Shown: positions 1-64,000 of the stretch, one piece after another | Layout: each line of letters begins with the position of its first letter | Position numbering within the stretch: position 1 is the first letter of the stretch | Assembly: GCA_016934325.1 (NCBI GenBank) | Contig: JAFGSV010000004.1 | Location: 11,538 to 75,537, forward strand | From: Candidatus Aenigmatarchaeota archaeon | GTDB taxonomy: Archaea > Aenigmatarchaeota > Aenigmatarchaeia > QMZP01 > JAFGSV01 | DNA: 64,000 nucleotides | Direction: 5' to 3' | Program-made: the position numbers and the translations under genes | The notes under the pieces: model-generated | Database searches by the model: none | What the model was told of the DNA's origin: nothing | The model's input: the letters and a program-made list of their open reading frames with translations, nothing else

Positions 1-590
1 TTGGCGACCTTCGCGATCGTTGTCGTCTTCCCGCTTCCGTTGTAGCCGAGGAACAGCAGGCAAGCAGGCCTCTTGTCCTTCTTCGCCGCCCTGATGACGT
101 CGCCTATCTCTATCTTCCCCTGGCTGACAGTCTCCAGCAGCAGCCGCCTGAACGATCCTATTATCACCTGCTCCGCATCCTTCCTCTTCACCGGCTTGCC
201 AACGAGCATCTCCTTCAGCCTCGACCGGAAGAAGTCAAGTACCTCCAGGGCGATGTTGGCCTGCAGCAATCCCGGCTCCATGGACGCGAACAAATCGTCG
301 ATCTCCCGCCCGGTGAACTCCTTTTCCCTGATCTTCTTGACCAGCCCGAACCTGGGCAGACGCCTCTTCTGCTCCTCTTGCTCATGCGGCGCCTCAGGCA
401 TCTCCTCGGCCTTCCGGGCGATCCCCTCCTTCTTCGTGATGATCTCTTTCCTGGCGGGTTTCGGCTTCGCCTCCTTTGCGGCAGGCGGCGCCGCAGCTTC
501 CCGCTTGGCGTCTTCCTCGTCCTTCTCCCTGGCGATGCCCGCGAGCTGCTTCACCGACTCCTTGATCCTCTTCTTCAGTATCCCGAACAT
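1..590 (-). CDS. ftsY: Signal recognition particle receptor FtsY, N-terminal part (rest of the gene lies left of the window)
   Basis: Reverse translation from ATG (590-588) gives MFGILKKRIKESVKQLAGIAREKDEE... A charged K/E/A-rich A-region and an N-domain follow. The SRP-GTPase P-loop LLFLGYNGSGKTTTIAKVA sits at nt 60-1. Absent from the ORF track because there is no stop inside the window. Confidence 0.85.
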   Translation of the reverse strand, partial: MFGILKKRIKESVKQLAGIAREKDEEDAKREAAAPPAAKEAKPKPARKEIITKKEGIARKAEEMPEAPHEQEEQKRRLPRFGLVKKIREKEFTGREIDDLFASMEPGLLQANIALEVLDFFRSRLKEMLVGKPVKRKDAEQVIIGSFRRLLLETVSQGKIEIGDVIRAAKKDKRPACLLFLGYNGSGKTTTIAKVA

Positions 591-638
591 AATAGAATTA
601 ATTGCCCTCTTCCATTTTAATGCTTGCCAGGCGGGGCA

Positions 639-968
639 TCAGCCTGCCGGCTCCTTCAGGAGCCTCATGAACCCGTAGAAAAGGCTGCTCAGGGCGGCGT
701 ATTCGAATATGAGGTAGGTCATGACTCCGTAGGTGGAGGTCGTGCCCACGGTCGGCCCCGATATGAAGGGCTCGACGTACGAGACGGCGGTGAAGGTGAA
801 GGTGGCGAGCCCGAGGAAGATTATGCCGAGGGAGATGGTTATCCAGGACTTCGGCTTCTCCCTGTTCCCGTAGAAGCTCCTGGTGCGCTTGAGGATCAGG
901 AAGAAGATCAGGATGAACCAGACGCTCAGTATGAAGTTGGAGAACAGGAAGAAATTCCACAACCACAT
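639..968 (-). CDS. Small integral membrane protein (about 3 TM), function unknown
   Basis: 109-aa ORF with hydrophobic helices (WNFFLFSNFILSVWFILIFFLIL, ISLGIIFLGLATFTFTAV, MTYLIFEYAALSSLFYGF). The overlapping alternative ORFs are R/H/P-rich shadows. Confidence 0.5.
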   Translation of the reverse strand: MWLWNFFLFSNFILSVWFILIFFLILKRTRSFYGNREKPKSWITISLGIIFLGLATFTFTAVSYVEPFISGPTVGTTSTYGVMTYLIFEYAALSSLFYGFMRLLKEPAG

Positions 969-1040
969 GATATAATCTTGTCATGAGCCCCTAATATGTT
1001 TAACAGCAACTACCAAGGCATGAGAAAACGGCTTGGCTGG

Positions 1041-1625
1041 TCAACCCTTCAGTATCTTCGCCTTGACTTCCTCGAAGTGGGCGGGCAGGGATTCCGGGGC
1101 GAGCTTGACCTTAAGGTAGGACGAGAACCTCTTCTTGTACTCCGATGAGTTCTCCCTCTTGAGCCACCCGGCGTAGGACGCCACGTGAGCACCCTTAGTC
1201 CTGTCGTCGCTTGGCAGAATCTTGTCGGAATGCGCCACGCTGAGGCCCGCGTCGACGGCTCCCCGCAGCGCCGCGAATATCCTGCTGCCGGGGGTGGGCT
1301 TGTAGAGGCCCATGTCGAGGACGGCCTGCGAGATCTTGCTCTTCTTCGCCCTGACGCCGCAGAGCAGGCCTGCAAGATAGGCGGCCGGTATGTTCCCCGT
1401 GTTCGCTTTCCACCCGAGCTTCTTTAGCTCGGGGGTACCCGCTGAAACGAGGCACCTGTCCCCGGTGGGCTCATACTTGACGATATGGCAGTTCACGTTC
1501 GAAAGGGATTTCCTCACCACCAGCCTGCACTTGCCCGATTTCAGCAAGGCGAACCTCTTCTGGTAGTCTGTCTTGAGCTCCCTCCTTCTCCTGTGAGGGA
1601 CAATGGTCTTCTTAGCCCTTGGCAT
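1041..1625 (-). CDS. rpl18: 50S ribosomal protein uL18 (L18P/L5e)
   Basis: [40 protein letters not shown] matches the archaeal uL18 N-terminus pattern (..RRRREGKT.Y..R..LL). The ORF track starts 9 nt earlier at 1634, so the start is uncertain. Confidence 0.9.
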
Positions 1626-2088
1626 CCATGCCACCCCCCTTCTTGGTGCCCCTGATCATCTTGTTGTCCCGCAGGTAAGAGAGCATGTGCTTCTTGTTCC
1701 TGAACTCGCCTCCCTTGACCCTGAGGTACATCTTCCTGCTGACGTCCTTGTCGATCTGGCCCCCGTCCCTGAGCTCCTTGATGAGCTTCCTCAGGGCCCT
1801 CGTAGTCCTCATCCAGCTCTGCTTCTTAGGGCCCTTCGCGAATTTCGTGCCGCTGGCCTTGCCCCTGCCCTTCCGCCTGCCCTTCTTCTTCTGGCTCGCG
1901 ATGTAATTGGCCTTGACCCTGCTTACGCCCTTCTTTTCCTTCTTCGTTATCAGGTTCTTCTTGATGAGTCCCCTTATGTCGTTCCTGGTCAGGGCCTCCC
2001 CGACGTCCTTGTCGCCGGACACGCGCACCCTTCCCGGGCCGCACTTCAGTATCTTCGCTGCAAGCCTCTTCTGGTATGACGTGTTCAT
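1612..2088 (-). CDS. rpl19e: 50S ribosomal protein eL19
   Basis: [23 protein letters not shown]...[11 protein letters not shown]...[17 protein letters not shown] is the typical eL19 sequence. Confidence 0.9.
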
Positions 2089-2759
2089 CCCTTCAACCTC
2101 TTGCCTTTCGCGGCCTCTTTGACCGGCGCCTTGGCCGGCTGGGCCTCCGGCTTACCCGGGTAGGCGCCTTCCTGCGGGGTAAGTTCGGCGCCGAAATCGA
2201 CAATGGTGTACTTGAAATCCGAATCCTTCTTCAGCTTGCCCCTCTTCCTCAGGATCTCCCTGGCGAGCAGCAGCATGACGAGGGCGATGGCCTTCTTGCC
2301 GTTGTTGTTGGTAGGTATTATCAGGTCCATGTCCGCAGCCTCGTTGAAGGTGTCGCACAGCGTGACGACGGGTATCCTCTTCTTCTTGGCCTCCTTGACC
2401 GCCTGCTCGTCGACGAGCGGGTCTATTAGGAAGACGACATCCGGCTCGAAGAAGTCCCTGTAGGACGGGTTCGTCAGCGTCCCGGGGGAGAACCTGCCGC
2501 TTATGTGCTTGCATCCGACGACCTCGGCGAACTTCCTTATCGCCTCGGCGGCGTTCGTCTTCCTGCTTATGATGAGCATGTTGTCGAACCTGGACAGGAA
2601 AGCCGCCGCTGTGACTATCCTGGCGTCGACCTTCCTCAGGTTGAAGACCGCCAGCCCGTCATCCCTCACCTTGTAGACGAACTGCTTCAGGTACTTGGTG
2701 CACGACTTCATCCCTATGTGGACCCCGGCCGACAGGTAATCTGTCCTTTCGACGAGCAT
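2085..2759 (-). CDS. rps2: 30S ribosomal protein uS2
   Basis: YLSAGVHIGMKSCTKYLKQFVYKVRDDGLAVFNLRKV...PDVVFLIDPLVDEQAVKEAKKKRIPVVTLCDT shows uS2 hallmarks. There is an Ala/Pro/Lys-rich C-terminal tail. Confidence 0.9.
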   Translation of the reverse strand: MLVERTDYLSAGVHIGMKSCTKYLKQFVYKVRDDGLAVFNLRKVDARIVTAAAFLSRFDNMLIISRKTNAAEAIRKFAEVVGCKHISGRFSPGTLTNPSYRDFFEPDVVFLIDPLVDEQAVKEAKKKRIPVVTLCDTFNEAADMDLIIPTNNNGKKAIALVMLLLAREILRKRGKLKKDSDFKYTIVDFGAELTPQEGAYPGKPEAQPAKAPVKEAAKGKRLKG

Positions 2760-2931
2760 TTTCCCACTCCTTACCTATTTTCACCCTCTGATTTATATGT
2801 TCCTTATATTTGCGATTCTTTAATATATTAATTTATTACGCGCCCCGCGCCCCCGCAATGGCCTATTCTGTGTCTTTTGGCCGCGATGTTTTTTAAAGGT
2901 TATGCAAGAGGGGAGAAGAATGTCCGGAAGG

Positions 2932-3159
2932 TCAGTCTCTATGGCTGTAGGTGCATATGACAGGCCTTCCGAACGGACCGTCCCTTGTGCCGATCATTAC
3001 ATATAAACCGTCGGGATCGCGGTAAACATCGTGAAAGTCAAGGCTGCTCGCTTCAGGGACATGCTCGAAGCCGTTGGCCTCGAGCTCATCCGGTGTCGTA
3101 TGGCTCTTGGCAGTGTAGCCGTTCCCTTCCTTGAGCAATGCGAATCCCATTCCGAGCAT
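2932..3159 (-). CDS. Hypothetical small protein
   Basis: 75-aa ORF with balanced composition. No recognisable motif. Confidence 0.3.
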   Translation of the reverse strand: MLGMGFALLKEGNGYTAKSHTTPDELEANGFEHVPEASSLDFHDVYRDPDGLYVMIGTRDGPFGRPVICTYSHRD

Positions 3160-3317
3160 GTCGTTATAAATGAAATCAGATGCATTTAAAGCTATTCCCC
3201 TTTCGCATCTTCAAGCCCCATGCCGATGTTCAGCAGACAGCGAAGTCTGCTTGGTTTCCAGCCATGCCCCCATAAATAATATTATTTTTTATTTGCTCGA
3301 ATCCATATTATTTGTAC

Positions 3318-6137
3318 ATGGGAGGATTCCTTCGGTTGCTAGCATCGTTATTCTTTTTGTTAGCGCTTGTCGGAATCCCGGCTTCAGCGCAACCCTGCCG
3401 GACAACCGCAGACGCCAACTGCGACGGCGCCATAAGCATACAGGAGATGAACTCCCACATCGGCGCGTGGTTCATATGCTCCGACTGCACCCCCGACCTC
3501 TTCGATGCCATACAGGGATTCTACGGCATCCCATTCTGCGGGGACGCCAGCTGCGATACTGGAGAGGACGAGGCATGCTCCAGCTGCCCTTACGATTGCG
3601 GGCCATGCACAGAATGCTACCAGGCGTCGGATTGCTATTACGTGTCCGTCTATGGCGGGGAGCCCCCCCATGACGGCTCATTCTACCATGAATACACCCT
3701 GGCAGAGGCCCAGGCGCTGGCGAACTCCAGGCCGGACGATGCTCTGACCTTCACGCTGCTCGGAGGCGATTACGGCTCCTTCACAGAAGACGCCCAGGAC
3801 CGCACAGAATGGGCTGCGTGGATGGCGGACAGCCCGGAAGTGATTTTCAACAGCATAGCATTGGGCGACTATCCTGACAATCCCGACCTCTATCTCGCTT
3901 TCGATGGCATCAAGGTGAGTGAAGGGCCGAACCCCGGAGGGAACCCCAACCACGCCGTGGATATCGACGGGGCCAGCCACGTCAGGCTTGCGGGCATGGC
4001 CATCGAAGGGATAGATGGCCATAACCCGTACAGCAGGGGCGTTTCTTTGAGCAGGGCCGGCCATGTCGCCATCAGCGGCAGCGCCATACATGGATTCTAC
4101 AGCCTTGTGAGGGCGACCCCTGATGCCGCCAGGGTCAACAATGTCGTCATAAGCGATTGCACGTTCAATGATGCCACATGGGCAGTCATCGCGCATGGGG
4201 ATGACTGGGCGGTCGGGGACAACGAGTTTTACGATCTCTGGGACGGGATCAAGGCGGATGTTCATGACAGCATGATCTCGGAAAATGACATGCACGATTT
4301 CAGGGGAGCGCAGAACCTCTCATGGCAGGGCGACGGCATCGAGGTTCACAGCAGCCCGGTTACAGGCAGCCAGCCCATGAACGTGACGATAAGCGGGAAT
4401 ACCGTCAATGTCGGCAGCGGATGCAGGCACGGGATAAGCATGACATGCGGAGACGGATCGGAATGCATCAACGTGACGGTCGAAGGCAACGTCGTGCACG
4501 GGACCAGAAGCACGACCATCCGATCGACTCAGACGATCGGCCTGGTCTTCAGGAACAACACCGTCATGAACGATGTCGGGGACGTCGTGATCGATGACAC
4601 GTGCTATGTTACCGACATCTCCCGCAACATCGTGCACAAGCTGCACATCGATAGCGGCACCCCCGTCTATTACGAGGACTACAACATCGGCTACAGCCTC
4701 GCATGGGGGGCCGGATCCAGGCCGCTTGCGGATGCGGGAGGGCATTCGCTGGACCTCGGCCAGAGCCAGGCGGCCTTCGAATCCCTTTTCACCGATTTCG
4801 CCGGCGGGAATTACACCCCCCTTCCGACCGGCCCCGCCTGCCCTGGCGGAAACGCCAACCTGTCCTCAGGTGAGCACATCGGCGCCCTGCCTTGCGTGGC
4901 GGTGGGACCACCTTGCGGGCCGTCTGACGGCACTTGCCCGGACGGCTGCCATTATCCCACGGACCCGGACTGCACCCATTGCGGCGATGATACCATGCAG
5001 GCGCCGAATGACGACGGCCTGAGCGAGACGTGCGACGGGACGGATTTGGATACATACACCGATTGCCTGAGCCATCTTGGCACCGGATGGATAGGAGCCC
5101 TCGCCTGCCTGGCTGACTGCTCGGGCTTCGACACCAGCGGTTGCGTTAACGTCGGCGAATGCGGCGACCTGGTTGACAACGACGCGGACGGAGCTACGGA
5201 CGCCGCTGATTTCTCATGCCAGCAGGGAGGACCTGACGAGGACAGCTTCATGGCCGAATGCCAGAACGGGCTGGACGATGACAGCGACACCTTTGTCGAT
5301 TTCCCCGACGACCCGGACTGCTACAGCCTGCAAGACAATGTGGAACAGGGCGCCGTCGTGTCGGAGGGGCTGGTGATAAACCACACCCATGTCGCTCTTT
5401 TCGAGCAGATACCTGACTACTGGCTCGAGAAAGCGAAGGAGCTTAGGGTGGAATACACGACACAGTCCCACGGGAGCCAGTCCATCAACGACATGGTGAA
5501 CATGGAGAGCGTGATAAACCCCGAATACAGCGTCGCATACTGTTCCGGATTCCTCTTCGTGGACCCGTGCCTGCCGCCCGCAGAGACGCCGTCCGCCCTC
5601 AGGGTGTTCATTCACGGGGGCAGGCCGGAGAACTACTGGGAGACCCAGGAGGGAAGGGACCAGGTGGCGGCATACATGGAAACGGGATGGTACAACTATT
5701 CCATATTCTTCTTCTGCGGGGAGCATAACGGACCCCCGGAGTACATACAGGCTTATCTCGGCAACATGACCCTGTTTGAGCAGCAGCACCCTGAAGTGGG
5801 GTTCATATACGCGACGGGGCATTCGGCGCTTTCCCTGTCTGTCCCGGCCAACAACGCCATGATCAGGGATTACGCAATATCAAACAACAAGCTCTTCTTC
5901 GATTTCGCTGATATAGAGCACTACGACCCTGACGGCAACTATTACCCCAACGAGGACGGGACCTGCGTCTGGTGCGAGAACTGGTGCAGCAACCACCCGG
6001 CCGACTGCCAGAACCTGCTGCCCAGGCTCGAGTCCGGGGTGATGACCGGCTGCCCCCATGCGCACGGCTTCCTCTGCAGGGTCAAGGCGAAGGCGTTCTG
6101 GGTCATGCTGGCGATGCTCGCGGGCTGGGAGCCTTGA
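3318..6137 (+). CDS. Secreted beta-helix protein with a dockerin/EF-hand-like loop and Cys/Asp-rich metal-binding-like repeats
   Basis: Signal peptide MGGFLRLLASLFFLLALVGIPASA. DANCDGAISIQE loop at 3411-3446. PbH1-like turns (ISGSAIHG, VISDCTFND, ISGNTVNV, VEGNVVHG). CGDLVDNDADGATD and CQNGLDDDSDTFVDFPDDPDC at 5158-5325. The C-terminal ~270 aa are unassigned. The ORF-track start is TTG 3312; ATG at 3318 is preferred. Confidence 0.75.
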   Translation: MGGFLRLLASLFFLLALVGIPASAQPCRTTADANCDGAISIQEMNSHIGAWFICSDCTPDLFDAIQGFYGIPFCGDASCDTGEDEACSSCPYDCGPCTECYQASDCYYVSVYGGEPPHDGSFYHEYTLAEAQALANSRPDDALTFTLLGGDYGSFTEDAQDRTEWAAWMADSPEVIFNSIALGDYPDNPDLYLAFDGIKVSEGPNPGGNPNHAVDIDGASHVRLAGMAIEGIDGHNPYSRGVSLSRAGHVAISGSAIHGFYSLVRATPDAARVNNVVISDCTFNDATWAVIAHGDDWAVGDNEFYDLWDGIKADVHDSMISENDMHDFRGAQNLSWQGDGIEVHSSPVTGSQPMNVTISGNTVNVGSGCRHGISMTCGDGSECINVTVEGNVVHGTRSTTIRSTQTIGLVFRNNTVMNDVGDVVIDDTCYVTDISRNIVHKLHIDSGTPVYYEDYNIGYSLAWGAGSRPLADAGGHSLDLGQSQAAFESLFTDFAGGNYTPLPTGPACPGGNANLSSGEHIGALPCVAVGPPCGPSDGTCPDGCHYPTDPDCTHCGDDTMQAPNDDGLSETCDGTDLDTYTDCLSHLGTGWIGALACLADCSGFDTSGCVNVGECGDLVDNDADGATDAADFSCQQGGPDEDSFMAECQNGLDDDSDTFVDFPDDPDCYSLQDNVEQGAVVSEGLVINHTHVALFEQIPDYWLEKAKELRVEYTTQSHGSQSINDMVNMESVINPEYSVAYCSGFLFVDPCLPPAETPSALRVFIHGGRPENYWETQEGRDQVAAYMETGWYNYSIFFFCGEHNGPPEYIQAYLGNMTLFEQQHPEVGFIYATGHSALSLSVPANNAMIRDYAISNNKLFFDFADIEHYDPDGNYYPNEDGTCVWCENWCSNHPADCQNLLPRLESGVMTGCPHAHGFLCRVKAKAFWVMLAMLAGWEP

Positions 6138-6177
6138 CCTCGCGCCCGGCATGATGCCGTAATAAGCACAAGAGAAG

Positions 6178-6804
6178 CTAGTAGAAGGAATCCGATACGC
6201 TGTCGATTACGAGCTTGACGTTCTGCAGCACGGGGTTGCCGTGGCCGGGCAGCAGCTTGTCTATCTTCAGCCCCCGCAGCTTCTCGATAGAATTCTTCAG
6301 GTCGAGTTCGCTGCCTCCCGGCAGGTCTGTCCTGCCGATCCCCTCCGCGAATATGGTGTCGCCCGAGAACAGCACCCTGCTCTTCTCGTCGTACAGGCAG
6401 ATCGACCCCGGGCTGTGTCCGGGGGTGTGTACGACCCTCAGGCCGCTTATCTCGTCGCCGTCATGCAGCTTCCTGTCAACGTGCCTGGCGTGCATCCTGC
6501 CGTTGAAGAAGTCCGAGAAGCTGAGCTCAGGGTCGCCCCTCTCCAGGATGGGCGCGTCCAGCTCGTGGATCGCAACCTTGGCGTTGAGGAAATACCCGTT
6601 GCCTCCGACGTGGTCGAAATGCCCGTGGGTGTTTATCACCCATTCGATGGAACCCATGTCCCTCTTCATCGCGCTGAACATGGACATGAGCCTGGTGAAA
6701 TTGAAGCCGGTGCCGGCATCGATCACGGAATTGCCTATGACGTAGATGTTTGAATCGGCCTCCGAAAGGCCAATGACGGTTATGTCACCGATTTTCCTTA
6801 TCAT
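6178..6804 (-). CDS. MBL-fold metallo-hydrolase (glyoxalase II-like)
   Basis: THGHFDHVGG (HxHxDH motif), HTPGHSPGS and a C-terminal GHG. Confidence 0.85.
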   Translation of the reverse strand: MIRKIGDITVIGLSEADSNIYVIGNSVIDAGTGFNFTRLMSMFSAMKRDMGSIEWVINTHGHFDHVGGNGYFLNAKVAIHELDAPILERGDPELSFSDFFNGRMHARHVDRKLHDGDEISGLRVVHTPGHSPGSICLYDEKSRVLFSGDTIFAEGIGRTDLPGGSELDLKNSIEKLRGLKIDKLLPGHGNPVLQNVKLVIDSVSDSFY

Positions 6805-6932
6805 GCCCCGACCCCGCTGTGATGCCTGTTAATATGTTGCATGCTAAGAAATATATATTTACCTTGAAAAAAGTATTTAAGGCTTTCTCCCTGCTTATTC
6901 CCGGGCCGATGACAAACGGAATGGAAAGGTTA

Positions 6933-7199
6933 TTAAGGCTTCCTGGCGGCCAGCGCATAGACCAGCTTCTCCGCCTCTTCCCTCGACGGCTTTGGTGGCA
7001 GCGGTAAGTCCCATCCTATGTTGACGAGCAGGCTTATGGCATGCCTCATCATCCTGTCGACCTCCTGCCCCGAGTTGCCGCATGCGGTGTGCAGGAGACG
7101 TGCCCTCTTCTTCATGGCGAAGTCGGTCGGGTCCTTGGCGTAAGCCGAGAATAAGCCGATCAGCTGCTTCCTAAGGTCGTCCCTGCCGCCCTCGTCCAT
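6933..7199 (-). CDS. Hypothetical protein
   Basis: 88-aa ORF starting 1 nt after the cysS stop on the same strand. No known motif. Confidence 0.4.
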   Translation of the reverse strand: MDEGGRDDLRKQLIGLFSAYAKDPTDFAMKKRARLLHTACGNSGQEVDRMMRHAISLLVNIGWDLPLPPKPSREEAEKLVYALAARKP

Positions 7200-7200
7200 C

Positions 7201-8607
7201 TCATCCCTTCCTGAGCTTCCACTTCACGCCGCCGGGGGTGTCCTCCAGTATGACACCCAGCTCTGCCAGCTTCGACCTGATCTCGTCGGACTTGCCGAAG
7301 TCCTTTTTCTTCCTGGCGGCCTCCCTCTGGCTTATGAGCCGCTCGACCTGGGCGCTTATGCCCTTCTTCCCGGCATGAAGGACGCCGAGGACCTTGTCGA
7401 AGCCGAGCATCAGGCCCTTGACGGCCTTCGCATCGGCCCTGCCCAGGCCGCCCTTTTCCGCGATCCTGTTGACTTCCTTCACCAGGTCGAAGACGGCCGC
7501 CAGCGCCTCGGCGATGTTCAGGTCGTTGTCCATGGAAGATTCGAAATCCCGCTTTGCCTTGCTGACCAGCTTCTTGATCCTCGGGTCGCTCTTGCCACCC
7601 TTCGCGCCGTCGAGCATGTCCATGAAGTCGAGCAGCCTTTCTGTGGAGTTCGCTGCGGCCCCGAGGCCCTCCAGGGTGAAGTTGAGCTTCTGCCTGTAAT
7701 GGGTGCCGAGCAGCAGGTACCTTATCGCCCTGGGGCTGTGCCCCTTGCCAAGCAGGTCCCTCAGCGTGTAGAAGTTGCCCAGGGACTTGGACATCTTCCT
7801 GCCATCCACGAGCAGGTGCTCGTTATGTACCCAATACCTTGCGAAAGGCCTTCCGGTACCGCCCTCGGACTGGGCGATCTCGTTCTCGTGGTGGGGGAAT
7901 ATGAGGTCGACGCCGCCCGTGTGTATGTCGAATGTCTCCCCGAGGTACTTCATGCTCATGGCGCTGCACTCTATGTGCCAGCCGGGCCTGCCCTTGCCTA
8001 TGCCGGCCTCCCAACCGACGTCGCCGTCCTGCTCCGTCCAGGCCTTCCACAAGGCGAAGTCCTGGGCCTGCCCCTTCTCGTACTGGTCCTGGCTGACCCT
8101 TGCGCCGGCCTTCAGGTCCTTGACTTTGAGATGCGCAAGTTTTCCGTAACCCTTCTTTTTTGATATATCGTAGTAAACCGAGCCGTCATCGCTCTTGTAG
8201 GCGTAGCCTTTCCTGATCAGGGACTTGATCAGCGTGACCATCTCCCCGACATGCCGGGTGGCCTCGGGGTAGGCGGAAGCGGGCCTGATGTTGAGCTGCT
8301 TGAGGTCGTCGAAGAAAGCCCGCTTGTATTTTTCTGTGAACCTGGCCAGGGAAATCCCGGCCTGCTGCGAGCCCTTGATGGTCTTGTCGTCGACGTCGGT
8401 CAGGTTCATGACGGCCTTGACCCTGTAGCCCTTGTATTCCAGGTATCTCCTGAGCAGGTCCGACACCATGTACGCCCTGAAGTTGCCGATGTGGGCGTAG
8501 TCGTAGACGGTCGGGCCGCAGGAATACATCCTGACCAGCTTGCCGTCCAGCGGCCTGAAGGCCTCCTTCCTCCTAGTAAGCGTGTTGAAAAGTGAGAGCG
8601 GCATCAA
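7201..8607 (-). CDS. cysS: Cysteinyl-tRNA synthetase
   Basis: Class I signatures HIGNFRAY (HIGH) and KMSKSLGN (KMSKS), plus the CGPTVYDYAHIGN context and WHIECSAM. Confidence 0.95.
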   Translation of the reverse strand: MMPLSLFNTLTRRKEAFRPLDGKLVRMYSCGPTVYDYAHIGNFRAYMVSDLLRRYLEYKGYRVKAVMNLTDVDDKTIKGSQQAGISLARFTEKYKRAFFDDLKQLNIRPASAYPEATRHVGEMVTLIKSLIRKGYAYKSDDGSVYYDISKKKGYGKLAHLKVKDLKAGARVSQDQYEKGQAQDFALWKAWTEQDGDVGWEAGIGKGRPGWHIECSAMSMKYLGETFDIHTGGVDLIFPHHENEIAQSEGGTGRPFARYWVHNEHLLVDGRKMSKSLGNFYTLRDLLGKGHSPRAIRYLLLGTHYRQKLNFTLEGLGAAANSTERLLDFMDMLDGAKGGKSDPRIKKLVSKAKRDFESSMDNDLNIAEALAAVFDLVKEVNRIAEKGGLGRADAKAVKGLMLGFDKVLGVLHAGKKGISAQVERLISQREAARKKKDFGKSDEIRSKLAELGVILEDTPGGVKWKLRKG

Positions 8608-8748
8608 TGCACCATGACATTAAATGGTATCCGAATATAATATTTGTTGCCCGCCCGAAAATATATTCTTCCCATGGAATTTCGGCTAGGACGGATTCGC
8701 AGGCAATCAGCGTGTGTTGGGTACCACCCGTGATACCTCCGGGTGCTT

Positions 8749-8934
8749 TTAGAGACCCGCCTTGATATATTTATCACCGATAGGATTAGCCGTCCAATAG
8801 GTTCCCCACCCTTCTCTACTGTCAGTACCGCACCACAAAGGACCAGATAAACCAAGATCTTTAGCCAGGCTTTCCTCATCAATGGATCCAAAATCGGTAC
8901 CTGGTTTGAAATAGATCCTCAATCTTGGTCTCAT
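8749..8934 (-). CDS. Hypothetical small protein or gene fragment
   Basis: 61-aa ORF (IYFKPGTDFGSIDEES...WCGTDSREGWGTYW). It lies at the edge of the AT-rich island and may be a remnant. Confidence 0.2.
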   Translation of the reverse strand: MRPRLRIYFKPGTDFGSIDEESLAKDLGLSGPLWCGTDSREGWGTYWTANPIGDKYIKAGL

Positions 8935-9022
8935 GATAATTATTTGGGGATGATCATTAAAAATCCGATGCTATCGGTGGAATATGCGGATATTCCTAAA
9001 GCTATGGTTTAATTTCCAACCG

Positions 9023-9077
9023 CTGCTGTCAGGGCTTTGCTAATAAAAGGCTGATTTTCGGCGATTTTATTAGCAAA
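9023..9077. repeat. Left repeat cluster of the AT-rich cassette
   Basis: CTGCTGTCAG-GGCTTTGCTAATAAAA (9023-9048) and TTTTATTAGCAAA (9065-9077). TTTGCTAATAAAA and TTTTATTAGCAAA form a perfect 13-bp inverted repeat with a 16-nt spacer. Confidence 0.6.
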
Positions 9078-9115
9078 TGAAGGAGAATAAGAGCAAAATT
9101 GTTAAACTAAAAGTT

Positions 9116-9598
9116 TTATTTTCTTCTTAGCGGAATTTTATTTTTTGCATGTTCTTCTTCAATTAATTTAACCGCCTTTGCAGAATCGATAACTTGAAAG
9201 GGAACTTTTCCGTTCTTCGTCAATAAATCTGTTAATGATTTATTATCTGTTACATAATGTACTAATTTATCTTCACTCACCGCCAACTGAGATGCCAATT
9301 CCAATTGCGATTGAAACGCATCGCAATTAAATAAATGTTCACGTACCCTTACCGCCGCCAAAAAACCGAATCTCTTTTGATGTGCGTCCTTGTATCTTTT
9401 TTCATATAAATATTGGTCTACATTCTGTGTGATATGAATAATTCTTTCTCTGCAATCTACGTTGTAAATAAAGCCATTATAAAAAATTTTATGGCAAGGG
9501 TGGTCGATAGAACCCCTCTCTCTAGCTAAGAAGGCCGTCTCAATTATATCTAATCCTGGAACTATAGCAATTGACGTCATTGTTAAAGCCTTTATCAA
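9116..9598 (-). CDS. Hypothetical protein (cassette gene 2)
   Basis: 160-aa ORF (TTG start; alternative ATG at 9580) in an AT-rich segment. No motif recognised. Confidence 0.5.
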   Translation of the reverse strand: MIKALTMTSIAIVPGLDIIETAFLARERGSIDHPCHKIFYNGFIYNVDCRERIIHITQNVDQYLYEKRYKDAHQKRFGFLAAVRVREHLFNCDAFQSQLELASQLAVSEDKLVHYVTDNKSLTDLLTKNGKVPFQVIDSAKAVKLIEEEHAKNKIPLRRK

Positions 9599-9816
9599 AA
9601 TGCGAGCTCTATGAATTTTCTTTCGTCAATTATGTCAGCATTTATAACTTTTGGGTTGGTAAAAGTCATTGTAAGTTCTAATATCTCCTCACTTTTGGCA
9701 GAGTTGATAATTGCCTCTGCCTCTGGTGCAATAGATTCTATTTTATCCCTGATTTTTTCGAATCTGTGTTTCCTCATGAACTCCACAACCACTTCATTTG
9801 GTAAAGCCATGTCCAA
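9595..9816 (-). CDS. Hypothetical small protein (cassette gene 1)
   Basis: 73-aa acidic ORF whose stop overlaps or abuts the start of the 160-aa ORF. This is a TA-like two-gene layout. Confidence 0.45.
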   Translation of the reverse strand: MDMALPNEVVVEFMRKHRFEKIRDKIESIAPEAEAIINSAKSEEILELTMTFTNPKVINADIIDERKFIELAF

Positions 9817-9966
9817 CCTCCTCCTGTTTGTTCTTCGGAAGAAATAAAAGCTTAATGTGTCACCACATCTTGCCCTCCCATCAAGATGTCACTACCTAAT
9901 ATATTTATGGGTACAATGGATTTATAAATGAAAAAATGAGATAATTCGATATCAGTAAGCGCTCTC

Positions 9967-10365
9967 ATGGCTAAACGATTGCGTTCCTCTTCAGGCATCA
10001 GTCCTCACATCCTCATGGGAGACCTCACAGAGAAGGAACTGCTGAAATTTCCCCCTTTCGAGTTCCAGAACTGGGTCTGTGAGAAGCTCGGCGGGAGGAT
10101 AAGCCACAGGAAAACAGGAGATATGGGTATAGATGGCTGGACGCTTGATATGACACCGATACAGGTCAAACAGTCACCGGATGTCGGCAGGAACCCCATA
10201 GACAACTTCCAGACTGCCATAAGAAGGGGGAGCAAGAAGAAGGGAATATTCGTGGCGTTCTCATTCGGAAAGGGAGCTTATGAGGAGGCGGCAAGGGCGA
10301 AGAATGATGGAATCGAGATAAAGCTGATTACTGTAAAGGAACTGCTCGAATCGAAATCGGCATGA
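9967..10365 (+). CDS. Stand-alone Mrr-like (PD-(D/E)xK) restriction endonuclease domain protein
   Basis: FEFQNWVCEKLGG...GDMGIDGW...IQVKQ has the D...(E/Q)xK core typical of Mrr_cat domains. Only 132 aa, with no methyltransferase or ATPase partner. Confidence 0.7.
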   Translation: MAKRLRSSSGISPHILMGDLTEKELLKFPPFEFQNWVCEKLGGRISHRKTGDMGIDGWTLDMTPIQVKQSPDVGRNPIDNFQTAIRRGSKKKGIFVAFSFGKGAYEEAARAKNDGIEIKLITVKELLESKSA

Positions 10366-10372
10366 GTGGTCA

Positions 10373-10437
10373 TTTTATTAGCAAAACTCGTCTTTTATTA
10401 GCAGAATCGATTATATTAGCAAAGCCTGCTGTCAGCA
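10373..10437. repeat. Right repeat cluster of the AT-rich cassette
   Basis: TTTTATTAGCAAA (10373-10385), TTTTATTAGCAGA (10393-10405) and TTATATTAGCAAAGCC-TGCTGTCAGCA (10411-10437). The last is the inverted copy of GGCTTTGCTAATAAAA at 9033-9048 with 1 mismatch. Confidence 0.6.
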
Positions 10438-10479
10438 AGCATTTATAAGTACAATACAATAAGGGACTGGTGATTACCC

Positions 10480-11079
10480 ATGTACGAGCAGATAGACCTC
10501 GACGCTATAGAGTCGAACAAGGACGAGGCCCCGGATTACAGGCCTTTCCTGAAGTCGAGCTCACCCGGCGCCCCCGTCAACATAGAGTACAGGATGAGGT
10601 ACCTGTCAAGCCTGGAATCGACGGAGAAGGCGAGCTACGACGAGTTCGCGAGGATCGCTGACCGTGAGGGCCTGAAGAAGGTGGCGGGCGTCTTCAGGCA
10701 GATACTCGAGCAGGAGAAGGAGCACGAGAGGAAGCTCAACGAGGGCAGGGAGACCATGACGAACCTCAGGATGTCCATCCAGAGGGAGAAGGACAAGATA
10801 ACGATCATGCGCGACATGCTCGATGAGGCCTACCGGGAGAAGGAGACGAAGGTCGTGTCGAGGCTCAAGGGCATGATTTCCGAGGAAGAGGGCCACGTCA
10901 TCAAGCTCAGCGAGGCGGCGGGGGAGCTCGAGAAGAAGATGGAGCAGGAGAAGGATCAGCTGAAGAAGGAAGCCGCTGAGAAGGAAGCGGAGAGCGGCCA
11001 GTACTGCAACCTGGGCGTGTGCGTGACCAATGGGAAGGGGGAACTGGCGGATGACACCGCCCCGGAAGTCGTGGAATAG
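10480..11079 (+). CDS. Ferritin-like/rubrerythrin-family protein with a coiled-coil tail
   Basis: ExxH motifs EQEKEHERK and EEEGHVIK. C-terminal CNLGVC. K/E-rich. Confidence 0.6.
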   Translation: MYEQIDLDAIESNKDEAPDYRPFLKSSSPGAPVNIEYRMRYLSSLESTEKASYDEFARIADREGLKKVAGVFRQILEQEKEHERKLNEGRETMTNLRMSIQREKDKITIMRDMLDEAYREKETKVVSRLKGMISEEEGHVIKLSEAAGELEKKMEQEKDQLKKEAAEKEAESGQYCNLGVCVTNGKGELADDTAPEVVE

Positions 11080-11149
11080 CGGTTCAGAGGAATAGTAATT
11101 AAAGGGACGAATCCCATTATTTATTCAGCCCAGCGCGGGAGGTGCTGAC

Positions 11150-11731
11150 ATGGCGCTCGATGACAAGGACCTCATGGAAGTGGAGCCGGACTTCAATCCG
11201 AATCCGGGGGATTTCAGCAACGAGAGGAAGGTGCTGCAGGTCGCCCTAGAGAACGAGATGAAAGGAAGGAGGCTCTATATGACCTACGCCAGGTCCTTGA
11301 CAAGCGACCTCGCCAAGCGGGTCTTCGTGCACCTGGCCAACGAGGAGCTGGCCCACATCGAGGACATAAAGGCATTCATCAAGTCTTTCTCCCTGGGGCC
11401 GGGGGTCGATGTGGACAGGATGATTAAGCCCGGCTCCCTCGACCACACCAAGGAATTCTTCGGCAGGCTCATGGAGGGCCTGCGGGAGCAGGTCAGGCCC
11501 AGCGACGACGACAGCAAGTCCAGGGAGGTCGCGATGAAGATAGAGCGGGCCGGATACGAGTATTACAAGAAGGGGGCCGAGACCACCAAGGACAAGCAGC
11601 TCGAGAGGTTCTTCAGGTGGCTCATGGAGCAGGAGAAGGCCCATTACATGCTCATAAGGAACGCTTTCGAATACATGGAAAACCCCGATTCCTTTTTCGC
11701 CGGGGAGGAGCACTGGATTCTTGAGGGCTGA
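11150..11731 (+). CDS. Ferritin-like diiron-carboxylate protein (rubrerythrin family, no rubredoxin domain)
   Basis: ENEMKGRRLY, NEELAHIED, KIERAGYEYY and EQEKAHYML give the E / ExxH / E / ExxH ligand pattern of a four-helix bundle. Confidence 0.65.
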   Translation: MALDDKDLMEVEPDFNPNPGDFSNERKVLQVALENEMKGRRLYMTYARSLTSDLAKRVFVHLANEELAHIEDIKAFIKSFSLGPGVDVDRMIKPGSLDHTKEFFGRLMEGLREQVRPSDDDSKSREVAMKIERAGYEYYKKGAETTKDKQLERFFRWLMEQEKAHYMLIRNAFEYMENPDSFFAGEEHWILEG

Positions 11732-11744
11732 CGGAGGGATTCAA

Positions 11745-11867
11745 ATGGGATGCGGCGGTTGCGGAAGCAAGAATGCCAAGAAAAAGAAGAAGTCAAGTAT
11801 GTATCCAGTGCCCATCGGTGCGATAAGCGGTTGCGGAAGCAAGAATGCCAAGAAAAAGAAGAAGTAG
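11745..11867 (+). CDS. Unlisted 40-aa Cys/Lys-rich mini-ORF built on a 39-bp perfect direct repeat
   Basis: GGAGGG then 6 nt then ATG. Translation: MGCGGCGSKNAKKKKKSSMYPVPIGAISGCGSKNAKKKKK. Repeats at 11755-11793 and 11827-11865. Confidence 0.35.
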   Translation: MGCGGCGSKNAKKKKKSSMYPVPIGAISGCGSKNAKKKKK

Positions 11868-11912
11868 TCTGGTGGACTGCTCCGACTTGAGGTGGATGCG
11901 AGCGGGAAGACG

Positions 11913-12818
11913 ATGATAACGATAATCGGCTCCGGAAGGGTCGGCTCCAGCACCGCGATGAGGATCGCGGAAATGGGCCTGGACGACGTCCTATTGCTGG
12001 ATATCGTCGAAGGCCTGGCGAGGGGCGAGGCCCTCGACATATCGCAGTCCTGCGTGTTCGACGTAAATGTATCGGGATCCGAAGATTTCGGGGACATGCG
12101 AGGCTCTGACATAGTCATAAACGCCGCCGGCCTTGCCAGGAAGCCGGGCATGGACAGGCTCGGGCTAATGAGCAGGAACAAGGAGATAACCAGTTCTGTC
12201 GCCGGCAAGATAAAGCGGTTCGCCCCGGGCTCCATCGTTATACAGGTCGCAAACCCCATGGACGTCATGTCCCTCGTGCAGCTGCGGGAGACCGGATTCG
12301 AAAGGGAGAAGGTGATCGGAATGGGCGGCGTGCTCGATTCCCAGAGGTTCAGCTATTTCATCTCCCGGCGCTTCTCCGTCCCGCCCAGCAAGGTGGAGGC
12401 GCTGGTAATAGGCGAGCACGGGGACAGCATGGTGCCTCTGGTCTCCCATGCCAAGGTTGACGGGAGGCCCCTTTCGGAGATCGCGGATCAAGGAGATATC
12501 GGAAGGCTGATAGACATGACCAGGAAAGCGGGCGCTGAGGTCATAGAGCTCAAGGGCAGCACCTTCTACGCGCCAGCGAGGGCAATAGCCTTGATGGCGG
12601 AGGCGGTCGCGAGAGACAAGAAGGCCGTCTTGCCGGCTTCTGTCTACCTGCAGGGGGAGTACGGCGTTTCCGGCATCTGCGCCGGGGTGCCGGCAAGGAT
12701 AGGCAGGGACGGCCTCGAGGGCATCGTGGAGATCGACATAACGGATGAAGAGAAGCGGGCTTTCAGCTCTTCCTGCGACCTGCTGCGCAGGAAAGCCGGG
12801 GAGCTCGGCCTGCTATGA
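11913..12818 (+). CDS. mdh: Malate (L-lactate-type) dehydrogenase
   Basis: MITIIGSGRVGSSTA (Rossmann GxGxxG) and GEHGDSMVPL. The ORF-track start is GTG 11892; ATG 11913 gives the canonical N-terminus. Confidence 0.9.
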   Translation: MITIIGSGRVGSSTAMRIAEMGLDDVLLLDIVEGLARGEALDISQSCVFDVNVSGSEDFGDMRGSDIVINAAGLARKPGMDRLGLMSRNKEITSSVAGKIKRFAPGSIVIQVANPMDVMSLVQLRETGFEREKVIGMGGVLDSQRFSYFISRRFSVPPSKVEALVIGEHGDSMVPLVSHAKVDGRPLSEIADQGDIGRLIDMTRKAGAEVIELKGSTFYAPARAIALMAEAVARDKKAVLPASVYLQGEYGVSGICAGVPARIGRDGLEGIVEIDITDEEKRAFSSSCDLLRRKAGELGLL

Positions 12819-12833
12819 AGATGCCTTTGCCCG

Positions 12834-13598
12834 TCAGAGCTTCAGCCAGGGGAAGTATCCCCTCAGCTTCTTCTCCTGCTCGCTCACCTTGCCGGGGACG
12901 GGCCTGCGCTCCACCATGGGGCTCTTCAGCTCCTCCACCTTCGGCTTCTCCTTGTACTCCCGGATGTACATCTCCCATATCTTCGGGTAGGCCCTCACCC
13001 TCTGCTTGGACCTGACTGTCAGGTTTATCGTCGAGCCGGATTCGAACATGACCAGGCCGAGGAACCTGTGCAGATAGTAATCGAGCAGGTCCTTGCATTC
13101 GACATATGTCTTGAGGCAAACCTTCGCGCCCTTTCTGACGACCATGTTCACGAACACAGGCTTGTTGGGGGCAGCGAAGAAGATGATGCTGGTGAGCATG
13201 ACCGCCAGGGGCTCGGTGAGGTCAGTCCTGCAGGATCCTATGAGCCTCTCGCCGTACTTGCCGAACAGCTTCTCTTCGAATTCCCTCCTTCTTATGCCTT
13301 TCGGCAGTATGCCCGAGAAATCCTCGCTCACGTAGACGGATATGGATTCCTTCCGTTGGCTCTTGTTGATGAAGCCGCCGAGGGAATACCGCATTATCCC
13401 CGCCTTGGAAAGGACCTCGACGTACTCGTCCGCCTTGTCGAACTGCTCCTGCAGCGTGTTCATGGGGACGCTTCCTCCGATCTTGTACACAGTCCAGATG
13501 AAATCCATCAGCTTGCTCGCCTTCGAGGAAACGGACAGCAATTCGCTCGAGAAGGCCTTTTCCACCAATTCTATCATGAAGAGAATAATATGGCCCAA
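12834..13598 (-). CDS. Hypothetical protein
   Basis: 254-aa ORF with host-like composition. No motif recognised. Confidence 0.55.
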   Translation of the reverse strand: MGHIILFMIELVEKAFSSELLSVSSKASKLMDFIWTVYKIGGSVPMNTLQEQFDKADEYVEVLSKAGIMRYSLGGFINKSQRKESISVYVSEDFSGILPKGIRRREFEEKLFGKYGERLIGSCRTDLTEPLAVMLTSIIFFAAPNKPVFVNMVVRKGAKVCLKTYVECKDLLDYYLHRFLGLVMFESGSTINLTVRSKQRVRAYPKIWEMYIREYKEKPKVEELKSPMVERRPVPGKVSEQEKKLRGYFPWLKL

Positions 13599-13714
13599 AA
13601 ATTATAAACCTGACTACCACTTCCAGGAATATCATGCGATTTTCATGCGGTTCAGCGCCGGCGGCCCAAGCGGCGCTGTCATGGAATGGAACACAGCTGA
13701 AACAGGACAGGCGG

Positions 13715-13900
13715 TCAGCCCGTCATTATGCCCTCGACCTTCCCTGCCTGGTCCTCAACGCTCTTCCTGATCAGCTTTTCTATCTCCTTCGATAGCGTCG
13801 TTTCACCCAGGACGCAGAGCGCCTTGAACTTCAGAAATACGTCTTTCTCGATTTCGATGGTGGTCGTTATCGTTTCTGACTTGGGTTCGTTTTCAGCCAT
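13715..13900 (-). CDS. Putative ribbon-helix-helix (CopG-like) DNA-binding protein
   Basis: 61 aa. TTIEIEKDVFLKFKALCVLGETTLSKEIEKLIRKSV fits a beta-strand/helix/helix pattern. Confidence 0.5.
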   Translation of the reverse strand: MAENEPKSETITTTIEIEKDVFLKFKALCVLGETTLSKEIEKLIRKSVEDQAGKVEGIMTG

Positions 13901-14173
13901 GACATATTTTTACTTGAACGCTTTTTAAATGTTTGTATATTATAATATGTAAATATTTAAATATGAAAATATATTAATATATTCATATGAATTTCATTGA
14001 CGTAGCCGGCGAAGCGGCAGAGGACGGGTCCCTGTCGGCGGCAGGGTTCTCATGTGCGTTCCCTGCCGGGGCAGCCCTTCCCCTCGCCTCGATCGCACGC
14101 CGGCTTCAGGCGGCTTCCTGCCCCGGTCATGCTAGAATGTCTAGAACATATGGATTTTTTAGGAGGTGTGAGA

Positions 14174-15226
14174 ATGGCGGACGATATTGAAGGATTGAAG
14201 GATTTCGACGCTTACGAAGCCAGGATAATGGTGATCGGATGCGGCGGAGGCGGATGCAATACGATAACGAGGCTTACGGACATGGGGATAAAGGGGGCGT
14301 CCACGGTGGCCATCAACACGGATGCCAGGCACCTTTCGGTTTCCAGGGCCCACAGGAAATTGCTGATCGGCGAGGACCTGACCAGGGGACTCGGAGCCGG
14401 AGGGTACCCGGACATCGGCAGGAAGGCGGCCGAGGAGTCCAAGGAGGACATAAGGGACGTGCTGAGCGGGTGCGACCTCCTCTTCATATCCTGCGGCCTT
14501 GGCGGCGGCACCGGAACGGGGAGCATCCCGGTGATCTCGAAGATAGCCAAGGAAATGGGGGCGATAGTGATAGCGCCGGTCACCGTGCCGTTCAGGATGG
14601 AAGGATCCCGGATAAGGAAGGCGGAGGAGGGCCTCATGCGGCTGAGGGAATCCGCCGACACGGCCATCATTATAGAGAACCAGCGGCTTGTCGAGATAGC
14701 CGGCAACAAGCCCATAAAGGAGGCTTTCGGGATCGCCGACGAGCTTATTGCGACGATGATAAAGGGGGTCACGGAACTGATATCCCAGCCGTCGCTCGTC
14801 AACCTCGACTACGCGGACGTGAGAGCCATAATGCACTCCGGGGGCGTCGCGACCATAGGGGTCGGGTCTTCGAACACGAACAACAGGGCGAGGGAGGCCA
14901 CGGACAAGGCCCTCAGGAATCCCCTGCTGAACGTGGATTACGAGGGGGCGACGGGGGCCCTGATACAGATAATAGGCGGCGAGGACATGACGCTCGAGGA
15001 GATCAACTCCGTCGGCACGGTGATTTCCGAAAAGATGTCCCCGGAAGCCACCGTGATGTGGGGGGCCCGCATCGTTCCGGGGTTCGGCAACAACATGCAG
15101 GTGATCACCATAATAACGGGGGTGAACTCCCCGTACATACTGTGCAACAGGCGCGAAGAGGAGAAGATCGTCGCAAGGAAGGTATACAACCAGTTCGCGG
15201 AAATGGGGATAAAGGTTCTGGCATAG
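14174..15226 (+). CDS. ftsZ: Cell division GTPase FtsZ
   Basis: AGGAGGTG then 5 nt then ATG 14174. IVIGCGGGGCNT and the GGGTGTG tubulin signature. The ORF-track 5' extension to 14054 is judged non-coding. Confidence 0.95.
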   Translation: MADDIEGLKDFDAYEARIMVIGCGGGGCNTITRLTDMGIKGASTVAINTDARHLSVSRAHRKLLIGEDLTRGLGAGGYPDIGRKAAEESKEDIRDVLSGCDLLFISCGLGGGTGTGSIPVISKIAKEMGAIVIAPVTVPFRMEGSRIRKAEEGLMRLRESADTAIIIENQRLVEIAGNKPIKEAFGIADELIATMIKGVTELISQPSLVNLDYADVRAIMHSGGVATIGVGSSNTNNRAREATDKALRNPLLNVDYEGATGALIQIIGGEDMTLEEINSVGTVISEKMSPEATVMWGARIVPGFGNNMQVITIITGVNSPYILCNRREEEKIVARKVYNQFAEMGIKVLA

Positions 15227-15323
15227 CCGCCGCGACCTCAGGAAGGCGTAACGGTGGAGTGTCCGGGACCGCTTGGATGCGCGTCTGGTTCATGAGCGGA
15301 AGTCGTGCCGGGGCTGAAGGCCT

Positions 15324-15770
15324 GTGATCGTCATGATGAAGACTGGCGAAGTGTTCGTGAAGGACCTGATGAAGCCAGCCCGTACGATAAGCAGTGACAT
15401 GCCCATATCCGAGGCCCTGCCTCTCCTGAAGAAAACCGAGCTCGGCTTCCTTTCGGTTATCGACGAAAACGGGAAGCTCATAGGCGCGGTATGCGAGAGC
15501 AGCTTCATGAGGCTGGTGAAGCACACCCCGAACTCCCCCCTCGAGGAGCCGGTATGGTACGATTCCCTGGAGCCGGATGAAGGCAAGAAGCCGGTGGAAG
15601 CCATAATGACGACGAACATAACCACGGCCAGACCGGACGACGACGTCAGGACCGCGCTCAAGGTCATGAGCTCTGCGGGCTACCGCTTCATCCACGTCGT
15701 GGACTCCGACGGAAGGCTCTTGGGCGTCATGAGGCTCTGCGACGTTTTCGAGAAACTGCTGGGTGACTGA
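15324..15770 (+). CDS. CBS-domain pair protein
   Basis: Two CBS-like units (VKDLMKPARTISSDMPISEAL...GFLSVIDENGKLIGAV and IMTTNITTARPDDDVRTAL...RFIHVVDSDGRLLGVM). Confidence 0.85.
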   Translation: MIVMMKTGEVFVKDLMKPARTISSDMPISEALPLLKKTELGFLSVIDENGKLIGAVCESSFMRLVKHTPNSPLEEPVWYDSLEPDEGKKPVEAIMTTNITTARPDDDVRTALKVMSSAGYRFIHVVDSDGRLLGVMRLCDVFEKLLGD

Positions 15771-17028
15771 CTTGAGCCCGCTGATAGACCTCGCGCTGCT
15801 GCTGTTCGGCGCAAAGCTGTGCGGAATACTGTTCACGAAGATAAAGCAGCCCGGCATAGTCGGCGAGCTGGTCGCCGGCATAATACTGGGGCCGTCCCTG
15901 CTGGCCCTGGTGAATCCCTCGAGCCTGGTGACCTCTGTCGCTGACCTGGGTCTCCTTTTCATAATACTCCTGATCAGCCTTACGATCGACTGGAAGAACC
16001 TGGAGGTAAGCACGGAGAAATACGTCTGGATAGAGATAACCAGGGCCCTGTTCACGATCATACTGGTCTACGTGATATCGACCATGTTCTCATGGAACAT
16101 ATACACCTTCCTGGCCCTGGCCTTCACGATCATACTCTCAAGCACCGCCATCGTGTCGCGGACGCTGGCCGACATGAAGCAGATAGACAGCGCAGAAGGC
16201 CAGAACCTGATGGGCATCGAGGTCGTCGATACCGTGTTCGGCATCATATGCATCGCCGTCCTTGCCAACCTGCTCGGCGGCGAGACGATAGTCATCGAGC
16301 CCATCCTCACGACGGTCTTGATAGTCGTGGGCCTTTTCGTGGTCATGGGGAAGGTCGGATTCAAGATGGTGAACAGGCTCACGAGCTCGATCCAGAAGTA
16401 CGGCGTGGAGGAGGCGCTGCTGGGCTTCACGCTGCTCCTCGCATTCCTGCTCGGGAGCTTGACGGAGAGCCTCAGGCTTGAGTCTATCCTGGGGGTCTTC
16501 ATCGCCGGCATGATACTGAGCAAGAGCGCGCAGCTGCCCGTGATCGTCAGGAAGGTGAAGGATATAGGAGAAAGCTTCTTCATACCCATATTCTTCGCGT
16601 CCGTCGGCCTGACGATAAACCTGATGTCCGGGACGGGGAACCTGCTCTTCATGGCAGGGCTCATAATCATCATCGTCTCGGTCAAGGTCTTCACGTCTTT
16701 CGTGTCCCTGAGGCTCTTCAACTTCACGGCCACCCAGTCGATCAAGATATCCACGGGGCTCATCACGCTGTCGGAACTGACGATCGTGATCCTGGCGCTG
16801 TCCGTCTCGAACCTCGAGCCCGGGATATTCATAAGCCTCATCGTCTCGTACCTGATCATAAACGCGATTTCCCCGGTGATAATGAACTTCTTCTTCAGGG
16901 AGAATTTCCAGGTCAATCTGGAGAGTATGGCCTTGTATGGAAGCCACCGGGGCAAGAACAAATGGAAGAGATATCGCAGCAGGATATACAGGAACGACAA
17001 GAAATCCTACAGCTTCCGGGGACGCTGA
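15763..17028 (+). CDS. Cation:proton antiporter (CPA2/Kef-NapA type)
   Basis: Polytopic membrane protein. N-terminus LLFGAKLCGILFTKIKQPGIVGELVAGIILGPS is typical of Na_H_Exchanger family proteins. 8-nt overlap with the CBS gene. Confidence 0.85.
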   Translation: MTDLSPLIDLALLLFGAKLCGILFTKIKQPGIVGELVAGIILGPSLLALVNPSSLVTSVADLGLLFIILLISLTIDWKNLEVSTEKYVWIEITRALFTIILVYVISTMFSWNIYTFLALAFTIILSSTAIVSRTLADMKQIDSAEGQNLMGIEVVDTVFGIICIAVLANLLGGETIVIEPILTTVLIVVGLFVVMGKVGFKMVNRLTSSIQKYGVEEALLGFTLLLAFLLGSLTESLRLESILGVFIAGMILSKSAQLPVIVRKVKDIGESFFIPIFFASVGLTINLMSGTGNLLFMAGLIIIIVSVKVFTSFVSLRLFNFTATQSIKISTGLITLSELTIVILALSVSNLEPGIFISLIVSYLIINAISPVIMNFFFRENFQVNLESMALYGSHRGKNKWKRYRSRIYRNDKKSYSFRGR

Positions 17029-17097
17029 CCTCCTCCCATAGCAAATAAAACCAATGCACGCCCGTATCCTAAGGAAATGAAACCGGCAAAGGAGCCC

Positions 17098-18351
17098 TTA
17101 ACTTATTTCGCCCCAGCCGACCAGGCGCCAGCGGCCCGCGACCTGCCTTGAAATGGCGACCCTTTCCCCCTTCTCGGCGCATATCGGCATCTTGAGCTTG
17201 ATCTTCGTCAGCTTCCCCATATCGATGATGGCCCCCACGGTCCTGCTGGTCCCGGAAGTCAGCATCAGAGGGACGCCCGGCTTCAGAGGCTCGACCTTTA
17301 TCTCTTCCCTGGTCCCGACAACCCTGTTGAGCATCTCCACCTTCATGCTTATTTCCGACCATACGGGGGGCAGCTTACCCGGAGCCCCTGCGACGGACCC
17401 CGACAGGGCGTCGGCCTTCGCAAGGTACGGGTCCAGCTTCGTTGATACTCCCAGCAGCCCGCCCGGGAGGACGCTCTGCTGGTCGAGCTTCGCCTTCTGC
17501 AGGCCCGTGACCTCGGTGATCAGGGGACTGACCTTGTCCTTGACCATTATGCCCGGGCATATCTCTATCTTGTCGCCGACACGCAGCTTTCCCTGGACCA
17601 AAGACCCACCGAGCACGCCGCCGTGCAGCTTTTCTATGGGAGTTCCCGGCTTGTTCACGTCGAAGCTCCTTGCCACGAGCATCTTCGGCACCTTCCCGCC
17701 GTCCCTCTTGGGGGTGGGTATGTTTTCCTGAATGGCCTGAATGAGGGCGTCGATGTTGACCCTGTACTGGGCCGATACCGGGATCACGGGAGCGTCCTCG
17801 GCGACGGTGCCCTTGAGGAACCCCTTGATCTGCCCGTAATTCCTCTCGGCCTCCTCCTTCGTGACCCTGTCTATCTTGTTCTGCACCACAACGATGTTCT
17901 TTATCCCCGCGATGTTCAGCGCCACCAGGTGCTCGCTGGTCTGCGGCTGCGGGCACGGCTCGTTGGCCGATATCACGAGCAGGGCGCCGTCCATGAGGGC
18001 GGCCCCGGCAAGTACGGTGGCCATCAGCGTCTCGTGCCCGGGCGCATCGACGAGAGATACGGTTCTGAGGTATTCGCAGTCCGAGAAGCATTTCATGCAT
18101 TTCGGGGTGGTCGAGAAGCCGTGCGGATGGCCGCACTTCTTGCATAAGTAGAACGATATGTCGGCGTATCCGAGCTTGATGGTTATGCCCCTCTTCATCT
18201 CCTCGCTGTGCGTGTCCGTCCATTTGCCGCTCAGCGCCTCGGTAAGGGTGGTCTTTCCGTGGTCCACGTGACCGACCAGCCCGATGTTCACCTCCGGCAG
18301 GTGGTCATCTTTCCCCCCCTTCGCCTTCCCGGATTTCCTCTTGCCTTCCAT
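17098..18351 (-). CDS. eif2g: Translation initiation factor aIF2 gamma subunit
   Basis: NIGLVGHVDHGKTTLTEAL, the zinc knuckle CKKCG...CMKC, DAPGHE and NKID. Confidence 0.95.
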   Translation of the reverse strand: MEGKRKSGKAKGGKDDHLPEVNIGLVGHVDHGKTTLTEALSGKWTDTHSEEMKRGITIKLGYADISFYLCKKCGHPHGFSTTPKCMKCFSDCEYLRTVSLVDAPGHETLMATVLAGAALMDGALLVISANEPCPQPQTSEHLVALNIAGIKNIVVVQNKIDRVTKEEAERNYGQIKGFLKGTVAEDAPVIPVSAQYRVNIDALIQAIQENIPTPKRDGGKVPKMLVARSFDVNKPGTPIEKLHGGVLGGSLVQGKLRVGDKIEICPGIMVKDKVSPLITEVTGLQKAKLDQQSVLPGGLLGVSTKLDPYLAKADALSGSVAGAPGKLPPVWSEISMKVEMLNRVVGTREEIKVEPLKPGVPLMLTSGTSRTVGAIIDMGKLTKIKLKMPICAEKGERVAISRQVAGRWRLVGWGEIS

Positions 18352-18485
18352 GTTCCCCTCTTTTCAGTATCTAGGGATTTATAATGGATGCCCGGCTTTT
18401 AAAAAGAGCGCCTCAGGGCGAATCCCAAAAACGAACTCCCTTCCCCCGGTTTCAGCAGGCCTTGACGCGAGCTACGGAAACGGCA

Positions 18486-19112
18486 TCACGCCCTGCCCCA
18501 GTTCCCGGGATCCTTCGACCAGGAGATGACCTTTTCCTTGCTCTTCCTGTCCATGTATCCCATTTCGGTGGCCACCTGTATGAGCGTGCTGAACCTGGTC
18601 AGCGGGACGAGCCTGCATCCTGCCCGCGCGAAGTTCTCCGCCGCCGACCTGAACTCGTAGTAGAATATGGCCACGCAATGGTCGACTACGCCCCCAGCCT
18701 CCCTTATCGCTTCCACAACGGATATCGAGCTGCCGCCCGTGCTCACGAGGTCCTCGATAACGACCACGCGCTGCCCCCGCTCGAGCTTCCCTTCTATGCG
18801 GTTCTTCAGTCCGTGGTCCTTGCTCTCCTCCCTGACGTATATCAGCGGCTTCTCGAGCTCCGCGGCCACCCACGCCGCCCACGGAATGCCGCTGGTGGCC
18901 ACCCCCGCGATGACATCCGGCTTGAGCCCCATGTTCATGATTACGCTCGACAGGGATTTCACAATGGTGCGCCTCTCGGCGGGGTAAGACATCACGAGCC
19001 TGTTGTCGGTGTATATCGGGGCGAGCATGCCGGAGGCCCATTCGAACGGGGGATCGGGCCTCACCTTGACCGCCTTTATTCCGAGCAGGATCTCCGCTAT
19101 CTCCCTTTCCAT
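18486..19112 (-). CDS. pyrE: Orotate phosphoribosyltransferase
   Basis: FEWASGMLAPIYTDNR and the PRPP loop VVVIEDLVSTGGSS. Confidence 0.9.
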   Translation of the reverse strand: MEREIAEILLGIKAVKVRPDPPFEWASGMLAPIYTDNRLVMSYPAERRTIVKSLSSVIMNMGLKPDVIAGVATSGIPWAAWVAAELEKPLIYVREESKDHGLKNRIEGKLERGQRVVVIEDLVSTGGSSISVVEAIREAGGVVDHCVAIFYYEFRSAAENFARAGCRLVPLTRFSTLIQVATEMGYMDRKSKEKVISWSKDPGNWGRA

Positions 19113-19151
19113 ATCATCACGCCAAACACGATCTCAATATGCCACCCTGGA

Positions 19152-20078
19152 TCAGACCTTCCCCAGCAGCAGCGACAGCAGGGCCATCCTGACGGGGACC
19201 CCGTAGGCCGCGTGGTCGAAGTACTTGGCGAACGGGGTGCCGTCCACCTCCGTGCTTATCTCGCTAACCCTCGGCAGCGGATGCATCACTATGAGCCCCT
19301 TCTTCGCCTTCCCGAGCAGCTTCCTGTCCACCCTGTACGAACCTTCCAGCTTCCCGTACTCGCTTATGTTCAGGAACCTCTCCTTCTGTATCCTGGTTAC
19401 GTACAGGACATCCACGTCGGACACCACCTCTGACATGCTCCTGAACTCGCGTATCTCGCAGCCGTTGGAGCGCTTTATCTCCTTGACTATCTCGGCCGGC
19501 ATCCTCAGGCTCGCGGGCGAAACCAGGTTGATGCCCAGGCCGTACATCGCCAGCAGATAGATCAGCGAATGGGTGGTCCTGCCGTACTTGAGGTCTCCGC
19601 ACAGGGCGACGTTGACCCCCCTGAGCCCCTTCTCCTTCATTATGGTGAACAGGTCCATGAGCCCCTGTGTCGGGTGATGGTTGTGCCCGTCCCCGCCGCT
19701 GATGACAGGGTTCTTCGCGATTCTCGCAGCCAGGGCGCTGGAGCCCATGTCGGGGTGCCTCATGACGATTATGTCGGAGTAGCTGTCCACCATCCTGACC
19801 GTGTCTTCCAGGGACTCGCCCTTCTTGATGCTGGTGCCCTCGGTGCCCGAGAAGCCGAGGACTGACCCCCCCAGCCTTAGCATGGCGGAGGTGAACGAGA
19901 GCCTGGTCCTGGTGCTCGGCTCGAAGAACATGGTGGCGAGGATCTTCCCCTTGAGCAGCCTCGGCACCCTGCCGTCGCGCAGAAAGAGCAGCATGGCTTC
20001 CGACTGCTTCATGATCTCTTCAACGTCTTCCTTCGGAAGGTCCACGGTGGTTATTATGTCCTTTGACATCAGGCCCAT
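19152..20078 (-). CDS. pyrB: Aspartate carbamoyltransferase catalytic subunit
   Basis: FFEPSTRTRLSF, HPTQ and HPLPR. The ORF-track start is 20144, but TTTTTTAAAG (20117-20108) inside that extension looks like the TATA box, which favours ATG 20078 or 20069. Confidence 0.9.
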   Translation of the reverse strand: MGLMSKDIITTVDLPKEDVEEIMKQSEAMLLFLRDGRVPRLLKGKILATMFFEPSTRTRLSFTSAMLRLGGSVLGFSGTEGTSIKKGESLEDTVRMVDSYSDIIVMRHPDMGSSALAARIAKNPVISGGDGHNHHPTQGLMDLFTIMKEKGLRGVNVALCGDLKYGRTTHSLIYLLAMYGLGINLVSPASLRMPAEIVKEIKRSNGCEIREFRSMSEVVSDVDVLYVTRIQKERFLNISEYGKLEGSYRVDRKLLGKAKKGLIVMHPLPRVSEISTEVDGTPFAKYFDHAAYGVPVRMALLSLLLGKV

Positions 20079-20156
20079 GATATTCAAAATAATCCTATAA
20101 CCCGAGTCTTTAAAAAACACGATGGAAAATCCGGGCTTTGTCATCGCGGCCGGGGA

Positions 20157-20414
20157 TCAGAACGAGTTCACCGCCACGATCCAGGTGTCGAACCATACGA
20201 AGAGGTAGATGAAGAGCCCGTTCCCCAGCCACCAGCTGAACTTCCTCTTGCCGAGCGCCCTCTCCATCAAGTGGCCCAGGACGAAGGCCGCCACCAGGCC
20301 AAGGCCTATGGCGTACAGCGCCCTCCCCATGAACGGCGAGACGAGCCCGAGCAATGCTCCCGCCGCCATATGCATGATCAACGATGTCCTCGACGCCTTA
20401 AGTTCATCTTCCAT
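20157..20414 (-). CDS. Small membrane protein (3 TM)
   Basis: 85 aa, hydrophobic (LIMHMAAGALLGLVSPF, AIGLGLVAAFVLGHL, LFIYLFVWFDTWIVAV). Confidence 0.5.
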   Translation of the reverse strand: MEDELKASRTSLIMHMAAGALLGLVSPFMGRALYAIGLGLVAAFVLGHLMERALGKRKFSWWLGNGLFIYLFVWFDTWIVAVNSF

Positions 20415-20514
20415 TTGAAATCATGCGCATGCTGACTTAAAAATGCCTTCTAAAAAGAACCGCTTTTTCAATCCGTCCGGACCCAGCTATCGCTGCCGAA
20501 GGACGAAAAGGCGC

Positions 20515-20868
20515 TCAGCTCTTCTCGCTCCAACGGCTGAAGTAGATGATGCCGATCACGCATATCAGCGTCGTCACCAGCGCGGTTATGAGGGTGAAGA
20601 CGTATCCGTCACCGGTCAGGTTGGCGTATGCGATGAGCTTGTCTACGCCGTCCTTGACGACGTCCCTCCACACCAGGGCTATCAGGAAACCGAAAGCGGC
20701 GAGAACTGCCTTCGCGATGTTTCCCCTTATCTCGTGCTTCACCTTCTTGACGCCGGATATGAGCTTGTTATCGACGGTCGTCCTGGCTACCACTTTCCTG
20801 GCGCCCGAGACCAGCTTGTCGTCGATGGACGTCTTGTCCAGCACCCTCTTCAGCTTACTGCCGGCCAT
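20515..20868 (-). CDS. Membrane protein, function unknown
   Basis: 117 aa. N-terminal repeated DDKLVSG/DNKLISG units and two C-terminal TM helices (AVLAAFGFLIALVW, FTLITALVTTLICVIGIIY). Confidence 0.6.
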   Translation of the reverse strand: MAGSKLKRVLDKTSIDDKLVSGARKVVARTTVDNKLISGVKKVKHEIRGNIAKAVLAAFGFLIALVWRDVVKDGVDKLIAYANLTGDGYVFTLITALVTTLICVIGIIYFSRWSEKS

Positions 20869-20872
20869 ATCA

Positions 20873-20962
20873 TCACTTCTTCTTATACCTCATCTTCTTC
20901 TGCCTCTTCTTGAGCTTGTGCTTCTTCATCTTGCCCCTTTTCCTCTTCCTCCCGCACGGCAT
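20873..20962 (-). CDS. Unlisted 29-aa polybasic mini-ORF with a bS22/mS38 (AURKAIP1/COX24)-like motif
   Basis: AAGGTGA then 6 nt then ATG. Translation: MPCGRKRKRGKMKKHKLKKRQKKMRYKKK. The stop lies 4 nt before the start of the 20515-20868 gene. Confidence 0.4.
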   Translation of the reverse strand: MPCGRKRKRGKMKKHKLKKRQKKMRYKKK

Positions 20963-21134
20963 TCAAATTCACCTTTCCTTACCCAGCAGATTTCAAGACG
21001 ATGCCCCCGGCATCTTCCGGGCTTGCAGAGCGCTTCACCAGCGAAATGCTGCTATAGTTATAAATGCGAAGGGGGATATATAATTAATTGGTTTCGAATC
21101 GTTTACATTATCGTTTCAAATAAGGAGGATTTGC

Positions 21135-22556
21135 ATGAAAGCAGTACGATATTCAATTCCGTGCTTCCTGATCGTGCTTCTGGCACTTTCAGTGGCCGTA
21201 AGCGCAGAGGACATGCTCATTTCGCCCATATCCGCTGACACGGACATCGATTCAGTGATTCTGGCAACGAACTCCAACTATCCGGACACCATCGTCGCCA
21301 GCGTTGTTGCCGAGAAGATAGGCGCGCCGCTTCTCCTCACGGACCCGGGCGCCCTGTCGCCGGAGACGAAGGCAGAGATAGAGGCACTGGGCGTGAGCAC
21401 GATATACGTCATCGGGGGCCCGGCGGTGATAGCGGAGGACGTACAGGAACAGCTCGGCGAGAGCTACAGCGTCGTCAGGATCTGGGGCATGACAAGGTAC
21501 GGCACCGCGGTCAAGGTGGCCGAGTACTTCTGGGAGGAGTCGGAGCATGCCGTGCTGGTGTGGGACAGCCTCGCCAGGCCCGAATCGGGCAACAGCGAGA
21601 TGGTGTCCCAGGCAAAGGAGATAGCCTCCGAGCTAGGGGTGCCTCTGCTGCTGATCAACAAGAACTTCATCCCCGACCAGGTCCTGGGCGCTCTGCAGAA
21701 CCTGTCCGTGCAGTCGGTGACGGTCATCGGGAATGTGGGCCCGGACGTGACCTCTTCCCTCGACGACCTCGGCATAGCGATAGACGAGCAGATAAAGGGC
21801 GCAACGCCCGAACAGACCAGGGAAATGCTGAAGGAGAGGCTCAGGGAGAGGATAAGGACCATGGTTCGCAACCACGGGAAGAGGCCCTTGGTCGTCATAG
21901 CGGTGGGCAACTGGAGCGACACCATAATGGCCCCTTGCATGCCGAACGGAACCAGCAGGCACATAAGCAGCGAGGAACAGATCGATGACCTCATAGCAGA
22001 GATAAGCGAGCTGAACTACAGCAGGATATACGTGGTGGGCAAGCCGGAGCTTGCCAGGATCGTCTACGACGGGCTAACGGCAGCGGGCATCAGCGTGACT
22101 CACGTCTCGGGCAGGGTAGCCGAGGTGGCGAAGCAGATGGTGCAGAACGAGAAAGAGACCATCAGGAGGATCGCCCAGGCAGCCAAGACGGCCCTGAGGA
22201 GGACCTTCTCCCTGAAGGTGAATGCCACTGATGTCGGGGAGAAGAGCCAGCAGGTGATCGACAGGATCGACGCCTCCTTGAGCAAGGTTGGCGGAATAAA
22301 CAAGACAATGATAATGAACCAGCTGAATGGCATCAGGGACGAGATGCTCGAGGACCTTGAGAACGGGGACCACGAAGGCGCATGGCTCATGTACCAGAGG
22401 CTTGTCAGCGAGGAATCCCAGATAATACTGAGGTACCAGAACTGGCTTCTCAGCAGATACCAGAGCCTCAGGGATGCGGAGACGAAATACAGGACGCTTG
22501 CCGACACGGTGAAGTCCGCGAGGACAGGAGCCCTGGCGGCCGATGCGGGCGGCTGA
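21135..22556 (+). CDS. Secreted protein with cell-wall-binding-repeat-2-like units and a coiled-coil C-terminus
   Basis: GGAGGA then 5 nt then ATG. Signal peptide MKAVRYSIPCFLIVLLALSVAVSA. Units such as NSNYPDTIVASVVAEKIGAPLLLTDPGALSPETKAEIEALGVSTIYVIGGPAVI. Confidence 0.7.
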   Translation: MKAVRYSIPCFLIVLLALSVAVSAEDMLISPISADTDIDSVILATNSNYPDTIVASVVAEKIGAPLLLTDPGALSPETKAEIEALGVSTIYVIGGPAVIAEDVQEQLGESYSVVRIWGMTRYGTAVKVAEYFWEESEHAVLVWDSLARPESGNSEMVSQAKEIASELGVPLLLINKNFIPDQVLGALQNLSVQSVTVIGNVGPDVTSSLDDLGIAIDEQIKGATPEQTREMLKERLRERIRTMVRNHGKRPLVVIAVGNWSDTIMAPCMPNGTSRHISSEEQIDDLIAEISELNYSRIYVVGKPELARIVYDGLTAAGISVTHVSGRVAEVAKQMVQNEKETIRRIAQAAKTALRRTFSLKVNATDVGEKSQQVIDRIDASLSKVGGINKTMIMNQLNGIRDEMLEDLENGDHEGAWLMYQRLVSEESQIILRYQNWLLSRYQSLRDAETKYRTLADTVKSARTGALAADAGG

Positions 22557-22600
22557 ATTCCGTTCCCCAATCCCCCCTTCTTTCCATTTTCCGACCGTGC

Positions 22601-23740
22601 CTACGTCGGGTGCTGCGAGAAGACCGCCCGGGATATCCTGGAGAACTTGTCCCAAGTGTCCCACTTTATCCTGGCCTTGGCCTCCCTGAGCAGCCTGGCA
22701 GTTTCCAAATCTATGGAAAGCGGATCGCTGCCGCATATGTATCCCATGTCCTTGGATACGCGGGGGCTGTTCGAAGAGCAGTCGCATCTCTCTGTGACCT
22801 TGTTGAGCGAATTGACGCACAGCATGTTCCCGTTGCGGAACTGCCCGGCGACTGCCCTGGCGGCCAGCGCGAACGCCCTGAAGCCGTGGATTTCCGCCTT
22901 CGGAGGCCTTCTCATCGCCCCTGTCGTGCACGCCCCTATGCACCTCCCGCAAGCGGGGCAATCGCGCGTGTCGAGTATAACCTTCCTGCCGAACATGAGG
23001 CACCCGTTCGGGCACGCGTGAACGCATGACCCGCAGCCCGTGCACAGCCGCTCGTCATAGACCGGGCGCATGTGCGAATGTATCATCCTCTTGCTCTCCT
23101 TCACGACGCACCCCATGGCGAGGTTCTTGATGGCCGCCCCCAAGCCGGTCAGGATGTGGCCCGTGACGTGGGAAAGGAGAAGGAGCGCGTCGGCTTCGGC
23201 GATGGGCTTGGCGATTCGTATCCCATCCACATCCTTCCATTCGTCATCGCTGGCTATGACCACCTCGAACCTGCCGAACCCGTGCCTCTTCGCAAGCTCC
23301 TCGTAGCCCCTCTTCGTGAACCTGCCCTTCTTGTACAGGGTGGTCGTGTCGACCAGGAACGGTTCCCCCCCGTTCTCCCTTATCTTGTCGGCCATCTTGC
23401 CGACCTCGTCCGGCTGGATGTGATTGGGATTGCCGAGCTCGCCCATGTGCAGCTTTATGGCGACCCTGCCCGTGAGATCCACGGGCACGTCCCCGATGTC
23501 TTCGTAAATCCTGTAGCCCAGAATGACCACCAAATCTGAAATAACGCTTTCATCATTTATAAAACAGATGAAACAGGCACATGCTGCCGCTAACGTGCGC
23601 AGAGCCGCATCACCAGGCCAGGGTGCGGCTTGTGCTTTGAAAAGAATAAAAGCTACCGGGATGCTTAATATGAATATGCCCGAAGAAAATACGAAGAAGC
23701 TGGCATTCATCGGGATCCTGATCGCGTCCGTCATCTTCAT
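22601..23740 (-). CDS. DUF362-family protein with two 4Fe-4S ferredoxin motifs
   Basis: AIKLHMGELGN...FLVDTTTLY, CTGCGSCVHACP and CPACGRCIGACT. The true start is probably GTG/TTG at 23530/23533, because TTTTATAAA (23575-23566) lies about 40 nt upstream and the 5' ORF extension overlaps the next gene. Confidence 0.8.
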   Translation of the reverse strand: MKMTDAIRIPMNASFFVFSSGIFILSIPVAFILFKAQAAPWPGDAALRTLAAACACFICFINDESVISDLVVILGYRIYEDIGDVPVDLTGRVAIKLHMGELGNPNHIQPDEVGKMADKIRENGGEPFLVDTTTLYKKGRFTKRGYEELAKRHGFGRFEVVIASDDEWKDVDGIRIAKPIAEADALLLLSHVTGHILTGLGAAIKNLAMGCVVKESKRMIHSHMRPVYDERLCTGCGSCVHACPNGCLMFGRKVILDTRDCPACGRCIGACTTGAMRRPPKAEIHGFRAFALAARAVAGQFRNGNMLCVNSLNKVTERCDCSSNSPRVSKDMGYICGSDPLSIDLETARLLREAKARIKWDTWDKFSRISRAVFSQHPT

Positions 23741-24173
23741 CTCGGTCTTCGTGATTCCCTATCTTGTGATACCCCCCGAGGAGATCCCGAAGCCGACGCT
23801 GGCAGAGGGCATGCCCGTTGAAGCCAGGCACATCGACTATCTGGTAAAGAGGCTTGGCGCAGGCAGGCTGCTGATCGTCCCTGGATCGGGCCGATCCCCT
23901 GAGATGGAGATGCTGGTGATTCCGGCGAACAGCTATTTCACCGTCACAGTCCAGAATGGTATCGCCACGGCAAGGGCGGGCAGGGCAAGCGACCCCGACA
24001 TAAGGCTCACCGGGGACAGGGAGGTGGTCGCGAGGCTGCTTTCTGCCGACGACATACTCGCCGAGGTCAAGCGCCTCAACGAGGAAGGGAAGGTCACCCT
24101 GGAGATGCTGAGGGACAGGGAAGAGCTGATCATGATCGGCTACGAATCGCTGTACAACGAGCTGACGAAATGA
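23661..24173 (+). CDS. Membrane-anchored protein with a possible SCP2-like domain
   Basis: N-terminal TM LAFIGILIASVIFISVFVIPYLV. DIRLTGDREVVARLLSADDILAEVKRL resembles SCP2/alkyl-sulfatase C-terminal domains (weak). The ORF-track start 23523 overlaps the divergent gene. Confidence 0.5.
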   Translation: MLNMNMPEENTKKLAFIGILIASVIFISVFVIPYLVIPPEEIPKPTLAEGMPVEARHIDYLVKRLGAGRLLIVPGSGRSPEMEMLVIPANSYFTVTVQNGIATARAGRASDPDIRLTGDREVVARLLSADDILAEVKRLNEEGKVTLEMLRDREELIMIGYESLYNELTK

Positions 24174-24231
24174 CGCGGGAATTCAGTCCCCTTGGCACGT
24201 CATTTAAATATCAGAAATGAATAAGATTCTT

Positions 24232-24912
24232 ATGGCAGGTCTCAAGAGGGTCAAGACCGGCGTCGAGGGGATAGACGCGCTCGTGGAGGGCGGTTTTCCC
24301 GAAGGCAGCGTGGTTCTGGTGGCCGGTACGCCCGGAACCGGGAAGACCATCCTGGGGATCCAGTACCTGGTCGAGGGGACAAAGAAGAAGGAGATGGGCA
24401 TCCTCATATCCTTCGAGCAGGAGAAGAGCGACATAATACAGCAGGCCGCGCGGTTCGGCTGGGACCTGGAGGCCATGGAGAAGAAGAACCTGATTAGGAT
24501 CGTCAGCATGTGGCCCTCGTCCTTCGACGAGGTGATGACCAAGATATTCAAGTGCCTTTACTTCAAGCCCAAGAGGCTGGTGGTGGATTCCGTGACTTCC
24601 GTGACCTACAGCATGAAGGAGAACAGGGAGGCCTTCCACAAGATGATAGAGAAGCTGAAGAAGACTGGTCTCACCGCTATCCTGACATCGGAGCTGCTCT
24701 CCGGGGACAAGGGGTATTCGAGGGACGGTGTATCCGAGTTCGTGAGCGACGGATTGATAATCCTGTCGAGCACCGAAGCCGCGGGGGAGCACAAGAACCT
24801 GCTGAGGGTCGAGAAGATGAGGTCATGCAAGATAAACAAGGAATCCCACCTGTACGACATCACGGAGAAGGGCTTCCAGCTCACCGCCCCCCCGACCGAC
24901 ATCGGCAAATAA
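24232..24912 (+). CDS. KaiC/RadA-like single-domain RecA-superfamily ATPase (paralog 1)
   Basis: VKTGVEGIDALVEGGFPEGSVVLVAGTPGTGKT (Walker A) and LVVDSV (Walker B). ATTTAAATA at 24202-24210 sits about 26 nt before ATG 24232, which suggests a leaderless mRNA. The ORF-track start is 24217. Confidence 0.85.
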   Translation: MAGLKRVKTGVEGIDALVEGGFPEGSVVLVAGTPGTGKTILGIQYLVEGTKKKEMGILISFEQEKSDIIQQAARFGWDLEAMEKKNLIRIVSMWPSSFDEVMTKIFKCLYFKPKRLVVDSVTSVTYSMKENREAFHKMIEKLKKTGLTAILTSELLSGDKGYSRDGVSEFVSDGLIILSSTEAAGEHKNLLRVEKMRSCKINKESHLYDITEKGFQLTAPPTDIGK

Positions 24913-24943
24913 AGCATTTAATTCCCGTCGCCAATCACTCTTC

Positions 24944-25525
24944 ATGGTCAGGCGCACTATCTTCTTCGCTTCGGTAATCGCCGTCATATCGCTGCTCATA
25001 AACCTGATGCTCGCGAGCTCGAACTATAACCAGGCGAGCCGCATAAGCTCGCTGGAGGCCGCACTGGGCGGCCTCAGGGACGACGACGCGGGGCTCGGGG
25101 ACAAACCCAAGATCGCATGCACCGATCCCGTCCTGAAGGGCGCGAGCGGCATGGAATATGCGAGGCTCAGCGCGAGCGCTGGCAGGGACGGCAAGGTCAC
25201 CCTGGAACTCGAGAACCTGCACGACGATTCCATTTTCGCCATCAACATCAGGGAGGTGCAAGTCGTTTACGACAGGGGCCTGGAGAGGATAGCGGCCGAT
25301 AGCAGGTCAGCCCCCACATTCAAGGGTATTGGCCTCAACTCGACGTGCAGCGGCATCATAGACCCGGGGGAGTCCCTGTCATGCGAGAGCCCGTCATTCA
25401 GCGATATCATAGCAGGCACGCTCGAGCAGGGCGGCGATACGTTCATCATCAATCACCTGTCCGTGGAGCTGGACCTGAAGCCGTATTATTTCGTGGCTTC
25501 GGATATCTGCGTCGGCATTTCCTGA
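24944..25525 (+). CDS. Hypothetical N-terminally anchored or secreted protein
   Basis: 193 aa. N-terminal TM FFASVIAVISLLINLMLA. Cys-containing beta-rich remainder. Confidence 0.5.
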   Translation: MVRRTIFFASVIAVISLLINLMLASSNYNQASRISSLEAALGGLRDDDAGLGDKPKIACTDPVLKGASGMEYARLSASAGRDGKVTLELENLHDDSIFAINIREVQVVYDRGLERIAADSRSAPTFKGIGLNSTCSGIIDPGESLSCESPSFSDIIAGTLEQGGDTFIINHLSVELDLKPYYFVASDICVGIS

Positions 25526-25680
25526 TGCGGCCGGGATGACTGAGATAGCCCTGTTTTTCAGCGAATTTACGAAGAAATAACATATTTAAGCTTTCGATTC
25601 TTAATTCATATATATACTGTTAAACTGTTAACTGTTTAACTGGTATAAGCTCGCCCAGTGCGGGCGTTCATGGTGGTTTC

Positions 25681-27603
25681 ATGACGGCCGGGAAGGATGC
25701 GAAGGCAGGTGACGGGAAGCCGGAGAAGCAGTGGTACGATGCCCGCTCCATAAAGGTCCTGAAGGGGCTGGACGGGGTTCGCAAGAGGCCCGCGATGTAC
25801 ATAGGCGATACCGGGAAGAGGGGGCTGCACCACATCCTCGAGGAGGTCGTGGACAACGCGATAGACGAGCACCTCGCCGGGTTCTGCAAGAGCATACAGG
25901 TCATACTGCACAAGGACGGGTCGGCCACCGTGACCGACGACGGCAGGGGCATACCCGTGGACATGCATCCCGATTCAAAGAAGCCTGCCCTCGAGCTTGT
26001 AATGACGACGCTGCACGCCGGCGGGAAGTTCGACTCCAAGAGCTACAGGATTTCAGGCGGGCTCCACGGGGTCGGGGTCTCCGTAACGAACGCCCTCTCG
26101 GAGTGGCTGAAGGCGGATGTGAGGAGGGATGGCAGGGAGTACTCGCAGACCTACAGGAGGGGCGCCGCTGCGGGGGCGATGAAGCCCGGCAGGAAGGCCG
26201 ATGGCACGGGCACCACCATATCGTTCAAGCCGGACTCCAAGATCTTCTCGGAGATGGATTTCGACTTCGAGCTGCTCGCCAGCCGGCTCGAGGAGCTGTC
26301 GTTCCTCAACGCGGGACTGCGCATAGAGATAACCGACGAGAGGTCGGGCAAGCACAAGTCTTTCTTGCATGATGGCGGGATAAGCTCCTTCGTGAAGCAC
26401 CTGAACAAGACGAAGACTCCCATACACCCGGATCCCATATACTTCTCGCAGCAGAACCAGAAGTTCGAGATCGAGGTCGCCATGCAGTACACCGACGCCT
26501 ATCTCAGGACGGTCTTCTCGTTCGTGAACGGCATAAACACCATCGAGGGGGGGACCCACGAGGAGGGGTGGCGCAGCGCGCTGACCAGGGCGCTGAACAA
26601 GTACATGGAGGAGAAGGAATCCATGCAGCTGAAGGGCGAGGACGTCAGGGAGGGCCTGACGGCCGTCATATCCCTGCGGCTGCAGAACCCCCAGTTCGAG
26701 GGGCAGACCAAGACCAAGCTCGGAAACAGCGATATCAGAGGGATCGTTGCCAGCATAACCTACGAGAAGCTGGTCGACTTCCTTGAGGAGAACCCCAAGG
26801 TCAGGGACACCATCCTCACAAAGGTGCTCGAGGCGGCCAAGGCCAGGGAGGCGGCCAGGAACGCCAAGGAGCTCGTGAGGAGGAAGAGCGCTTTCAGCAC
26901 GGGCTCGCTGCCCGGGAAGCTGGCCGACTGCCAGGTCAGGGACCCGAAGCAGGCCGAGCTGTTCATCGTGGAGGGCGACAGCGCCGGAGGCTCATCGAAA
27001 CAAGGAAGGGACAGGCGCTTCCAGGCGATACTGCCGCTCAGGGGCAAGATACTTAACACGGAGAAGGCCAGGATAGACAGGATATACCAGAACAACGAGA
27101 TATCGGCCATGATGACGGCCATTGGCACGGGGATAAACGACGAGTGCGACCCCAAGAAGTCCAGGTACGGCAAGGTGCTGATACTCGCGGACAGCGACGT
27201 CGACGGGAACCACATAGTGACGCTCATACTCACCTTCTTCTACAGGTACATGCTGCCGATGATCAAGGCGGGCAAGATCTACGTTGCCAACGCGCCGCTT
27301 TACAGGGTGAAACACAAGGGAACCGTCCATTACGTGTTCGACGAGAAGGAGAAGAACGCGCTGCTGCAGAAGCTCGGGGACACCGGGGTGCTCATACAGA
27401 GGTTCAAGGGCCTGGGGGAGATGAACCCCTCCCAGTTGTGGGAGACGACCCTGGACCCGGAGACGAGGCGTCTCAAGCAGATAACCATAGAGGACGCCAT
27501 GATTGCGGACGAGGTGTTCTCGACGCTCATGGGGAAGGAAGTGATACCAAGGAAGGAGTTCATAGTCAAGCACGCCAAGCTGGCCAGGAACCTGGACATA
27601 TGA
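25681..27603 (+). CDS. gyrB: DNA gyrase subunit B
   Basis: [45 protein letters not shown] and [13 protein letters not shown]. Confidence 0.97.
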
Positions 27604-27613
27604 GGTTTTCGAC

Positions 27614-30115
27614 ATGGAAAAGAAGCAGGAAGACGAGAGGACGATAAAGAAGCCCATCGAGGACGAGATGAAGGAGAACTACATAGACTACGCCATGTCC
27701 GTCATCATAGGAAGGGCCCTGCCCGACGTCAGGGACGGACTGAAGCCCGTTCACAGGAGGGTGCTGTTTGCCATGCAGGAGCTGGGCCTGCTGCACAACC
27801 GGCCCTTCAGGAAGAGCGCGAGGATAGTCGGTGATGTCCTGGGCAAGTACCACCCCCACGGCGACCAGGCGGCCTACGATACCCTGGTCAGGATGGCGCA
27901 GTGGTTCAGCTTGCGGTACCTGCTTATAGACGGTCAGGGGAACTTCGGTTCCATCGACGGGGACCCCCCGGCGGCCATGAGGTACACCGAGGCGAGGTTC
28001 ACCAGGATAGCCGAGGAGCTGCTCAGGGACATCGACATGGACACGGTCGACTTCGTTCCCAACTTCGACGGCAGCATGAAGGAGCCGGTGCTGCTGCCAA
28101 ACCGCTTCCCGAACCTGTTGGTGAACGGGAGCAGCGGGATAGCAGTCGGGATGTCGACCAGCATGCCGCCCCATAACCTGGGCGAGATATGCGATGCCGT
28201 GGTCATGCTGGTCGACGACCCGCAAGCGGAGGCGGACCGGCTGATGACGGTCGTCAGGGGACCGGACTTCCCTACTGGGGGGATCATATGCGGAAAGGAC
28301 GGGATTCTCAGGGCATACAAGACAGGCAGGGGGTCACTCAAGGTGAGGGCGCTGGTCGAGACGGAAGATGACAAGACTATCATAATCAAGGAGATCCCTT
28401 ACATGGTGAACAAGTCAAGCCTCATCGAGCACATGGCGGAGCTGGTCAAGAACAAGCAGGTCGATGGCATAAGGACTATAAGGGACGAGTCCGACAAGGA
28501 TGGCATGAGGATAGTCATCGAGCTGCAGAGCGGTGTGAGCGCGGACCTCATACTGAACAAGCTATACCAGCACACCGAGCTCGAGTCGACCTTCGGCATC
28601 ATAAACCTTGCGATCGTCGACAACCGGCCGAAGGTCATGAACCTGAAGGAGCTTCTTCATCATTTCATCGAGCACAGGAAGGACATAATCGTCCGCCGGA
28701 CGAGGTTCCTGCTCCAGAAGGCGAAGGACAGGGCCCACATACTGGAGGGCCTGAAGATAGCGCTGGCGAACATCGACAGGGTTGTGTCGCTCATCAAGAG
28801 GAGCAAGGACCCGGTGGTAGCGAAGAAGGGCCTGATGAGCTCTTTCAAGCTGAGCGGAAAGCAGGCCGATGCGATCCTGCAGATGAGGCTGCAGACCCTT
28901 ACGGGACTGGAGCAGGGGAAGATAAAGGAGGAGTATGACAGGCTCATCCAGGACATCGAGAAGTACAAGAAGATACTCAGGTCAGAGCATGAGGTGCTCG
29001 CCATCGTCAGGGAGGAGACGATAGAGGTCAAGGACAAGTATGCCGATGCGAGGAGGACCAGGATTTCCGATGACATCTCCGACCTCTGCGAGCTTGACCT
29101 TGTGCCTGAAGACGACATGGTCGTGACCATGACCAGCAGGGGATACGTCAAGAGGATACCCGTGGAGGAGTACAGGATGCAGAAGAGGGGCGGCAAGGGG
29201 ATCACCGCGACAGGCACCGGCGAGGACGGGTTCGTCAAGGAAATGTTCATCGCCAACAACCACGACTATCTGCTTTTCTTCTCGAACAAGGGGAGGGTCC
29301 ACTGGCTGAGGACCTTCCAGCTGCCGACGGGCAGCCGCTATTCCAGGGGCAAGGCAATAGTGAACTATGTCCATCTCGACGAGGACGAGAGCATATCGAC
29401 CACAATACCGCTGAGGGATTTCGACCAGGGGAAGTTCCTGTTGTTCAGCACGAGGCTCGGGCAGGTCAAGAAGACGGCCGTCAAGGCCTACAGCAGGCCC
29501 AGGAAGGGGGGCATAATAGCGATAAACCTCAGGAAAGGCGACAGGCTCATCGACGTCGAGCTGACGGATGGAAAGAAGAGGATATTCCTGGCCACGAAGA
29601 ATGGGAAGGCGATAAGGTTCAGCGAGCGCGACGTAAGGGGGATGGGCAGGTCCGCAAGCGGCGTCAGGGGCATCAGGCTGAGGCGCGGCGACGAGGTGAT
29701 AGGCATGGAGATACTCGAGGACGGCGAGCAGATACTGACGGTTTCCGAGCTGGGCTACGGGAAGAGGACTGAAGGGTCATTCTACAAGGTGCAGAGGAGG
29801 GGGGGCAAGGGCCTCATAAACATGAAGGTGGTCGACAAGAACGGCCCCGTCAAGGCGATCAAGAAGGTGACCGGGGAAGAGGGCGAGCAGCTGATGCTTA
29901 TTAGCAGCCAGGGCACCGCCATCCGGGTCGCCACGAACGGCATCTCGCTCATAGGCAGGTCCACCCAGGGCGTCAGGGTCATGCGCCTCGATGAGGGTGA
30001 CAGGCTAGAGGACATGGAGCTGATACAGGACAGCGGGAACGGCGGCGACGAAGACGGGGGAGAGGATACGGAAGGAGCCGTGGAGCGGTCAGAAGACGAC
30101 GTCGGAGAAGCCTGA
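27614..30115 (+). CDS. gyrA: DNA gyrase subunit A
   Basis: [44 protein letters not shown] and C-terminal beta-pinwheel repeats. Acidic tail. Confidence 0.97.
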
Positions 30116-30358
30116 GAGGATGCCCTCCAGCTTCCTGTCCGTTGCCCCGGAGACGTATTTTACATGTATGTGGGGATTGCCCACGGTGACGTCGGCGACC
30201 GGATACGTCGAAAGACCTCTCCCGGTAAATGCCCTGATCTGATATTCGCCTGGTTCGTTAACGTTTCCCGTCACTACGAAGTCCCCGCTCAGCGTAAGCG
30301 CAGGGATGATGCTGCCATTAAATTCCGCCAGCAGCTGTATGTGTGTGGGCGTGCTCAT
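30089..30358 (-). CDS. Hypothetical small beta-rich protein
   Basis: 89-aa ORF convergent with gyrA (27-nt overlap). No motif. Confidence 0.4.
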
Positions 30359-30564
30359 GACATTCCACTTGTTTATAATCGGTGAGAAGCTTTTTTAAGC
30401 TTATGCATATTTTTCCCAAAGGTGGGAATAATAGGAAAAATATGACACGATAATCATATAATTATGGATTATCATTCCATAATCATACAGTATAACTGAA
30501 AAATTGGCTCAATGCAGGGCACCGCAGATTTTAATATCACCGCCAATAAAAAGACAGCTAGGAT

Positions 30565-30648
30565 GCGGGGGTCCCCGAGCGGTCAAAGGGGCAGGGCTTA
30601 GGACCCTGTGGCTCAGTGCCTTCCTGGGTTCGAATCCCAGCCCCCGCA
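30565..30648 (+). tRNA. tRNA-Leu (anticodon TAG)
   Basis: Acceptor GCGGGGG/CCCCCGC. Anticodon arm CAGGG-CTTAGGA-CCCTG. Long variable arm TGGCTCAGTGCCTTC. T-arm CTGGG-TTCGAAT-CCCAG. Discriminator A. Confidence 0.9.
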
Positions 30649-30764
30649 TGGTGCGCAATGAGAATTACGGTCTATTGAGGAAGGTAGGGGCTTTATAGCC
30701 GGAAAGAAGGCAGGAAACTAGATATTTACTAATACTGCCTATTTAGTGAGGAAATTCTCCCTGC

Positions 30765-30901
30765 TTATGGGCACAACAATAAACAAAATTAATAATATGT
30801 GTATCTCCATGTGCTCATACAAATAAGAGCTACCGTCATATAAGGGCACAAAATATAACAAAAGACGATAATTTTATATGTCCATGTGCCCATACACTAT
30901 A
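30765..30901. promoter_or_regulatory. Two ~75-bp tandem units upstream of fic, each with a GGGCACA...TGTGC(C/T)C inverted repeat
   Basis: GGGCACAA at 30769 and 30844. TCCATGTGC at 30806 and 30881 (period 75). TTTTATAT (30872-30879) lies about 27 nt before the fic ATG, between the arms of the second inverted repeat. Confidence 0.5.
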
Positions 30902-30902
30902 T

Positions 30903-31844
30903 ATGGTTTATTTGGAGAAAATCGAAAGAGTGGGCAAAACATATTACTATGTCACGAAGAACTTTAGGATTAGCGATAAAAAATGGAAGAAAATAAGGAA
31001 GTATGTTGGCGACAAGCCCCCCACAAAAGAGCAGACAAAGAAAGCGATTGTAGAGATTGAAAAAGAAGCGTTGAAAAAAGGTTTCATGAAACCCGCGTCT
31101 AAATATACTTATTTGAGCGATGAAGAAGCAGAGAAATTGCAGGATTTGAAAGAGGTCTTTAAGGAGTGGTACGAAAAATTAGGTGCCGTTGGAAAGAAGA
31201 AATATGAAGAAGATTTTGTTGTGAGATTCACATACAACTCAAATGCCATTGAAGGCAACCGTTTAAGCCTTCGTGAAACAAGTATGATTTTAACGGAAAA
31301 TATAATTCCCGCTGGTGCTACCCCCAACGATTACAATGAAGCCATAAACTCAAAGGACTGTTATGAATTCATGAAAGAATATAATGGCGAGTTTAATCAG
31401 AAGTTTTTACTGAAAATTCATGAACTTCTCACTAAAAACACTAACTGCAAGATTGTAGGTAACTATAGGGACCATGAAGTCAGGATTTCTGGTTCAGAAT
31501 GGATCCCTCCAACTCACGAAAAGGTTAAAGAAGAAATGAGAAGAATTTTCCAGTGGTACTATTCTAATAGAAAGAAACTGCATCCTGTTGAATTGGGTGC
31601 GATCTTGCATAATAAATTAGTCAGGATTCACCCATTTGCTGATGGTAATGGGAGAACATCAAGAGTTATAATGAACTGGATATCAATGAAAAACAACTTC
31701 CCTATGTTCTTTATAGAATTAAGAGATAAAATCAAGTATTATGATGCGGTTGAAGAAGGGGATAAAGGCAATGATGAAGCAATAGTGCATTACATTGCCA
31801 AAGTTCTGATGGAACAACATACATTTAAATCAGAGATGAATTAA
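30903..31844 (+). CDS. fic: Fic/DOC family protein (putative AMPylase) with an N-terminal inhibitory-helix motif
   Basis: Fic motif HPFADGNGRTSR. An upstream SNAIEGN matches (S/T)xxxE(G/N). AT-rich gene. Confidence 0.9.
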   Translation: MVYLEKIERVGKTYYYVTKNFRISDKKWKKIRKYVGDKPPTKEQTKKAIVEIEKEALKKGFMKPASKYTYLSDEEAEKLQDLKEVFKEWYEKLGAVGKKKYEEDFVVRFTYNSNAIEGNRLSLRETSMILTENIIPAGATPNDYNEAINSKDCYEFMKEYNGEFNQKFLLKIHELLTKNTNCKIVGNYRDHEVRISGSEWIPPTHEKVKEEMRRIFQWYYSNRKKLHPVELGAILHNKLVRIHPFADGNGRTSRVIMNWISMKNNFPMFFIELRDKIKYYDAVEEGDKGNDEAIVHYIAKVLMEQHTFKSEMN

Positions 31845-31978
31845 ACAGCATTAGTATATAGCGGGTTCGAATGCTGGTTCGAATATCTTACACAGCATTA
31901 AAACCATCCGTCATTTCCGCTCCGGCACTTTCGCCATTTTTAAAAATCAACAGCGTAAATATTAGCAATAAAATGATT

Positions 31979-32097
31979 GCGGGGGTCCCCGAGCGGTCAA
32001 AGGGGCTAGGTTCAGGGCCTAGTGGCTTAGTGCCTTCCTGGGTTCGAATCGCTTCCGTTCCAAGCGGTCCGGAAGCGCGATACTCCCAGCCCCCGCA
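31979..32097 (+). tRNA. tRNA-Leu (anticodon CAG) with a 35-nt intron in the T-arm
   Basis: The first 28 nt are identical to the tRNA-Leu(TAG). Anticodon arm CTAGG-TTCAGGG-CCTAG. The T-arm CTGGG-TTCGAAT is interrupted by 35 nt before CCCAG-CCCCCGC-A. The mature length would be 84 nt, as in the paralog. Confidence 0.8.
32050..32084 (+). other. Non-canonical tRNA intron (T-loop/T-stem junction)
   Basis: cgcttccgttccaagcggtccggaagcgcgatact contains the 8-bp hairpin CGCTTCCG/CGGAAGCG. The boundary is ambiguous by 1 nt. Confidence 0.7.
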
Positions 32098-32109
32098 TAG
32101 CATTCTGGA

Positions 32110-33021
32110 ATGGATAGGATGAGCGCGGGCAAAGCTTCCGGTTTCAGGGCATTGTGGATATGCTTGTTATTGGCAGCGGTGATATTATCGGCCCTGGCAA
32201 CCGGGGCCAGGATTGATCACGCGTCCGGGATTGCGGGGTTAATCGCAGCCCCGGGCCAGCCGCGGAGGCTTGCCGTCTCTCTCTCCTTCGACATCGAGGA
32301 CGCGGTGGATGATAACGAATCGATCAGCGTGCCCCTGATACTCAGGATACTTGAAGAGCACGGGGCTAAGGCGACATTCTTCATAACGGGGAAGGCCGCC
32401 GACAGGAATCCCGGCATGGTGAGGATGATCAACCAGGCAGGTCACGAGATCGGGCTTCATACGAACGAGCACCTGTTCCCCGTATTCGACGAGGATAAGG
32501 CTGAGAAGGTGGCGGCAAGGTACGGGACCACATTCGATTACGTGTGGATGATGAGCTACAAGAGTCCGGCTGCCTTCAGGCGCAGCCTTGAAGCCAACAG
32601 GGCGGCTATCAGAAGGGCTGTGGGAGACGTGAGCATCATCTCGTTCAGGTCTCCATGCCTCGTGGCGAGCTGGGGAGACAGGCCTGAATATTTCGGCGCT
32701 TTGCTGCAGTCGGGGATCCTGGTGGACAGCAGCATCCTGCAGGACCTTTCATCCTCGGATTCGGTGCTGAGAGGCATATACGAGAGGGAAGGCGTCACGC
32801 AGGTGCCGGTGACAAGGGGCGATGACATCCTCCGGCCCGGTCAGATGGGCATAATAAGCAGGATGCAGGCAGCCGGCATTCCGGCTGTCCTTTTCTTCCA
32901 CCCGAAGGGCTTCGGCGGATATGAGCTCGCGAGGCTGGACAGGCTACTCTCTGCGTTGGAGAGCGAGCACGACACGACCTACCTGACGGTGGCCGAGGCC
33001 GCGGGCTTCACCTCAGCTTGA
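32110..33021 (+). CDS. Polysaccharide deacetylase (NodB homology domain), membrane-anchored or secreted
   Basis: N-terminal TM ALWICLLLAAVILSALA. FDIEDA, ATFFITG and GHEIGLHTNEH. Confidence 0.85.
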   Translation: MDRMSAGKASGFRALWICLLLAAVILSALATGARIDHASGIAGLIAAPGQPRRLAVSLSFDIEDAVDDNESISVPLILRILEEHGAKATFFITGKAADRNPGMVRMINQAGHEIGLHTNEHLFPVFDEDKAEKVAARYGTTFDYVWMMSYKSPAAFRRSLEANRAAIRRAVGDVSIISFRSPCLVASWGDRPEYFGALLQSGILVDSSILQDLSSSDSVLRGIYEREGVTQVPVTRGDDILRPGQMGIISRMQAAGIPAVLFFHPKGFGGYELARLDRLLSALESEHDTTYLTVAEAAGFTSA

Positions 33022-33322
33022 CGGCGGTCCCGTAAGCAAGAAGCTCAGCGGCGCCGCCGATCACGCTGGAAGTCGTGAAACGGACGGTGACGATGGCGTC
33101 GGCGCCAAGCTTATTGGCGTCCTCCACCATTCTGCTGAGGGCCTCTTCCCTGGAGTCGTTGAGCATCTCCGTGTATTCCTTTATCTCGCCTCCCACTATG
33201 TTCCTCAGGCCTGCCACTATGTCCTTCCCGATGTGTTTCGCCCTGATTGTGTTACCCTTGACTATCCCCAGCGTCCTGGCGATCCTCTTCCCCTCGATCG
33301 TGTCCGATGTCGTCAGCAGCAT
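33008..33322 (-). CDS. YbjQ/UPF0145 family protein
   Basis: GIVKGNTIRAKHIGKDIVAGLRNIVGGEIKEYTEML...ALSRMVEDANKLGADAIVTVRF is typical of YbjQ_1. Confidence 0.85.
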   Translation of the reverse strand: MLLTTSDTIEGKRIARTLGIVKGNTIRAKHIGKDIVAGLRNIVGGEIKEYTEMLNDSREEALSRMVEDANKLGADAIVTVRFTTSSVIGGAAELLAYGTAVKLR

Positions 33323-33337
33323 TCCAAAGCACCTCCC

Positions 33338-33550
33338 TTATCTATGCGATTTCTCCTTTCGCAGGTCGATCAGCCTTTCCCTGATCACCGAAATAAGTAT
33401 CACCAGGAACCCGATCACCAGCGCGACCACCCCCAGCCTTATGACGGCCGGCACCTCCGACGCCTGGACGAACAAGTAAAGCGCGTACCCGGCAAGTATT
33501 ACGATGGCGAACGAGACGAGCAGGACCCCGGTCGTTTCTGCCCTGTTCAT
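33338..33550 (-). CDS. Small membrane protein (2 TM)
   Basis: 70 aa, GVLLVSFAIVILAGYALYLFV and LGVVALVIGFLVILISVI. Confidence 0.5.
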   Translation of the reverse strand: MNRAETTGVLLVSFAIVILAGYALYLFVQASEVPAVIRLGVVALVIGFLVILISVIRERLIDLRKEKSHR

Positions 33551-33654
33551 GACTTATACCCGTCATCGGGATAATATAAGCTTCGCGGCTGATAACTTGC
33601 ACACCCGATGCCCTTCTCTCAAATATATATTACATCGGAAGCATAATCTATTAT

Positions 33655-34542
33655 ATGAAGAGAGTGCCCCTCGTCCCGTTCCCGCTCGAGAAGGTCCGGC
33701 GTTTCTCAAGGATTCTCATAGGGTTCGGGGAGACCGTCTCGAATTTCTTCCCGTCGCTAGGATGGGACCTGGACCAGTCCGATATAGACCTCGAGCCCAG
33801 GGAATGGTGCTCTGTCGCGTTGTTCTCGGCGGGCTTCTACTTCGTGCTGCTGTTCGGCCTGATGATGAGCATAACCAGGGTGGCGAGGGTGTCCACGACC
33901 CAGGCTTTCGGCCTGTCATTCCTCGTGGGGGCATCCATAGGGGCAGCCGCGTTCCTGTACATATCCATGTACCCGAAGCTCATCGCGAAGAAGAAGATAA
34001 GGAGCCTTGACGAGAACCTGCCCCACGCGCTCCACCACCTGCTCATTCAGATCAGGAGCGGCGTCCCCCTCTTCAACTGCATGGTCTCCGTTTCAAAGGG
34101 GGACTACGGCCAGCTGAGCAAGGTGTTCGAGAGGACCGTCGACGAGATAAACACGGGCAAGTCGGAGATAGAGGCCATGGAGACCCTGGCGAGGGAGAAC
34201 CCCAGCCTGTACTTCAGGAGGGTGCTGTGGCAGATAGTGAACGCCCTGAAGTCGGGGGCGGACGTCAGCTCGACCATCAAGGATATCGTGGAGAACCTCG
34301 CGGTCGACCAGACGATGGCGATAAAGAAGTACGGCGCCCAGCTGAATCCCATAGCGATGCTGTACATGGTGTTCTGCGTCATAATGCCCACGCTGGGCAT
34401 AACCTTCCTGCTTGCCCTCGGCTCGCTCGTGGGGCTGAGCATAAACCTGGAATACGTGCTCTTGGGGATCCTCGGGTTCCTGGTGCTCTTCCAGTTCATG
34501 CTGATAGGCATGATTAAATCGAAGAGGCCGTTGGGCATATGA
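33655..34542 (+). CDS. Type IV pilus/archaellum-type platform protein half (single T2SSF domain; FlaJ/TadC-like)
   Basis: LPHALHHLLIQIRSGVPLFNCMVSVS...EIEAMETLARENPSLYFRRVLWQIVNALKSGADVSSTIKDI plus flanking TM helices. Confidence 0.8.
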   Translation: MKRVPLVPFPLEKVRRFSRILIGFGETVSNFFPSLGWDLDQSDIDLEPREWCSVALFSAGFYFVLLFGLMMSITRVARVSTTQAFGLSFLVGASIGAAAFLYISMYPKLIAKKKIRSLDENLPHALHHLLIQIRSGVPLFNCMVSVSKGDYGQLSKVFERTVDEINTGKSEIEAMETLARENPSLYFRRVLWQIVNALKSGADVSSTIKDIVENLAVDQTMAIKKYGAQLNPIAMLYMVFCVIMPTLGITFLLALGSLVGLSINLEYVLLGILGFLVLFQFMLIGMIKSKRPLGI

Positions 34543-35927
34543 GCCTTTTCGGAGGTTCCAAGGACGCGAAGGCGAAGGCCGCCAGGAAGCTGGCCGAGGA
34601 AAGGAAGAAGAAGGAGAAGATGATGAAGGCGGAAGCTGCCAGGAAGAAAGCCGAAGAGGAGCGAAAGAGAGCGGAAAAGGAGGCCAGGAAGAGGGCGGAG
34701 AAGGAGAAGAGGAAAGCGAAGGAGATGAGGAAGAGGGAGGAACAGGAGCGCAAGAGGGCCGAGAAGGAAGCGAAGCGGAAGGCGAAGGAGGCCAGGAAGA
34801 GGGCGGAGAAGGAGAAGAGGAAAGCTGAGAAGGAAGGCAAGCCGGGAAAGAAGCCCGCGGAAGAGGCGAAGGAGCAGGCGTATGCCGCCGGGGAAGGGGG
34901 CAAGGGCGATAAGGCAGCCGCAGCGCCGGCCGGGGAGGCCGGGCAAGAGAAGAAGAAGCACATGGGGTTCCTGCCCAGGATAAAGATCGTTCCAAAGTTC
35001 TACGAGAGATGGGTCGACGGCCAGCTGAATTACGCCGGCTCCAAGAGGGACACCAGGAAGTTCATAAGGACGATAATCATCATCAGCCTGGTCGTCGCTG
35101 GGGTTGTCAGCGTCTTCTTCAGGAGGTACGTATTAATGGTTTTCCCTGGAACGTTCTTCCTGGTGATGGGTTTCTTCAGCGTGATGCTAATACTTTCCGT
35201 GGACAGGAGGTCGAGGTTCGTGGACGAGATCCTGCCCGATGCGCTGCTCCTCCTGTCGGCGAACATAAGGGCCGGCTACATACCCAGCAGGGCGCTCATC
35301 CTGTCGGCGAGGAAGGAGTTCGGACCCCTGTCCGAAGCCATCAAGAGGGCGGGGAAGGAGATAATGTCGGGAAAGTCGCTGGAGGAGGGCCTGAGGATGA
35401 TACCGTCATCCATCAGGTCGAAGGACCTCAAGAGGACGATAGACCTCATAATACAGGGCATCAAGGGAGGAGGCCAGCTGGTCGCCCTGCTTGAGGAGAA
35501 CGCTAACGACATAAGGCGCAGGCAGGCCATAACGAAGGAGATAAAGGCCAACACGATGATGTATGCCATATTCATAGCCTTCGCGGGCTGCCTCGGCGCC
35601 CCGGGCCTGTACGCCCTTTCCAACTACCTGACGAACACCATGTCCGATCTCGGGCCCGACATGTCGATGAGCAGCGGTATATCATCCAAGGTCGCCTTCA
35701 TCAGCCTGGAGGGAGCCAAGATAGATCCCAACTTCCTCTTCAATTTCTCCATAGGCGCGATCCTGATAACCACGATATTCGGGGGGCTGATCCTCGGCCT
35801 GATAGGCACGGGCAGGGAAAAGGAGGGACTGAAGTTCGCGCCCATACTGTCGATCATAGCGCTCCTGGTGTTCCTGGGAGCGACCTTCATCATCACCACC
35901 ATGTTCGCGTCCATGATGCCCGGCTGA
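34539..35927 (+). CDS. Second FlaJ/TadC-like half (single T2SSF domain) with a ~140-aa K/E/R/A-rich N-terminal extension
   Basis: ATGA overlap with the previous gene. LPDALLLLSANIRAGYIPSRALILSA...GKSLEEGLRMIPS...LIIQGIKGGGQLVALLEE. A 36-bp perfect repeat at 34682-34717 and 34790-34825 lies inside the charged region. Confidence 0.8.
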   Translation: MSLFGGSKDAKAKAARKLAEERKKKEKMMKAEAARKKAEEERKRAEKEARKRAEKEKRKAKEMRKREEQERKRAEKEAKRKAKEARKRAEKEKRKAEKEGKPGKKPAEEAKEQAYAAGEGGKGDKAAAAPAGEAGQEKKKHMGFLPRIKIVPKFYERWVDGQLNYAGSKRDTRKFIRTIIIISLVVAGVVSVFFRRYVLMVFPGTFFLVMGFFSVMLILSVDRRSRFVDEILPDALLLLSANIRAGYIPSRALILSARKEFGPLSEAIKRAGKEIMSGKSLEEGLRMIPSSIRSKDLKRTIDLIIQGIKGGGQLVALLEENANDIRRRQAITKEIKANTMMYAIFIAFAGCLGAPGLYALSNYLTNTMSDLGPDMSMSSGISSKVAFISLEGAKIDPNFLFNFSIGAILITTIFGGLILGLIGTGREKEGLKFAPILSIIALLVFLGATFIITTMFASMMPG

Positions 35928-35966
35928 TCGAATCTGCCATAAAAATTTTCATGCTATTTATTATAT

Positions 35967-36641
35967 ATGTTCAAAGGGACATTGCTCGATATAGACGGCA
36001 TCCTCGTGGACTCTGAGCAGCTCTATCGCAGGGCGGTCAACGAGACGTTCGCGCATTACAAAGTTCCGGAGATGTCCGTCGATGAATACGTCAGGCGCTA
36101 CATGATTGAAGGGACGAATTCCCCCGGCGTGATCGCGGATTATGGATTGGATGTGAGCCTGGAAGAGGTAAGGGAGAGAAAGGCCAAGATCGTTGAAAGG
36201 ATGATACAGCAGGAGCTCAAGATGATAGACGGGGCCGCAGAATTGCTGGAATGCACGAGAAAGTTGCGCCGGGGGGCTGTGACTTCTGCCGATGAGAATG
36301 AGATGTACGCCAAGCTGAACAGGTTCGGCCTGACGCTAAGTTTCGATGCCCTGGTTTTTTCGGAGATGACCGAAAGGCACAAGCCGGACCCGGAACCTTA
36401 CGCAAAGGGCGCAGAGCTGCTTCAGCTGCCGCCCGGAGAGATCTTCGTGGTCGAGGACAATCCCAGCGGAGTCGAATCGGCGAACGCGGCCGGTTGCATC
36501 TCCATTGCGTACCCGAATGGGTTCACCGCCGATATGAAAATGGATTTCAGCCATGCCCATAAGATCGTTACGGATCTGAGGCAGATTAATGACAGCATGC
36601 TGGCAAAATTGTATCGCAGGACCCATTTCAGCAGCAGATGA
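35967..36641 (+). CDS. HAD-superfamily hydrolase (beta-phosphoglucomutase-like subfamily)
   Basis: LLDIDGILVDSE (DxDG motif I), SADENE.., HKPDPEPY and VVEDNPSGVESANAAG. Confidence 0.85.
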   Translation: MFKGTLLDIDGILVDSEQLYRRAVNETFAHYKVPEMSVDEYVRRYMIEGTNSPGVIADYGLDVSLEEVRERKAKIVERMIQQELKMIDGAAELLECTRKLRRGAVTSADENEMYAKLNRFGLTLSFDALVFSEMTERHKPDPEPYAKGAELLQLPPGEIFVVEDNPSGVESANAAGCISIAYPNGFTADMKMDFSHAHKIVTDLRQINDSMLAKLYRRTHFSSR

Positions 36642-36692
36642 GTTTTCAATCGGAATCCCAATGTTTTTATATCAAGTCGACTATTGATTCTT

Positions 36693-37976
36693 ATGCTTGA
36701 CATTAAGTCCATCGCGGAGAATCCCGAGATAGTCAAGGATGACCTCAGGAAGAGGAACGACCTGGAGAAGCTGCCTTGGATAGATGACGTTGTTAAGAAA
36801 TACAAATCATACGGCAAGCTCGTCTACGAGGTTCAGCAGCTGCGGGCGAAGAGGAACAAGGTGAGCCAGCAGATTGCGGAGATGAAGGGGGCGGGCAAGG
36901 ACATAGGGCTGCTCCTGCGCGAGATGAAAGCAATCCCCGGGCAGATAGAGAAGAAGGAAGGGGAGGTCGAGCGGCTCAAGTCGAAGATAGACTGGTACCT
37001 CATGAGGCTGCCCAACATAATGCACAAGTCCGTACCAAGAGGGGCGGACGAGAGTCAGAACGTCAGGATAAGGCAGTGGGGTGAGAAGCCCAAGATGAAG
37101 TTCGAGCCGCTCGATCACATCGACATTGTCAGGAACCTCGACCTTGCCGACATCGACAGGGCGGCCAAGGTTGCGGGTGCCAGGTTCTATTACCTGAAGA
37201 ACGAGCTCGTCCTGCTGAACCAGGCCCTTATTAAGTTCGCCCTTGATTTCATCAGCGGGAAGGGATACAGGCTTTTCCAGCCGCCATACATGCTCAGGAA
37301 GCAGGCCATCGGCGGGGCTGTGGCCCTGTCCGATTTCGAGGACGTCATCTACAAGGTCGAGGGCGAGGACCTGTACCTTATAGGCACGAGCGAGCACGCC
37401 CTGCTGTCCTACCACATGGGCGAGATAATCGAAGGATCAAAGCTGCCGCTCCGCTACGCCGCCATATCACCATGCTACAGGAAGGAGGCGGGTGCCCACG
37501 GCAGGGACACCAAGGGGATATTCCGGGTCCACCAGTTCGAGAAGGTGGAGCAGTTCATCTTCTGCAAGCCGCCTGATTCCCGGAAGATGCACGAGGAGCT
37601 GATCAGGAACGCTGAGGAATTCATGAGGAAGCTGAGGATTCCGTACAGGGTGGTGAACATTTGCACCGGGGACCTCGGCACAGTCGCAGCGAAGAAATAC
37701 GACCTCGACGCATGGCTCCCGGGCCAGCGTCAGTACAGGGAGGTGGTCTCCTGCTCGGACTGCACGGACTACCAGTCCAGGAGGTCGGGCATCAGGTTCA
37801 GGGACAGCACGAGCGACCCGACCCAGCATCCCCACACCCTCAACAGCACCCTCGTGGCGACCGAGAGGACCCTCATAGCAATTCTTGAGAACTATCAGCA
37901 GGCCGACGGCTCTGTGAAGATACCGACGGCGCTTCAGCCATACATGAACGGCATGAAGGCAATAAAAAGAAAATAG
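36693..37976 (+). CDS. serS: Seryl-tRNA synthetase
   Basis: MLDIKSIAENPEIV..., an N-terminal coiled-coil arm, and class II motifs FRVHQFEKVEQF and GDLG..AAKKYDLDAW. Confidence 0.95.
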   Translation: MLDIKSIAENPEIVKDDLRKRNDLEKLPWIDDVVKKYKSYGKLVYEVQQLRAKRNKVSQQIAEMKGAGKDIGLLLREMKAIPGQIEKKEGEVERLKSKIDWYLMRLPNIMHKSVPRGADESQNVRIRQWGEKPKMKFEPLDHIDIVRNLDLADIDRAAKVAGARFYYLKNELVLLNQALIKFALDFISGKGYRLFQPPYMLRKQAIGGAVALSDFEDVIYKVEGEDLYLIGTSEHALLSYHMGEIIEGSKLPLRYAAISPCYRKEAGAHGRDTKGIFRVHQFEKVEQFIFCKPPDSRKMHEELIRNAEEFMRKLRIPYRVVNICTGDLGTVAAKKYDLDAWLPGQRQYREVVSCSDCTDYQSRRSGIRFRDSTSDPTQHPHTLNSTLVATERTLIAILENYQQADGSVKIPTALQPYMNGMKAIKRK

Positions 37977-38017
37977 GGATTCTAATACGGACGGGGTATT
38001 CAGAAATATAATTCCTA

Positions 38018-39913
38018 TTAACCGAAGAAGACGACCCTCTTGCTCAGCAGCTTCGGCAACGGCAGCGGCCTGTTCGGGTAGCCCTTGATGGCCTTCTTTA
38101 TGATATTGGTGATCTCCGCCGCCTTCATGGCCTTGACCTTGCCCGTTTCCCTGAACCTGACCGCGAGCTTGCCGCTCTTCTTCTCCTTCTCTCCCATGAC
38201 CACTATCAGGTTGACCCACTCGGTCTCCGCGTCCCGTATCTTCTTGCCTATGGATTCGACCCTGTCGTCGATGTCAACCCTTATGCCTTCCTTTTCGAGC
38301 TGCTCCGCCACCTTCACGGCGGACGGCAGGAACCTGTCCGACACGGGGCACAGCCTGATCTGGGTGGGGGCCAGCCACAGCGGGAACACGGGGTTCTTGC
38401 CCCCCGCCTGCTGCATGTGGGCCTTCTCCAGGACGGAGTACATGACCCTCTCGATGGAGCCGCTCGGCGAAAGGTGAAGTATCACAGGCCTCTTCCTCTT
38501 GTTGTCCTTGTCGGTGAAGAGGATGCCGTACCTCTCCGCGTTCTCCACGTCTATCTGGTCGGTGGTCAGGCACGCCGCCTTGTCGAGCGCGTCGATGAAG
38601 TTCCACTCGTGCTTGAAGACGAAGTAGAAGAACCTCTTGTCCCATACCTCGACGAGAGCGGGCTTGCCCCACTTCCTGACGATGGCCGGAAGGTGCTCGG
38701 GGTTCTCCTTGCCGAAATCGGCAACCAGCCTGACGGAAAGCTCGAGGTCGTCGCTTGTGAGCCCGAACCCCCGCTGCACCCTTTGGGAGACGTCGAACCT
38801 GGTCATCATCTCCTGCTTCGCCTGCTTTACATCACTGCATATCGCATGGCAGTCAGGCATGGTGAAAGCCCTCAGCCTCCTAAGGCCGGCGAGCTCGCCC
38901 CTCTGCTCGACCCTGAAGGAATACCTGGTCAGCTCGTACAGCCTCATGGGCAGGTTCTTGTACGATATGGAGGAATCGTGGGTCATGAGGAACTGCCCGA
39001 AGCACGCGGAGAAGCGCAGGAAGACCTTCTTGTTGGGCGTCTGTATGTTGTACTGCCTCGCCGGGAACCTGTTCAGGTAGTCCTTGAGCGCGGGGTGCTC
39101 GCTGTCGTACATGATGGGGGTTTCGACCTCCATGGCCCCATACTCGAGCATCTTCAGGGTAACCCATTCCTCAAGCAGGCTCTTGATCATCTTGCCCTTC
39201 GGATAGTACCTGAAATGCCCGGGGTCAGAGCCTTCCTCGTAATCGACCAGCTCGAGGCGCCTCATCAGCTTTATGTGCGGGGGATCCTCCTTCACGGCCC
39301 TCGATTTTGCCAGCTCGTGCCTGACAAGCTTCTCGAGTTTCTCGTGCTTGCTGAAATCGAACCCCGAGATCTTCCCGTCCTTCGCTGCTATCTCGTGCAT
39401 CCTGCCGTCGGGGGTCGCGATGTACCAGCTGGATTTGAGCTCCTTCTCCTTCTCGAGCGCCTCCGATAAGCCAGTCTCCTTGCCTATCCTCCCCTCGGCG
39501 TTTATATCCCTGGAAAGCTCCGACAGGGGATGCCCCTTGCACTTGATGTCGAATCCCTTGTACCAGCCGAACGGAGCCCTCTTCACCTGCAGCTTCTCTG
39601 CCAGCAGCCGCTTCTCGATGCCCTTCAGGATGTTCAGGGCCGCGGAGGGGGAGGACGGAGTCTGCGACAGATGGACGAACGGGTAAAGGACGATGTTCTT
39701 CGCCTTCACCTGCTCGTAGACGTCCTTTATCTCCTTGACAGCGTTACCGATGATATTGCTTGGCTTGGACTCATCGCTCTTCTCGACGCTCGAGAAAACG
39801 ACCAGGGCCTCGTTCACCCTGACCGGGCCTTTCTTCGTGTCTTCGGCATCCTTGATGGCCTTCTTCTTGGGCTCGTACTTGATGAAATCGGAATGTATAA
39901 GCAGTATCTTCAT
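38018..39913 (-). CDS. thrS: Threonyl-tRNA synthetase, archaeal type with an N-terminal editing domain
   Basis: MKILLIHSDFIKYEPKKKAIKDAE (archaeal ThrRS editing-domain start). Class II core FRVEQRGELAGLRRLRAFTMPD. Anticodon-binding C-terminus. The ORF-track start is GTG 39922. Confidence 0.95.
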   Translation of the reverse strand: MKILLIHSDFIKYEPKKKAIKDAEDTKKGPVRVNEALVVFSSVEKSDESKPSNIIGNAVKEIKDVYEQVKAKNIVLYPFVHLSQTPSSPSAALNILKGIEKRLLAEKLQVKRAPFGWYKGFDIKCKGHPLSELSRDINAEGRIGKETGLSEALEKEKELKSSWYIATPDGRMHEIAAKDGKISGFDFSKHEKLEKLVRHELAKSRAVKEDPPHIKLMRRLELVDYEEGSDPGHFRYYPKGKMIKSLLEEWVTLKMLEYGAMEVETPIMYDSEHPALKDYLNRFPARQYNIQTPNKKVFLRFSACFGQFLMTHDSSISYKNLPMRLYELTRYSFRVEQRGELAGLRRLRAFTMPDCHAICSDVKQAKQEMMTRFDVSQRVQRGFGLTSDDLELSVRLVADFGKENPEHLPAIVRKWGKPALVEVWDKRFFYFVFKHEWNFIDALDKAACLTTDQIDVENAERYGILFTDKDNKRKRPVILHLSPSGSIERVMYSVLEKAHMQQAGGKNPVFPLWLAPTQIRLCPVSDRFLPSAVKVAEQLEKEGIRVDIDDRVESIGKKIRDAETEWVNLIVVMGEKEKKSGKLAVRFRETGKVKAMKAAEITNIIKKAIKGYPNRPLPLPKLLSKRVVFFG

Positions 39914-40247
39914 GCCACACACCGCAGCCTTACAACGACTGCCTTACAGCGGTATACATATAGTTGTCTCCATGCCCTTAAAAGCGAAACGCCGATCCGG
40001 GCAGCCACAATCCTCAGGTACATTTCCCGATCACCCCTGAAAGTCCCCGCAGGCGGGAAGAGGCACCGAAGCGATTCAAAAAAGAGAATCGAAAAAGGAG
40101 CAGTCCCATCCCCGCAAGCCATTGCAGACAGCCTAAGCTGTCGTGATTGTCTGTGTGTTTCTTGTTGTCGCGTCAAACGGGGACATATAATCTATTGAGG
40201 TGGCGGCGTTTATAAGCTTTGCTTCGATATCGATGAATATCAGAAAT

Positions 40248-41105
40248 TCAGCTGAAATCGGTGAGCTTCCTTCCGGCCGGTGCGATATCCTGCCCTGACG
40301 GCTTGAGGTCGAGCTTCTTGATTGCCTCCTTCACATGCTCCGTCTTGATCTTCCTGCTGGCAGCATGCTCCGCCGCCAGCCCGCTCGCCTTGAGCAGGGC
40401 CAGCCCCGTCCTTATGTCGCCGTTGCCGTAGCATTTCGCCGCGACGATCTCGAAGGCGTCTCGCTCCCAGACGTTCTGGACGAAGGCGTGCTTCTTCCTC
40501 TCTTCAAGTATCCGCCTGGTCTGCTCCATATCGTACGGCCTGAACTCTATCATCTCTGGTATGAGCCTCGACCGCACCCTGGTGTCAAGTCTGGCGAGCC
40601 AGTCCCTCTTTGTCGATATCAGGAATAGGCATTTGTGAGGCAGCTCCTCGACGAACTGGTACAGGAATGTCTGGTCGCTCGTCCGGTCTATCTCATCGAA
40701 CGCCAGGACAACCGACCCGAAAGACTTGAGCATGTGAATCACCAATGAGAACAGCTCGTCCGGGTTCCTGTATGAGGTGTTTATACCCAGTTGCCCGCAT
40801 AAGGAAAGGACCATCTTCTGCAGGTCCGTGTCCTTCCAGCAGTTGATGAGAATCGGGACCGTTTCAGAGCTTTCAGATTCCCTGAGCTCCCTGAAGATCC
40901 ACCTGATGCAGGCCGTCTTGCCTATCCCGGGTGGTCCATGGATGAGGATGTTCGTGCCGAGGGAAGGCAGGCGCTCGATGATGCTGGCCAGGTACTTCTG
41001 CTGCTCCTCCCTGAATGGCATGAGCCTGGGAAGATAATCTATGTCCAGGATTCCGGGGGATGTGAAGAGGGACTCTTCGTCCTTGAGCATGTCCTCAGAA
41101 TGCAT
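40248..41105 (-). CDS. cdc6: Orc1/Cdc6-like AAA+ protein, short form lacking the C-terminal winged-helix domain
   Basis: DYLPRLMPFREEQQKYL, Walker A ILIHGPPGIGKTA, Walker B LAFDEID, and lid GDIRTGLALLKASG. It ends about 20 aa after the lid (285 aa in total). Confidence 0.8.
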   Translation of the reverse strand: MHSEDMLKDEESLFTSPGILDIDYLPRLMPFREEQQKYLASIIERLPSLGTNILIHGPPGIGKTACIRWIFRELRESESSETVPILINCWKDTDLQKMVLSLCGQLGINTSYRNPDELFSLVIHMLKSFGSVVLAFDEIDRTSDQTFLYQFVEELPHKCLFLISTKRDWLARLDTRVRSRLIPEMIEFRPYDMEQTRRILEERKKHAFVQNVWERDAFEIVAAKCYGNGDIRTGLALLKASGLAAEHAASRKIKTEHVKEAIKKLDLKPSGQDIAPAGRKLTDFS

Positions 41106-41196
41106 ATAAAAGGATAAATTTAAAGCTATTTATTTGTATAAGAGTTTACAAAGAAGCGAACCATGAGACGAATCATAGAAAACGCCTAAAAGAAAC

Positions 41197-41269
41197 AGCC
41201 CCGTAGTCTAGTGGTCAAGGATGGCAGGCTCTGGACCTGCAGACCCAGGTTCGAATCCTGGCGGGGCTA
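41197..41269 (+). tRNA. tRNA-Gln (anticodon CTG)
   Basis: Acceptor AGCCCCG/CGGGGCT. Anticodon arm GCAGG-CTCTGGA-CCTGC. T-arm CCAGG-TTCGAAT-CCTGG. Discriminator A. Confidence 0.9.
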
Positions 41270-41349
41270 TCCAAGCACGCTTGATGTCGTTTTTGTTGTG
41301 TCCAAGAGCGAGGGCTATAACAATATAAAACACATGACAAAATAATCTT

Positions 41350-41679
41350 ATGGATTTGGTTGACGAATTGAAAGAAAAACTGAAAAGATATTCGCGTGAA
41401 CAGATAATATTCACAACACATGCAAGAATACGTGCAATTCAAAGAGGTATCGATCTAGAAGATATTGTCGACAATATAATTAGGCCGGACAAATTAGACA
41501 CCGTAATCAGACAGAAAGCTGACAGACCTGACGAGGAAAAATTCGATTGTTACTTCATTTATAGCGGAAATTTGTGCCATAGGTATGTTTTAATACTTAA
41601 CAAGAAAATTATAATATGTACAGTGATAAAAATCAACAGAAGATGGCAAAGGAGAGTTGAGAAGCATGCAAGAGTTTAA
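41350..41679 (+). CDS. DUF4258-type putative toxin
   Basis: IIFTTHARIRAIQRGIDLEDIVDNI...IIICTVIKI fits the DUF4258 pattern (..t.HA..Rm.eRgI..e.i...). Confidence 0.65.
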   Translation: MDLVDELKEKLKRYSREQIIFTTHARIRAIQRGIDLEDIVDNIIRPDKLDTVIRQKADRPDEEKFDCYFIYSGNLCHRYVLILNKKIIICTVIKINRRWQRRVEKHARV

Positions 41680-42022
41680 ATTCGATTATGATAAAGAGAA
41701 TAACGACCTGTTTATTTACAGTGGTAAAAAGAAATCGACTGCAAGCGTCGAACTCGGAGATATAGTTTTTGATTTCGATAGCAAAAAGTCTCTTTCTGGA
41801 ATAGAAATCATGAATGCAACAAAATATCTGTCGGCATTGATTTCTGGATATAAAGTTAGCAAAAGTGCTCTTGCCAATCTATTATCATGTAAAGTGCAAT
41901 CTAAAATGATTAACAATTTCTTGCTAATCAAAATCATACTTGTAATGAAGGAAGAACAGCAAATTCCCGTAAATCTCACAGTCCCGAGAATCACAAGCCC
42001 AAGTCCTGCGATTGCATCATAG
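41657..42022 (+). CDS. DUF2283-type putative antitoxin with a C-terminal extension
   Basis: FKFDYDKENNDLFIYSG...VELGDIVFDFDSKKSLSGIEIMNATKYL fits the DUF2283 pattern. 23-nt overlap with the toxin ORF. Confidence 0.65.
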   Translation: MRSMQEFKFDYDKENNDLFIYSGKKKSTASVELGDIVFDFDSKKSLSGIEIMNATKYLSALISGYKVSKSALANLLSCKVQSKMINNFLLIKIILVMKEEQQIPVNLTVPRITSPSPAIAS

Positions 42023-42106
42023 AATGTCTATTATATTGAAACTCTTACTACCGCTTTCTTTATAAAATCTATGGATAATAAATAACCGGGGCTATAACCA
42101 AAAAAC

Positions 42107-42128
42107 GTTCAAACCCTGGCGGGGCTAT
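42107..42128 (+). repeat. att-like direct copy of the tRNA-Gln 3' end
   Basis: GTTCAAACCCTGGCGGGGCTAT compared with tRNA GTTCGAATCCTGGCGGGGCTAT (2 mismatches in 22). Confidence 0.65.
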
Positions 42129-42202
42129 ACGGTTTTATTTTCGAATCCCGTCAACTCATAACCCTGATTTTTAATTTCTATGTTTTCTTTGGAACACTGC
42201 GC

Positions 42203-42560
42203 ATGGAAATATTGCTTCAGAAGGTAGAGATAAGCGCCTGCGAAACAAGAGTTCTCATGCAGAATTACAAGATAATAGCCATAAGGGATTATTCAAGGAT
42301 ACCTGTTTTCAAGGCAAGTGTCTATCCGATTGTCATAATAATAAAGAAGGAAAAACCGAAAGAAAACAAGGTTTTAGCTGAACTCATGGAAGAGGACATA
42401 GACTTTGCTAAAGTCGGTCTTTCAAGGTCAATAGAACAAAGCCAATCCGACCGTTGGCTTTTTAACTTCTTACATGACAAGCACTTACGATTTAATAAAA
42501 ATTCCCCTTGCAAACATGACTCCATTATGATACCGTCATCCGGGCAACTAGTGCCTTTAT
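42203..42560 (+). pseudogene. Possible fragment of an Eco57I/TaqI-type DNA methyltransferase C-terminal (target-recognition) region
   Basis: IIAIRDYSRIPVFKASVYPIVIIIKKEKP resembles the C-terminal domain of type IIG/N6-adenine MTases. No catalytic motifs are present. The ORF then runs out of frame into the integrase gene. Confidence 0.3.
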
Positions 42561-42575
42561 TCACGGTGGTAACGC

Positions 42576-43580
42576 ATGAGAAAGACATGGACATACAAGA
42601 GGAAAAACATACCCGGGTGGTGGGTAGGATGGTACGAAGGAGGCAAGAGAAAGTCCAAGGCCTTCCCGAACAAGGCGCTTGCGGAGCATTTCGCCCAGAT
42701 AAAGTACCAGCAGGTCAACTCCGATGTCTTCACCAGCGTCGTCTCGGTGACATGGGATACACTGATGGAGGAATACGAGCAATCAAAGAGGGTCCGGGGG
42801 CTCACCGATGAAGGCATCTACCAGGCGATGCTCACCCTGAAGAAGCATTTCAGACATGCCTGCGGCCCCCTTAACTCAAAGCAGATCACCCAGGCCTCCC
42901 TTGACAAGTTCATCCTCAAGCGGGGGAAGCAGGTCGGCAGATTCACGCTGAACAAGGACATCTCGAACATGAAAGCGTTCCTCAACTGGGGAAAGAGGAA
43001 CAAATACATCAGCGAAGACGTCAGCGTCCATAAAGTCAAGGTCGATAACAAAGACGTCAAACCGTTAAACAGGAAGCAGGTAAAGAACCTCCTCCTCACC
43101 TCGCAGCAATACCCGACCTGGTACACGAGAATACTGCTGTCCCTCACCACGGGGCTGCGGAAGAACGACATAGAATCCCTCAGCGTCGCGGACATTGACT
43201 TCGAGATCAATGCAATAGATACCAGGAGCAAGAAGACCAGGAAAAGCATGCTCTTCAGGCCGCTGCCCCCGAAGGTGACAGACCACCTTGCGGTCTGCGT
43301 CGGCTCCCTGCCAGCAGGGCAGGTCAGACTCTTTACCGATAATCACACCCATAAGAAATGGAAGAAGATAAGGACACGGGCGGGGCTGCCGCACCTGCGT
43401 TACCAGGACCTGCGTGTCACGTTCAGCTCCCTCCTTGCCGAGGCAGGGGCATCGACCAGCGTCAGGCAGAGGCTGCTTGAGCATTCCTCACCGCAGATAA
43501 CCGAGGACTACTACACGAAAGTCCAGGACCCGGTTCTTCGCAACGCGGTGGACATGCTGCCGGTTGACGAATGGCTGTAG
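42576..43580 (+). CDS. int: Tyrosine recombinase / phage-type integrase
   Basis: N-terminal WWVGWYEGGKRKSKAF. Catalytic elements TGLRKNDI (R), YQDLRVTF (HxLR-like) and LLEHSSPQITEDYY (H...Y). Confidence 0.9.
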   Translation: MRKTWTYKRKNIPGWWVGWYEGGKRKSKAFPNKALAEHFAQIKYQQVNSDVFTSVVSVTWDTLMEEYEQSKRVRGLTDEGIYQAMLTLKKHFRHACGPLNSKQITQASLDKFILKRGKQVGRFTLNKDISNMKAFLNWGKRNKYISEDVSVHKVKVDNKDVKPLNRKQVKNLLLTSQQYPTWYTRILLSLTTGLRKNDIESLSVADIDFEINAIDTRSKKTRKSMLFRPLPPKVTDHLAVCVGSLPAGQVRLFTDNHTHKKWKKIRTRAGLPHLRYQDLRVTFSSLLAEAGASTSVRQRLLEHSSPQITEDYYTKVQDPVLRNAVDMLPVDEWL

Positions 43581-43588
43581 CGTTGTGA

Positions 43589-43792
43589 TCACACCAGCTC
43601 ACGCGGACTTACCTCCACCATCGCCAGTCTGAGCCATTCCTCAACGTCCTCCTTCCTGTACCGGACCAACCGGCCAAGCTTAGAATACTTCGGGCCTTTC
43701 CTCAACTGGCGCAGTTTCCTCAGGTACGATTCCCCCAGTCCGAACATCTCGGATATCTCTGCGGTGGAGTATGTCCTGAGTTCATAATCCAT
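43589..43792 (-). CDS. xis: Excisionase-family helix-turn-helix protein
   Basis: YSTAEISEMFGLGESYLRKLRQLRKGPKYSKLGRLVRYRKEDVEEWL is the typical HTH_17/excisionase pattern. Confidence 0.7.
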   Translation of the reverse strand: MDYELRTYSTAEISEMFGLGESYLRKLRQLRKGPKYSKLGRLVRYRKEDVEEWLRLAMVEVSPRELV

Positions 43793-43793
43793 A

Positions 43794-44528
43794 TTATTCT
43801 TCGCTCAAATCCATTCCATAAACAGACTGATACGTAATTTCATCAGAATCTCCTGGATCTCCGGGAACAGCGTCCATATCGATATCAAGCAGATTCTCCA
43901 TCTCTTCCAATTCAGCATACTGTTCCATTTCCTGTCTTATTGTCTCCCATGGATCTTCGTCCTGAGGAAAAGGGCCGTGCAAGGGACCGCTTCCTACAGG
44001 AATATCCGCGTATCCATCGCTCTCATCTTCCTGGACTATGTCCATTATCATCGCCCGGCTCGGCTCAAGGCTCTCGTTCCGTCCCTTGATGCCGAGGTAA
44101 TCCATGCCGGTCCTCCCAAGAATTTCCTTTACCTCCTCGTATGCCCTCTTTGAGAATCCGTCATAACGCATCCCCATGCAGATCATGCGATGCCTCCTGT
44201 CGCCGGTCGCAATCTCAAGCAATCCCCGCAGGTACATGGCACCTTCGTTGCTCACTGCATCTTCGGATGGATCGGCATCCGCATGCAGACGCCTGCCCTG
44301 AATCTCCTGGACAACTTCCCGGAACAGCGGCCCCTCAAGCTCGGCATAGCCATCGGTCCCGACTTTCGTGTCGCGGCTGCCGTAGAGAGCAGGCATGACG
44401 TACTGCCTGACAGTACGCCTGGAAAGAAGCCCGTGCCTCTGCAGGGAATCGAGGAAGGTCAAAGCCTCATTGGCGCCCATGATTAATAGTAAGCAGGCGC
44501 CTTTATATAGGTGACTTTTTTCCCACAT
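43794..44528 (-). CDS. Hypothetical protein with an acidic C-terminus (element cargo)
   Basis: 244-aa ORF directly downstream of xis. No motif. Confidence 0.5.
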   Translation of the reverse strand: MWEKSHLYKGACLLLIMGANEALTFLDSLQRHGLLSRRTVRQYVMPALYGSRDTKVGTDGYAELEGPLFREVVQEIQGRRLHADADPSEDAVSNEGAMYLRGLLEIATGDRRHRMICMGMRYDGFSKRAYEEVKEILGRTGMDYLGIKGRNESLEPSRAMIMDIVQEDESDGYADIPVGSGPLHGPFPQDEDPWETIRQEMEQYAELEEMENLLDIDMDAVPGDPGDSDEITYQSVYGMDLSEE

Positions 44529-44595
44529 TTCACGGCTCCGTATCAGGGCATCGGCTCGTTGAACGGGTCAGGAGGAATTCCTGCGGTGGGCCGGA

Positions 44596-45279
44596 GTGTT
44601 TGGGAATCGAGACTTCCTGCCACTGGCACGCCGGGAGCGGTCGATTGTCTTTGGCGGAGTTCTTGAGGATTTTCGCGGATGCCTTGGACAGATGCGTTTG
44701 GAGGATGTCCGGACCCTGGTCCAGACCAGGACGGACAAAATAAGGGAGGTTCTTGAGTCTGCCGAGAAGCGTGATTTGCCAACACCCGCGCCGGAGGTGA
44801 GGAAAAAGGAAGAGCGACAGAATCTGCTGGCGAAACATTTATTAGACGGTAGCCCTGTATACACAAACATGGTGGAGATTGATTTGCTTCGCCAGGATTG
44901 GAGAGACTCCGGATACGACAGGAATAAGTTCGGTCGGTACGTCGAGGATAATCCTGAAATGGCAGCGGATATTCTTATTGAGGAGGCGGGAACGGAAGGG
45001 AGCGAGGCACAGTTTGGTACCGCTAAATTCAAGGAGTTGTGGAGAGAGTTTTATCATACGTGCGGCCGCCGCGGCATAGAAAAGCCCTGGGACCGTGTGG
45101 CTGAATGGCTGTATACGAGAACGCGTTCGGCGCGACGGAGGGAATTGGACGAGATTTTGGCGGACTCCGTCGGGATGGCGTGTATGAGCGGCACATTGGG
45201 AGTGGTCACCTGGGACAACGTCAGCGAGAAGGTCAAGCGTAGCATATACAGGGATTGTGCTAGGAGATATCTTAAATAG
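44596..45279 (+). CDS. Hypothetical protein (element cargo)
   Basis: 227-aa ORF. No motif. Confidence 0.5.
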   Translation: MFGNRDFLPLARRERSIVFGGVLEDFRGCLGQMRLEDVRTLVQTRTDKIREVLESAEKRDLPTPAPEVRKKEERQNLLAKHLLDGSPVYTNMVEIDLLRQDWRDSGYDRNKFGRYVEDNPEMAADILIEEAGTEGSEAQFGTAKFKELWREFYHTCGRRGIEKPWDRVAEWLYTRTRSARRRELDEILADSVGMACMSGTLGVVTWDNVSEKVKRSIYRDCARRYLK

Positions 45280-45288
45280 GAGAGGTAG

Positions 45289-45909
45289 GTGCGTTCGAGA
45301 ATATTAGATCACGGGATCCGTATTTTGGGCGGCTTCTGTCGTCTGTTTAACCTGTTGCGGCCCCTGATTCTGGTTACTTCCGTCCTATTCGCTCTCGCGA
45401 GCTGTTGGGCAGATAGCCTCATCTGGTCCGTATTAATCTTGCTTGCTGCACCGTGCGCGGTGTTGTGCTGGGTCACGTGCGCGGGGCCCAGTTTTCGCCG
45501 AAAGGCTGACGAACCGCCAACAGCTTTTTTTGTGGGCTTGTACATGATCTCAACCTACGTTCTCTTGGTGATGATCTTCGCATGCGCGTTCTTGGCAGCA
45601 GAGAGGTTTGGCGGCGAAATTGTGTGTACTTCGAACCGTGTCCCTATTGATCGAGAACTATTCCGGGACTACGTATATTTTAGCGTTGTTTCGGGCAGTA
45701 CGCTTGGATACGGGGAACTGACGCCCCTGGGACTGACTCGTCTGTTTGTTGGCATTGAGGTTATCATGTTCTGGCTTTTCATCGTTTATAAAGCGATATA
45801 TTATTGTAACTACCTTATCGAGATACATAGGTGGGATACTGTCGGCATTGTGCATTACACCTTTTTCAGACACCTTACGAAGAGTTCTCATAACTTCTCT
45901 GCCGACTGA
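45289..45909 (+). CDS. Two-pore-helix-type K+ channel-like membrane protein (Ion_trans_2-like)
   Basis: GTG start. TM helices. Selectivity-filter-like YFSVVSGSTLGYGELTP followed by the inner helix LFVGIEVIMFWLFIVY. No cytoplasmic gating domain. Confidence 0.65.
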   Translation: MRSRILDHGIRILGGFCRLFNLLRPLILVTSVLFALASCWADSLIWSVLILLAAPCAVLCWVTCAGPSFRRKADEPPTAFFVGLYMISTYVLLVMIFACAFLAAERFGGEIVCTSNRVPIDRELFRDYVYFSVVSGSTLGYGELTPLGLTRLFVGIEVIMFWLFIVYKAIYYCNYLIEIHRWDTVGIVHYTFFRHLTKSSHNFSAD

Positions 45910-46249
45910 AACACCAAACTTTATTCCGCCCGTTTCCAGATTCAAGTCGGCAGGTAGTCCCAGAAGTTCACTCAAATCAACATGAGCACACATCTTCTTA
46001 CCTCCGAACCAATCACCTCACCGTTACTCTCTGTAAGCTTGTGCCTCGAAAGCCCGTTTTGAGCCGCGCTTAAGCAATATATATATTTTCTGTGGCGATG
46101 TCAACAATATTTTCTTTTTGCACGTATCGCGCATCGAAACACTCACACCCATTCCGATCACTCCTCCCTGCCATGAAGCGAACAGTTTTCATAAACCTGT
46201 GGCGGCAACGATGGTGAGGAGTTCAAGTAGCAAAGGCACCAACACTCCC

Positions 46250-46942
46250 TCATGCGGCTTCAGAGTACCGAGCAATCTTGTTTCTGGGCCGTTTGGCAGT
46301 GGTATCCTGGATCAGAACATTCAAGGGCTTACCTGAGGCCGGTTGGATTCTGGCGCACCTGATTATTGCTTCACAGAAGCCCATAGCTTCTTGCCTATCC
46401 CTCCCCATGGCACGTCCGGTACGCGTTTTGAATCGAACTGCTTTCAACCACTTCAACAGCCTCTTTGCCGTCTCAACCGGTCCGCGGTTCTCGTCCAACG
46501 CAGATTCTTGTAGGATCCGCGCCACTCCTAACGGCGTGATGGCATCAAGCTTGTCTGCATCAAAGAGACAGTCACCTTCGAGTGTTCGAGGTTCGTTTGT
46601 AGGACTATCAATACTGTGTTGGCGAATGACACGACAGATTTGTGGCACGTTTGCAAAGCCACAGTCTTCTAATATTACTTTTGCCTTCTTCGCTCCCAAG
46701 GTTGCATGGTGCTTGTTCGTCACATGGAGTGTTCCTTTTTCTAAACTAATGTCATGTAGCATTGCGGCGGGCAAAAGAATTGATAGTTGAGCTCGCTCTG
46801 CTTGTCCGATGATCTGTGCCCTCTTTACCACCCTTCTTATGTGGGCCAAATTGTGGTCACACGAGTTCTCGGAATAAAGCTTTGGTAGACGAGTCTTCAG
46901 GTCGTCGATAGGCTTCATATTGTAAAATTTGCGAGAAAACAA
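46250..46942 (-). CDS. HD-domain metal-dependent phosphohydrolase
   Basis: HNLAHIRRVVKRAQIIG...LLPAAMLHDISL (H...HD) and a later FDADKLDA. Confidence 0.8.
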   Translation of the reverse strand: MFSRKFYNMKPIDDLKTRLPKLYSENSCDHNLAHIRRVVKRAQIIGQAERAQLSILLPAAMLHDISLEKGTLHVTNKHHATLGAKKAKVILEDCGFANVPQICRVIRQHSIDSPTNEPRTLEGDCLFDADKLDAITPLGVARILQESALDENRGPVETAKRLLKWLKAVRFKTRTGRAMGRDRQEAMGFCEAIIRCARIQPASGKPLNVLIQDTTAKRPRNKIARYSEAA

Positions 46943-46951
46943 ATATAAACC

Positions 46952-47596
46952 TTACACATCGACGGCACCATTCTTCGTTTTGCTACCAAACAAAGCACGG
47001 ATCCGGTCCAAAATGTTAATTACTTGTTGTCTAAGTGAGTTATCTGTACCGCTGTTGTCTATAGCAAAATCCATGAGTTGCATGGCCTCGGACAAGTGGT
47101 ATATCTGCTCCTCATCCGCCATCAATTTTAACAACTGATCCTTGTCATACTCAGATTCTATATTCCGTCTGCGCGTAATAAGCCGTTTTAGTCGAACATC
47201 TGTGGGAGCAGCAATACCGACTGCAATTGTATTCGGCATCATTTCCCGAATCTTTCGAAGTCCGCTTGGGCTCCTACAACTATCAACTATATAGACCCGC
47301 TCGGAGTTCCCCTCCTTGACAATTATCTCTGCGATTAGCTGCGATATGACCCCTCTACCCCTTTCAGCGTACAACGCCCGAATCAGTTGATTTAGTCCCT
47401 CTCTCGTAAGGGGAAGCTCCCTAATCTTCAGCATTGGAAGGTAAATATCATCGAAGACACGAATGACTCCAACGTTCATTCCACAATCACAAAGCAAACT
47501 TGCCAGATGCTGAGCAGTAGAGGTCTTTCCTGCTCCCATTGGTCCATAGAGTAAAAGGACATAATTGTAGATACGTTCAGTATGATTCTTCATCAC
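46952..47596 (-). CDS. P-loop kinase-like NTPase (AAA_33/zeta-toxin/dNMP-kinase-like)
   Basis: Walker A LLLYGPMGAGKTS and Walker-B-like VYIVDSCR. Small kinase-sized protein (214 aa). Its stop lies 9 nt before the HD gene start. Confidence 0.7.
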   Translation of the reverse strand: MMKNHTERIYNYVLLLYGPMGAGKTSTAQHLASLLCDCGMNVGVIRVFDDIYLPMLKIRELPLTREGLNQLIRALYAERGRGVISQLIAEIIVKEGNSERVYIVDSCRSPSGLRKIREMMPNTIAVGIAAPTDVRLKRLITRRRNIESEYDKDQLLKLMADEEQIYHLSEAMQLMDFAIDNSGTDNSLRQQVINILDRIRALFGSKTKNGAVDV

Positions 47597-48230
47597 CTTA
47601 ACCTATCGATTTCATTAAAGGGATCCTCCAGGTTCACACGAGCACGGGAGTATCTACTTTTTCTTCTCCCTTCGCTTGTTTATCGTCTTCACCCAAGTTT
47701 CGAGTTCCTCGATATCCTTCGCAAGCTCATCGGGGCCGGGGATGCTGAAGCTTTCGGTCGGACGCGCGTGGCCGCTTCCGCCGCTGAAGCCACGGAGTAA
47801 TGACGGAGAGGCACCGACCAGGGACGTGCTGCTTCACCTGTCAAGGGTGTTCATGCTGAAGATGGGAAACGAATGGGTGCTTTCGGAAGTGCCGAAGAAA
47901 CCGAGGGTCATGCTTGAAAAGATGGGAATGGAAAACATATTACGTAAATTCAACTGAGATAAGGGTTAAACCATCGATAACGTTCCAGACCATCGATAAT
48001 GCACCAAGATCAGGGGTTGGGCCTTGCCACTCGTTAACGCACCAGTATCCTTTTCAGGAGGTTTTTAAAATGTACTACAATTTTGTAATACATGTTACAA
48101 TTTTATTACACATATGGGCATTCCAAATGGTAACAGTTTTATACATAAGCCATATAAGCGGGAGCAATAGTGTCCTGCAGAGGCGGTAAAAACCGCCCGG
48201 AAAGTCCGGCACGAGACGCTTGAAATACGG

Positions 48231-48245
48231 CCCTAGCGAGGCTAT
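48231..48245 (+). repeat. Degenerate third copy of the tRNA-Gln 3'-end att core
   Basis: CCCTAGCGAGGCTAT compared with CCCTGGCGGGGCTAT at 42114-42128. Confidence 0.45.
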
Positions 48246-48267
48246 GCCATGTGTGCACTCTCCAATT

Positions 48268-48816
48268 TCACAGTATCTCGTCCTCCCACTTGTAGAGCCT
48301 CTTCCTGTATCTCCAGACAAGCATTGTTATCAGGAATCCGAAGATCAATCCTGCCGCGACGTCCGTGACGGTGTGGACATCCAGGATGATCCTCGAAGCC
48401 GCGACGAGCAGGGGCAGTATGAAAAGGGGCAGGTATCTCCTCCTCCTCAGCAGCAGGTAGAGCGCGGTCACGATCCCCGTGGACGTCGCTGCGTGGCCCG
48501 ACGGGAAAGAGAATGTGATGGGGCAGTACGGGTTGCACCCCGGGGCCGGGCACATGATGCATGGCCTCGGAACCATGAAGGCGAGCTTCAGCAGCTCCGA
48601 ACCCAGCATGGATATCGCCAGGGCCGGGATTATCAGGAGGAGGTACTTCTTCAGCAGGCGCCTGTAACCGGCGGCTTCCTTCCCCATCGGATGCCTGATC
48701 CCGAGCAGGAAGTATATCCCAGTGAGGCAAATCACGAAGGCTGTCGACAGCAGGGGGGAGCCCAGAAGGGTTATCATTACCCAAAGCTGCTCGTACATGA
48801 AAACACCGGTTATCAT
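48268..48816 (-). CDS. PAP2-family membrane phosphatase
   Basis: KLAFMVPRP (KxxxxxxRP), PSGHAATS (PSGH) and SRIILDVHTVTDV (SRxxxxxHxxxD). Confidence 0.85.
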   Translation of the reverse strand: MITGVFMYEQLWVMITLLGSPLLSTAFVICLTGIYFLLGIRHPMGKEAAGYRRLLKKYLLLIIPALAISMLGSELLKLAFMVPRPCIMCPAPGCNPYCPITFSFPSGHAATSTGIVTALYLLLRRRRYLPLFILPLLVAASRIILDVHTVTDVAAGLIFGFLITMLVWRYRKRLYKWEDEIL

Positions 48817-48835
48817 CGGTTTGGCCGATCGCTGG

Positions 48836-49564
48836 TCACGCCTCGTCGGCCGGCTCCACTTTGACGCCTATTGCCTCGAGGTTCTCCTTGAACCTCTGCA
48901 AGGCCCTCCGTATTGACTCGAAGTTCTGAGCGCCTGCGATGATGATCCGGCCGCTGCCGAAGAGGAGGAAAGCCACCCTCGGGTCGCTTATCCTGTAAAC
49001 GAGGCCGGGGAACTGCTCGGGCTCGTATTCGCTGTTCTCTAGCGTGCTTGCGATCTCGTCCAGGTTCAGGTCCGCCTTGATCTTGGTCGAAGATACTATG
49101 TTCTCGACCCTGGTCTTGTACTTCCTCGGCATCGGTATGCCGGCCTGCCTGACCCTGTCGACTATCTTCTTCATCGCCCTCTCCAGGTCTTCCAGGGACT
49201 TCGTCCCGGTGCAGACTACCTTCCCCTGGGAAAAGATGAGCGCAGACGCCCTCGGGTCCGTTATCTTGTAAACGAGGCCGGGGAACTGCTCGGGCTGCCA
49301 TTCGGTGTTCTCCACCTTCTTGAGGAGCAGCTCGAGCGATATGGGCTTGCCCAGGGTCGTGAAGGCCACTATGTTCTGGACCTTGATCTTGAATTCTGCC
49401 CGCTTCGCCTCCACCTTCCGCGCCGCCTTCATCGATTGCCCCTTCACGGCCTTGACCGTCGCCTTCTTCGCAGCCTTCTTCAGGGCCTTCATAGATTGCT
49501 TCTTCAAAGCGTTCTTGGCTGACCTCTCCAAGGGTTTCGCTTTGGCATGATGTTTTTTCCTCAT
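48836..49564 (-). CDS. tbp: TATA-box binding protein with a ~55-aa Lys/Ala-rich N-terminal extension
   Basis: Two TBP repeats (VQNIVAFTTLG...PEQFPGLVYKI...IFSQGKVVCTG and VENIVSSTKI...PEQFPGLVYRI...LFGSGRIIIAG). ATG 49564 is preceded by AAATATTTAA at 49599-49590. The ORF-track start 49690 is rejected. Confidence 0.9.
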   Translation of the reverse strand: MRKKHHAKAKPLERSAKNALKKQSMKALKKAAKKATVKAVKGQSMKAARKVEAKRAEFKIKVQNIVAFTTLGKPISLELLLKKVENTEWQPEQFPGLVYKITDPRASALIFSQGKVVCTGTKSLEDLERAMKKIVDRVRQAGIPMPRKYKTRVENIVSSTKIKADLNLDEIASTLENSEYEPEQFPGLVYRISDPRVAFLLFGSGRIIIAGAQNFESIRRALQRFKENLEAIGVKVEPADEA

Positions 49565-49589
49565 GCATATTATTAGTCCGGCATGACCC

Positions 49590-49599
49590 TTAAATATTT
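49590..49599 (-). promoter_or_regulatory. Putative TATA box of the tbp promoter
   Basis: AAATATTTAA centred about 31 nt upstream of ATG 49564. Confidence 0.45.
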
Positions 49600-49679
49600 C
49601 GCAAGAATCGGTGCCAGCGAATCGTGGCCGGACGGTCCGGAAGATTCGAATCGGACGGTATGAGCGAAGGCCCGGAAAG

Positions 49680-51407
49680 CTATCCTTCAAGCTCGTCTAT
49701 GAGCTCCAGCTCGTCGCCCCTGAGCCTGCCCCTGAGCTTGTTGAGGACCGCGACGTCCTCATGGCTGAGCGAGACGTCGAGCTCGTCCCCTTCCTCGATG
49801 TTCCTGCCGACCGTCGCCCCTTCTATCGACACGGCGACCTGCTCCCCCGCCTTGGCATCGCTCACGTTCTCTCCCTGTCTCTGCAGCTCCTTTATCTCGC
49901 CCACGACGTTCCCTTCCTTCTTGAGCTTGTTGCCGGGCTTTATGATGCCCTTCATGACCTCGACGCCGACTATCGCGGGCTTCGACTGCCTGAACAGGTA
50001 GCCCGGCATTATCCTGAATCTGCCGGGCCTGTTCACGCTTGCCAGCATGTCATCCTCGCGCCTCTTTGCCGTGTCCTTTTCCCATTTCTCGTATCCCTCC
50101 ACGAGCCTGTAGATCACGTCGCTTGAGAACACCTTCACTTTGTTGTCGCCGGCAATCTTCGCGATGTCGGGCGGCAGCCTGGCGTTGAATGCGAAGATGT
50201 AAGGCTTGGGCAGGCTCTTCATCTCCATGACATCCTGCTTGGTGACCTCGCCTATCTCGGCCTTCCTGATGGGGACCTCGATGGCCTTCAGGGTCTTGAC
50301 AAGGGCTTCAAGGGATCCAAGAGTGTCGGCCTTGAGCATGACCCCCCTGTTCTCGGTGTCTATCTCGACCTCGCTCACCTCTTCCGAGATCTCCTGCCTG
50401 ACCTCTTCTATCCTTCTCTGGTCGCTCACGGCCCTGAGGGGTGATCCAGCCACCACCTTCTCGATTTCCGGAGCCGCGATCTTCACGCCGCAGGCCGCGG
50501 TGACATGCCTGACAGGCAGGAAGACCTTCTCGACCCTCATCTCCTTCATCGGGTTCGGCTTGAGCATGGCCCTTATCTTGGTCACGACGATGTCCTTGAT
50601 GCCTATGACGAGCCAGTCCCCGTTCTTTATCTCGCCGTCATAGAGGATGACGTCAATGGTCGTGCCGAGGCCCTTGAACTCGTTGACCTCGAGCACCGTC
50701 CCCTTGCCTTCGCCCGAAGTCACGTTCAGCCTGTCCTTCAGGAACCTCTGGGCCAGGCCCGTGAGTAACATCAGCAGGTCAGGGATTCCCTCACCGGTTA
50801 TGCCGCTGACCGGTATTATGCTCAGCTTCTGCCTGAAATCCTCCACCCTGTCGTACCTGTCCGACTCGAATCCTTGGACCGCAAGCTGTCCCGCGATCGA
50901 GTACAGCTTCTTCTCGAGCTCGTCCTGGACCCTCTTGGGCTGGTTGGCCCATGCCTCCACGAAGCTCGCCCCCTCCTTCCGAACCCAGCCGGCGATCCTG
51001 TCTATCTTCGTCAGGGCGATGATGAAAGGCGTCTTGAAATCGCGCAGGAACCTGATCGACTCCAGCGTCTGTGGCTGGATGCCCTCGTTCACGTCTATGA
51101 CGAGGACTGCTATGTCCGCGATAGCCCCTCCCCTCTTCCTCAGGGTAGTGAATGCCTCATGGCCGGGCGTGTCGATGAAAAGGAGCCCGGGGATCTCCAC
51201 CCTCACGTTCATCTTCCTCAGGAGCGGCCCGCACAGTTCCTTGATGTAGCCGATGGGTATCTCGCTTGCCCCTATGTGCTGCGTTATGAGCCCCGCCTCG
51301 CCCTTCGCGACAAGGCTGCCCCTGACGTAATCCAGCAAGGTCGTCTTGCCATGGTCGACATGGCCCAGCACCGCCACTATGGGCTGCCTCAGCGTCATCT
51401 CCGCCAC
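49680..51407 (-). CDS. infB: Translation initiation factor aIF5B (IF-2)
   Basis: RQPIVAVLGHVDHGKTTLLDYVRG, DTPGHEAF and TKID. Domain order is that of aIF5B. Confidence 0.95.
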   Translation of the reverse strand: MAEMTLRQPIVAVLGHVDHGKTTLLDYVRGSLVAKGEAGLITQHIGASEIPIGYIKELCGPLLRKMNVRVEIPGLLFIDTPGHEAFTTLRKRGGAIADIAVLVIDVNEGIQPQTLESIRFLRDFKTPFIIALTKIDRIAGWVRKEGASFVEAWANQPKRVQDELEKKLYSIAGQLAVQGFESDRYDRVEDFRQKLSIIPVSGITGEGIPDLLMLLTGLAQRFLKDRLNVTSGEGKGTVLEVNEFKGLGTTIDVILYDGEIKNGDWLVIGIKDIVVTKIRAMLKPNPMKEMRVEKVFLPVRHVTAACGVKIAAPEIEKVVAGSPLRAVSDQRRIEEVRQEISEEVSEVEIDTENRGVMLKADTLGSLEALVKTLKAIEVPIRKAEIGEVTKQDVMEMKSLPKPYIFAFNARLPPDIAKIAGDNKVKVFSSDVIYRLVEGYEKWEKDTAKRREDDMLASVNRPGRFRIMPGYLFRQSKPAIVGVEVMKGIIKPGNKLKKEGNVVGEIKELQRQGENVSDAKAGEQVAVSIEGATVGRNIEEGDELDVSLSHEDVAVLNKLRGRLRGDELELIDELEG

Positions 51408-51547
51408 CTTCCTTTAATTATGTGCTAGACGCTATTAAAATAAGCTTTATAAACGGGAAAACGGTATGCGAATCCGAATCGGGTCAATGATTTTTTGAAA
51501 TAGAAATGACTAAAAAAATAAAAAAAGGCTGGAGGCCGTTCTGAAAG

Positions 51548-51688
51548 CTAACCTCCGATCCTGAAGACCTTTGTGCCGCATTTGGGGCAAGTGCCCTTCA
51601 TTGCAGGCTTTCCGTTCTTCAGCGTGACCTTCTGTGCATTCGACATCTCAACCTTTGCCTTGCATTTTACACAATAAGCCTGTGTCAT
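51548..51688 (-). CDS. DUF5679-type zinc-ribbon mini-protein (copy 1)
   Basis: GGAGGT then 6 nt then ATG 51688. Translation: MTQAYCVKCKAKVEMSNAQKVTLKNGKPAMKGTCPKCGTKVFRIGG (CxxC...CxxC). The ORF-track 5' extension is rejected. Confidence 0.7.
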   Translation of the reverse strand: MTQAYCVKCKAKVEMSNAQKVTLKNGKPAMKGTCPKCGTKVFRIGG

Positions 51689-51820
51689 CTCAAAACCTCC
51701 GATTTTATTTATGCGTAAATATTCGCGGGAGGGTATATAAATCAAATTCGGGCTGAAATCGGACGAAAGCAAGGCACTTTCACGCTTAACCGACAGTGGT
51801 CGAGCATAGAACTTGCGAGC

Positions 51821-51982
51821 TCACCAGAAATTCGGCTTCGGAGAGCGCTTGATGACATATACGACGGTGCCGCACCTGCTGCACTCGCCCTTAATGGCCT
51901 TCTTCCCGTTCTTCATGACGAACTCCTGCTCCTTGTCGACGTCGACCCTTTCCCTGCACTTGACGCAGTATCCTTCGGTCAT
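51821..51982 (-). CDS. DUF5679-type zinc-ribbon mini-protein (copy 2, not in the ORF track)
   Basis: MTEGYCVKCRERVDVDKEQEFVMKNGKKAIKGECSRCGTVVYVIKRSPKPNFW. It starts 18 nt after the KaiC-like gene stop. Confidence 0.6.
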   Translation of the reverse strand: MTEGYCVKCRERVDVDKEQEFVMKNGKKAIKGECSRCGTVVYVIKRSPKPNFW

Positions 51983-52000
51983 CACTGGCACCGCAAGAAA

Positions 52001-52720
52001 TCATATCTCTATGACCCTGAGCCCCTTCTTGCTGATCTCGAACGGGTGGATCAGGGTGCTGTGGTTCGTCCTTCTCATCTTCCTTATGGTCACGGTCCTC
52101 TTGAACTCCTCCGCCACGGGGACGAACTCCATCTTGATGACGGTGTCGACGATGTATTCGACGATGCCGCCCCCCGAGAGCGCCTCGCTGGTCTCCGGTA
52201 TCGTGCCCGTCAGGAAGGCCGTCACGCCGCAAGACTTCAGCGTGTCGACAAGCTGCATCAGCGCAGCCCTCGCGAGGTACTCGTCCTTGATGAACATCTC
52301 GATGAACGATACGGAATCGAGGACCACCCTCTGGGCATTGAGGGCCTTGATCGCCTCTATTATCTTGTCCGATATGCTGTAGACGTAAGACTTCACCAGC
52401 CTCACCATGTCCTCCGAGGAGATCCCCCTCGTCGGCAGGGCCGGCTTTATGCTCACGAAGCGCACGAGGTTCTTCTTCTCCAGCGTCTCGAAGTCCCAGC
52501 CGAACATGCTGCTTATGTCGGCCTTGACATCGACGTCCCTCTGCTCGGTCGTCACGTAGACACCCGGCTCCCCGGCAAGCGCCCCGCTGTACAGGTAGGA
52601 TATCGCGAAGATCGTCTTGCCGGTTCCGGTCTTGCCCGTTATCAGGTTCGCGCTCCCCTTGAAGAAACCGCCTTCCATCTTGTCATCCAGCCCGAGGACG
52701 CCGGAATTGACCCTGTCCAT
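52001..52720 (-). CDS. KaiC/RadA-like single-domain RecA-superfamily ATPase (paralog 2)
   Basis: VNSGVLGLDDKMEGGFFKGSANLITGKTGTGKT (Walker A) and VVLDSV (Walker B). It starts 25 nt after the stop of the giant ORF. Confidence 0.85.
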   Translation of the reverse strand: MDRVNSGVLGLDDKMEGGFFKGSANLITGKTGTGKTIFAISYLYSGALAGEPGVYVTTEQRDVDVKADISSMFGWDFETLEKKNLVRFVSIKPALPTRGISSEDMVRLVKSYVYSISDKIIEAIKALNAQRVVLDSVSFIEMFIKDEYLARAALMQLVDTLKSCGVTAFLTGTIPETSEALSGGGIVEYIVDTVIKMEFVPVAEEFKRTVTIRKMRRTNHSTLIHPFEISKKGLRVIEI

Positions 52721-52745
52721 ACCATTTGTTTGAATCCCGGTCTAT

Positions 52746-55700
52746 TTATTCTTTTACCATGCTCCTGCCGCTGTCCTTCCTTGTCTCGGTCTTGGGCTTC
52801 TTCCTCCTGGCCAGCCTCTTCGGTCCGGACGCGAGCCACGACAGCATCGCCCCGGGCGAGAGCCCCTTGGTGATGATGATGCCCCTCTCCTTCTTCTTGG
52901 AGGTCATGAGCGCCCTGGTCTTCAGTATCTCCTCCTGCTTCTTGACGAGTATCTTGTTGAAAGTTGCCTCGTCTATCTGCCTCCTGAAATACTGCTTCTC
53001 GGTGTTGACCCTGGTCTGAATGAGCTCCTTCTCGTGCTTAATGAGGCCAGTTATCTCCTTCCCCAGCCTGCTGGAAGGCAAGAGGACCTGGGTCACCAGA
53101 TACGTGATAATGGTCGTCATGATTATAATCAAAGCGAGGATGTACCTGTTGTCGAGCAGGAACTTGTAGATCAGGAGCATGGGGATGGCAGAGTTCATCT
53201 CCGCTATGAAATTCGCCATGTTCCTGACGTCCACCCTCAGGCTATCGATGTCGTCGCTGGTTATGTCCGTCCTCGCGTTGGCTCCCAGCTGGGCGGCGCT
53301 CGACTTCAGGCCGCTCAAGACGCTGACATCGATCCCCGATGAGACCAGGTCCAGCATCTGCCTCTCTATCTCCGCAAGCGCGTTCTCGTTGTCCTGAAGC
53401 TCCCTGATGAGCTCGTTTTCGCTCACGGTCGCCTTGAGCGCCTTCGTTCTCCTGCTGATCCCCGACATGAAGGTGACGTTCACCTCGCATTCCCCGATTG
53501 CCTGGCTCAAGGGGACGTGCATGTTCATGAACAGGTCGGCCGAATCTCCGGCCTCGAGCTCGAGCGCGTCCTGCAGCGAGACCTCCGAGCAGCCGCTCTC
53601 GGTGACGATGCTGATAATCGTCCTGACGTTGCCCGTGTTGTTCGCGCTCACCCTGACCTTGTGGTCCTCGCCCTGCTTTATGGTCGCCTCATATTCGGAC
53701 AGATGGAAATCGAAGCCAAGCTTCTCAAGGCACTGGTCGCTGTACACGCAGCGCTCCGCCGGGCACACCCCCGTGGTCACCTGGCAGTCCCTCTTCTGGT
53801 ATACCTGCTCGCTCGTGCAGTTGCCCAGTCCGCATGCGACGTCAAGCCATCCGGTGCACAGGTTCGAGCAATTGACCATAGGCGCGATGCCGATGCCGGA
53901 TCCCGGGGACCCCGTCCCTGTGTCGCCGTTCCCTCCATTTCCTTCGGATTTCGTGCTGAGTGTGACGAGGCCCGTTCCCGAGTTGTTGAAGGCGTCCGTC
54001 GCCGACAGGCCAAGGGTGAAGGACTGGCCGGCGCTTGAATGCGCCTTGCAGCTGCCGCTTATGTCCAGATACGTGTCCGGCGGGCCCCCGCTCATCGAGA
54101 GCACAGCGTTGGGGCAGGTGAGGTTCAGCGTGCAAATATGGCCGAGGGTCTCCGACCTCTCGTTCCTTATGCTCACGTTTGAATATATCACGCTGGAGGC
54201 GGTGAACTCGGAACCCGAGGAGGGGGATATGAAGTACGGATATACGGCGCTGCTCACGCCGAAATCGAGCCTGGCGTATCCGCTGTTGTCGTTGCCGCTG
54301 ACGTTCAGCTCTATGCTGACGGCCCCCTCCAGGTCCGGCCCCGCCGCGTATTCGTAGGGATTAACTGTGCCGTTCGTGAAGTTCTGGACGCCTTCGATGG
54401 TAACGTTGACGGTCCAGTTCAGGGAAGCGACCGTGTGATTGTTGACGTCGAGCGCGAAGAAAACCAGGTTCTCGCCCCTGTTGTACATGCTGTGGTTGTT
54501 CGTCAGGTTTACTGTATATTCGTCGGTGACGTTCAGGGTGTTGTTGAAGTTCTTGGTCGTGTTGCTTGTCGTGTTCTTGCCGCCGTAATCGCTTGCGAAG
54601 AAGCTTATGTTATACTCCCCCATCATGCTGAGGGGAAGGACGTTGCCTAAGTCCAGCGTCCACCAGCTCACGTTCCCGGACTCGTTGAACTTGGTCATGC
54701 CAAGGCTCCCGTATGTCGAGCCGTCGGGGAAAGTCAGCGAGGCGTTGGCCTCCTTGATCCCCGTCAGGTTCTCCACAACCTCCAGCCACCCGCACGCGTC
54801 ATAGTACATGTTGGCATACCTTATGTGGGCCTTTTCCCCCGTACAGCCGTGCTGGAAGTGGAACCCTTGGATCTCGGGCGGATAGGGGTCTGACAGGATC
54901 ACCTGCAGGCTGGCTGAGCCGGTGCCGTTCATGCCCCGCCCGGTCGTGGAATTGGCGTCGATCATTGAAACGGTAGCCCCAAGATTGATCGCGCCCAGCG
55001 TGTAGTATACGTCCTTGTAGGAGGATGGTGCCGAATAGTTGCAGCCGTAGCATTTCAGGGAATCGTAAGTCAGGGGGTTCATGCTGCTGATGTTGACTAG
55101 GCTTGAATTGCCGAGGCTCATGTTAACGCTCACGTTCCGGGCGTCTCCACCTAGCACGGAGACCCTCGCCACGTGATACGTGTAGCTGGTCCCGTTTATG
55201 AGCGCCCACACGTAAGCCGTGACCGAGAGGGTCCCGTATTCCAGGAACAGCATCGATTCCTCCGACGAGGAATTGCCGGCGCCGGTCGAAGCGTGCGCCG
55301 TGATGGAATGGTTCCCGGACATGTTCGTGTTCGCGAAATCGCCGGAGTATAAGTAGCAAAGGCCCTGGATGCCGCTGGGGGTCAGCGCCTGCAGCTCGTA
55401 TATCTTGATGATGCCGCCCTCCGAGAAGTTCACCTTTATCCTCTTCGCCTTGAAGGGGACGAACCCGCTCAGGTTGTCCCAGGACTTGGCGCCTTCCGGC
55501 GCAGAGATGTTCTGCATGACCGGGACCCACGCGCCCGCATCTGTCTCCTTGTAGAAGACCGACACGTTCGGATCCCCGAAGCCGGCCGCCCTTGACCAAA
55601 GCAGATTGACCATGTTTATGGTCGAGGTCTTGTTCATGATAATCTCCAGCCACTGCTCGCCGCTCCCGCCCACTCCCGTCCAGTAATCATCGAAGTCCTC

Positions 55701-58700
55701 ATTGATGGAAAGGTTGCAATCGGTCAGCGTGCAGTCGGCATAGCTGCCCTGAGACATGGACGCAACGTTCCCGCTGCCGGCCGCGCCGAAGCAGTAGCTC
55801 TCGTTCGCCGATCCGTTCATCTCCAGCCCGACCTCCTCGATGTAACCCGCGAATTCCCTTTTGAACCATGCGGAAACCGAGCTGACATCGGAAACGTTAC
55901 CGGCGACGTAGGCGTTAAGGACGACATTCGTCTCCACGCTTGCGCTCTCCGGGGACGCGAAGGCCACGGGAAGGACGACCTCGTGCGACATCATGCCCGT
56001 CGTATTCGTTCCGTTGCCCGGGACGGCCTCGAGGGCCAGCCTGGTGATGCCGCCGGACGAGGTCAGTACATCCCATCCGAACGAATGCGTGCTTCCGTTG
56101 AGCATGTATTCCACGCTCTTGGGGGGCAGGACGCCGGAAACATTGATAACGGACCCGCCGGTGCTGTTCAGGGTCAGGTTCAGATCGAGCACATCGCCAT
56201 CAGAAGCGGTGACCTCAACGGAGTAGTTGAAGCTCTGGTTCACAAGTATTCGGTAGTTCTGATGTATGAAATGGGCTGAAATCTTCCCGAAGCCGACATC
56301 GAATGATATGTCGCTGTGAACCACCCTCCCGTCCAGGCTCAGGTTCGCGAACATCCGGACTGCGTGACTGCCAGACCTTGACGGGAGCAGGCTGGAATTG
56401 GTGAAATTCCAGTACCTGCAACCGTCCGCGTCCGTGTATGATGAGTTGGACAGCTTCATGCTATCGCTGACATCCGCCGTGTGATTGGAATAGTTGATTT
56501 CCGCCCAAACTGAATCGACTTCGCTCTGCAGGTCCGTCGTGACATTCGCTGACAGGATTATGAGGTCACCGTAATCCGGCTGGCTGTCGGATGCGGAAGC
56601 ATCGATCGCGAACTCGATCACGGTCATGTTCTCCTCCAGTTCATTCTGGGCGCTGGCGTTGTAGTATAGCGAGGGCTGATCAGTGATGTTGCACTTGACG
56701 ACATACCACGCTTCGCCGTCCGTTCCGTCATTGAACGAAAAAGCGGCCCTTCCGTCCGAGTCGGTCATGTTGCTGCCGATATAGGTATCGTTCATGAAGA
56801 AGGAGACGTTGTAGCCAATCAAAGCGGCCGATGAATGGGAATCTGCCACGTAACAAATCATCCTGTTGGAAGTGCCGTTAAGTATGACATCATGATCTAT
56901 TGATGCCGATGCCACGGACGCGTTGGCCCATAGAAAGAACCATGCGGACGGGGATGTCTGGTTAGAGTTTAGGCCGGCCAGGACGTATATGTGCTTGACC
57001 TCGATTTGGCCGCCCCGCACGAATTCGCCGGTGTCCGAGAGGTTCAGGGTGTAGTTCGTCCAGTTCCCGGCGTAAGGTCCGGGGATATAATAATCTTCGA
57101 AATCGCCGGTTCCGTTGTGCCTGACTTTCGCTTCCTCCGGGCCATCCTGCAGTATCCAGTGTGCGGACGCGTTGAGAGCCTGGTCCCTGGTGAACGAAAG
57201 GCCATTACCGAGCGGCCCCCCACTCGTATGGTTCGTCAGGTTCCAGTAATCCCACTCCGCGGACGACCACGACAGGACGATCGGCAGGAAGTCGGTGTTG
57301 TTTTCGTTGAGAGAAAGGCCGTAGTCGCATATGCCGTTCGTCTGGGAGGAGCAGTTCTCGGAGAATCCCGTCCCGTTGGGATGTGCCCAGAAGTTGCCGC
57401 CCAGGCAGGGCCCCCCCATTATGTTCTTTCCGCTCCCGAAGCAGTCGAGCGTGGTGTTCCAGTTGTTTATGGCCGTCAAGCCAACCAACAATGCGTTATT
57501 CGTGTTGTTGAGGAAGTTTTCGAATATGTTGTTCGGGCCCGCCCATCCGGCTTCGTTTGAGATGAAAAACCCACTGGCGCTATTATTGGTTATCGTATTG
57601 TTAGTGATCCGTCCCCTGTGCGAAGAATAGAGTCGGATTCCGTAATTGTTATAGCTGACCGTGCTGTTTGTGATATTTGTGTCGAAGTTGCTGTCGACGA
57701 ATATGCCGATAGACGAATGCGTGGCGTTTATCCCTGTCAGGGAGTTCCTGTGACAGTTTAATTTTACGTATATTCCGTTGCTGTTTTCCCACACAGTTAT
57801 TCCATCCAGCTTGTTGTCGTGAGAAAAGTCTTTTATTTCGATGCCATTTGATTGATCGTGCGAAACCGCGTCGATGACAGTGTTGTTCGAGCTCGTTTGG
57901 AACTGTATCCCGCATTCTGTGTTGTTGTAGGTGCTGCAGTTCAAGATGTAGCTGAAATCCACATAGTGGATATGGAAGCCTGTGTACCAATTTTTCGCAT
58001 GGCAGTTGGCGATGGTGAGATTCCTTAGATGGTTACCAGAAAGACCCTCGACCTGTATGCCCCGGCTATTTAAAAATTTGGAGCCCACTATCTCATGCCC
58101 CTGGCAATCGAACGTCACGTCGCTGGAGGTGATGTTGAAGCACGTCACTTCCGATGACACGGAGTTGTTGAGGTAGTAGACGCCGGGGGAAGTGATGTTC
58201 ATGCAGTCCGTCACGTTGCTGGGCGGGGAAAAGGCCACGCTGATGTTCCATCCCTCGCTCTCGCCCCGATTGCCGTAGTCGTCCATGCAGGACACTTCCC
58301 AATAATAATCGCCATTTCCCATAGCCTGTCGGAATGTCTGGTTGATATTCTTCAGCACGCTTGTGGTAGTGTTCTCGATAATCCCATACACGCCCAGTTT
58401 CCTGATATCTGCCGAAACCCAACCCAGATCGACGGTCCCGCCGATAGAAATCACCTGTTTATTGATATCGTCCCAGACCTGAGCATCAGTAACAACCTTC
58501 CCGAAATCGCCGCTGATATTCTGCACGGTATACGTGTTTATGTTGAATCTGGACGCGTTCAAGTCCCAGATCGGTCCTGACGTCCAATTGAACAATCCCA
58601 TTTGATAGTATACCCAATCACCGACCAGCACACCTGCGGCACCGTATGATCCGTGGGGTGAATTGGCAACGATGGAAGCGGTCTGTGAAGTCTTGTTGAA

Positions 58701-61700
58701 TAGAACTATGGTATCGAAATTGTCCGACGAGTTCTTGCCGTTTATCAAGAAGCATCTCTCATCAGCAGGTCCGACATCGATCAACAATGAATAAGAATAA
58801 TCGCTTGAAGGTAGTTCGTTGCCGGTGTCTATCACTTCACCGTCTGAAAGATCCCATCTCCAGATTGAATTCTGGCCCCCTCCCGCACCCGCCGTGGAAT
58901 TCCTGCCTCCCATGAACCACACATAGGTGCCGTTGCTGCAGGCATGGACATTGTATATCTCGTCCGGCAATTCAGCGCCCGCTGCCCATGAGATGTTGTT
59001 TGCGAAATCAATGAAATACGTCTTGTTCGTATAGGAGCCGTTTGTGCCCCCGCCGCACGCGAATGTTGTTACGTTTATCCTAGCGCATCCTTCCCGGTCC
59101 ATAGGCCAAGTCTTTGTCGGTCCTTGGGAAACGGTGTTAGATGCTATGTCATAAATGAAGGTGTAATTTGTCGGAACGTCCGTTTCGGCAGGGTTGTGAG
59201 TCCAATTCTCCGTTCCGCATATGCCAAAAATGTGCGTTCCGTTGTTCCAGCTGTATGGATTGTCGCAGGCTGTCGGAAGTGCGTTCAAGACGGATACGTT
59301 CTGCAGGGTCGCATTTGACGTTTCCTGAATTATGAGAGTGCAGTTGGTCACGTTGTTGGTATCCGTGACGTTGAAGGTGAAGTTGACCGTGCTTGAAGTC
59401 GCCCATATGTAGCCTTCGGGCGGATGGACCAGCGCCACGGCTGGGGACGTCGCGTCGAGGGTCACGAACCTCGTTTCCGTCGAATTCACGTTGCCGCCCA
59501 TGTCCTGCACGTATCCCTTGAACCTGTGCTGCCCCTCCGCCAGCTGGGTGAATTCACGGGTGAGATACCTCGATGACTGGTTGGCGTATAGCGCAAGGAC
59601 CTCTTCTGAAGACAAGGAGCGGTTGAAGACAAGCACATCGTCCATTGTGCCGTTTATGTATCTATCGGGCATTACTCCGTCAGACCCTATGAACAATTCG
59701 GCTGTGGATATGAAGGGGGGGATTACATCCGTGTCTTCAGCGCAAAAGGTGCCATCCCTGTAAATCACCCCCCTCGTGCTGTCATACGTGAAAACGTAGA
59801 ATACCCAGGTATCGATGGGGATGCTCGGACATGATACATCGAGGGTACAGCCGTCGTTGGTCGTGTTATAAATCCGGATGCGCATGCTCCCCGAGCTGTC
59901 AGCAATGACGGGATTTAAATGATCGTTATCGCCGACAAGAAATACATTCAAGTTTCTATAATTCCTGTAGTAAAGCCAAAAGGCATAGGTGCCCTCAAGC
60001 GAATTGTTCCCGGCGAAAGCGTCCACGTGCACATAATCGCCGTCCCCATCGAAATCGAACCCCTTCCCCATTCTTCCTGCATCAGTCTGCGACGCGTTGC
60101 CCTTTGCAGTCCCGTTGTCGTTGTTCATGTAGTCTATGACCAAGGCGCCCTCGCCCGTCTGGTTGACGTCATCGAACCTCCACCAGTTGATGAGGGAATC
60201 ATCAAAATCCATGATGAGCGATATGTTGGAAGCGGAGCTGTTCGCCGTCACGTTCATGAGAATGCCAGTGCCGGACACCTTCGAGCCATTGTCCGGGGCG
60301 GGGTAAACGAACATTATGTCCGGGGCGGGGAAGACATCGGTCAGCGGCAGGAAGTCCACGTTGCCGCTCGTGAGGTTCAGCCATGTGTCGCATATCCCGT
60401 CTCCATGCATATCCAAACAGGTCTGGGAATGCCCGCTACCGTCGGGGCTAGCCCAGAAGTTGCCGCCCATGCAAGAACCATTTAATATGTTCGGCCCGGC
60501 CGTGCAGTTGAGGGTCGTGTTGAAATGGTTGCTCAAAATGGTCCCCCCGATCTGGGTGTTGTTGGTGTTGTTGAAGAAGTTGTTGTATATGATATTCTGG
60601 CCCGGCGAACCACCCGAACTCGACAGGAAAAGGCCGAATTGCGAGTTGTTCCATATCCGGTTGTCATTAATCGTGCTTCTCTTCATGGAGCTCAGGTATA
60701 TACCGGTATCGATGTTCGAATAGATATTGCCTTTATTTATAATCGTACCGTCTGCGTTGCTGGACAGGTAAACGCCGAAATCGTTGCAGCAGGAGGTGAC
60801 GTTCTCTATCGTGTTGTTGGTGGAGCTGGAAATGGAAATCGCGAAAACGTTTTCATTCGCGGTCGTATTGGTGATAGTGTTCTTGTATGAGCCGCTACTC
60901 AAGGCGATGCCGATAAGAACATTCTTGCTTGCCGTAATGCCGGTCAGGTTGATGAAAGAGCAATTCTCAACCGATACCCCGTGTACGGTGTTGTTCATGC
61001 TCGTGGTGTTCATTATCACGCTGTTGTTGACGTGCCTGAGGTACAGGCCCCTGTCCCACAACGAAAAGTTGCAATTGATAATGGTTATGTTTGTAAGGTC
61101 GGTGCCCGTCGAGGAATTCGCTAATATCCCGTATGTGCCCTGCTCGAGGTTTCCCTGCACGTCATGCCCCTCGCAGTCGAGGGTCACGTGGCTCACGTTG
61201 ATTGTGAAGCATGTGCCCTTGTCCCAGTCATGTATGCCCGCGTTCAGGGAGTAAACCCCCGGGGATGTTATATTGGTGCAGTTGTCGATATCCCCGGGCA
61301 GGGATCCTATCAGCTGGAAGTAGTCGTTCATTATATTGAGCTCCAGGGAGACGTTGTGGGTCTCAGAGGCATTGACGTATCCGCTCTTGTTCGCGTAAAC
61401 CGTGTAGTTGGATGTGGAGTAGTAGTGATTAGTGCCGCCGCTGTTGATGTATTCTATGAGCGACCCGGTCGGTGTCCATCCGTCGCTGGCGGTCGTGAGG
61501 CTCTCGATGAGGGCGCCGCTGCCATTGTATGCGCTCACGGCCGCTCCTGTGATGCCGTTTCCTGCGCTGTCGTTGACGTATGCCCTGTAATGCCACCTCC
61601 TGATTAGCGTCGAGTTCAGATTCACCGTCTCGTTCGCATAAGTGAAGTTGAGGAACGTGTTGTTGAAATTGGATGAGCCGGAATCGTCAGTCATGACCAC

Positions 61701-64000
61701 CCCAGTTCCGTCTATGTTCGTCATGTTCGTGTCCCTGAATAGGTTGTGGCTGCAATGGTCGCCAGTGCCGGAAGAGGATATCCATATGCCATAGTTTGAG
61801 CTCTTGTTCACCTGGTTGCTATCGAAGACATTGTAGTCCGATTCCCCGATACGAATGCAGGCGTGAGAGCCGCCGGTGGAGCAGTTCCAAATGCTGTTAT
61901 TGCTGACTATGCTGTTTTGGATTGCCCGTTCGAAATAGATTCCGTAAAATAAATTCGAATGTATGTAGTTTTCTGTTATTGTGTTGGAGTATGATTGTGT
62001 GTACAGGGATATTCCGTCGTAAATGTTGGAATCGATGGTGTTGCCCTTTATGGTGTTGTTGTGTGAACCGTTGTACAAACGTAACCCATAAGCCGAGTTA
62101 GATTCAATGGTGTTGCCCTCTATGGTGTTGAAGCTGTCGTTTTGGTCTAGGTATATCCCGCTCTTAGTATTCGATGTTAAGGTGTTGTTCATTATGGTGT
62201 TGCTGTCTGAAAAGAAGTTCAGCTCGATGCCCTCTTGAGAGTTCGAATTAGCCGTGTTGTTCGATATGGCGTTCAAATGGGACCAAAATAAGTGTATCCC
62301 GTCAAATCCGTTCGAGCTTGCGTTGCTGCCCGTGATGCTGTTGTTGAAACTGTAGTATATGTATATCCCATGCTCGTCGTTCGAGGTTGCGTTGCTGCCC
62401 GTGATGCTGTTGTTGAAGCCACTTCGGATGTAAAACCCATACGTGTTGTTCTGGCCCGTGCTGTTTAAGATCGCGCTGTCGTTGACATACCTGAAATACA
62501 CGCCGCTGTCCCATTTGCTGATGTTGCAGTTCATTATGGTTATGTTGATGAATTCGCTGCCTTCCGACGAATTGGCGATTATCCCGTACGTGCCCGGTTC
62601 CGATGATCCCCTGATTGAATGGCCTGAGCAGTCGAGGGTCACATCGCTGACGTTGATTGTGAAGCATGTGCCCTTGTCCCAGTCGTATATGCCCGCGTTC
62701 AGGGAGTAAACCCCGGGAGCAGTGATGTTGGTGCAGTTCGTCACGCTCATCCCAGCCGATATCTGCACCGTGTCGCTGGCGTTGAGTACATCATAGCCCT
62801 GCGACGAGCCGTTGCACTCGACGCTCCAGGAATAGAGGCCTGCTGACGTGAAGCTCCTGTCGAAGTAGTAAATGCAGCCGGACTGGTTGTAGGTCATGTC
62901 GAAAGGCCCGAACGGGGTCGCGTTGAATGAGATGTTGCAGTAGACGTCCCACTCGCTTATCGATTCGTTTGAGGTGGTGTTCGTGAAATTGGCGAAGAAG
63001 TGCAGCGACTCGTTGGCTCTCACGGTCTTGCCGCCATAAGGCATCCCCGGGTCCGTCTCGTCCCAGATCGTCATGTTCGAGTTCGATCCCGTGGTATAGT
63101 TGGAGAAGCCCTCGGCCTGGAACAGCAGCGTTCCCGAGCCATAGCTCTGTATCGTGCAATCCGAGCATATGGCGCCGTCACTGTAGATGAGGGGTGACGA
63201 TAGATAGGGCAGCGATGTCAGGGTGAGGTTTACTGTATCGTTGAGCGTCGAGTTAAGGTTGGCGGGATTGGCCCCCGCAAGGTTATGGCCTATGAATACG
63301 TTCGCGTCGAAATCCTGGCCGGATATGTTTACCTTGCCGATCCATTCGATCCTGCCGGCCGAGGCGTTCTCGAGCCAGAACCCGGACACGTTCCCGTAGT
63401 CTATTATCCCGTAGTTAATATCCTTCCCCGTATATTTGGTCAGAGTCGGCATTATCCCGTTATAGACCGTAATTTCCTGGGTGTATGAGCCAGTTTCCGC
63501 ATTGTCGCCGTCGGAGCAGTTCATGGCCCATGAATAGATGCCTTTTGGTAATGTGGCGTTTATTTTATTTGTCAGGCTCTTGGAAATAGAGCTCTGATTC
63601 GACTGGTACTTGGAGCCATCCAGTAAAAGCGTGCAGTTTGATATCTGGGCTAACCCGGTCACATTGAATTTGAAATCGATGGCCGAGGCCGAGCTGATTG
63701 CCGTCCTGTTCGTCGGATAAACGAGCACTATCGTCGTCAATGTCGTGTTCAGATAGAATGTGAAGTTGTTCGCTGACCAATTGCAGTTATGGTAAGTGTC
63801 GCATGCGAAGCAATTCCATTCATAAGTCCCTTCGTTGAGTGTTTTGCTGAAGGTAGTTGTGTTGACCTTGCCTGAAATGCTCTTGGTCTCGTTGGCGGCC
63901 CATTCTCCGGACAGGTTGCCCCAAAGGGTGACGTTGAGAAGAGCCCTGTTGTCCATCGCCGTGCAGTTGAAAGTCACTGCCTCAGTGCCAACCGTGCTCC
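52746..64000 (-). CDS. Giant (>3743 aa, N-terminus outside the window) glycosylation-sequon-rich surface protein with 3 beta-helix modules, LamG-like, Kelch-like and discoidin-like regions, and a C-terminal TM anchor
   Basis: A single ORF with no in-frame stop between 63977 and the window end. Beta-helix modules lie at ~62745-61600, ~61290-60350 and ~58215-57270. LamG-like region at ~60230-59560 (LVFNRSLSSEEVLALY). Kelch-like at ~59300-58400. F5/8-C-like at ~55780-55380. TM at ~53190-53080. The cytoplasmic tail is basic. Confidence 0.85.
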   Translation of the reverse strand, partial: STVGTEAVTFNCTAMDNRALLNVTLWGNLSGEWAANETKSISGKVNTTTFSKTLNEGTYEWNCFACDTYHNCNWSANNFTFYLNTTLTTIVLVYPTNRTAISSASAIDFKFNVTGLAQISNCTLLLDGSKYQSNQSSISKSLTNKINATLPKGIYSWAMNCSDGDNAETGSYTQEITVYNGIMPTLTKYTGKDINYGIIDYGNVSGFWLENASAGRIEWIGKVNISGQDFDANVFIGHNLAGANPANLNSTLNDTVNLTLTSLPYLSSPLIYSDGAICSDCTIQSYGSGTLLFQAEGFSNYTTGSNSNMTIWDETDPGMPYGGKTVRANESLHFFANFTNTTSNESISEWDVYCNISFNATPFGPFDMTYNQSGCIYYFDRSFTSAGLYSWSVECNGSSQGYDVLNASDTVQISAGMSVTNCTNITAPGVYSLNAGIYDWDKGTCFTINVSDVTLDCSGHSIRGSSEPGTYGIIANSSEGSEFINITIMNCNISKWDSGVYFRYVNDSAILNSTGQNNTYGFYIRSGFNNSITGSNATSNDEHGIYIYYSFNNSITGSNASSNGFDGIHLFWSHLNAISNNTANSNSQEGIELNFFSDSNTIMNNTLTSNTKSGIYLDQNDSFNTIEGNTIESNSAYGLRLYNGSHNNTIKGNTIDSNIYDGISLYTQSYSNTITENYIHSNLFYGIYFERAIQNSIVSNNSIWNCSTGGSHACIRIGESDYNVFDSNQVNKSSNYGIWISSSGTGDHCSHNLFRDTNMTNIDGTGVVMTDDSGSSNFNNTFLNFTYANETVNLNSTLIRRWHYRAYVNDSAGNGITGAAVSAYNGSGALIESLTTASDGWTPTGSLIEYINSGGTNHYYSTSNYTVYANKSGYVNASETHNVSLELNIMNDYFQLIGSLPGDIDNCTNITSPGVYSLNAGIHDWDKGTCFTINVSHVTLDCEGHDVQGNLEQGTYGILANSSTGTDLTNITIINCNFSLWDRGLYLRHVNNSVIMNTTSMNNTVHGVSVENCSFINLTGITASKNVLIGIALSSGSYKNTITNTTANENVFAISISSSTNNTIENVTSCCNDFGVYLSSNADGTIINKGNIYSNIDTGIYLSSMKRSTINDNRIWNNSQFGLFLSSSGGSPGQNIIYNNFFNNTNNTQIGGTILSNHFNTTLNCTAGPNILNGSCMGGNFWASPDGSGHSQTCLDMHGDGICDTWLNLTSGNVDFLPLTDVFPAPDIMFVYPAPDNGSKVSGTGILMNVTANSSASNISLIMDFDDSLINWWRFDDVNQTGEGALVIDYMNNDNGTAKGNASQTDAGRMGKGFDFDGDGDYVHVDAFAGNNSLEGTYAFWLYYRNYRNLNVFLVGDNDHLNPVIADSSGSMRIRIYNTTNDGCTLDVSCPSIPIDTWVFYVFTYDSTRGVIYRDGTFCAEDTDVIPPFISTAELFIGSDGVMPDRYINGTMDDVLVFNRSLSSEEVLALYANQSSRYLTREFTQLAEGQHRFKGYVQDMGGNVNSTETRFVTLDATSPAVALVHPPEGYIWATSSTVNFTFNVTDTNNVTNCTLIIQETSNATLQNVSVLNALPTACDNPYSWNNGTHIFGICGTENWTHNPAETDVPTNYTFIYDIASNTVSQGPTKTWPMDREGCARINVTTFACGGGTNGSYTNKTYFIDFANNISWAAGAELPDEIYNVHACSNGTYVWFMGGRNSTAGAGGGQNSIWRWDLSDGEVIDTGNELPSSDYSYSLLIDVGPADERCFLINGKNSSDNFDTIVLFNKTSQTASIVANSPHGSYGAAGVLVGDWVYYQMGLFNWTSGPIWDLNASRFNINTYTVQNISGDFGKVVTDAQVWDDINKQVISIGGTVDLGWVSADIRKLGVYGIIENTTTSVLKNINQTFRQAMGNGDYYWEVSCMDDYGNRGESEGWNISVAFSPPSNVTDCMNITSPGVYYLNNSVSSEVTCFNITSSDVTFDCQGHEIVGSKFLNSRGIQVEGLSGNHLRNLTIANCHAKNWYTGFHIHYVDFSYILNCSTYNNTECGIQFQTSSNNTVIDAVSHDQSNGIEIKDFSHDNKLDGITVWENSNGIYVKLNCHRNSLTGINATHSSIGIFVDSNFDTNITNSTVSYNNYGIRLYSSHRGRITNNTITNNSASGFFISNEAGWAGPNNIFENFLNNTNNALLVGLTAINNWNTTLDCFGSGKNIMGGPCLGGNFWAHPNGTGFSENCSSQTNGICDYGLSLNENNTDFLPIVLSWSSAEWDYWNLTNHTSGGPLGNGLSFTRDQALNASAHWILQDGPEEAKVRHNGTGDFEDYYIPGPYAGNWTNYTLNLSDTGEFVRGGQIEVKHIYVLAGLNSNQTSPSAWFFLWANASVASASIDHDVILNGTSNRMICYVADSHSSAALIGYNVSFFMNDTYIGSNMTDSDGRAAFSFNDGTDGEAWYVVKCNITDQPSLYYNASAQNELEENMTVIEFAIDASASDSQPDYGDLIILSANVTTDLQSEVDSVWAEINYSNHTADVSDSMKLSNSSYTDADGCRYWNFTNSSLLPSRSGSHAVRMFANLSLDGRVVHSDISFDVGFGKISAHFIHQNYRILVNQSFNYSVEVTASDGDVLDLNLTLNSTGGSVINVSGVLPPKSVEYMLNGSTHSFGWDVLTSSGGITRLALEAVPGNGTNTTGMMSHEVVLPVAFASPESASVETNVVLNAYVAGNVSDVSSVSAWFKREFAGYIEEVGLEMNGSANESYCFGAAGSGNVASMSQGSYADCTLTDCNLSINEDFDDYWTGVGGSGEQWLEIIMNKTSTINMVNLLWSRAAGFGDPNVSVFYKETDAGAWVPVMQNISAPEGAKSWDNLSGFVPFKAKRIKVNFSEGGIIKIYELQALTPSGIQGLCYLYSGDFANTNMSGNHSITAHASTGAGNSSSEESMLFLEYGTLSVTAYVWALINGTSYTYHVARVSVLGGDARNVSVNMSLGNSSLVNISSMNPLTYDSLKCYGCNYSAPSSYKDVYYTLGAINLGATVSMIDANSTTGRGMNGTGSASLQVILSDPYPPEIQGFHFQHGCTGEKAHIRYANMYYDACGWLEVVENLTGIKEANASLTFPDGSTYGSLGMTKFNESGNVSWWTLDLGNVLPLSMMGEYNISFFASDYGGKNTTSNTTKNFNNTLNVTDEYTVNLTNNHSMYNRGENLVFFALDVNNHTVASLNWTVNVTIEGVQNFTNGTVNPYEYAAGPDLEGAVSIELNVSGNDNSGYARLDFGVSSAVYPYFISPSSGSEFTASSVIYSNVSIRNERSETLGHICTLNLTCPNAVLSMSGGPPDTYLDISGSCKAHSSAGQSFTLGLSATDAFNNSGTGLVTLSTKSEGNGGNGDTGTGSPGSGIGIAPMVNCSNLCTGWLDVACGLGNCTSEQVYQKRDCQVTTGVCPAERCVYSDQCLEKLGFDFHLSEYEATIKQGEDHKVRVSANNTGNVRTIISIVTESGCSEVSLQDALELEAGDSADLFMNMHVPLSQAIGECEVNVTFMSGISRRTKALKATVSENELIRELQDNENALAEIERQMLDLVSSGIDVSVLSGLKSSAAQLGANARTDITSDDIDSLRVDVRNMANFIAEMNSAIPMLLIYKFLLDNRYILALIIIMTTIITYLVTQVLLPSSRLGKEITGLIKHEKELIQTRVNTEKQYFRRQIDEATFNKILVKKQEEILKTRALMTSKKKERGIIITKGLSPGAMLSWLASGPKRLARRKKPKTETRKDSGRSMVKE

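Follow-up and report, generated by a model that had tools for sequence, protein, structure and literature searches.

A probable bulge-helix-bulge intron in the T-loop of a tRNA-Leu(CAG) gene from an Aenigmatarchaeota genome

The closest described precedent for a tRNA gene interrupted in its T-loop is provided by ARMAN-2 (Candidatus Micrarchaeum), whose pre-tRNA-Cys(GCA) and pre-tRNA-Pro(GGG) carry introns at position 59/60 and whose splicing endonuclease, EndA, is of the epsilon2 type (PMC3239211; PMC3488258). This enzyme was shown in vitro to cleave the 59/60 intron (Fujishima et al., 2011, PMC3239211); its loop lysine K161 was found essential by mutagenesis and confers broad specificity (PMC3488258), and residues R275 and W384 of EndA hold the bulged base (PMC12397907). 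According to Kaneta et al. (2018, PMC5829648), the epsilon2 EndA was known solely from ARMAN-1, ARMAN-2, and Mancarchaeum. Non-canonical and multiple tRNA introns, as well as “intron transposition,” are also reported for the Thermoproteales in works cited in PMC4033280 (Sugahara, 2008; Fujishima, 2010), and the non-standard introns of tRNA-Thr in Aeropyrum pernix are cut by an (alpha-beta)2 EndA (PMC3241643). An intron in the T-loop is, hence, a known kind of oddity, for which no description in Aenigmatarchaeota was found in the literature searched: the search for tRNA introns or EndA in Aenigmarchaeota gave nothing specific, papers outside that literature being possible.

The locus described here lies in a window of 64,000 nt (the whole stretch of DNA that was analyzed) on contig C19 of an Aenigmatarchaeota (DPANN) assembly, G000, which comprises 1.24 Mb in 35 contigs and is estimated to be 79% complete. 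The tRNA-Leu(CAG) gene occupies window positions 31979–32097 on the forward strand, measures 119 nt with its intron and does not encode the CCA end (GCGGGGGTCCCCGAGCGGTCAAAGGGGCTAGGTTCAGGGCCTAGTGGCTTAGTGCCTTCCTGGGTTCGAA-TCGCTTCCGTTCCAAGCGGTCCGGAAGCGCGATAC-TCCCAGCCCCCGCA). An intron-less paralogue, tRNA-Leu(UAG), sits 1.4 kb upstream (30565–30648, +) and was used as the reference for comparison. As an earlier note on this DNA had described, the first 28 nt of both genes are identical, the variable arms differ in a single base (TGGCTTAGTGCC in the CAG gene vs. TGGCTCAGTGCC in the UAG gene), the T-stem and the 3′ acceptor strand are the same, and the CAG gene contains 35 extra nt between TTCGAA(T) and (T)CCCAG. 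The 8-bp hairpin that had been noticed within this insert (CGCTTCCG/CGGAAGCG) was confirmed, and taking out the 35 nt did restore an 84-nt class II tRNA-Leu(CAG) with a normal cloverleaf according to ARAGORN. The 70-nt 5′ exon (31979–32048, +) contains the acceptor strand, the D-arm, the anticodon arm with CAG, the variable arm, the 5′ strand of the T-stem and the T-loop as far as A59, and shows 99% identity to intron-less orthologues in two relatives (G002 and G008). It is followed by the 35-nt intron (32049–32083, +; UCGCUUCCGUUCCAAGCGGUCCGGAAGCGCGAUAC) and by a 14-nt 3′ exon (32084–32097, +) formed by U60, the 3′ T-stem strand CCCAG, the 3′ acceptor strand and the discriminator A.

The unspliced gene was called neither by ARAGORN nor by the Rfam tRNA model (RF00005), whose only two tRNA calls in the window were Leu-UAG and Gln-CUG. 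A TATA-like element, TTTTTAAAAAT, is located at 31937–31947 (+), 32–42 nt upstream of the tRNA 5′ end, and is a putative archaeal promoter; the 17-mer that contains this TATA-like core, CCATTTTTAAAAATCAA, is kept upstream of tRNA-Leu(CAG) in G000 and in two genomes of the same genus, G001 and G002. The two tRNA-Leu genes are separated by a Fic/DOC-family gene (Pfam PF02661, E=2e-22; 30903–31844, +), located in a region whose G+C is lower. At the syntenic site of G002 these two tRNA genes are merely ~90 nt apart, so the Fic/DOC gene looks like an insertion beside them.

Bulge-helix-bulge (BHB) motifs are cleaved after the second nucleotide of the bulge. The scan of the 119 nt required, in both strands of the motif, four helix nucleotides with a bulge of 3 nt on their 3′ side, and cleavage was placed after the second bulge base. 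In the best-scoring candidate, 70 nt make up the 5′ exon and 35 nt the intron, and its borders coincide precisely with those that restore the tRNA; three of four positions are paired in the central helix (H), and the outer (h) and inner (h′) helices have 5 and 8 bp, respectively. Both flanking helices are present: the outer one, exon-exon, is the T-stem, whose 5′ strand CUGGG (32038–32042, +) pairs with 32085–32089, and the inner one, intron-intron, is the 8-bp hairpin (32050–32077, +), in which 32050–32057 are paired with 32070–32077. The central helix is formed by T-loop bases U54–G57 (32043–32046, +) and the intron strand CGAU (32078–32081, +) through the pairs U55-A, C56-G, and G57-C; U54 faces a U, and this mismatch leaves just three pairs. 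Cleavage is predicted in the 5′ bulge AA|U (32047–32049, +) between 32048 and 32049, and in the 3′ bulge AC|U (32082–32084, +) between 32083 and 32084. A nearly strict hBHBh′ motif, with two 3-nt bulges and three Watson–Crick pairs plus U.U, can thus be drawn at the exon-intron junctions.

The non-canonical T-loop position claimed in the earlier note was upheld by these borders, which give 59/60. The same note had placed the insert at 32050–32084; this yields the right product, and the two placements are equivalent because a T is repeated at both borders, but the BHB geometry prefers 32049–32083, that is, 59/60 and not 60/61. A border at 60/61 was rejected, since the central helix, worked out by hand, does not form there and does form at 59/60. 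The expectation that such an intron calls for relaxed recognition applies to several members of the intron family described below, which have G57.A and mismatches in h′, but hardly to this intron.

The minimum free energy (MFE) fold of the unspliced 119-nt RNA (−59.5 kcal/mol, z = −3.2 vs. shuffles) is a cloverleaf with the 8-bp hairpin projecting out of the T-loop, and the fold that combines the cloverleaf with the BHB reaches −58.9 kcal/mol, a cost of only 0.6 kcal/mol. Loose BHB-like motifs are frequent genome-wide (39,215 candidates), and stronger ones (h≥4, h′≥6) in the non-ORF part of the genome numbered 452 among ~7×10^7 position-by-length combinations. As loose motifs are common, the motif alone is weak, and its weight comes from its coincidence with the tRNA-restoring borders. 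A group I or other self-splicing intron was rejected as a candidate, 35 nt being far too short and nothing in Rfam having matched.

The 35-nt insert is very probably a genuinely spliced intron, and we infer its transcription, cleavage and ligation as follows. In the precursor, the T-stem would act as the outer helix, U54–G57 of the T-loop would pair with CGAU near the 3′ end of the intron as the central helix, and the 8-bp hairpin of the intron would be the inner helix, with the two 3-nt bulges AA|U and AC|U left over. A three-unit epsilon-type EndA would cleave both bulges, and RtcB would ligate the exons into the 84-nt class II tRNA, followed by CCA addition. The intron itself would be one copy of a short family found at the same T-loop site in several tRNA genes across a family of Aenigmatarchaeota.

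The genome encodes the enzymes that such a pathway would use. Two endA genes were detected by PF01974 matches, on contigs C33 and C17, and a gene for the RtcB ligase is present on C27 (519 bits). The C33 gene (C33:7515–8711) is an intact 399-aa ORF that matches the ARMAN-2 EndA (PDB 4fz2_A, E=3e-98, query 17–399 vs. chain 18–387) and in which Pfam recognizes an N-terminal domain and two PF01974 stretches; judged by this full-length alignment, it is an EndA of the three-unit epsilon2 type. Enzymes of this type are single chains of ~395 aa built from alphaN, alpha, and betaC units, which act as homodimers on relaxed BHB substrates. The alignment to 4fz2 also indicated that the catalytic triad Y236/H251/K282 and residues K161, R275, and W384 are kept. 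The type of endonuclease predicted in the earlier note was, therefore, borne out by an epsilon-type EndA with the broad-specificity residue of the ARMAN-2 enzyme. Its closest relatives belong to Candidatus Aenigmatarchaeota MAGs (54–85% identity) and then to Micrarchaeota (41–47%), and these relatives place the host in Aenigmatarchaeota (DPANN) and not in the Thermoproteales.

The second EndA is an alpha-type protein of 210 aa (C17:13806–14435; locus L001:1168–1800), with best matches to the alpha subunits of M. kandleri, M. jannaschii, and N. equitans. Its catalytic Tyr and His are kept, and an Ala stands at the position of the catalytic Lys156 of M. jannaschii. The AHSIRA motif was invariant in the 22 relatives where it was found, out of 24 loci, and the protein co-occurs with the epsilon-type enzyme; by its sequence, it looks like a conserved, non-canonical paralogue.

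The distribution of the epsilon EndA was analyzed in G000 and 40 relatives of the same order, and the gene was full-length in 36 of these 41 genomes; four others had it truncated or cut off by a contig end, and one had none. Among the GTDB species representatives, full-length epsilon-type homologues were found at 203 loci. The 80 loci kept from these were mostly from Aenigmatarchaeota and Micrarchaeota, together with single records labeled Nanoarchaeota, Iainarchaeum, and Kaiserbacteria (the latter probably mis-binned). As far as these homologues indicate, the epsilon EndA is spread far wider than the ARMAN-1, ARMAN-2, and Mancarchaeum of the 2018 paper.

The locus resembles the ARMAN-2 system in its 59/60 T-loop site, in the three-unit epsilon EndA that has K161 in its specific loop, and in coming from a small genome of DPANN in which numerous tRNA genes are disrupted; the ARMAN-2 tRNA-Pro intron is likewise a strict hBHBh′. 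In contrast to ARMAN-2, the host belongs to the phylum Aenigmatarchaeota, the interrupted gene is that of a class II Leu tRNA, the intron is part of a recognizable sequence family common to different tRNAs, and the genome has the conserved second alpha-type EndA paralogue without the catalytic lysine. With the Thermoproteales, as far as the works cited in PMC4033280 describe them, it shares BHB introns at many non-canonical positions, similar introns in non-orthologous tRNAs and a rapid gain and loss of introns between close relatives; according to the same accounts, however, these organisms are hyperthermophilic members of TACK, not DPANN, and use an (alpha-beta)2 EndA with a Crenarchaea-specific loop. 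Aeropyrum pernix also removes introns at non-standard positions by means of a specificity-loop lysine, with experimental support in that case, but differs in enzyme architecture, intron positions, and lineage (PMC3241643). The co-occurrence of an epsilon EndA with highly disrupted tRNA genes is thereby extended from Micrarchaeota to a second DPANN phylum.

The state of tRNA-Leu in the relatives was established by a DNA search of the 40 genomes followed by inspection, the borders of the Leu introns being set by exon homology and not by the motif. According to their flanking genes, the loci of the two genomes of the same genus, G001 and G002, are syntenic orthologues of the one under study. The G002 gene has no intron at 59/60 and is identical to the spliced product at 83 of 84 positions, and tRNA-Leu without an intron at this site was also found in G008, G012, G013, G007, and G030. 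Furthermore, seven Leu genes of relatives (six CAG and one GAG) have mostly unrelated introns at the same 59/60 site. The tRNA-Leu of G001 contains three introns, one of which is an unrelated 45-nt sequence at 59/60; introns at this position measured 64 nt in G004, 63 nt in G011, 44 nt in G003, and 114 nt in G010, and a 33-nt intron was present in the Leu(GAG) gene of G024. The central helix of these Leu genes is formed by U54–R57 and the four intron bases that immediately precede the 3′ bulge. The six genes scored all had H≥3/4 and h′≥3, and the seventh, from G001, had H 4/4 and h′ of 6. The structure of the 59/60 introns of the Leu genes is conserved, and their sequence mostly is not. One genus thus presents, in syntenic orthologues, three different states at 59/60 (intron-less, the 35-nt intron, and an unrelated 45-nt one), so that introns at this single site turn over very rapidly between close relatives.

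A search for further tRNA genes with ARAGORN and the Rfam tRNA model recovered only ~25–28 in G000, several of them with odd “introns”; the plain tRNA-family search gave 25 matches. Additionally, a SPLITS-like pass was carried out, in which BHB candidates outside long ORFs were enumerated and spliced out and ARAGORN was rerun, and several further genes surfaced only after this removal. A BHB intron at exactly 59/60 was detected in at least eight tRNA genes of the genome, several of them with a second intron. They comprise the gene under study (C19:43586–43620), Gly-TCC (C19:2149–2180), Arg-TCT (C2:5357–5397), Ile-GAT (C23:15992–16043), Arg-GCG (C26:6504–6536), Thr-TGT (C28:6535–6574), a tRNA gene without isotype assignment (C30:17413–17462), and a Lys-UUU-like gene (C7:11733–11763). 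Standard finders miss or mis-call most of these genes. Since such tools overlook tRNA-Leu(CAG) and many other tRNA genes of this genome, the tRNA complements of Aenigmatarchaeota MAGs and claims of “missing tRNAs” will be wrong unless BHB-aware tools are used.

Two other tRNA genes of the assembly were unusual. The Lys(UUU)-like tRNA at C7:11544–11777 is apparently split by four inserts of 35, 39, ~52, and 31 nt; their removal restores the tRNA, although the anticodon loop is left with 9 nt if the third insert is given strict BHB borders. The maximum number of introns per archaeal tRNA gene has been given as three (PMC3239211). At C14:16956–17039, a tRNA-Leu with the anticodon AAG, with a wobble adenine, was observed, and Leu(GAG) was not seen in G000. 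A tRNA-Leu(AAG) with a wobble adenine is unusual in Archaea. The reported precedents are ARMAN-4 and ARMAN-5 (PMC3239211).

The 35-nt intron is not unique in sequence. From G51 in the T-stem into the intron, 22 nt are identical at the tRNA locus C7:11724–11745. The junction GTTCRAA-TCGCTTYCG occurred 18 times in 10 of the 41 genomes, nearly all from the same taxonomic family, vs. four occurrences of a reversed control. The inserts of this family measure 30–35 nt, follow the consensus N-C(G/A)CTTCCG-loop-CGGA(A/G)GG(C/T)G(G/A)AA-N and occupy at least six different tRNAs; the Leu(CAG) intron belongs to this T-loop intron family (CGCTTCCG...CGGAAG(G/C)GCG..). Its 3′ part, CGGAAGCGCGATAC, resembles family members in G005 (CGGAAGGGCGAGAT) and G003 (CGGAAGGGCGGAAT). 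In an alignment of 11 members, the BHB was paired in 90.4% of cells vs. 34–59% with the partners slid, a percentage that leans toward structure because the alignment was built with BHB criteria and from homologous sequences. In the same 11 members, tRNA position 57 covaries with its intron partner (A-U in four, G-C in three, and non-pairs in four). The exact intron core had no match in the JGI metagenome contigs. A 20-mer common with the C7 tRNA gave three matches there, all in non-tRNA coding sequence of unrelated contigs, and was dismissed as chance.

The most serious alternative is a pseudogene whose T-loop was broken by 35 inserted nt, such as a small mobile repeat, that are not spliced out of the transcript; CUG would then be decoded by tRNA-Leu(UAG), or the missing 21% of the genome would contain another Leu(CAG) gene for it. 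No second tRNA-Leu(CAG) gene was found in the 79%-complete assembly by ARAGORN, a sequence search or the SPLITS-like pass, although at this completeness an intact second copy is possible. CTG is the commonest Leu codon of the genome (35%), which speaks for a demand for this tRNA; the tRNA-Leu(UAG) encoded 1.4 kb upstream could read CUG by wobble, and the gene under study may therefore not be essential. The insert-free syntenic orthologue in the same genus is also compatible with a pseudogene, as it implies that the insert is evolutionarily young. Nevertheless, a pseudogene agrees poorly with an insert that has the exact BHB geometry at the tRNA-restoring borders, with the covariation of the intron base opposite position 57 across the family and with the conserved promoter. 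In this genome, at least eight tRNA genes have a BHB intron at 59/60, and the only Leu(CAG) gene detected in G001, a 90%-complete genome, carries three introns, one of them at that site. The possibility of decay, which the earlier note had raised, was checked against the intron-less syntenic orthologue, and the 83/84 identity of the exons indicates that the gene is not decaying. For these reasons, we consider a pseudogene improbable.

A spliced intron is likewise preferred to an insert that stays in the mature molecule, where it would enlarge the T-loop or add an arm and make the product an unusual tRNA or a tRNA-like RNA of different function. The MFE fold, in which the cloverleaf is kept and the hairpin projects out of the T-loop, would suit such an RNA. 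Against it, the T-loop makes the elbow contact in all tRNAs. Moreover, some orthologues have no insert and others have inserts of unrelated sequence at 59/60 (44, 45, 63, and 64 nt), so that the sequence of the insert is not conserved and the BHB is, and the genome encodes an enzyme of the type proven to cut at 59/60. Retention is, accordingly, very unlikely. An assembly or binning artefact, with the intron brought from another tRNA locus by mis-joined reads, is no more credible: the 22 nt that run from G51 into the intron do recur identically at C7:11724–11745 of the same assembly, and the JGI metagenome contigs gave no exact match to the intron, but in its 3′ half the intron departs from the C7 copy and looks like family members of other genomes, both junctions lie inside a 102-kb contig with flanks syntenic with G001 and G002, and a chimera is not expected to yield a perfect 8-bp hairpin together with a BHB.

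Regarding the origin of the spliced intron, the family shared among tRNAs and the intron-less orthologue of G002 suggest that the Leu(CAG) intron was probably gained recently in this lineage, and they point to a gain by copying from the T-loop intron of another tRNA, a direction and mechanism that we infer from these comparisons. On balance, we lean toward a view in which short families of BHB introns in Aenigmatarchaeota pass between tRNA genes that are not orthologous, with 59/60 as their hot spot and the Leu(CAG) copy as a recent arrival. If this were true, the turnover would be enabled by the epsilon EndA, which is near-universal in the order and common to Micrarchaeota, and these genomes would offer a tractable natural system for studying how archaeal tRNA introns are gained. 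Intron families common to different tRNAs, combined with fast turnover, also bear on how non-canonical tRNA introns spread. The order-wide epsilon EndA, the 203 GTDB loci, the 59/60 hot spot and the intron families may together constitute an undescribed pattern.

A second intron family, CCCTTTT..hairpin..AAAAGCG..CGGAAA, was observed at varied tRNA positions (variable region and T-loop) in relatives including G001. It gave eight matches in 81 kb of the relatives’ tRNA-Leu loci (L008, L010, L011, L015, L020, L027, and L031) and none in the 1.24 Mb of G000. In G006, this family looks tandemly duplicated within one intron.

Follow-up and report, generated by a model that had tools for sequence, protein, structure and literature searches.

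Tandem integration at one locus has been reviewed in 'Archaeal tyrosine recombinases' (PMC8371274), and in Thermococcus chromosomes are inverted by the pTN3 integrase (Cossu et al. 2017, PMC5495485). In addition, there are reports of archaeal integrons (Ghaly et al., bioRxiv 10.1101/2022.02.06.479319 / PMC9668308). The tRNA-Gln(CTG) locus analysed here is a hotspot of a known kind with unusual details. As in tRNA-gene islands and tandem elements, the insert lies between directly repeated copies of the tRNA 3' end, an intact tRNA is regenerated, the segments lie in tandem, the cargo includes toxin-antitoxin and defence-like genes, and the composition deviates from that of the host. Unlike in such islands, no cognate integrase was found here or in the tRNA-Gln-type arrays of five related genomes (Phage_integrase profile), the sole integrase has another specificity and comes from another domain of life, and the core of the repeat also occurs at a second, non-tRNA chromosomal site. 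As in the pTN3/Thermococcus system, synteny between close relatives breaks at att or tRNA-derived sequences of integrated elements, and inversion between two att copies would be the simplest event; here, however, the repeats are of about 14–15 nt, the organism belongs to the DPANN and not to the Thermococcales, and the case is known from sequence alone. The locus resembles integrons in its small, promoter-poor cassettes, often with toxin-antitoxin genes and each with a terminal recombination site, in the implied action of a recombinase in trans and in the presence of cross-domain DNA in the array. It differs from them in that the array has no adjacent IntI, no attI and no imperfect palindromes of the attC type; what is repeated is a mimic of the tRNA 3' end, and docking takes place at a tRNA gene. 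We read the locus as a composite tRNA-Gln(CTG) island with a foreign integrase as passenger, a recombinase acting in trans and an att-by-att exchange of flanks, and give this joint reading a probability of roughly 0.6.

The window, which is the whole 64,000-nt stretch analysed, comes from a MAG of 1.24 Mb in 35 contigs (79% complete, estimated contamination 0.14%), here G000, whose tRNA-Gln island lies on contig C19 (102 kb) and whose aRF1 site lies on C15. It was compared with two congeners (G001 and G002), a genome of a different genus (G007) and other relatives (G003–G005, L126 and L127), and all compared genomes are fragmented MAGs. The features of the region are the following.

40248–41105, reverse strand: Orc1/Cdc6 paralogue, 285 aa, without winged-helix domain (Pfam Cdc6_lid and AAA_22)
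41197–41269, forward strand: tRNA-Gln(CTG) (ARAGORN; Rfam, 66 bits)
41249–41270, forward strand: att copy 1, the tRNA-Gln 3' end, with core TCCTGGCGGGGCTAT
41271–42039, forward strand: cargo of segment 1, GC 0.34
41350–41679, forward strand: DUF4258 toxin-like gene (Pfam)
41657–42022, forward strand: DUF2283 antitoxin-like gene (Pfam)
42040–42128, forward strand: arm A and att2, including the sub-repeat CCGGGGCTATAACC and the variant T-loop GTTCAAAC
42129–42443, forward strand: AT-rich spacer (GC about 0.37–0.40), with the N-terminal part of ORF 42203–42811
42444–42461, forward strand: foreign att core AATCCGACCGTTGGCTTT, the 18 nt of the 3' end of a Planctomycetota tRNA-Thr(TGT)
42576–43580, forward strand: tyrosine integrase of full length (334 aa), from a Planctomycetota family (Pfam Phage_integrase)
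43589–43792, reverse strand: HTH_17 excisionase-like gene (Pfam), which pairs with the integrase
43794–44528, reverse strand: 244-aa gene, partner gene of the foreign element, from a family of 11 proteins
44546–44581, reverse strand: remnant of a 194-aa gene, its last 12 codons (tblastn 10/12, GIPPDPFNEPMP vs GFPPDPFNKPMP)
44596–45279, forward strand: 227-aa ORF, which may not be a gene
45289–45909, forward strand: small K+-channel-like pore protein, cargo (Pfam Ion_trans_2)
46250–47596, reverse strand: cargo operon of a P-loop kinase-like gene (46952–47596, Pfam AAA_18) and then an HD phosphohydrolase gene (46250–46942, Pfam HD)
48150–48245, forward strand: arm B and att3, with an 18-nt hairpin insertion; the arm is unique in the source genome
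48268–48816, reverse strand: PAP2 phosphatase (Pfam), the first core gene right of the island, followed by TBP and aIF5B

The short Orc1/Cdc6 paralogue has orthologues that adjoin tRNA-Gln and ThrRS in G001, G002, G003 and L126, its named relatives are Aenigmatarchaeota, and a second, full-length Orc1 is found on contig C11 of the source genome. The earlier note had set this gene beside the element, and the adjacency stands. The short paralogue is conserved in the lineage. Judged by its orthologues, it is a conserved left neighbour of tRNA-Gln outside the island. On the right, the order PAP2-TBP-aIF5B is kept in G001, G002 and G003.

The att2 copy (GTTCAAACCCTGGCGGGGCTAT, 42107–42128) matches the tRNA-Gln 3' end at 20 of 22 positions, with a chance expectation of 0.00 in the window. 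For att3 (CCCTAGCGAGGCTAT, 48231–48245), which matches att2 at 13 of 15, 0.12 chance matches are expected per window on both strands. By repeat statistics alone att3 is weak, and it is counted as real because it is conserved in relatives: both congeners have a homologue in the same orientation 24–27 nt past the PAP2 stop (in G001 this fragment matches the tRNA at 15 of 15), and the roughly 100 nt before att3 (48150–48230) are homologous to the arms ahead of two distal att copies in the tRNA-Gln array of L127. All three proposed copies are therefore genuine repeats of the tRNA-Gln 3' end, att3 through the congeners and the L127 arm. A cluster of smaller fragments around the middle site had also been described. 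The fragment CCGGGGCTATA lies at 42086–42096, one base off its earlier coordinate, within an arm that is near-identical in G007, so it belongs to the conserved arm and is no separate scar; TTCGAATCCC is present at 42140–42149, where no comparison made gave it support, and a 9–10-mer is expected by chance about 0.1–0.5 times per window. A further degenerate core, AGCGAGGGCTAT at 41307–41318 in segment 1, is a possible candidate. Across all 1.24 Mb of the assembly, only three sites carry an exact match to the 14-mer CCTGGCGGGGCTAT, namely the tRNA, att2 and a position directly past the aRF1 stop on C15.

The view of tRNA-Gln as an integration hotspot whose repeats split the region into two segments is borne out. 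Each segment is closed by a conserved arm of about 90–100 nt plus a 14–15-nt copy of the tRNA 3' end, and arm plus core are probably the footprint of site-specific integration by an element whose attP mimics the tRNA end. The 0.86-kb first part, taken earlier for an integrase-less remnant with a toxin-antitoxin pair, is just that, with the DUF4258/DUF2283 pair kept. This pair shares 88% and 92% protein identity with G007, where it sits at the distal end of the tRNA-Gln array, whereas ThrRS shares just 72%; the homology begins about 35 nt ahead of the toxin ATG, and the two distal att copies of G007 both have a near-identical arm A with core. The same gene pair also occurs without att in the metagenome contig L137. 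Segment 1 is probably what remains of the right-hand end (toxin-antitoxin pair, arm A and core) in an element family with a further representative at tRNA-Gln of another genus.

The three repeats had been named as places to check for compositional shifts, and those at the tRNA and at about 48200 were found, while that at att2 was displaced some 300 bp to the right. The GC content falls at the tRNA from 0.49–0.57 to 0.34, goes back up at about 42450–42600 and not at 42128, drops to 0.44–0.50 near 45600 and then jumps to 0.59 at 48200.

The integrase lies within a piece that looks bacterial. The sequence AATCCGACCGTTGGCTTT is invariant in alignments with 4–5 bacterial loci, where it ends tRNA-Thr, and is single-copy in the source genome; the leader beside this 18-nt core is also conserved in the window, and the core starts 316 bp right of att2. 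All of the genome-contig loci matching the integrase (66/66) are bacterial, 63 of them from Planctomycetota, and its metagenome relatives share 75–87% identity, the named ones being Planctomycetes/Sedimentisphaerales. All relatives of at least 75% identity whose upstream region was examined lie about 120 bp from a bacterial tRNA-Thr(TGT). Among 60 related archaea no close homologue was found, with two weak matches (26–28% identity, E about 1e-8). The excisionase is 77% identical to the gene beside an 83% integrase in a Pirellulales-labelled MAG, and each member of the 244-aa family has an HTH_17 gene immediately after it. The module order is DUF87/HerA-like, 409–428 aa, 194 aa, 244-aa-type gene and excisionase, followed by the integrase where the contig reaches that far.

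These tRNA-Thr(TGT) integrative elements of Planctomycetota (Phycisphaerae/Sedimentisphaerales), which have no published name, are defined here from loci L039–L046, L092, L103 and L112–L117. The piece in the window shares with them the core, the leader, the integrase (75–87%), the excisionase (77%), the 225–249-aa partner and the same order. Unlike them, it lies in an archaeal chromosome away from tRNA-Thr and lacks the 194-aa gene beyond 12 codons and the 409–428-aa and DUF87/HerA-like genes; no trace of the upstream 428-aa and 298-aa module genes was found in the window. These alignments put the truncation point of the module at 44581, after one partner gene and 12 codons. It would be a passenger of about 2.1 kb (42444–44581) in segment 2, acquired across domains. 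The spacer before it (42129–42443) shows no similarity to tRNA, and may be either the other arm of the foreign element (a true attP) or archaeal DNA. The 'methyltransferase fragment' reported there was not upheld: ORF 42203–42811 has no Pfam or NCBIfam match and one weak PADLOC match to MTase_II (E 0.003, 43 residues).

In the remainder of segment 2, the 227-aa ORF has no family match, and the metagenome scan found no relative of it. The kinase-like protein has a match in the kinase portion of an anti-phage dCTP deaminase (PADLOC, 4e-15), and no close orthologue of the kinase/HD operon was found in 30 relatives. Arm B and att3 are probably a right end, now decayed, from another element family, the arm being shared with the L127 tRNA-Gln arrays. 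As proposed, the island ends at about 48245, just beyond the PAP2 stop, and the tested island genes have no close homologues in relatives.

Arrays of the same type are present in related genomes. Exact core 13-mers number 6 in G001 and 3 each in G007, G005 and L127 (reversed-pattern control, 0 everywhere); L126 has one, plus a copy with two mismatches, and G004 has a single copy with a core gene directly after it, which is an empty site. About 14 att-bounded segments were counted in six genomes (G000, G001, G002, G007, L126 and L127), many with one or two genes, and their cargo comprises a toxin-antitoxin pair, NTase/HEPN, Fic, a Zn-ribbon protein, a TopoIB-like protein and a DGR-type RT. Pattern scans of viral contigs found no free element bearing the attP. 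Since the recombinase is encoded neither in the island nor in the related arrays, we infer that the enzyme behind the tRNA-Gln-type junctions acts in trans.

The core also marks another site on the chromosome, in the spacer of the convergent genes aRF1 and PAP2. These two genes adjoin in G003, and in G001 and G002 the order is aRF1-att-cargo-att-PAP2, with tRNA-Gln elsewhere. One contig of L126 carries ThrRS-Orc-tRNA-Gln-cassette-att-BNR-LigT-YdjM-...-IleRS-HD-DHH. In the source genome, C15 reads aRF1-TAG-TCCTGGCGGGGCTAT-cassette-att'-NTase-HEPN-LigT-...-IleRS, so that LigT...IleRS, natively the distal flank of tRNA-Gln, now follows aRF1, and the arm of the C15 cassette is homologous to that of the tRNA-Gln-proximal cassette of G001. 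The att3/PAP2 junction of the congeners and the presence of LigT...IleRS at aRF1 together require an att-by-att rearrangement and not serial insertion alone. The earlier proposal of serial integration into tRNA-Gln is thus kept for the insertions, and is insufficient for the present layout. The right-hand flanks of the tRNA-Gln locus and of the aRF1-PAP2 site would have been swapped at att copies, most likely by inversion, and the core copies in the aRF1-PAP2 spacer would reflect either secondary-site integration or an older rearrangement.

Two elements serially integrated in tRNA-Gln, the 6.1-kb one by its own integrase and excisionase, attL being att2 and attR being att3, would explain why these two genes come right after att2, a placement seen in many tRNA islands, and why the integrase ORF is full length. 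The T-loop GGTTCGAATCC is identical in the bacterial tRNA-Thr and the archaeal tRNA-Gln, so rare off-target integration is conceivable. We nevertheless find this quite improbable, since the integrase family is bacterial, all of its close relatives that were examined stand beside tRNA-Thr(TGT), the tRNA-Thr core is retained and the module is truncated. Besides, CCTGGCGGGGCTA, common to all tRNA-Gln-type copies, is absent from the tRNA-Thr core (CCGACCGTTGGCT), equal arms occur in related arrays without that integrase, and so does the att3/PAP2 junction in the congeners. A bacterial-type integrase with its own tRNA-Thr site would not be the maker of the tRNA-Gln-type junctions, and the 6.1-kb part, previously seen as one element run by its own integrase, is better described as a mosaic with a truncated tRNA-Thr-type foreign piece. 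A chimeric join in assembly or binning, either of the integrase piece or of the tRNA-Gln-PAP2 linkage, could be suspected in an incomplete MAG of many contigs with an integrase family otherwise bacterial. It is very improbable, given that the foreign piece is truncated and has archaeal core genes to its left and right within a long contig, that its integrase has at most 87% full-length identity to known bacterial copies and that the estimated contamination is low. The repeats (13–15 nt exact, att3 degenerate) are too short to mislead assemblers with k of at least 21, and each of the two reciprocal exchange products stands on a long contig of its own (C19 and C15), the cassette arms being homologous.

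A possible, though rather doubtful, alternative is an integron-like platform, with tRNA-Gln and aRF1-PAP2 as docking sites and integrase-less cassettes, each closed by a 60–100-nt recombination site holding a tRNA-end mimic, inserted, excised and shuffled by a dedicated recombinase encoded elsewhere in the genome or on a helper element. It agrees with the absence of a cognate integrase from all of the roughly 14 segments, with the identical-type arm that closes unrelated cargo in G007 (an RT cassette and a surface-protein/toxin-antitoxin cassette), and with the different cargo that adjoins the PAP2-side junction in three congeners. Yet serial autonomous integration followed by decay predicts an equal arm-plus-core pattern, there is no conserved recombinase beside the docking site, no free circles of cassettes were seen, and the arms have no attC-like hairpin symmetry, the fold of arm B being not significant (z −1.2). 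Against our own reading, too, it may be said that the cassettes are perhaps elements that were once autonomous and have decayed, and not units mobilised in trans.

In the composite island that we favour, the exchange of flanks would have brought PAP2 to tRNA-Gln, and what was once the tRNA-Gln flank to aRF1. As far as the compared genomes tell, the copies of the tRNA-Gln 3' end mark a recombination hotspot that is common to related DPANN archaea.

An intact tRNA-Gln gene forms the proximal boundary of the island. Its 3' end (att1, 41249-41270) recurs as att2 (42107-42128) and att3 (48231-48245), which delimit segment 1 (41271-42128) and the 6.1-kb segment 2 (42129-48245). The window spans 11538-75537 of contig C19 in assembly G000, a MAG of 1.24 Mb in 35 contigs with 79% completeness. 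The features of the region are as follows (window positions, strand, description).

38018-39922, -, ThrRS
40248-41105, -, 285-aa Orc1/Cdc6 paralogue without winged helix
41197-41269, +, tRNA-Gln(CTG)
41350-41679, +, DUF4258
41657-42022, +, DUF2283
42107-42128, +, att2
42203-42811, +, unassigned ORF
42576-43580, +, tyrosine integrase
43589-43792, -, HTH_17 excisionase-like gene
43794-44528, -, 244-aa gene
44596-45279, +, 227-aa ORF
45289-45909, +, Ion_trans_2 protein
46250-46942, -, HD hydrolase
46952-47596, -, AAA_18 kinase-like protein
47600-48267, no strand, stretch of ~650 bp with no convincing gene
48268-48816, -, PAP2
48836-49690, -, TBP
49680-51407, -, aIF5B

Relatives of the Cdc6 paralogue that carry a name belong to Aenigmatarchaeota and, after these, to further DPANN groups, which identifies the host as a DPANN archaeon. 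This winged-helix-less protein (40248-41105) has hundreds of DPANN relatives, of 260-290 aa and ~350 aa, and is a conserved gene of the lineage, not a broken one. A search for relatives of the 227-aa ORF (44596-45279) found none, and it may be no gene. The genes at 46250-47596 form a pair. The P-loop kinase-like product resembles the kinase portion of dCTP deaminases with anti-phage function (PADLOC, 4e-15; NCBIfam antiphage_deaminase, 9e-9), and the HD phosphohydrolase gene follows 9 nt after it. Close orthologues of the pair were absent among 30 relatives; it is possibly a nucleotide-depletion defence pair carried as island cargo.

The att2 copy is identical to the tRNA-Gln end at 20/22 positions, where zero matches are expected by chance. 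The att3 copy matches att2 at 13/15 positions (0.12 chance matches per window) and, judged without the comparative data, carries little weight and is only suggestive. The exact 14-mer CCTGGCGGGGCTAT has three copies in the whole 1.24-Mb assembly (G000), namely the tRNA, att2, and position 57095 of contig C15, directly after the aRF1 stop codon; this small number rules out a dispersed intergenic repeat. Allowing up to three mismatches, the core had 70 matches in G000 against ~41 in shuffles. One three-mismatch match, near an ATP-grasp gene on contig C22, was dismissed because it falls within a radical-SAM coding region. Free attP forms were sought in IMG/VR with three patterns, namely the core joined to arm A, the core joined to arm B (an arm being the ~90-100 nt element end that precedes a core), and the 23 nt at the end of the tRNA; none gave a match. 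At 41307-41318, 37 nt past the tRNA-Gln end, AGCGAGGGCTAT resembles the decayed att3 core AGCGAGGCTAT and may be one more scar, located where the toxin-antitoxin remnant has its left junction.

The GC content drops at tRNA-Gln from ~0.57 to 0.34, returns to 0.53-0.57 not before ~42450-42600, lies at 0.44-0.50 past ~45600, and reaches 0.59 at 48200. Of the three positions at which the earlier note proposed to map compositional shifts (41270, 42128 and 48245), the two outer ones show a break and the middle one does not.

The distal repeat is best judged by comparison. Two congeners, G001 and G002, also have a piece of the tRNA-Gln 3' end at 24-27 nt beyond the PAP2 stop, oriented as in the window; it reads ATAGCCCCGCCAGGAC in G001, a 15/15 match, and ATGGCCCCGTCAGGGTTCGAAT in G002. 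The ~100 nt before att3 (48150-48230) align with the sequences preceding both distal att copies of the tRNA-Gln array in the metagenome relative L127. The shared arm, arm B (48150-48245 with att3), reads GTCCGGC..GAGACGCTTGAAA.ACGG/CCCT.GCG.GGCTAT, occurs once in G000, and carries in the window an 18-nt hairpin insertion relative to L127. The third repeat proposed from the window sequence is therefore real; though degenerate, it shares homology with att copies of relatives. As a candidate RNA gene, arm B had no Rfam match and folded no better than shuffles (z-score -1.2). Clustered TGTTACA / TGTAACA motifs occur in AT-rich DNA near the PAP2-side att, both in the window (48040-48110) and in the Fic island of G001 (locus L032, 2200-2255); they could be protein-binding sites or promoters.

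Segment 1 has its counterpart in G007, an assembly of a different genus, in which ThrRS and tRNA-Gln are followed by 2.87 kb, an att, 5.75 kb and a second att. The distal G007 segment ends, as does segment 1, with a DUF4258/DUF2283 toxin-antitoxin pair, at 88% and 92% protein identity, against just 72% for ThrRS. The arm and core after this pair are nearly identical to window 42040-42128 (arm A with att2), with which they share both the sub-repeat CCGGGGCTATAACC and the T-loop variant GTTCAAAC. The small fragment at ~42087, which the earlier note had listed as one of the pieces clustered around the middle site, is indeed present, and its conservation in G007 makes it part of arm A. The middle att of G007 has the same arm with very different cargo, a bAvd-plus-RT gene. 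Since leftward homology between window and G007 begins ~35 nt upstream of the toxin ATG, only the last ~0.8 kb of such an element is kept, and segment 1 appears from these alignments to be the right end of an element family also present at the G007 tRNA-Gln. The metagenome contig L137 carries the pair at ~85% nucleotide identity with no att or tRNA, and homology there ends at the gene ends. The tRNA-Gln-proximal segment of G007 (L163, G007:C75, 8698-11577) encodes a bAvd-like and reverse-transcriptase fusion (DGR-type) and a 289-aa protein, which may be the variable target of the fusion.

Similar arrays occur in other relatives of the host.

Table. Copies of the tRNA-Gln core in G000 and in related assemblies (G) and other loci (L). 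Copy counts are exact 13-mer matches; a reversed-pattern control gave 0 wherever it was run.
G000: 3 copies; window, and copy at the aRF1 stop on C15
G001: 6 copies; tRNA-Gln, 0.94 kb, att, DEAD-NTase-HEPN...
G001, further segments: LigT, att, TopoIB-like gene, att; aRF1, att, Fic, att, PAP2
G002: 0 exact copies; aRF1, att, ATP-grasp, att, PAP2, both cores degenerate (1-3 mismatches)
G005: 3 copies
G007: 3 copies; tRNA-Gln, 2.87 kb, att, 5.75 kb, att
L126: 1 copy and one with 2 mismatches; tRNA-Gln, 378-bp Zn-ribbon cassette, att
L127: 2 copies and one with 1 mismatch; segments of 6.35 kb and 2.0 kb
G004: 1 copy; tRNA-Gln, then directly the parvulin gene (empty site)

In total, ~14 att-bounded segments, which have a few conserved ends in common, were found over six genomes, of which five are assemblies and one is a metagenome contig. 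The site is empty in G004, where a core gene directly follows tRNA-Gln and a second core copy is absent from the genome. The expectation that related genomes would lack the insert was borne out, the integrase, kinase-like and HD genes having no close orthologues in 30-60 relatives. None of G000, G001, G003, G004, G007 and L126 has a conserved integrase next to tRNA-Gln. A search for Phage_integrase in the att-bounded segments of the related arrays gave no match in any, which indicates that the enzyme for the tRNA-Gln-type sites is not encoded locally. We infer a tyrosine recombinase supplied in trans, since tRNA-end att sites work with such enzymes in known systems. The other tyrosine recombinases of G000 (a XerA-like protein on contig C12, one on C31 and two on C4) showed no link to any tRNA-Gln-type core. 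In G001, a lone gene for a 355-aa protein, whose catalytic core is that of a eukaryotic-type topoisomerase IB (L164, G001:C13, 2730-4022; PF01028, 4e-11), lies between two exact tRNA-Gln core copies, beside LigT, an odd content for an att-flanked cassette. It has no homologue in G000; its product is a conceivable recombinase candidate. The tRNA-Gln genes themselves vary, with an intron in the D-loop region in G001 and L127, two introns in G004, and none in G000, G003 and L126; the intron-bearing copies (L022 ~3349-3470, L127 ~9808-9935, L165 ~5299-5470) were missed by ARAGORN.

The sole integrase of the island has another origin. Among 60 related archaeal genomes it has no close homologue, only two weak matches (26-28% identity, E ~1e-8). 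In the range of 75-87% identity, over 100% of the length, its homologues are metagenome proteins without a name; at ~55% they bear the names Planctomycetes or Sedimentisphaerales, and a copy in a Pirellulales-labelled MAG is 83% identical. A scan of one genome per prokaryotic species gave 66 loci, all bacterial: 63 in Planctomycetota MAGs labelled Phycisphaerae, Sedimentisphaerales or 'Pirellulales', and one each in a Bacteroidales, a Deltaproteobacteria and an unclassified bacterium. Close copies are surrounded by bacterial genes (sigma-70, DprA, S1, GcpE, prepilin-type N_methyl). In all relatives of at least 75% identity with examined upstream sequence, the integrase gene lies ~120 bp downstream of a bacterial tRNA-Thr(TGT). 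The window copy belongs to this family, with the core AATCCGACCGTTGGCT ~115-130 bp upstream of the integrase and a convergent HTH_17 excisionase gene downstream; window 42444-42461 (AATCCGACCGTTGGCTTT) is the exact 3' end of a Planctomycetota tRNA-Thr(TGT). Similarity to the bacterial loci runs from this core through the leader into the integrase gene. Left of 42444, the alignments show no tRNA-Thr similarity, and a second core copy is absent from the window, from the genome and from the bacterial loci compared.

The excisionase is 77% identical to its bacterial counterpart, and the 244-aa gene belongs to a family of 11 members, always directly upstream of an HTH_17 gene. The bacterial module has the order DUF87/HerA-like, 409-428 aa, 194 aa, 244-aa-family gene, excisionase and integrase, the integrase end being seen where the contig reaches that far. 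In the window, the 194-aa gene is reduced to its final 12 codons (44546-44581), and beyond 44581 nothing is left of the DUF87/HerA-like and 409-428-aa genes. The core at 42444 and the 12-codon remnant together delimit a foreign fragment of ~42444-44581, an extent consistent with its GC of 0.53-0.57. Unlike the Planctomycetota element, it neither sits at a tRNA-Thr nor carries the complete module.

Every tRNA-Gln-type copy contains the identity block CCTGGCGGGGCTA, which is unlike the tRNA-Thr core, CCGACCGTTGGCT. The two have only the T-loop GGTTCGAATCC in common, which argues that the window integrase did not create att1, att2 or att3. The proposal that the 6.1-kb element was driven by its own integrase is thus not supported, as this enzyme belongs to a bacterial family found at tRNA-Thr(TGT) and comes with the core of that family.

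The gene order around the island also points to an exchange between two loci. On the single contig L126, ThrRS, Orc, tRNA-Gln, a cassette and an att are followed by BNR, LigT, YdjM, Macro, DUF498, ..., IleRS, HD and DHH. In G000, the LigT-YdjM-DUF498-...-IleRS-HD-DHH block lies on C15, preceded by aEF2, aRF1 with its stop TAG directly followed by TCCTGGCGGGGCTAT, a 475-bp cassette, att' (TCCTGGCAGGGCCAC) and NTase-HEPN. The 50-nt arm of this att' is homologous to the arm of the tRNA-Gln-proximal cassette of G001. Conversely, PAP2-TBP-aIF5B adjoins aRF1 in the related assembly G003, and in G001 and G002 only att-flanked cargo lies between them; in G000 it comes after the tRNA-Gln island. Given these swapped neighbours, G000 carries both reciprocal products, with the right-hand flanks exchanged at att copies, and on one circular chromosome such an exchange would be an inversion. 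The base before CCTGG is the tRNA-type T in the G000 aRF1 copy and C in att2, as at aRF1 of G001 and G002, a hint of crossover at the left core edge. On this reading, the aRF1-PAP2 site was probably the point of entry of the 6.1-kb segment, which the inversion then moved to tRNA-Gln. The comparators are all MAGs or metagenome contigs. Misassembly is unlikely, given exact repeats of no more than 15 nt, a degenerate att3, and the position of both products within long contigs.

Two further observations concern C15. The 11-mer TAACCCCTGAA occurs exactly twice in G000 (C15:57554-57564 and 58641-58651; ~0.6 expected by chance), each copy near the downstream end of one of two neighbouring cassettes (475-bp and NTase/HEPN), and could belong to a third type of arm or be due to chance. 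The aRF1 gene (C15:54340-57093, outside the window) is one 917-aa ORF with a ~509-aa intein (CVHED...VLHN/S) whose middle is homing-endonuclease-like, inserted within the motif replacing GGQ. The intein-less aRF1 of G001, G002 and G003 has KKGGWSQAR in place of the canonical GGQ context, which looks unusual for a class I release factor.

Islands at tRNA genes with tandem insertions are known in archaea (PMC8371274), and the window shows the same pattern; such islands are routine, so that the basic finding is ordinary. The hotspot described in the earlier note stands in its distal repeats and in the empty site of a relative; the lone integrase within the element appears, by its core, not to be the cognate enzyme, and flank exchange was also involved. 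In elements of the SSV type ('suicidal' integrases), the att lies inside the integrase gene, and the integrated element is bordered by pieces of that gene. In the window, att1, att2 and att3 have no such pieces next to them; their neighbours are the toxin-antitoxin pair, the unassigned ORF and non-coding DNA. The rearrangement at att sites in G000 is similar to the inversions attributed to the pTN3 integrase in Thermococcus (PMC5495485).

Integrons have been reported in Archaea too (PMC9668308), and the likeness lies in small integrase-less cassettes ending in conserved sites. The window differs in having no adjacent IntI and no attC-like palindromes, the arms being non-palindromic (fold z-score -1.2). 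An integron-like reading would have DPANN archaea of the host family capture and shuffle integrase-less cassettes, each ending in an arm and a tRNA-end core; the platform would also admit bacterial mobile DNA, here the still intact Planctomycetota integrase-excisionase module, and its sites would drive chromosomal inversions. Taken jointly, with docking at the tRNA-Gln 3' end and at its mimic at the aRF1 stop, a recombinase in trans, bacterial DNA uptake and inversions, we give this reading roughly one chance in five.

The att sites of an island should not be credited to whichever integrase sits inside. The absence of a matching integrase from the ~14 segments speaks for their mobilisation in trans; the core together with arm A, B or C offers defined DNA substrates for finding the enzyme. 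A bacterial phylum's integrase and excisionase, still intact as a module and accompanied by their att core in a DPANN chromosome, are a concrete, datable trace of mobile elements passing between domains. A role of att sites in genome order has been demonstrated experimentally for Thermococcus only so far; here the 14-15-nt core marks the breakpoints of a two-locus flank exchange, which suggests that the att sites of elements shape the order of these small genomes.

Follow-up and report, generated by a model that had tools for sequence, protein, structure and literature searches.

DPANN archaea live attached to other cells and their giant surface proteins are obvious attachment candidates, and to our knowledge nothing is known about how such proteins are connected to the inside of the cell. 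This question is raised by a locus of a Candidatus Aenigmatarchaeota, a tiny symbiont-type archaeon from one of the DPANN lineages, which is represented by a metagenome-assembled genome (1.24 Mb assembly, 54% G+C, 79% complete). In the window, which is the whole stretch of 64,000 nucleotides that was analyzed, the gene of a giant surface protein is followed by that of a KaiC-family ATPase and by those of two small zinc-ribbon proteins. A sequence-only reading had placed these four genes close together on one strand and had linked them, from their order, into a possible system, and ORF calling, translation and Pfam searches put all four genes and all spacings where that reading had them. Which of the four genes belong together, and how might the ATPase be coupled to the surface protein?

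Gene Order at the Locus

Between 49.6 and 64 kb the minus strand carries, in this order, the giant ORF, the KaiC gene, zinc-ribbon copy 2 (Zn2), zinc-ribbon copy 1 (Zn1), two T7 runs and the aIF5B gene, with spacers of 25 nt from the giant stop codon to the KaiC ATG, 18 nt from KaiC to copy 2 and 132 nt from copy 2 to copy 1:

52746 to 64000, minus strand: 3′ 11.2 kb of the giant surface-protein gene (ORF, translation; stop codon 52746-52748)
52743 to 52750, minus strand: AATAAATA box, overlapping the giant stop codon, ~26 nt upstream of the KaiC ATG
52001 to 52720, minus strand: KaiC-family ATPase of the clade KaiC-A, 239 aa (PF06745, E = 4.7e-61; ATG at 52720)
51821 to 51982, minus strand: DUF5679 zinc ribbon copy 2, 53 aa (PF18930, E = 3.1e-12; ATG 18 nt after the KaiC TGA)
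51695 to 51741, minus strand: promoter and RBS of copy 1 (TTTATATA box at 51734-51741; GGAGGT at 51695-51700)
51548 to 51688, minus strand: DUF5679 zinc ribbon copy 1, 46 aa (PF18930, E = 3.6e-18)
51512 to 51526, minus strand: two T7 runs, read from the sequence, that separate copy 1 from aIF5B
49680 to 51407, minus strand: aIF5B/IF2 translation initiation GTPase, the housekeeping neighbor downstream (Pfam GTP_EFTU, IF-2, GTP_EFTU_D4)

The divergent genes upstream of the giant gene (PRPP-synthetase-like and Sm-like) are housekeeping-like, and an aminotransferase-like gene is also among the locus neighbors, all of these being recognized by eye. Because both flanks look like housekeeping genes (aIF5B by Pfam, the others by eye), a pilus or archaellum locus was rejected; no arl or pilus gene was recognized in the ORFs around the locus, a part of which was run against Pfam. 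An anti-phage defense system was also rejected, PADLOC having given just a weak partial P-loop match (mad8, 23 bits), and neither zinc ribbon matched any of its defense-system models.

The KaiC-A ATPase

The KaiC-A protein matches PF06745 with 206.6 bits (cut-off 26.6) over profile positions 1-228 of 231. Its alignment with KaiC chains shows the KaiC-A catalytic set, namely the Walker A motif at G29-T36 (GKTGTGKT), E59, the Walker B residue D135 and R216, of which E59 is the catalytic Glu and R216 the Arg finger, as judged from what is established for KaiC. In an alignment with the second KaiC domain, the positions equivalent to the clock CII phospho-sites S431/T432 hold E188/Y189, and because Ser/Thr are missing from these sites KaiC-A resembles in sequence the CI ATPase domain of KaiC and not the CII autokinase domain. 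In the PDB it comes closest to KaiC chains (1.7e-51) and to PH0186, a single-domain protein (2zts, 2e-43). A circadian-clock KaiC (NF006799 / TIGR02655), which is defined by a duplicated CI+CII arrangement of about 500 aa and a score above the equivalog cut-off, was rejected, as the protein is a single 239-aa domain and reaches 150 bits vs. 408 and 98 vs. 546. The archaellum protein ArlH/FlaH was likewise rejected (45.3 bits vs. an NCBIfam cut-off of 215).

Upstream of the KaiC-A gene there is no Shine-Dalgarno sequence, and the AATAAATA box, which is kept in a congeneric genome, may act as an internal promoter that yields a leaderless KaiC mRNA. This TATA-like box before KaiC could give independent transcription, and it was counted against an operon.

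The Giant Protein and Its Membrane Anchor

The giant gene is longer than the part seen in the window: its ATG is at G000:C19:76654, and the full product has 4,123 aa. The protein begins with a Sec-type signal peptide, MAKVNRLHLVVFISFTAILLISIALTSKAAP, and has a type-I topology, in which a single C-terminal TM helix separates a big, variable, sequon-rich ectodomain from a cytoplasmic tail. Pfam identifies several NosD/Beta_helix copies, Laminin_G_3 (LamG-like) and F5_F8_type_C (discoidin), and this sequon-rich ectodomain of beta-helix, lectin-like and discoidin parts is probably glycosylated. An AF2 model of the last 300 aa, computed with a 15-sequence alignment, has a mean pLDDT of 83.5, with values above 90 through the TM helix and the cytoplasmic hairpin, and together with the sequence alignments A1 and A2 it divides the C-terminal region into the following parts:

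53151 to 53648, minus strand: extracellular anchor stalk, with an Ig-like beta-sandwich (53424-53648) and three long helices (53151-53414) (AF2)
53076 to 53144, minus strand: single TM helix YILALIIIMTTIITYLVTQVLLP (A1, A2, AF2)
52863 to 53075, minus strand: cytoplasmic helical hairpin (invariant or near-invariant columns in A1 and A2; pLDDT >90)
52749 to 52862, minus strand: short amphipathic helix LSPGAMLSWLA and disordered Lys/Arg-rich end (AF2, A1)

In the model the Ig-like sandwich and the three stalk helices lead into a continuous helix (168-221) predicted to span the membrane and enter the cytoplasm. The chain turns at RRQID and comes back as a second helix (227-262), after which the model has short amphipathic helices and the disordered basic end. 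The stalk region is at 23-35% identity in relatives, and the conserved residues of the anchor are on the cytoplasmic side: the Pro that ends the TM helix (P35, the sole invariant residue of A1, numbered P191 in the 300-aa module), followed by R-x6-(Q)YF-x-R-x-ID-x3-F ... R and, after this, by 'LsPxAxxxW'. The hairpin motif is written in full as R213-x6-Y220-F221-x-R-x-I-D-x3-F230 ... Q238, L242, R245, and the 'LsPxAxxxW' pattern of the amphipathic helix is semi-conserved and looser.

Relatives of the anchor were searched for by tblastn with the last 500 aa, then with the A1 profile (last 130 aa), which scores 155.6-163.3 bits on the giant protein, and then with a 300-aa profile. The same C-terminal module occurs on otherwise very different large proteins (~500 to >3,000 aa) and is present in 44 of the 91 genomes of the order and, by the A1 profile, in 122 of the 371 genomes of the class. 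Among 1.84 billion representative proteins the 300-aa profile matched 381 clusters (162 at E ≤ 1e-30), and the module is C-terminal in most of the matches, which include proteins of up to 6,221 aa. No Pfam family matched the tail (three tails, E up to 10), and a SHOCT-like cytoplasmic motif, to which there is a resemblance by eye, was rejected on the same result. Foldseek returned no PDB match for the anchor at E ≤ 0.001, and just generic Ig-like or long-helix matches.

The source genome has exactly one full anchor module and one copy of KaiC-A. It also has a second KaiC paralog (24217-24912; PF06745, E = 1.1e-58), which had been described as sitting between membrane-anchored unknowns, and indeed each of the two flanking ORFs has one hydrophobic segment. 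These ORFs are unrelated to the anchor, and with a single full module in the genome a second anchor protein for this paralog was rejected. In many other families a member of a second paralog clade, termed KaiC-B, is often found in convergent orientation immediately after KaiC-A, in the place that zinc-ribbon copy 2 has at the source locus.

Pairing of Anchor and KaiC-A Across Genomes

At the source locus the pair consists of a TM helix and a YF-x-R-x-ID-x3-F hairpin with KaiC-A 25 nt downstream on the same strand, and because the same gene order recurs in many genomes the arrangement of the giant and KaiC genes is far from chance. A KaiC homolog is found directly downstream and on the same strand at 16 of 30 anchor loci of the order, 15 of these homologs being 52-100% identical to the source KaiC and one 38%. 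When KaiC is taken as the starting point, the module precedes 14 of 21 orthologs (54-66% identity) from GTDB contigs, and in the other orders of the class 8 of the 11 anchor loci that were informative also have the linked pair. Over all 69 genomes in which both genes could be placed (KaiC at E ≤ 1e-60, positions compared by hand, loci cut by a contig end taken into account), anchor and KaiC-A are neighbors on one strand in 47, which represent 13 families. Of 24 distinct loci, 22 have between −16 and +57 nt separating the anchor stop from the KaiC start, and gaps in the linked genomes are mostly 60 nt or less, with a few of up to about 1.3 kb. The flanking genes vary between families and the pair alone is retained. 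A tree of 63 KaiC homologs places almost every KaiC that is linked to a surface protein within a single clade of 40, KaiC-A (SH-aLRT 100). One linked KaiC lies outside KaiC-A, the 38%-identical homolog, which belongs to a two-member sister clade, and both KaiCs of this sister clade also sit after TM-anchored surface proteins that carry the motif.

Class-wide, 70 of 371 genomes have both anchor and KaiC-A, 4 the anchor alone, 17 KaiC-A alone and 280 neither (Fisher p = 8e-54, uncorrected for phylogeny), and because the genomes are related, these co-occurrence counts and the adjacency counts above are not independent events. The sequence-only reading had proposed conservation of the gene neighborhood as a check on a link between the tail and the KaiC-like ATPase, and with 47 of 69 genomes in 13 families and the class-wide co-occurrence this check came out in favor of the link.

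The two genes are apart in the other 22 of the 69 genomes, which include most of the source family (genus g3). In this genus KaiC-A (73-80% identity) is beside Zn2 and aIF5B and away from the anchor gene, being preceded by a UppP-like gene, a gene for a 513-aa membrane protein or a geranylgeranyl-reductase-like gene (all named from sequence), and the anchor protein, of about 950-1,150 aa, is encoded elsewhere in the genome. The hairpin motif is degraded in some of the unlinked genomes. The unlinked KaiC-A genes and the degraded motifs therefore indicate that KaiC-A keeps a function that is independent of adjacency, and perhaps of the hairpin too. Among nine representatives in which at least 300 residues follow the hairpin, there is neither a hairpin-KaiC fusion nor a fusion to another ATPase. 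The parts after the hairpin include three CBS domains in one relative and an exosortase-like membrane domain in another.

Since the genes are apart in 22 genomes and no fusion was found, we infer rather than observe physical contact between anchor and KaiC-A, and it is a coupling of tail and ATPase that gene order supports. The earlier proposal that the basic cytoplasmic tail is the client of the ATPase thus holds as far as the coupling by gene order is concerned, but the conserved feature of the tail is the hairpin motif and not its charge.

Two Zinc Ribbons With Different Histories

Both zinc ribbons have the CxxC...CxxC pattern and are above the PF18930 cut-off of 27 bits, copy 1 with 65.9 and copy 2 with 46.9 bits, and we know of no function for this family, DUF5679. 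They had been read as twin partners of the ATPase, and this stands for copy 2, which is coupled to KaiC in the source family only, but not for copy 1, which is an order-wide gene with its own promoter.

In all 12 loci of the family, copy 2 begins at −4 to +18 nt relative to the KaiC stop, and 5 of them show an ATGA or GTGA overlap of the two genes. At the source locus, where a GTG at 51991 is an alternative start, KaiC and Zn2 are in frame and 18 nt apart, a frame relation that is not conserved (ATGA overlap in genus g3). Copy 2 keeps the four Cys, an acidic patch replaces the basic 'AQKVTLKNGKP' stretch of copy 1, and the protein ends in a conserved 'IKPxPxxG(M/F/Y)W' tail with a C-terminal Trp; both tail and patch are absent from the housekeeping copy. 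Within the 91 genomes of the order, two DUF5679 copies are found only in the source family and in one other genome. Because copy 2 is confined to the family, has the acidic patch and the Trp tail, and has its start coupled to the KaiC stop, it is evidently a family-specific, neofunctionalized duplicate that forms a bicistron with KaiC-A, of which it is most likely an adaptor or output subunit.

Copy 1 is a different case. The GGAGGT RBS and A/T-rich upstream box that had been ascribed to it are both present in the sequence, the TTTATATA box and CGGAGGT are kept in all 11 family loci where copy 1 was located, and the two T7 runs behind it are, from what is established about archaeal termination, likely an oligo-T terminator. 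DUF5679 is a near-universal gene of the order, with a single copy per genome; 76 of 91 genomes carry it, and of the high-quality genomes 21 of 23. At 20 loci of other families the orthologs of copy 1 are 65-85% identical, no KaiC gene lies within 5 kb at any of the 20, and an archaeal histone gene (PF00808, E = 7.8e-13) adjoins copy 1, mostly divergently, at 16 of them. Near-universal, with no KaiC nearby, with a histone gene as neighbor and with its own conserved promoter, copy 1 is for these reasons an independent housekeeping gene outside the anchor-KaiC-A module.

A Proposed Surface Module and Its Alternatives

The window encodes a conserved two-gene surface module of anchor and KaiC-A, with Zn2 as a lineage-specific addition. 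In the reading that we favor, and consider probable with moderate confidence, the ATPase docks on the hairpins. The anchor and KaiC-A genes would be co-expressed as an operon, and a ring of KaiC-A would dock under the membrane on the cytoplasmic hairpins, the hairpin being the candidate docking site. Docking would couple the nucleotide state of KaiC-A to the surface protein, either outside-in, where ectodomain binding or tension is reported inward, or inside-out, where the ATPase clusters or controls the adhesin, and the data favor neither direction. Zn2, which is translationally coupled to KaiC-A in the source family only, would most likely serve as an adaptor or output subunit. A larger claim, that the module is a class-wide transmembrane signaling device in which a KaiC-type ATPase, as a hexamer, receives via the stalk and TM helix the contact or tension exerted on a giant, hypervariable glycoprotein that binds the host, is rather doubtful. 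If it were true, with a zinc ribbon recruited from the histone-linked housekeeping protein as the output in the source family, host contact would be wired to chromatin or gene expression.

The anchor and KaiC-A could instead be co-regulated without touching. KaiC-A would then be a general archaeal signaling-hub ATPase that rides in the surface-protein operon or that regulates how the surface protein is expressed, exported or glycosylated, and its real partners would be soluble ones, for instance Zn2 in the source family or the second KaiC paralog elsewhere. This would fit the 73-80% identity of KaiC-A in genus g3 despite its separation from the anchor gene, the frequent convergent KaiC-B right behind KaiC-A and the translational coupling of Zn2 to KaiC-A, and KaiC-family genes have been reported beside other archaeal surface structures as putative regulators (PMC4858521). 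This is unlikely, however, as a cytoplasmic hairpin with near-invariant residues in otherwise hypervariable surface proteins points to a partner in the cytoplasm, the phyletic pattern of the hairpin in the class is also that of KaiC-A, and junctions that overlap or measure 4-8 nt suggest stoichiometric co-production of anchor and KaiC-A.

Inherited synteny without functional meaning would account for a pair seen in genomes of one class, where shared ancestry can keep genes together for some time. It is very improbable given that the pair persists over 13 families whose flanking genes are not conserved and over which the anchor has diverged to 23-35% and KaiC-A to 50-66% identity, that the junctions are operon-like, and that anchor and KaiC-A occur together also in genomes where they are not linked. 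Slightly less credible still is a four-part system of giant adhesin, ATPase and both zinc ribbons. The four genes are close together on one strand, the KaiC-Zn2-Zn1 order is present in every examinable genome of the family, and synteny extends this order to aIF5B within the source organism's family. Against it are all the features of copy 1 described above, from its single-copy presence in 76 of 91 genomes of the order, the histone gene at 16 of 20 loci and the lack of a KaiC within 5 kb at 20 of 20, to the conserved TATA box and SD sequence of its own and the likely terminator behind it; in addition, most anchor-KaiC genomes have no zinc ribbon beside the pair. For copy 1 the four-part system is largely refuted.

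Relation to Known Systems

The proposal that archaeal KaiC-like ATPases are signal-transduction hubs was reportedly made by Makarova, Galperin and Koonin in mBio in 2017. Although these ATPases are thus the proposed main signaling hubs of archaea, defined partners are scarce, and the locus offers a testable pair, a ~70-residue hairpin with a few near-invariant residues and one dedicated ATPase clade, of which about 70 natural anchor/KaiC-A combinations are available for covariation analysis. A small second partner, Zn2, exists in one family, and the histone-gene neighborhood of copy 1 is the first context clue for DUF5679, for which the literature searched gave neither function nor partner. 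The sequence-only reading had named no described system that couples a RecA-superfamily ATPase and twin CxxC...CxxC mini-proteins to a giant adhesin, and this agrees with the literature searched, where the 2017 hub proposal was represented by papers citing it and where no description of the anchor hairpin, and no publication on its pairing with a KaiC clade, was found.

In bacteria the LapA/LapD/LapG system couples a cytoplasmic nucleotide-dependent protein across the membrane to a giant adhesin. The analogy is a functional one only, since the proteins are unrelated, the topology differs and those bacteria have an outer membrane. Closer in sequence are the single-domain archaeal proteins PH0186 (2zts, E = 2e-43) and PH0284 (2dr3, E = 6.5e-36), both aligned with the whole of KaiC-A, and also the CI domain of KaiC (1.7e-51 for the best KaiC chain), with which it has in common the Walker A and Walker B motifs, the Arg finger and the catalytic Glu. 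Cyanobacterial KaiC differs from KaiC-A, which has one domain, Glu/Tyr at the CII phospho-sites and another genomic partner, and no clock role is implied.

Like the KaiC-type signaling hubs, as these are cited in PMC5847659 and PMC10983859, KaiC-A is a stand-alone protein with several paralogs per genome, each with its own neighbors; it differs in its pairing with a giant TM-anchored surface protein via a conserved hairpin, plus a DUF5679 partner. ArlX, which belongs with ArlH and ArlI to the motor of the crenarchaeal archaellum, is the closest precedent, being a single-TM protein whose helical cytoplasmic domain binds the KaiC-like ArlH (PMC8978795). Both cases pair a single-TM protein with a single-domain KaiC-like protein beneath the membrane as part of a surface machine, a contact that is putative in the present one. 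ArlX, however, lacks a large ectodomain, none of the genes beside the source locus was recognized as an archaellum or pilus gene, KaiC-A reaches 45 bits vs. the ArlH cut-off of 215, and the hairpin has no detectable family match. The anchor-KaiC-A pairing adds to the known theme of KaiC-like accessory and signaling ATPases.

The KaiC-A Slot and Its Junction With Zn2

The KaiC-A clade, to which the ATPase encoded directly downstream of the giant surface-protein gene belongs, is often immediately followed in related genomes by a member of a second paralog clade, KaiC-B (35–42% identical to KaiC-A), and the two genes are usually convergent (loci L103, L104, L110, L111, L119, L122, L123, L132, L133, L137, L149, and L154). 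A search for a KaiC-B clade member in the window's genome found none, and there the slot after KaiC-A is occupied by Zn2, the family-specific duplicate of the DUF5679 zinc ribbon. Both in the window (52001–51982) and in the congeneric genome, the ATG of Zn2 follows the TGA stop of KaiC after 18 nt and in frame with it, while in genus g3 of the same family the two genes overlap by 4 nt instead; the common frame is probably a coincidence. Two conserved boxes accompany these genes:

Window 52743–52750: AATAAATA, overlapping the stop codon of the giant gene, ~26 nt before the KaiC ATG
L033 5080–5100 and other genus g3 loci: CCTTTATAAA, directly after the Zn2 stop and upstream of TTTATATA, the box of the housekeeping zinc ribbon Zn1

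The first is kept in the congeneric genome, and the KaiC ATG downstream of it has no Shine-Dalgarno sequence. AATAAATA may be a promoter within the gene cluster from which KaiC is transcribed as a leaderless mRNA. CCTTTATAAA, conserved in genus g3 in addition to the Zn1 box, could serve as a further promoter there or drive antisense transcription.

Variant Anchor Proteins and the Second KaiC Paralog

Some proteins with the anchor, the C-terminal membrane module of the giant protein, extend beyond its cytoplasmic hairpin. These include P0048 (1226 aa) and P0103 (1637 aa), one of which carries three CBS domains past the hairpin and the other an exosortase-like multi-TM domain, and, in the congeneric genome (L038 6591–12635 of G001), a protein of 2,014 aa that has additional TM segments as well as a long tail rich in Lys and Glu. 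In the window's genome, the match of a small 129-aa ORF (G000:C34:14423–14809) to the anchor profile is confined to the cytoplasmic motif (E = 5e-6); related genomes have similar proteins, ~130–170 aa long, and no KaiC genes adjoin them.

The window itself encodes another KaiC protein:

Window 24217–24912 (region 23523–25525): second KaiC paralog (PF06745, E = 1e-58)

Its neighbors on the two sides encode a protein of 216 aa with a single TM segment in the middle and one of 193 aa with a hydrophobic segment at the N-terminus; neither matches a Pfam family, and both lack the anchor motif. The paralog lies just upstream of gyrB/gyrA.

Histone Neighborhood of DUF5679

In other families, an archaeal histone-fold gene (PF00808) directly adjoins the single-copy DUF5679 gene in 16 of 20 loci (L042–L061), mostly in divergent transcription with 50–250 nt between them (e.g., L042 5032–5615 and L046 5053–5532); the histone gene of the window's genome is at G000:C5:3234–3434. 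This neighborhood is a first context clue for DUF5679 and suggests a role in association with chromatin or nucleic acids.

Follow-up and report, generated by a model that had tools for sequence, protein, structure and literature searches.

The open reading frame that fills the end of the 64-kb window (the whole stretch of DNA that was analysed, 64,000 nucleotides) is best read, with a probability of roughly 0.55, as encoding, in an uncultured archaeon, a type I adhesin-like membrane glycoprotein whose tail couples it to a KaiC-like ATPase. The conserved anchor and tail, together with the adjoining ATPase gene, suggest a device that links contact outside the cell to an ATPase inside it. Giant surface proteins have been described in archaea before, and KaiC-like ATPases are suspected to be signalling hubs whose inputs are mostly unknown; the gene pair joins both. 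The family to which the giant protein belongs appears to follow a single plan, in which a variable adhesin-type distal ectodomain is followed by a sequon-rich membrane-proximal core and a 330-aa anchor module.

The giant ORF occupies positions 52746..63998 of the minus strand and comprises the C-terminal 3750 codons and a stop codon of a gene whose 5' end lies beyond the window. Translation revealed no internal stop. The ORF listing, which begins at the first GTG (63977), gives 3743 aa for 52746..63977 (-). The first-pass annotation had described an uninterrupted minus-strand frame over the last ~11.2 kb with its N-terminus beyond nt 64000; the 3750 codons without a stop and the frame still open at the window edge bear out both points. 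Its general picture of a giant, C-terminally anchored, sequon-rich multi-domain surface protein likewise holds, based on the domain matches, the transmembrane (TM) helix and the sequon counts. A stop-free frame of 11.25 kb at ~55% GC cannot be a chance product. Given this frame, the domain matches, the ortholog alignment and the kept sequon positions, it is concluded that the ORF is a real gene under selection. It is extremely improbable that the frame arose from misassembly, by repeat collapse or as a chimera, or that it is a pseudogene in decay. Relatives on short contigs (L001–L003) are cut off at contig ends, and the giant gene does contain internal repeats, as such an origin might leave. 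However, these repeats have diverged to 33–56% identity at the protein level. Tandem repeats are absent, and no internal DNA repeat is longer than 120 nt (88% identity), which makes repeat collapse unlikely; it was rejected on this analysis. Moreover, the frame is unbroken over 3750 codons, the protein is collinear with complete orthologs across 1730 aa with sequon positions conserved, and independent assemblies show identical gene order.

The ectodomain is a series of modules, all encoded on the minus strand. Residues 1–415 (62754..63998) contain Ig-like modules with a G.Y.W...C.D motif, assigned from regular expressions, weak Pfam matches and homology. Homologs of this region are an internal segment of ortholog P0007 and a 626-aa secreted protein, P0003. 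When the N-terminal 420 aa served as query, no ortholog came up; the sole match was the secreted protein, at 29% identity. Three sites fit the pattern G.Y.W...C.[DG], at aa 153 (GIYSWAMNCSD), 387 (GLYSWSVECNG) and 1896 (GDYYWEVSCMD). A further instance proposed earlier, GTYEWNCFACD, can be read near the N-terminus but falls outside the pattern.

Three parallel beta-helix blocks of the NosD/CASH type were identified by Pfam, NCBIfam, internal repeats and regular expressions. Block 1 spans aa 419–760 (61719..62744), block 2 aa 904–1221 (60336..61289) and block 3 aa 1929–2241 (57276..58214). The opening motif of the blocks, C[TM]NIT[AS]PGVY.LN...CF.I..S.VT.DC.GH, occurs at aa 422, 907 and 1932, and blocks 2 and 3 end in a cap, GGNFWA...GICD...N.DFLP, at aa 1178 and 2200; the three openers and two closers are those predicted from the letters of the DNA. 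The whole protein matches NosD (PF05048) with 229.8 bits (cut-off 23.6), Beta_helix (PF13229) with 154 bits (cut-off 25.9) and the beta-helix repeat model TIGR03804 with 71.5 bits (cut-off 19.45). NosD proper, which serves in nitrous-oxide reductase maturation (TIGR04247), was rejected at 61.7 bits against a cut-off of 300; the fold alone is in common. A small beta domain with a weak CarboxypepD_reg-like match in Pfam (E=0.14) lies between blocks 1 and 2 at aa 800–890 (61329..61601).

The LamG/concanavalin A-like domain at aa 1317–1467 (59598..60050) matches Laminin_G_3 (PF13385) with 67.6–71.3 bits against a cut-off of 27.6, over profile positions 1–150 of 151. Thus, the beta-helix and LamG assignments of the first-pass annotation are solid. 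Its Kelch, discoidin and Ig-like assignments each have matches, but all of these are below the Pfam cut-offs. Ig-like domains at aa 1472–1585 (59244..59585) have weak Big_13 and Big_7 matches, and Big_3_2 was also matched weakly in the protein. The Kelch-like region at aa 1587–1880 (58359..59240) scores 23.4 bits with Kelch_6 (cut-off 25.3) and 18.7 bits with Kelch_4 (cut-off 21.6), and has no sequence match in the PDB; judged from its sequence, it is probably a beta-propeller. A beta-rich region to which no domain could be assigned follows block 3 at aa 2242–2735 (55794..57275), and within it starts the part that is collinear with orthologs P0007, P0008 and P0009. The discoidin-like domain at aa 2762–2868 (55395..55715) matches F5_F8_type_C (PF00754) over profile positions 15–126 of 127, with 24.3 bits against a cut-off of 28.2. 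Next comes the family core at aa 2869–3370 (53889..55394), which by alignment, Pfam and PDB searches is conserved, sequon-rich and beta-rich and contains no known domain. Alignment and a regular expression place a Cys-rich knot with nine cysteines at aa 3377–3423 (53730..53870). PDB sequence searches with the whole protein, the anchor-module profile, the Kelch-like region and the core returned nothing useful.

The protein contains 213 N-x-S/T sequons (5.7 per 100 aa), compared with 77 ± 7 in composition-matched shuffles (z=19) and with 0–0.64 per 100 aa in six cytoplasmic proteins encoded in the window. The very heavy sequon load claimed earlier is therefore upheld. Toward the C-terminus sequons become scarce: the final ~350 aa hold two, and the final ~150 aa lack them. 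The conserved 1510 aa contain 75 sequons. In P0007 (54% identity) 58 of these, or 77%, stand at the matching site, as do 58 in P0008 (41% identity); by chance, about 4 would.

From its N-terminal side, the anchor module of 330 aa comprises a beta-sandwich and three helices outside the membrane, a TM helix, and helices in the cytoplasm that bear the motif EKxYFxRxIDExTF. The beta-sandwich at aa 3429–3526 (53421..53714) is PapD/ASH/MSP-like in the AlphaFold2 model and the fold search, and it is the one part of the module for which the search returned structural neighbours. The three helices by the membrane (aa 3529–3616; 53151..53414) are separate in the model and lead into the TM helix, in place of the coiled coil that had been expected near the C-terminus. 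The only strong hydrophobic segment of the protein, aa 3617–3642, corresponds to the single TM helix modelled at aa 3618–3642 (53073..53147). The region after the TM core measures 115 aa and is basic (29 K+R, 12 D+E); alignment and the model define a helical cytoplasmic tail of 108 aa at aa 3643–3750 (52749..53072), in keeping with the single TM helix and basic tail of ~110 aa noted at first. The family alignment places the tail motif R...EK.YF.R.IDE.TF.......Q at 52935–53012, and conservation within the module peaks in the juxtamembrane cytoplasmic helix. AlphaFold2 modelled the module from a 50-sequence alignment with a pLDDT of 94.7 and a pTM of 0.74; a model of the C-terminal 900 aa from three sequences (pLDDT 37.9) was unusable. 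Neither Pfam, NCBIfam nor the PDB yielded a sequence match to the module. Its own HMM, the alignment of which includes the giant protein itself, matches aa 3422–3747 with E=3e-114. A PGF-CTERM/archaeosortase-type anchor was rejected, since 108 aa of conserved helical tail, rather than a few basic residues, come after the TM helix, and none of the NCBIfam sorting-signal models matched the giant protein. One relative, P0016, is annotated as an archaeosortase/exosortase family protein.

An exhaustive profile search placed the protein in an unnamed archaeal family with at least 223 representatives at 50% identity; the whole module is covered in 91 of 146 detected hits. Membership of a family and the KaiC-like partner were both absent from the first-pass annotation. 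Literature searches by accession numbers and DUF names gave no matches. Residues 2007–3737 align with P0007 (6221 aa) at 51.6% identity, and the orthologs are 41–54% identical in the conserved part. The positional orthologs range from 3157 to 6221 aa; the shortest, P0009, and the longest, P0007, begin with signal peptides, and their loci have flanking genes in common with the window. In loci L005 and L006, an inositol-monophosphatase gene precedes the family gene. Most of the full-length representatives listed have an N-terminal hydrophobic signal, 4–7.5 sequons per 100 aa and a C-terminal TM helix followed by a tail of roughly 90–120 aa. The distal ectodomains vary, with beta-helices here, PA14/GLEYA in P0136 and Ig-like repeats in P0041 and P0050, and modules are shuffled even among positional orthologs. 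The smallest members, of ~1000–1100 aa, have little beyond the conserved core and are the size of ordinary S-layer proteins. The giant gene is the only family copy that the module HMM found in the window, and its chromosomal position, amid housekeeping genes, is conserved. An association of the family at large with type IV pilus genes or with AglB was discarded, because T2SSE/T2SSF adjoin a family gene in a single locus, as does STT3. Genes for DUF5679 zinc ribbons adjoin the gene pair in the window's own clade only.

The partner gene at 52001..52720 (-) encodes a single-domain KaiC-like ATPase of 239 aa. It starts 25 nt past the stop of the giant gene on the same strand, with no terminator in between. 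The protein matches PF06745 with 206.6 bits (cut-off 26.6) over profile positions 1–228 of 231 and keeps Walker A and Walker B. It is neither a circadian KaiC (TIGR02655; 98.5 bits against 546, and one domain instead of two in tandem) nor ArlH (NF052589; 45.3 bits against a cut-off of 215). Instead, pairwise scores define a dedicated subfamily, the members of which share a characteristic insertion of about 20 aa: partner KaiCs score 235–430 bits with each other and only 80–205 bits with other KaiC-like genes of those loci. The gene adjoining the giant gene in the window belongs to this subfamily, with 424–429 bits against the partners of the orthologs and 122 bits against the other KaiC-like gene of the window.

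A partner lies next to or near the family gene in loci L001–L003, L005, L006, L008, L009, L010, L011 and L012. Outside the window and the metagenome lineages, six of seven genomic contexts have it immediately downstream. In a metagenome locus scan, made with a tail-only alignment as alignment A2 was too diverse, the partner is downstream in 42 of 46 loci (20 of 23 tail clusters at <70% identity). Three metagenome lineages lack a downstream KaiC-like gene, and none was found within 6 kb of P0041 (locus L007). KaiC-like genes are common in these genomes, with two in the 64-kb window, and the adjacency could reflect co-regulation alone without contact between tail and ATPase.

The gene order and anatomy are consistent with the following sequence of events. 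An N-terminal Sec signal peptide, as in the orthologs, would export the chain, and AglB would N-glycosylate about 200 sequons. Translocation would then halt at the C-terminal helix, so that the ectodomain faces outward and the basic tail stays in the cytoplasm. Beta-helix, LamG, propeller-like and discoidin-like modules in the distal part may bind glycans on particles or on another cell. Finally, the conserved tail may dock the KaiC-like ATPase, which is presumably co-transcribed. Docking could couple surface contact to an ATP-dependent cytoplasmic switch; alternatively, the ATPase could cluster and regulate the surface protein. KaiC-like ATPases are reportedly treated as membrane-machine dockers and signalling hubs by Makarova et al. 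2017 in mBio.

The main rival to an adhesin-like function is that the protein is an S-layer or envelope protein, in which core and anchor form the stalk and lattice, the N-terminal modules decorate it, and the KaiC-like ATPase is a regulator or assembly factor. The C-terminal TM anchor, the dense and position-conserved sequons and the Cys-rich stabilisation fit such a protein, as do the single copy in the window, the conserved position among housekeeping genes and the minimal members that amount to the core only. The traits of export, glycosylation and a C-terminal TM anchor are all present, the signal peptide being known from the orthologs alone. Furthermore, a 292-kDa Pyrobaculum protein with a C-terminal TM helix and basic tail forms an S-layer lattice (bioRxiv 10.64898/2026.08.21.746120), so size and anchoring are no argument against a lattice. 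"S-layer-like" proteins with a single C-terminal TM helix also occur in archaeal type IV pilus loci, to which KaiC-family ATPases are tied (PMC4858521). However, positional orthologs run from 3157 to 6221 aa with shuffled modules, which sits poorly with a lattice of fixed geometry. The distal modules belong to glycan-binding types usual in adhesins, and sequence searches matched the giant protein to no solved S-layer protein. An S-layer function is possible on this evidence, and rather doubtful.

It is distinctly unlikely that the protein is a cell-anchored polysaccharide-degrading enzyme, in which the beta-helices would catalyse lyase, hydrolase or epimerase reactions and the LamG and discoidin modules would bind carbohydrate. 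The NosD/Beta_helix (CASH) fold is common to pectate lyases and mannuronan C5-epimerases, LamG and discoidin-like modules often bind carbohydrate, and the only PDB sequence hits are AlgG-type epimerases (E=7e-4). Yet these matches are marginal (19 bits) and cover the repeat scaffold only, and no catalytic family is among the Pfam and NCBIfam matches. Other members exchange the beta-helices for Ig-like or PA14 modules while retaining the anchor and KaiC partner, and catalysis therefore cannot be the common function of the family. The adhesin-like glycoprotein coupled to a KaiC-like ATPase remains the preferred reading.

A bolder reading, which can be offered tentatively, is that the gene pair corresponds, in archaea, to an integrin-type adhesion receptor, with a giant ectodomain that binds glycans and a conserved single-pass anchor and tail that couple it to a hexameric KaiC-like ATPase, which senses or controls contact. 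It might form a host-contact structure of Aenigmatarchaeota (DPANN) episymbionts and would be a new input module for the archaeal KaiC-like signalling network. All five family clusters with an NCBI organism name are Aenigmatarchaeota, an indirect pointer toward the episymbiont setting raised in the first-pass annotation. The window, which also encodes aspartate carbamoyltransferase, malate dehydrogenase and DNA gyrase, has a GC content of 55%, higher than in eight Aenigmarchaeota MAGs from hot springs (25.5–47.9%) and than the mean of 38.6% for other MAGs (PMC8407114). How DPANN episymbionts attach to their hosts is poorly understood, and the protein may have a host-contact role in such an episymbiont. 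If the source genome is small, a gene of 11–19 kb would take up 1–2% of it, implying a central role. More generally, the family is widespread, its confidently modelled anchor module lies outside Pfam, NCBIfam and the PDB, the most conserved part of that module is intracellular, and a dedicated KaiC-like ATPase gene is almost always next to it. The pair is thus a candidate for how some archaea, perhaps including DPANN episymbionts, connect touch to action.

SlaB of the Sulfolobales and tetrabrachion of Staphylothermus anchor glycosylated surface structures through beta-sandwich domain(s), a helical stalk and a C-terminal TM helix, a membrane-proximal layout like that of the giant protein. They differ in having long parallel coiled coils, and they are not known to have a conserved long cytoplasmic tail or an ATPase partner; neither is among the best 50 fold-search matches listed. 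The giant proteins of Omnitrophota are also encoded by very large, assembly-fragmenting genes and carry extracellular beta-helix, discoidin and Ig-type modules with a proposed role in cell attachment (bioRxiv 10.1101/2023.11.21.568195). Unlike the protein described here, they are bacterial, exceed 10,000–30,000 aa, and contain numerous TM helices as well as fused SecA-DEAD domains; neither in sequence nor in anchor are they related to it. The adhesin-like proteins (ALPs) of Methanobrevibacter and Methanosphaera combine right-handed beta-helix repeats and Ig-like adhesive domains with a single TM anchor (PMC11532034). However, that anchor is mostly N-terminal, ALPs are much smaller with dozens of paralogs per genome, and no conserved cytoplasmic tail or KaiC partner has been described for them.

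The 292-kDa PySLP of Pyrobaculum and related Thermoproteota is likewise a very large, multi-domain, Cys-containing surface protein; it carries a signal for export at the N-terminus and ends in a TM helix and a basic cytoplasmic tail. PySLP has Ig-like domains only, a membrane-proximal beta-hairpin, a short tail ending in Lys and a different gene neighbourhood without KaiC, whereas the window protein is set apart by its beta-helix and LamG domains, three-helix juxtamembrane region and conserved helical tail of 108 aa. SPEARE proteins of the Nanohaloarchaeota (DPANN) are giant archaeal membrane-anchored ectodomains with Ig-like and lectin-like modules and a proposed host-contact role, and their gene is directly upstream of a cytoplasmic P-loop ATPase gene (PMC10266531). 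The SPEARE ATPase is VirB4/TraG-like, and its partial fusion to the giant protein suggests secretion (PMC10266531). In the present case the ATPase is encoded apart, as a single-domain KaiC-like protein, and Pfam and NCBIfam found no ATPase domain in the 3750 aa of the giant protein; no sequence relationship to SPEARE was detected, and the anchor modules are unlike. For KaiC-like ATPases, docking onto membrane machines and a role as signalling hubs have been established or suggested (PMC4858521). The partner is, like PH0186, PH0284, SSO2452 and the ArlH (FlaH) of the archaellum motor, a single-domain KaiC/RecA-type ATPase. It differs from ArlH in scoring far under the ArlH cut-off, in forming its own subfamily with a specific insertion, and in its presumed docking site, which would be the tail of a single-pass surface protein instead of ArlI or ArlJ.

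The giant gene at the end of the window is real and under purifying selection. Translation of the minus strand over 52746-63998 gives 3750 codons without a stop and a frame open to the window edge, as the first-pass annotation had described; counted from the first GTG, the ORF listing gives 3743 aa (52746..63977). Repeat collapse is unlikely, because the gene contains no tandem array at the DNA level and its top internal repeat is just 120 nt at 88% identity. The saturation with N-x-S/T sequons noticed at first reading is also borne out, with 213 in the protein vs 77 ± 7 in shuffled sequences (z=19). Six cytoplasmic proteins from the window have 0-0.64 sequons per 100 aa. The last ~350 aa of the giant protein contain 2 sequons, and the last ~150 contain none. 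Over the 1510 aa alignable with orthologs, the position of 58 of 75 sequons is kept in the related protein P0007 (54% identity) and also of 58 of 75 in a second, P0008 (41% identity), where chance predicts ~4. In both comparisons conservation is higher at the sequons than at the average residue, an argument that the cell uses them. The sole strong hydrophobic segment, aa 3617-3642, is followed by a tail with 29 K+R and 12 D+E, in agreement with the single C-terminal TM helix and basic tail originally proposed; this arrangement is as expected for a protein with its N-terminus outside and its C-terminus inside. Judged roughly by the usual size of such domains, the ectodomain could span several tens of nanometres if its 20 or more domains were extended.

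The domain content of the ectodomain stood up unevenly to a Pfam check. The beta-helix and LamG calls hold, since NosD (229.8 bits), Beta_helix (154 bits) and Laminin_G_3 (67.6-71.3 bits) are far over the cut-offs, whereas the proposed discoidin, Kelch and Ig-like parts fall under them (F5_F8_type_C, 24.3 bits vs 28.2; Kelch_6, 23.4 vs 25.3; Kelch_4 and several Ig-like families). Comparison of the protein with itself delimits three beta-helix blocks, as claimed, at ~aa 410-760, 900-1220 and 1920-2240, with pairwise identities of 33-56%, and the opening and closing motifs named for them were recovered by regular expression. Three of the four motifs listed for the Ig-like modules were likewise matched; the other, GTYEWNCFACD, is off-pattern yet readable in the translation. 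NCBIfam also calls parallel beta-helix repeats. It rules out identity as a true NosD. A PDB sequence search gave marginal matches to AlgG-type epimerases, confined to one beta-helix block, and none for the Kelch-like region or for the C-terminal 1179 aa upstream of the anchor.

When the C-terminal 900 aa served as query, a word-indexed search returned just two fragments, with 69% and 51% identity, and the GTDB species set contributed one locus with a relative, from a MAG. All three relatives are truncated where their contigs end, and downstream of each the genes come in the order KaiC-like, DUF5679, aIF5B. With the same 900 aa as a profile, an exhaustive HMMER search recovered 223 representatives at 50% identity, and 122 of these fell below 1e-30. 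The nearest are complete proteins: P0007 (6221 aa), one of 3540 aa and P0009 (3157 aa). Both P0007 and P0009 begin with signal peptides, and their genes occupy the identical chromosomal position, with an inositol monophosphatase gene upstream and genes for a KaiC-like protein, two DUF5679 proteins, aIF5B, TBP and PAP2 downstream. The window protein aligns with P0007 piecewise: aa 2007-3737 with 4472-6199 (51.6% identity), aa 84-703 with 2708-3387 (38%) and aa 419-1221 with 32-883 (45%). No counterpart in P0007 was aligned for ~aa 1240-1910, which lies between beta-helix blocks 2 and 3 and includes the LamG and Kelch-like parts. It follows that shuffling among orthologs has affected the distal part, and that the total length of the window protein cannot be inferred from positional orthologs of 3157 to 6221 aa.

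What the family retains is a conserved anchor module at the C-terminus. Of the full-length representatives listed, most open with a hydrophobic signal and carry 4-7.5 sequons per 100 aa in the ectodomain; a C-terminal TM helix then leads into a tail of some 90-120 aa. Lengths range from about 1000 to 6221 aa; the smallest members are hardly more than the ~900-aa conserved core, and longer ones add varying N-terminal modules, such as PA14/GLEYA in P0136 and Ig-like repeats in P0041 and P0050. Of the 146 hits detected, 91 span all of the last 330 aa. AlphaFold2 modelled this module from a 50-sequence alignment with a pLDDT of 94.7 and a pTM of 0.74, predicting a beta-sandwich (module residues 9-106), three helices (109-133, 139-160 and 164-196), one long helix that comprises the TM segment and extends into the cytoplasm (198-251), and two further helices (257-292 and 295-313). 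Conservation peaks in the cytoplasmic stretch next to the membrane, which bears the motif R...EK.YF.R.IDE.TF.......Q. Profile searches of Pfam, NCBIfam and PDB gave no match to the module, and Foldseek against PDB and BFVD matched the beta-sandwich alone, to PapD/ASH/MSP-like folds with a query-normalised TM-score of at most 0.28.

Two features of individual members were also observed. P0016 (MEE9323087.1, from an Aenigmarchaeota MAG; 1637 aa) carries an archaeosortase/exosortase family annotation, and an additional hydrophobic segment lies past its family TM helix; the surface-protein core seems here to be fused with a sortase-like membrane domain. An unannotated, conserved segment of the type SPQPRILLV(R/K)DAHY directly follows the signal peptide in many of the long members (P0033, P0035, P0041, P0042, P0043 and P0050), with a related form in P0136, P0150 and P0153, and is absent from the window's clade.

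Almost throughout the family, the surface-protein gene is paired in an operon with a member of a dedicated KaiC-like subfamily. In the window, the partner gene (52001-52720, minus strand) begins 25 nt past the giant gene's stop, with no terminator-like site in the gap, and encodes 239 aa with a single KaiC-like domain (206.6 bits to PF06745). Elsewhere the partner lies 9 nt downstream of the P0050 gene (locus L009, with a second KaiC-like gene upstream), 45 nt downstream of P0024 (L012), overlaps P0026 by 38 nt (L011), is a 779-aa fusion downstream of P0136 (L010, with more KaiC-like genes nearby), or lies about 1.6 kb upstream of P0033 on the opposite strand (L008); P0041 (L007) has no KaiC-like partner within 6 kb. 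The chromosomal contexts of the partner-bearing loci differ. A metagenome scan by tail motif yielded 46 loci, and in 42 a KaiC-like gene starts ~50-740 nt past the tail match; in 41 the two share a strand. In the 40 loci where that gene is complete, it scores 254-424 bits against the window's partner, and after clustering at 70% tail identity the partner is present in 20 of 23 lineages. Partners score 235-430 bits against each other vs 80-205 bits against other KaiC-like genes of the same loci. They share an insertion of ~20 aa and keep Walker A (GKTGTGKT/S), an acidic motif TTE[EQ] (or TEE/AEE) and Walker B. The window's partner is nearest to KaiC CI domains and to PH0186, PH0284 and SSO2452. 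Type IV pilus genes and AglB each occur beside a family gene in one locus only, and thus lie outside the core pairing. No earlier description of the anchor family or its KaiC pairing was found in the literature covered, though one may exist.

Scores of the partner as a circadian KaiC or as ArlH were far under both cut-offs. A second single-domain KaiC-like gene in the window (24217-24912, plus strand; 122 bits vs the partner) is outside the subfamily. Another distinct KaiC-like type recurs beside the pair in L009, L012, L019 and L020, with the Walker A sequence GATGTCKT in L009 and L012, and hints at a two-ATPase version of the system. In L009, genes for a GT4 glycosyltransferase and an STT3/AglB oligosaccharyltransferase (3752-7266) lie directly upstream of the KaiC-flanked family gene. 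The L010 fusion (18606-20945) joins the partner domain to a ~520-aa, extremely acidic, low-complexity N-terminal extension, in a locus that also has T2SSE, two T2SSF genes, an archaeal flagellin-type gene, V4R and four additional KaiC-like genes. Very small zinc-ribbon genes of the DUF5679 type, one or two per locus, come after the partner in the window (51548-51991, minus strand), L001, L003, L005, L006 and L013-L017; they are restricted to the window's own clade, with two copies in the window, L001, L005 and L006.

The five family clusters with an NCBI organism name (P0108, P0016, P0017, P0021 and P0042) are all labelled Candidatus Aenigmarchaeota/Aenigmatarchaeota archaeon, and a sixth just archaeon. 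GC content of the family loci ranges from 31% to 59%, and is 0.55 in the window. Eight hot-spring Aenigmarchaeota MAGs have 0.52-0.82 Mb and 25.5-47.9% GC, and those of other studies average 0.86 Mb and 38.6% GC (PMC8407114). At least one locus, L010, encodes arginine biosynthesis, so the family probably extends beyond reduced genomes. The window itself is archaeal: it has genes for ribosomal proteins, aIF2-gamma, aIF5B, TBP, Cdc6/Orc1 and a ThrRS whose editing domain is of the archaeal type, and also for both DNA gyrase subunits (A and B), rubrerythrins, a Na+/H+ exchanger, malate dehydrogenase and aspartate carbamoyltransferase. Given its 55% GC and its biosynthetic genes, a DPANN origin of the window is about as likely as not.

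Other parts of the window merit mention. The 3' 22 nt of tRNA-Gln(CTG) (41197-41269) recur at 42107-42128 with 91% identity, the intervening segment has 34-37% GC, a tyrosine integrase gene (42576-43580) lies downstream and a Cdc6/Orc1-like gene (40248-41105) immediately upstream; 41197-43580 has the look of a small integrated element, or of what is left of one, at a tRNA att site. GC over 41-48 kb is below the remainder. A second island at a tRNA gene may occupy 30564-31844, where tRNA-Leu(TAG) precedes a stretch of low GC (0.416 over 30-32 kb) with a Fic/DOC gene (30903-31844). The region 8001-10000 is also low in GC (0.443) and without recognised genes; its ORF 9116-9598 has no Pfam match. 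A second secreted protein (3312-6137, plus strand; 941 aa) has a signal-like N-terminus, a Beta_helix match of 38 bits and 4.5% Cys, in DxDxD-rich linkers; with ~1 sequon per 100 aa and no C-terminal TM helix, it is of a different kind from the giant protein. A 473-aa protein (21135-22556, plus strand) has a signal peptide, cell-wall-binding CWB2 repeats and a long helical C-terminal half. Such repeats are best known in bacterial surface proteins, and so are unexpected in an archaeon. Two neighbouring TadC/T2SSF-like genes lie at 33655-35927 (plus strand), with no secretion ATPase recognised among the flanking genes checked (polysaccharide deacetylase and HAD hydrolase).

The initial observation of a giant surface protein is thus confirmed, and the interpretation first given to it is supported in part. 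The protein would be exported by Sec, its sequons N-glycosylated by AglB and its distal modules may bind glycans, while the KaiC-like ATPase would dock on the cytoplasmic tail. The strongest rival, a role in the S-layer, is credible because a 292-kDa S-layer protein is known from Pyrobaculum (bioRxiv 10.64898/2026.08.21.746120). Earlier comparative genomics recorded, in type IV pilus loci, S-layer-like proteins that have a single C-terminal TM helix; as a separate observation, it associated KaiC ATPases with these loci (PMC4858521). On its own, the giant protein is of a kind already known; the conserved anchor and tail with their KaiC-like partner set it apart and merit experimental follow-up. 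The nearest precedent in logic is a nanohaloarchaeal giant protein, into which a VirB4/TraG-like ATPase domain is fused and whose gene is immediately followed by a VirB4/TraG-family ATPase gene (PMC10266531).
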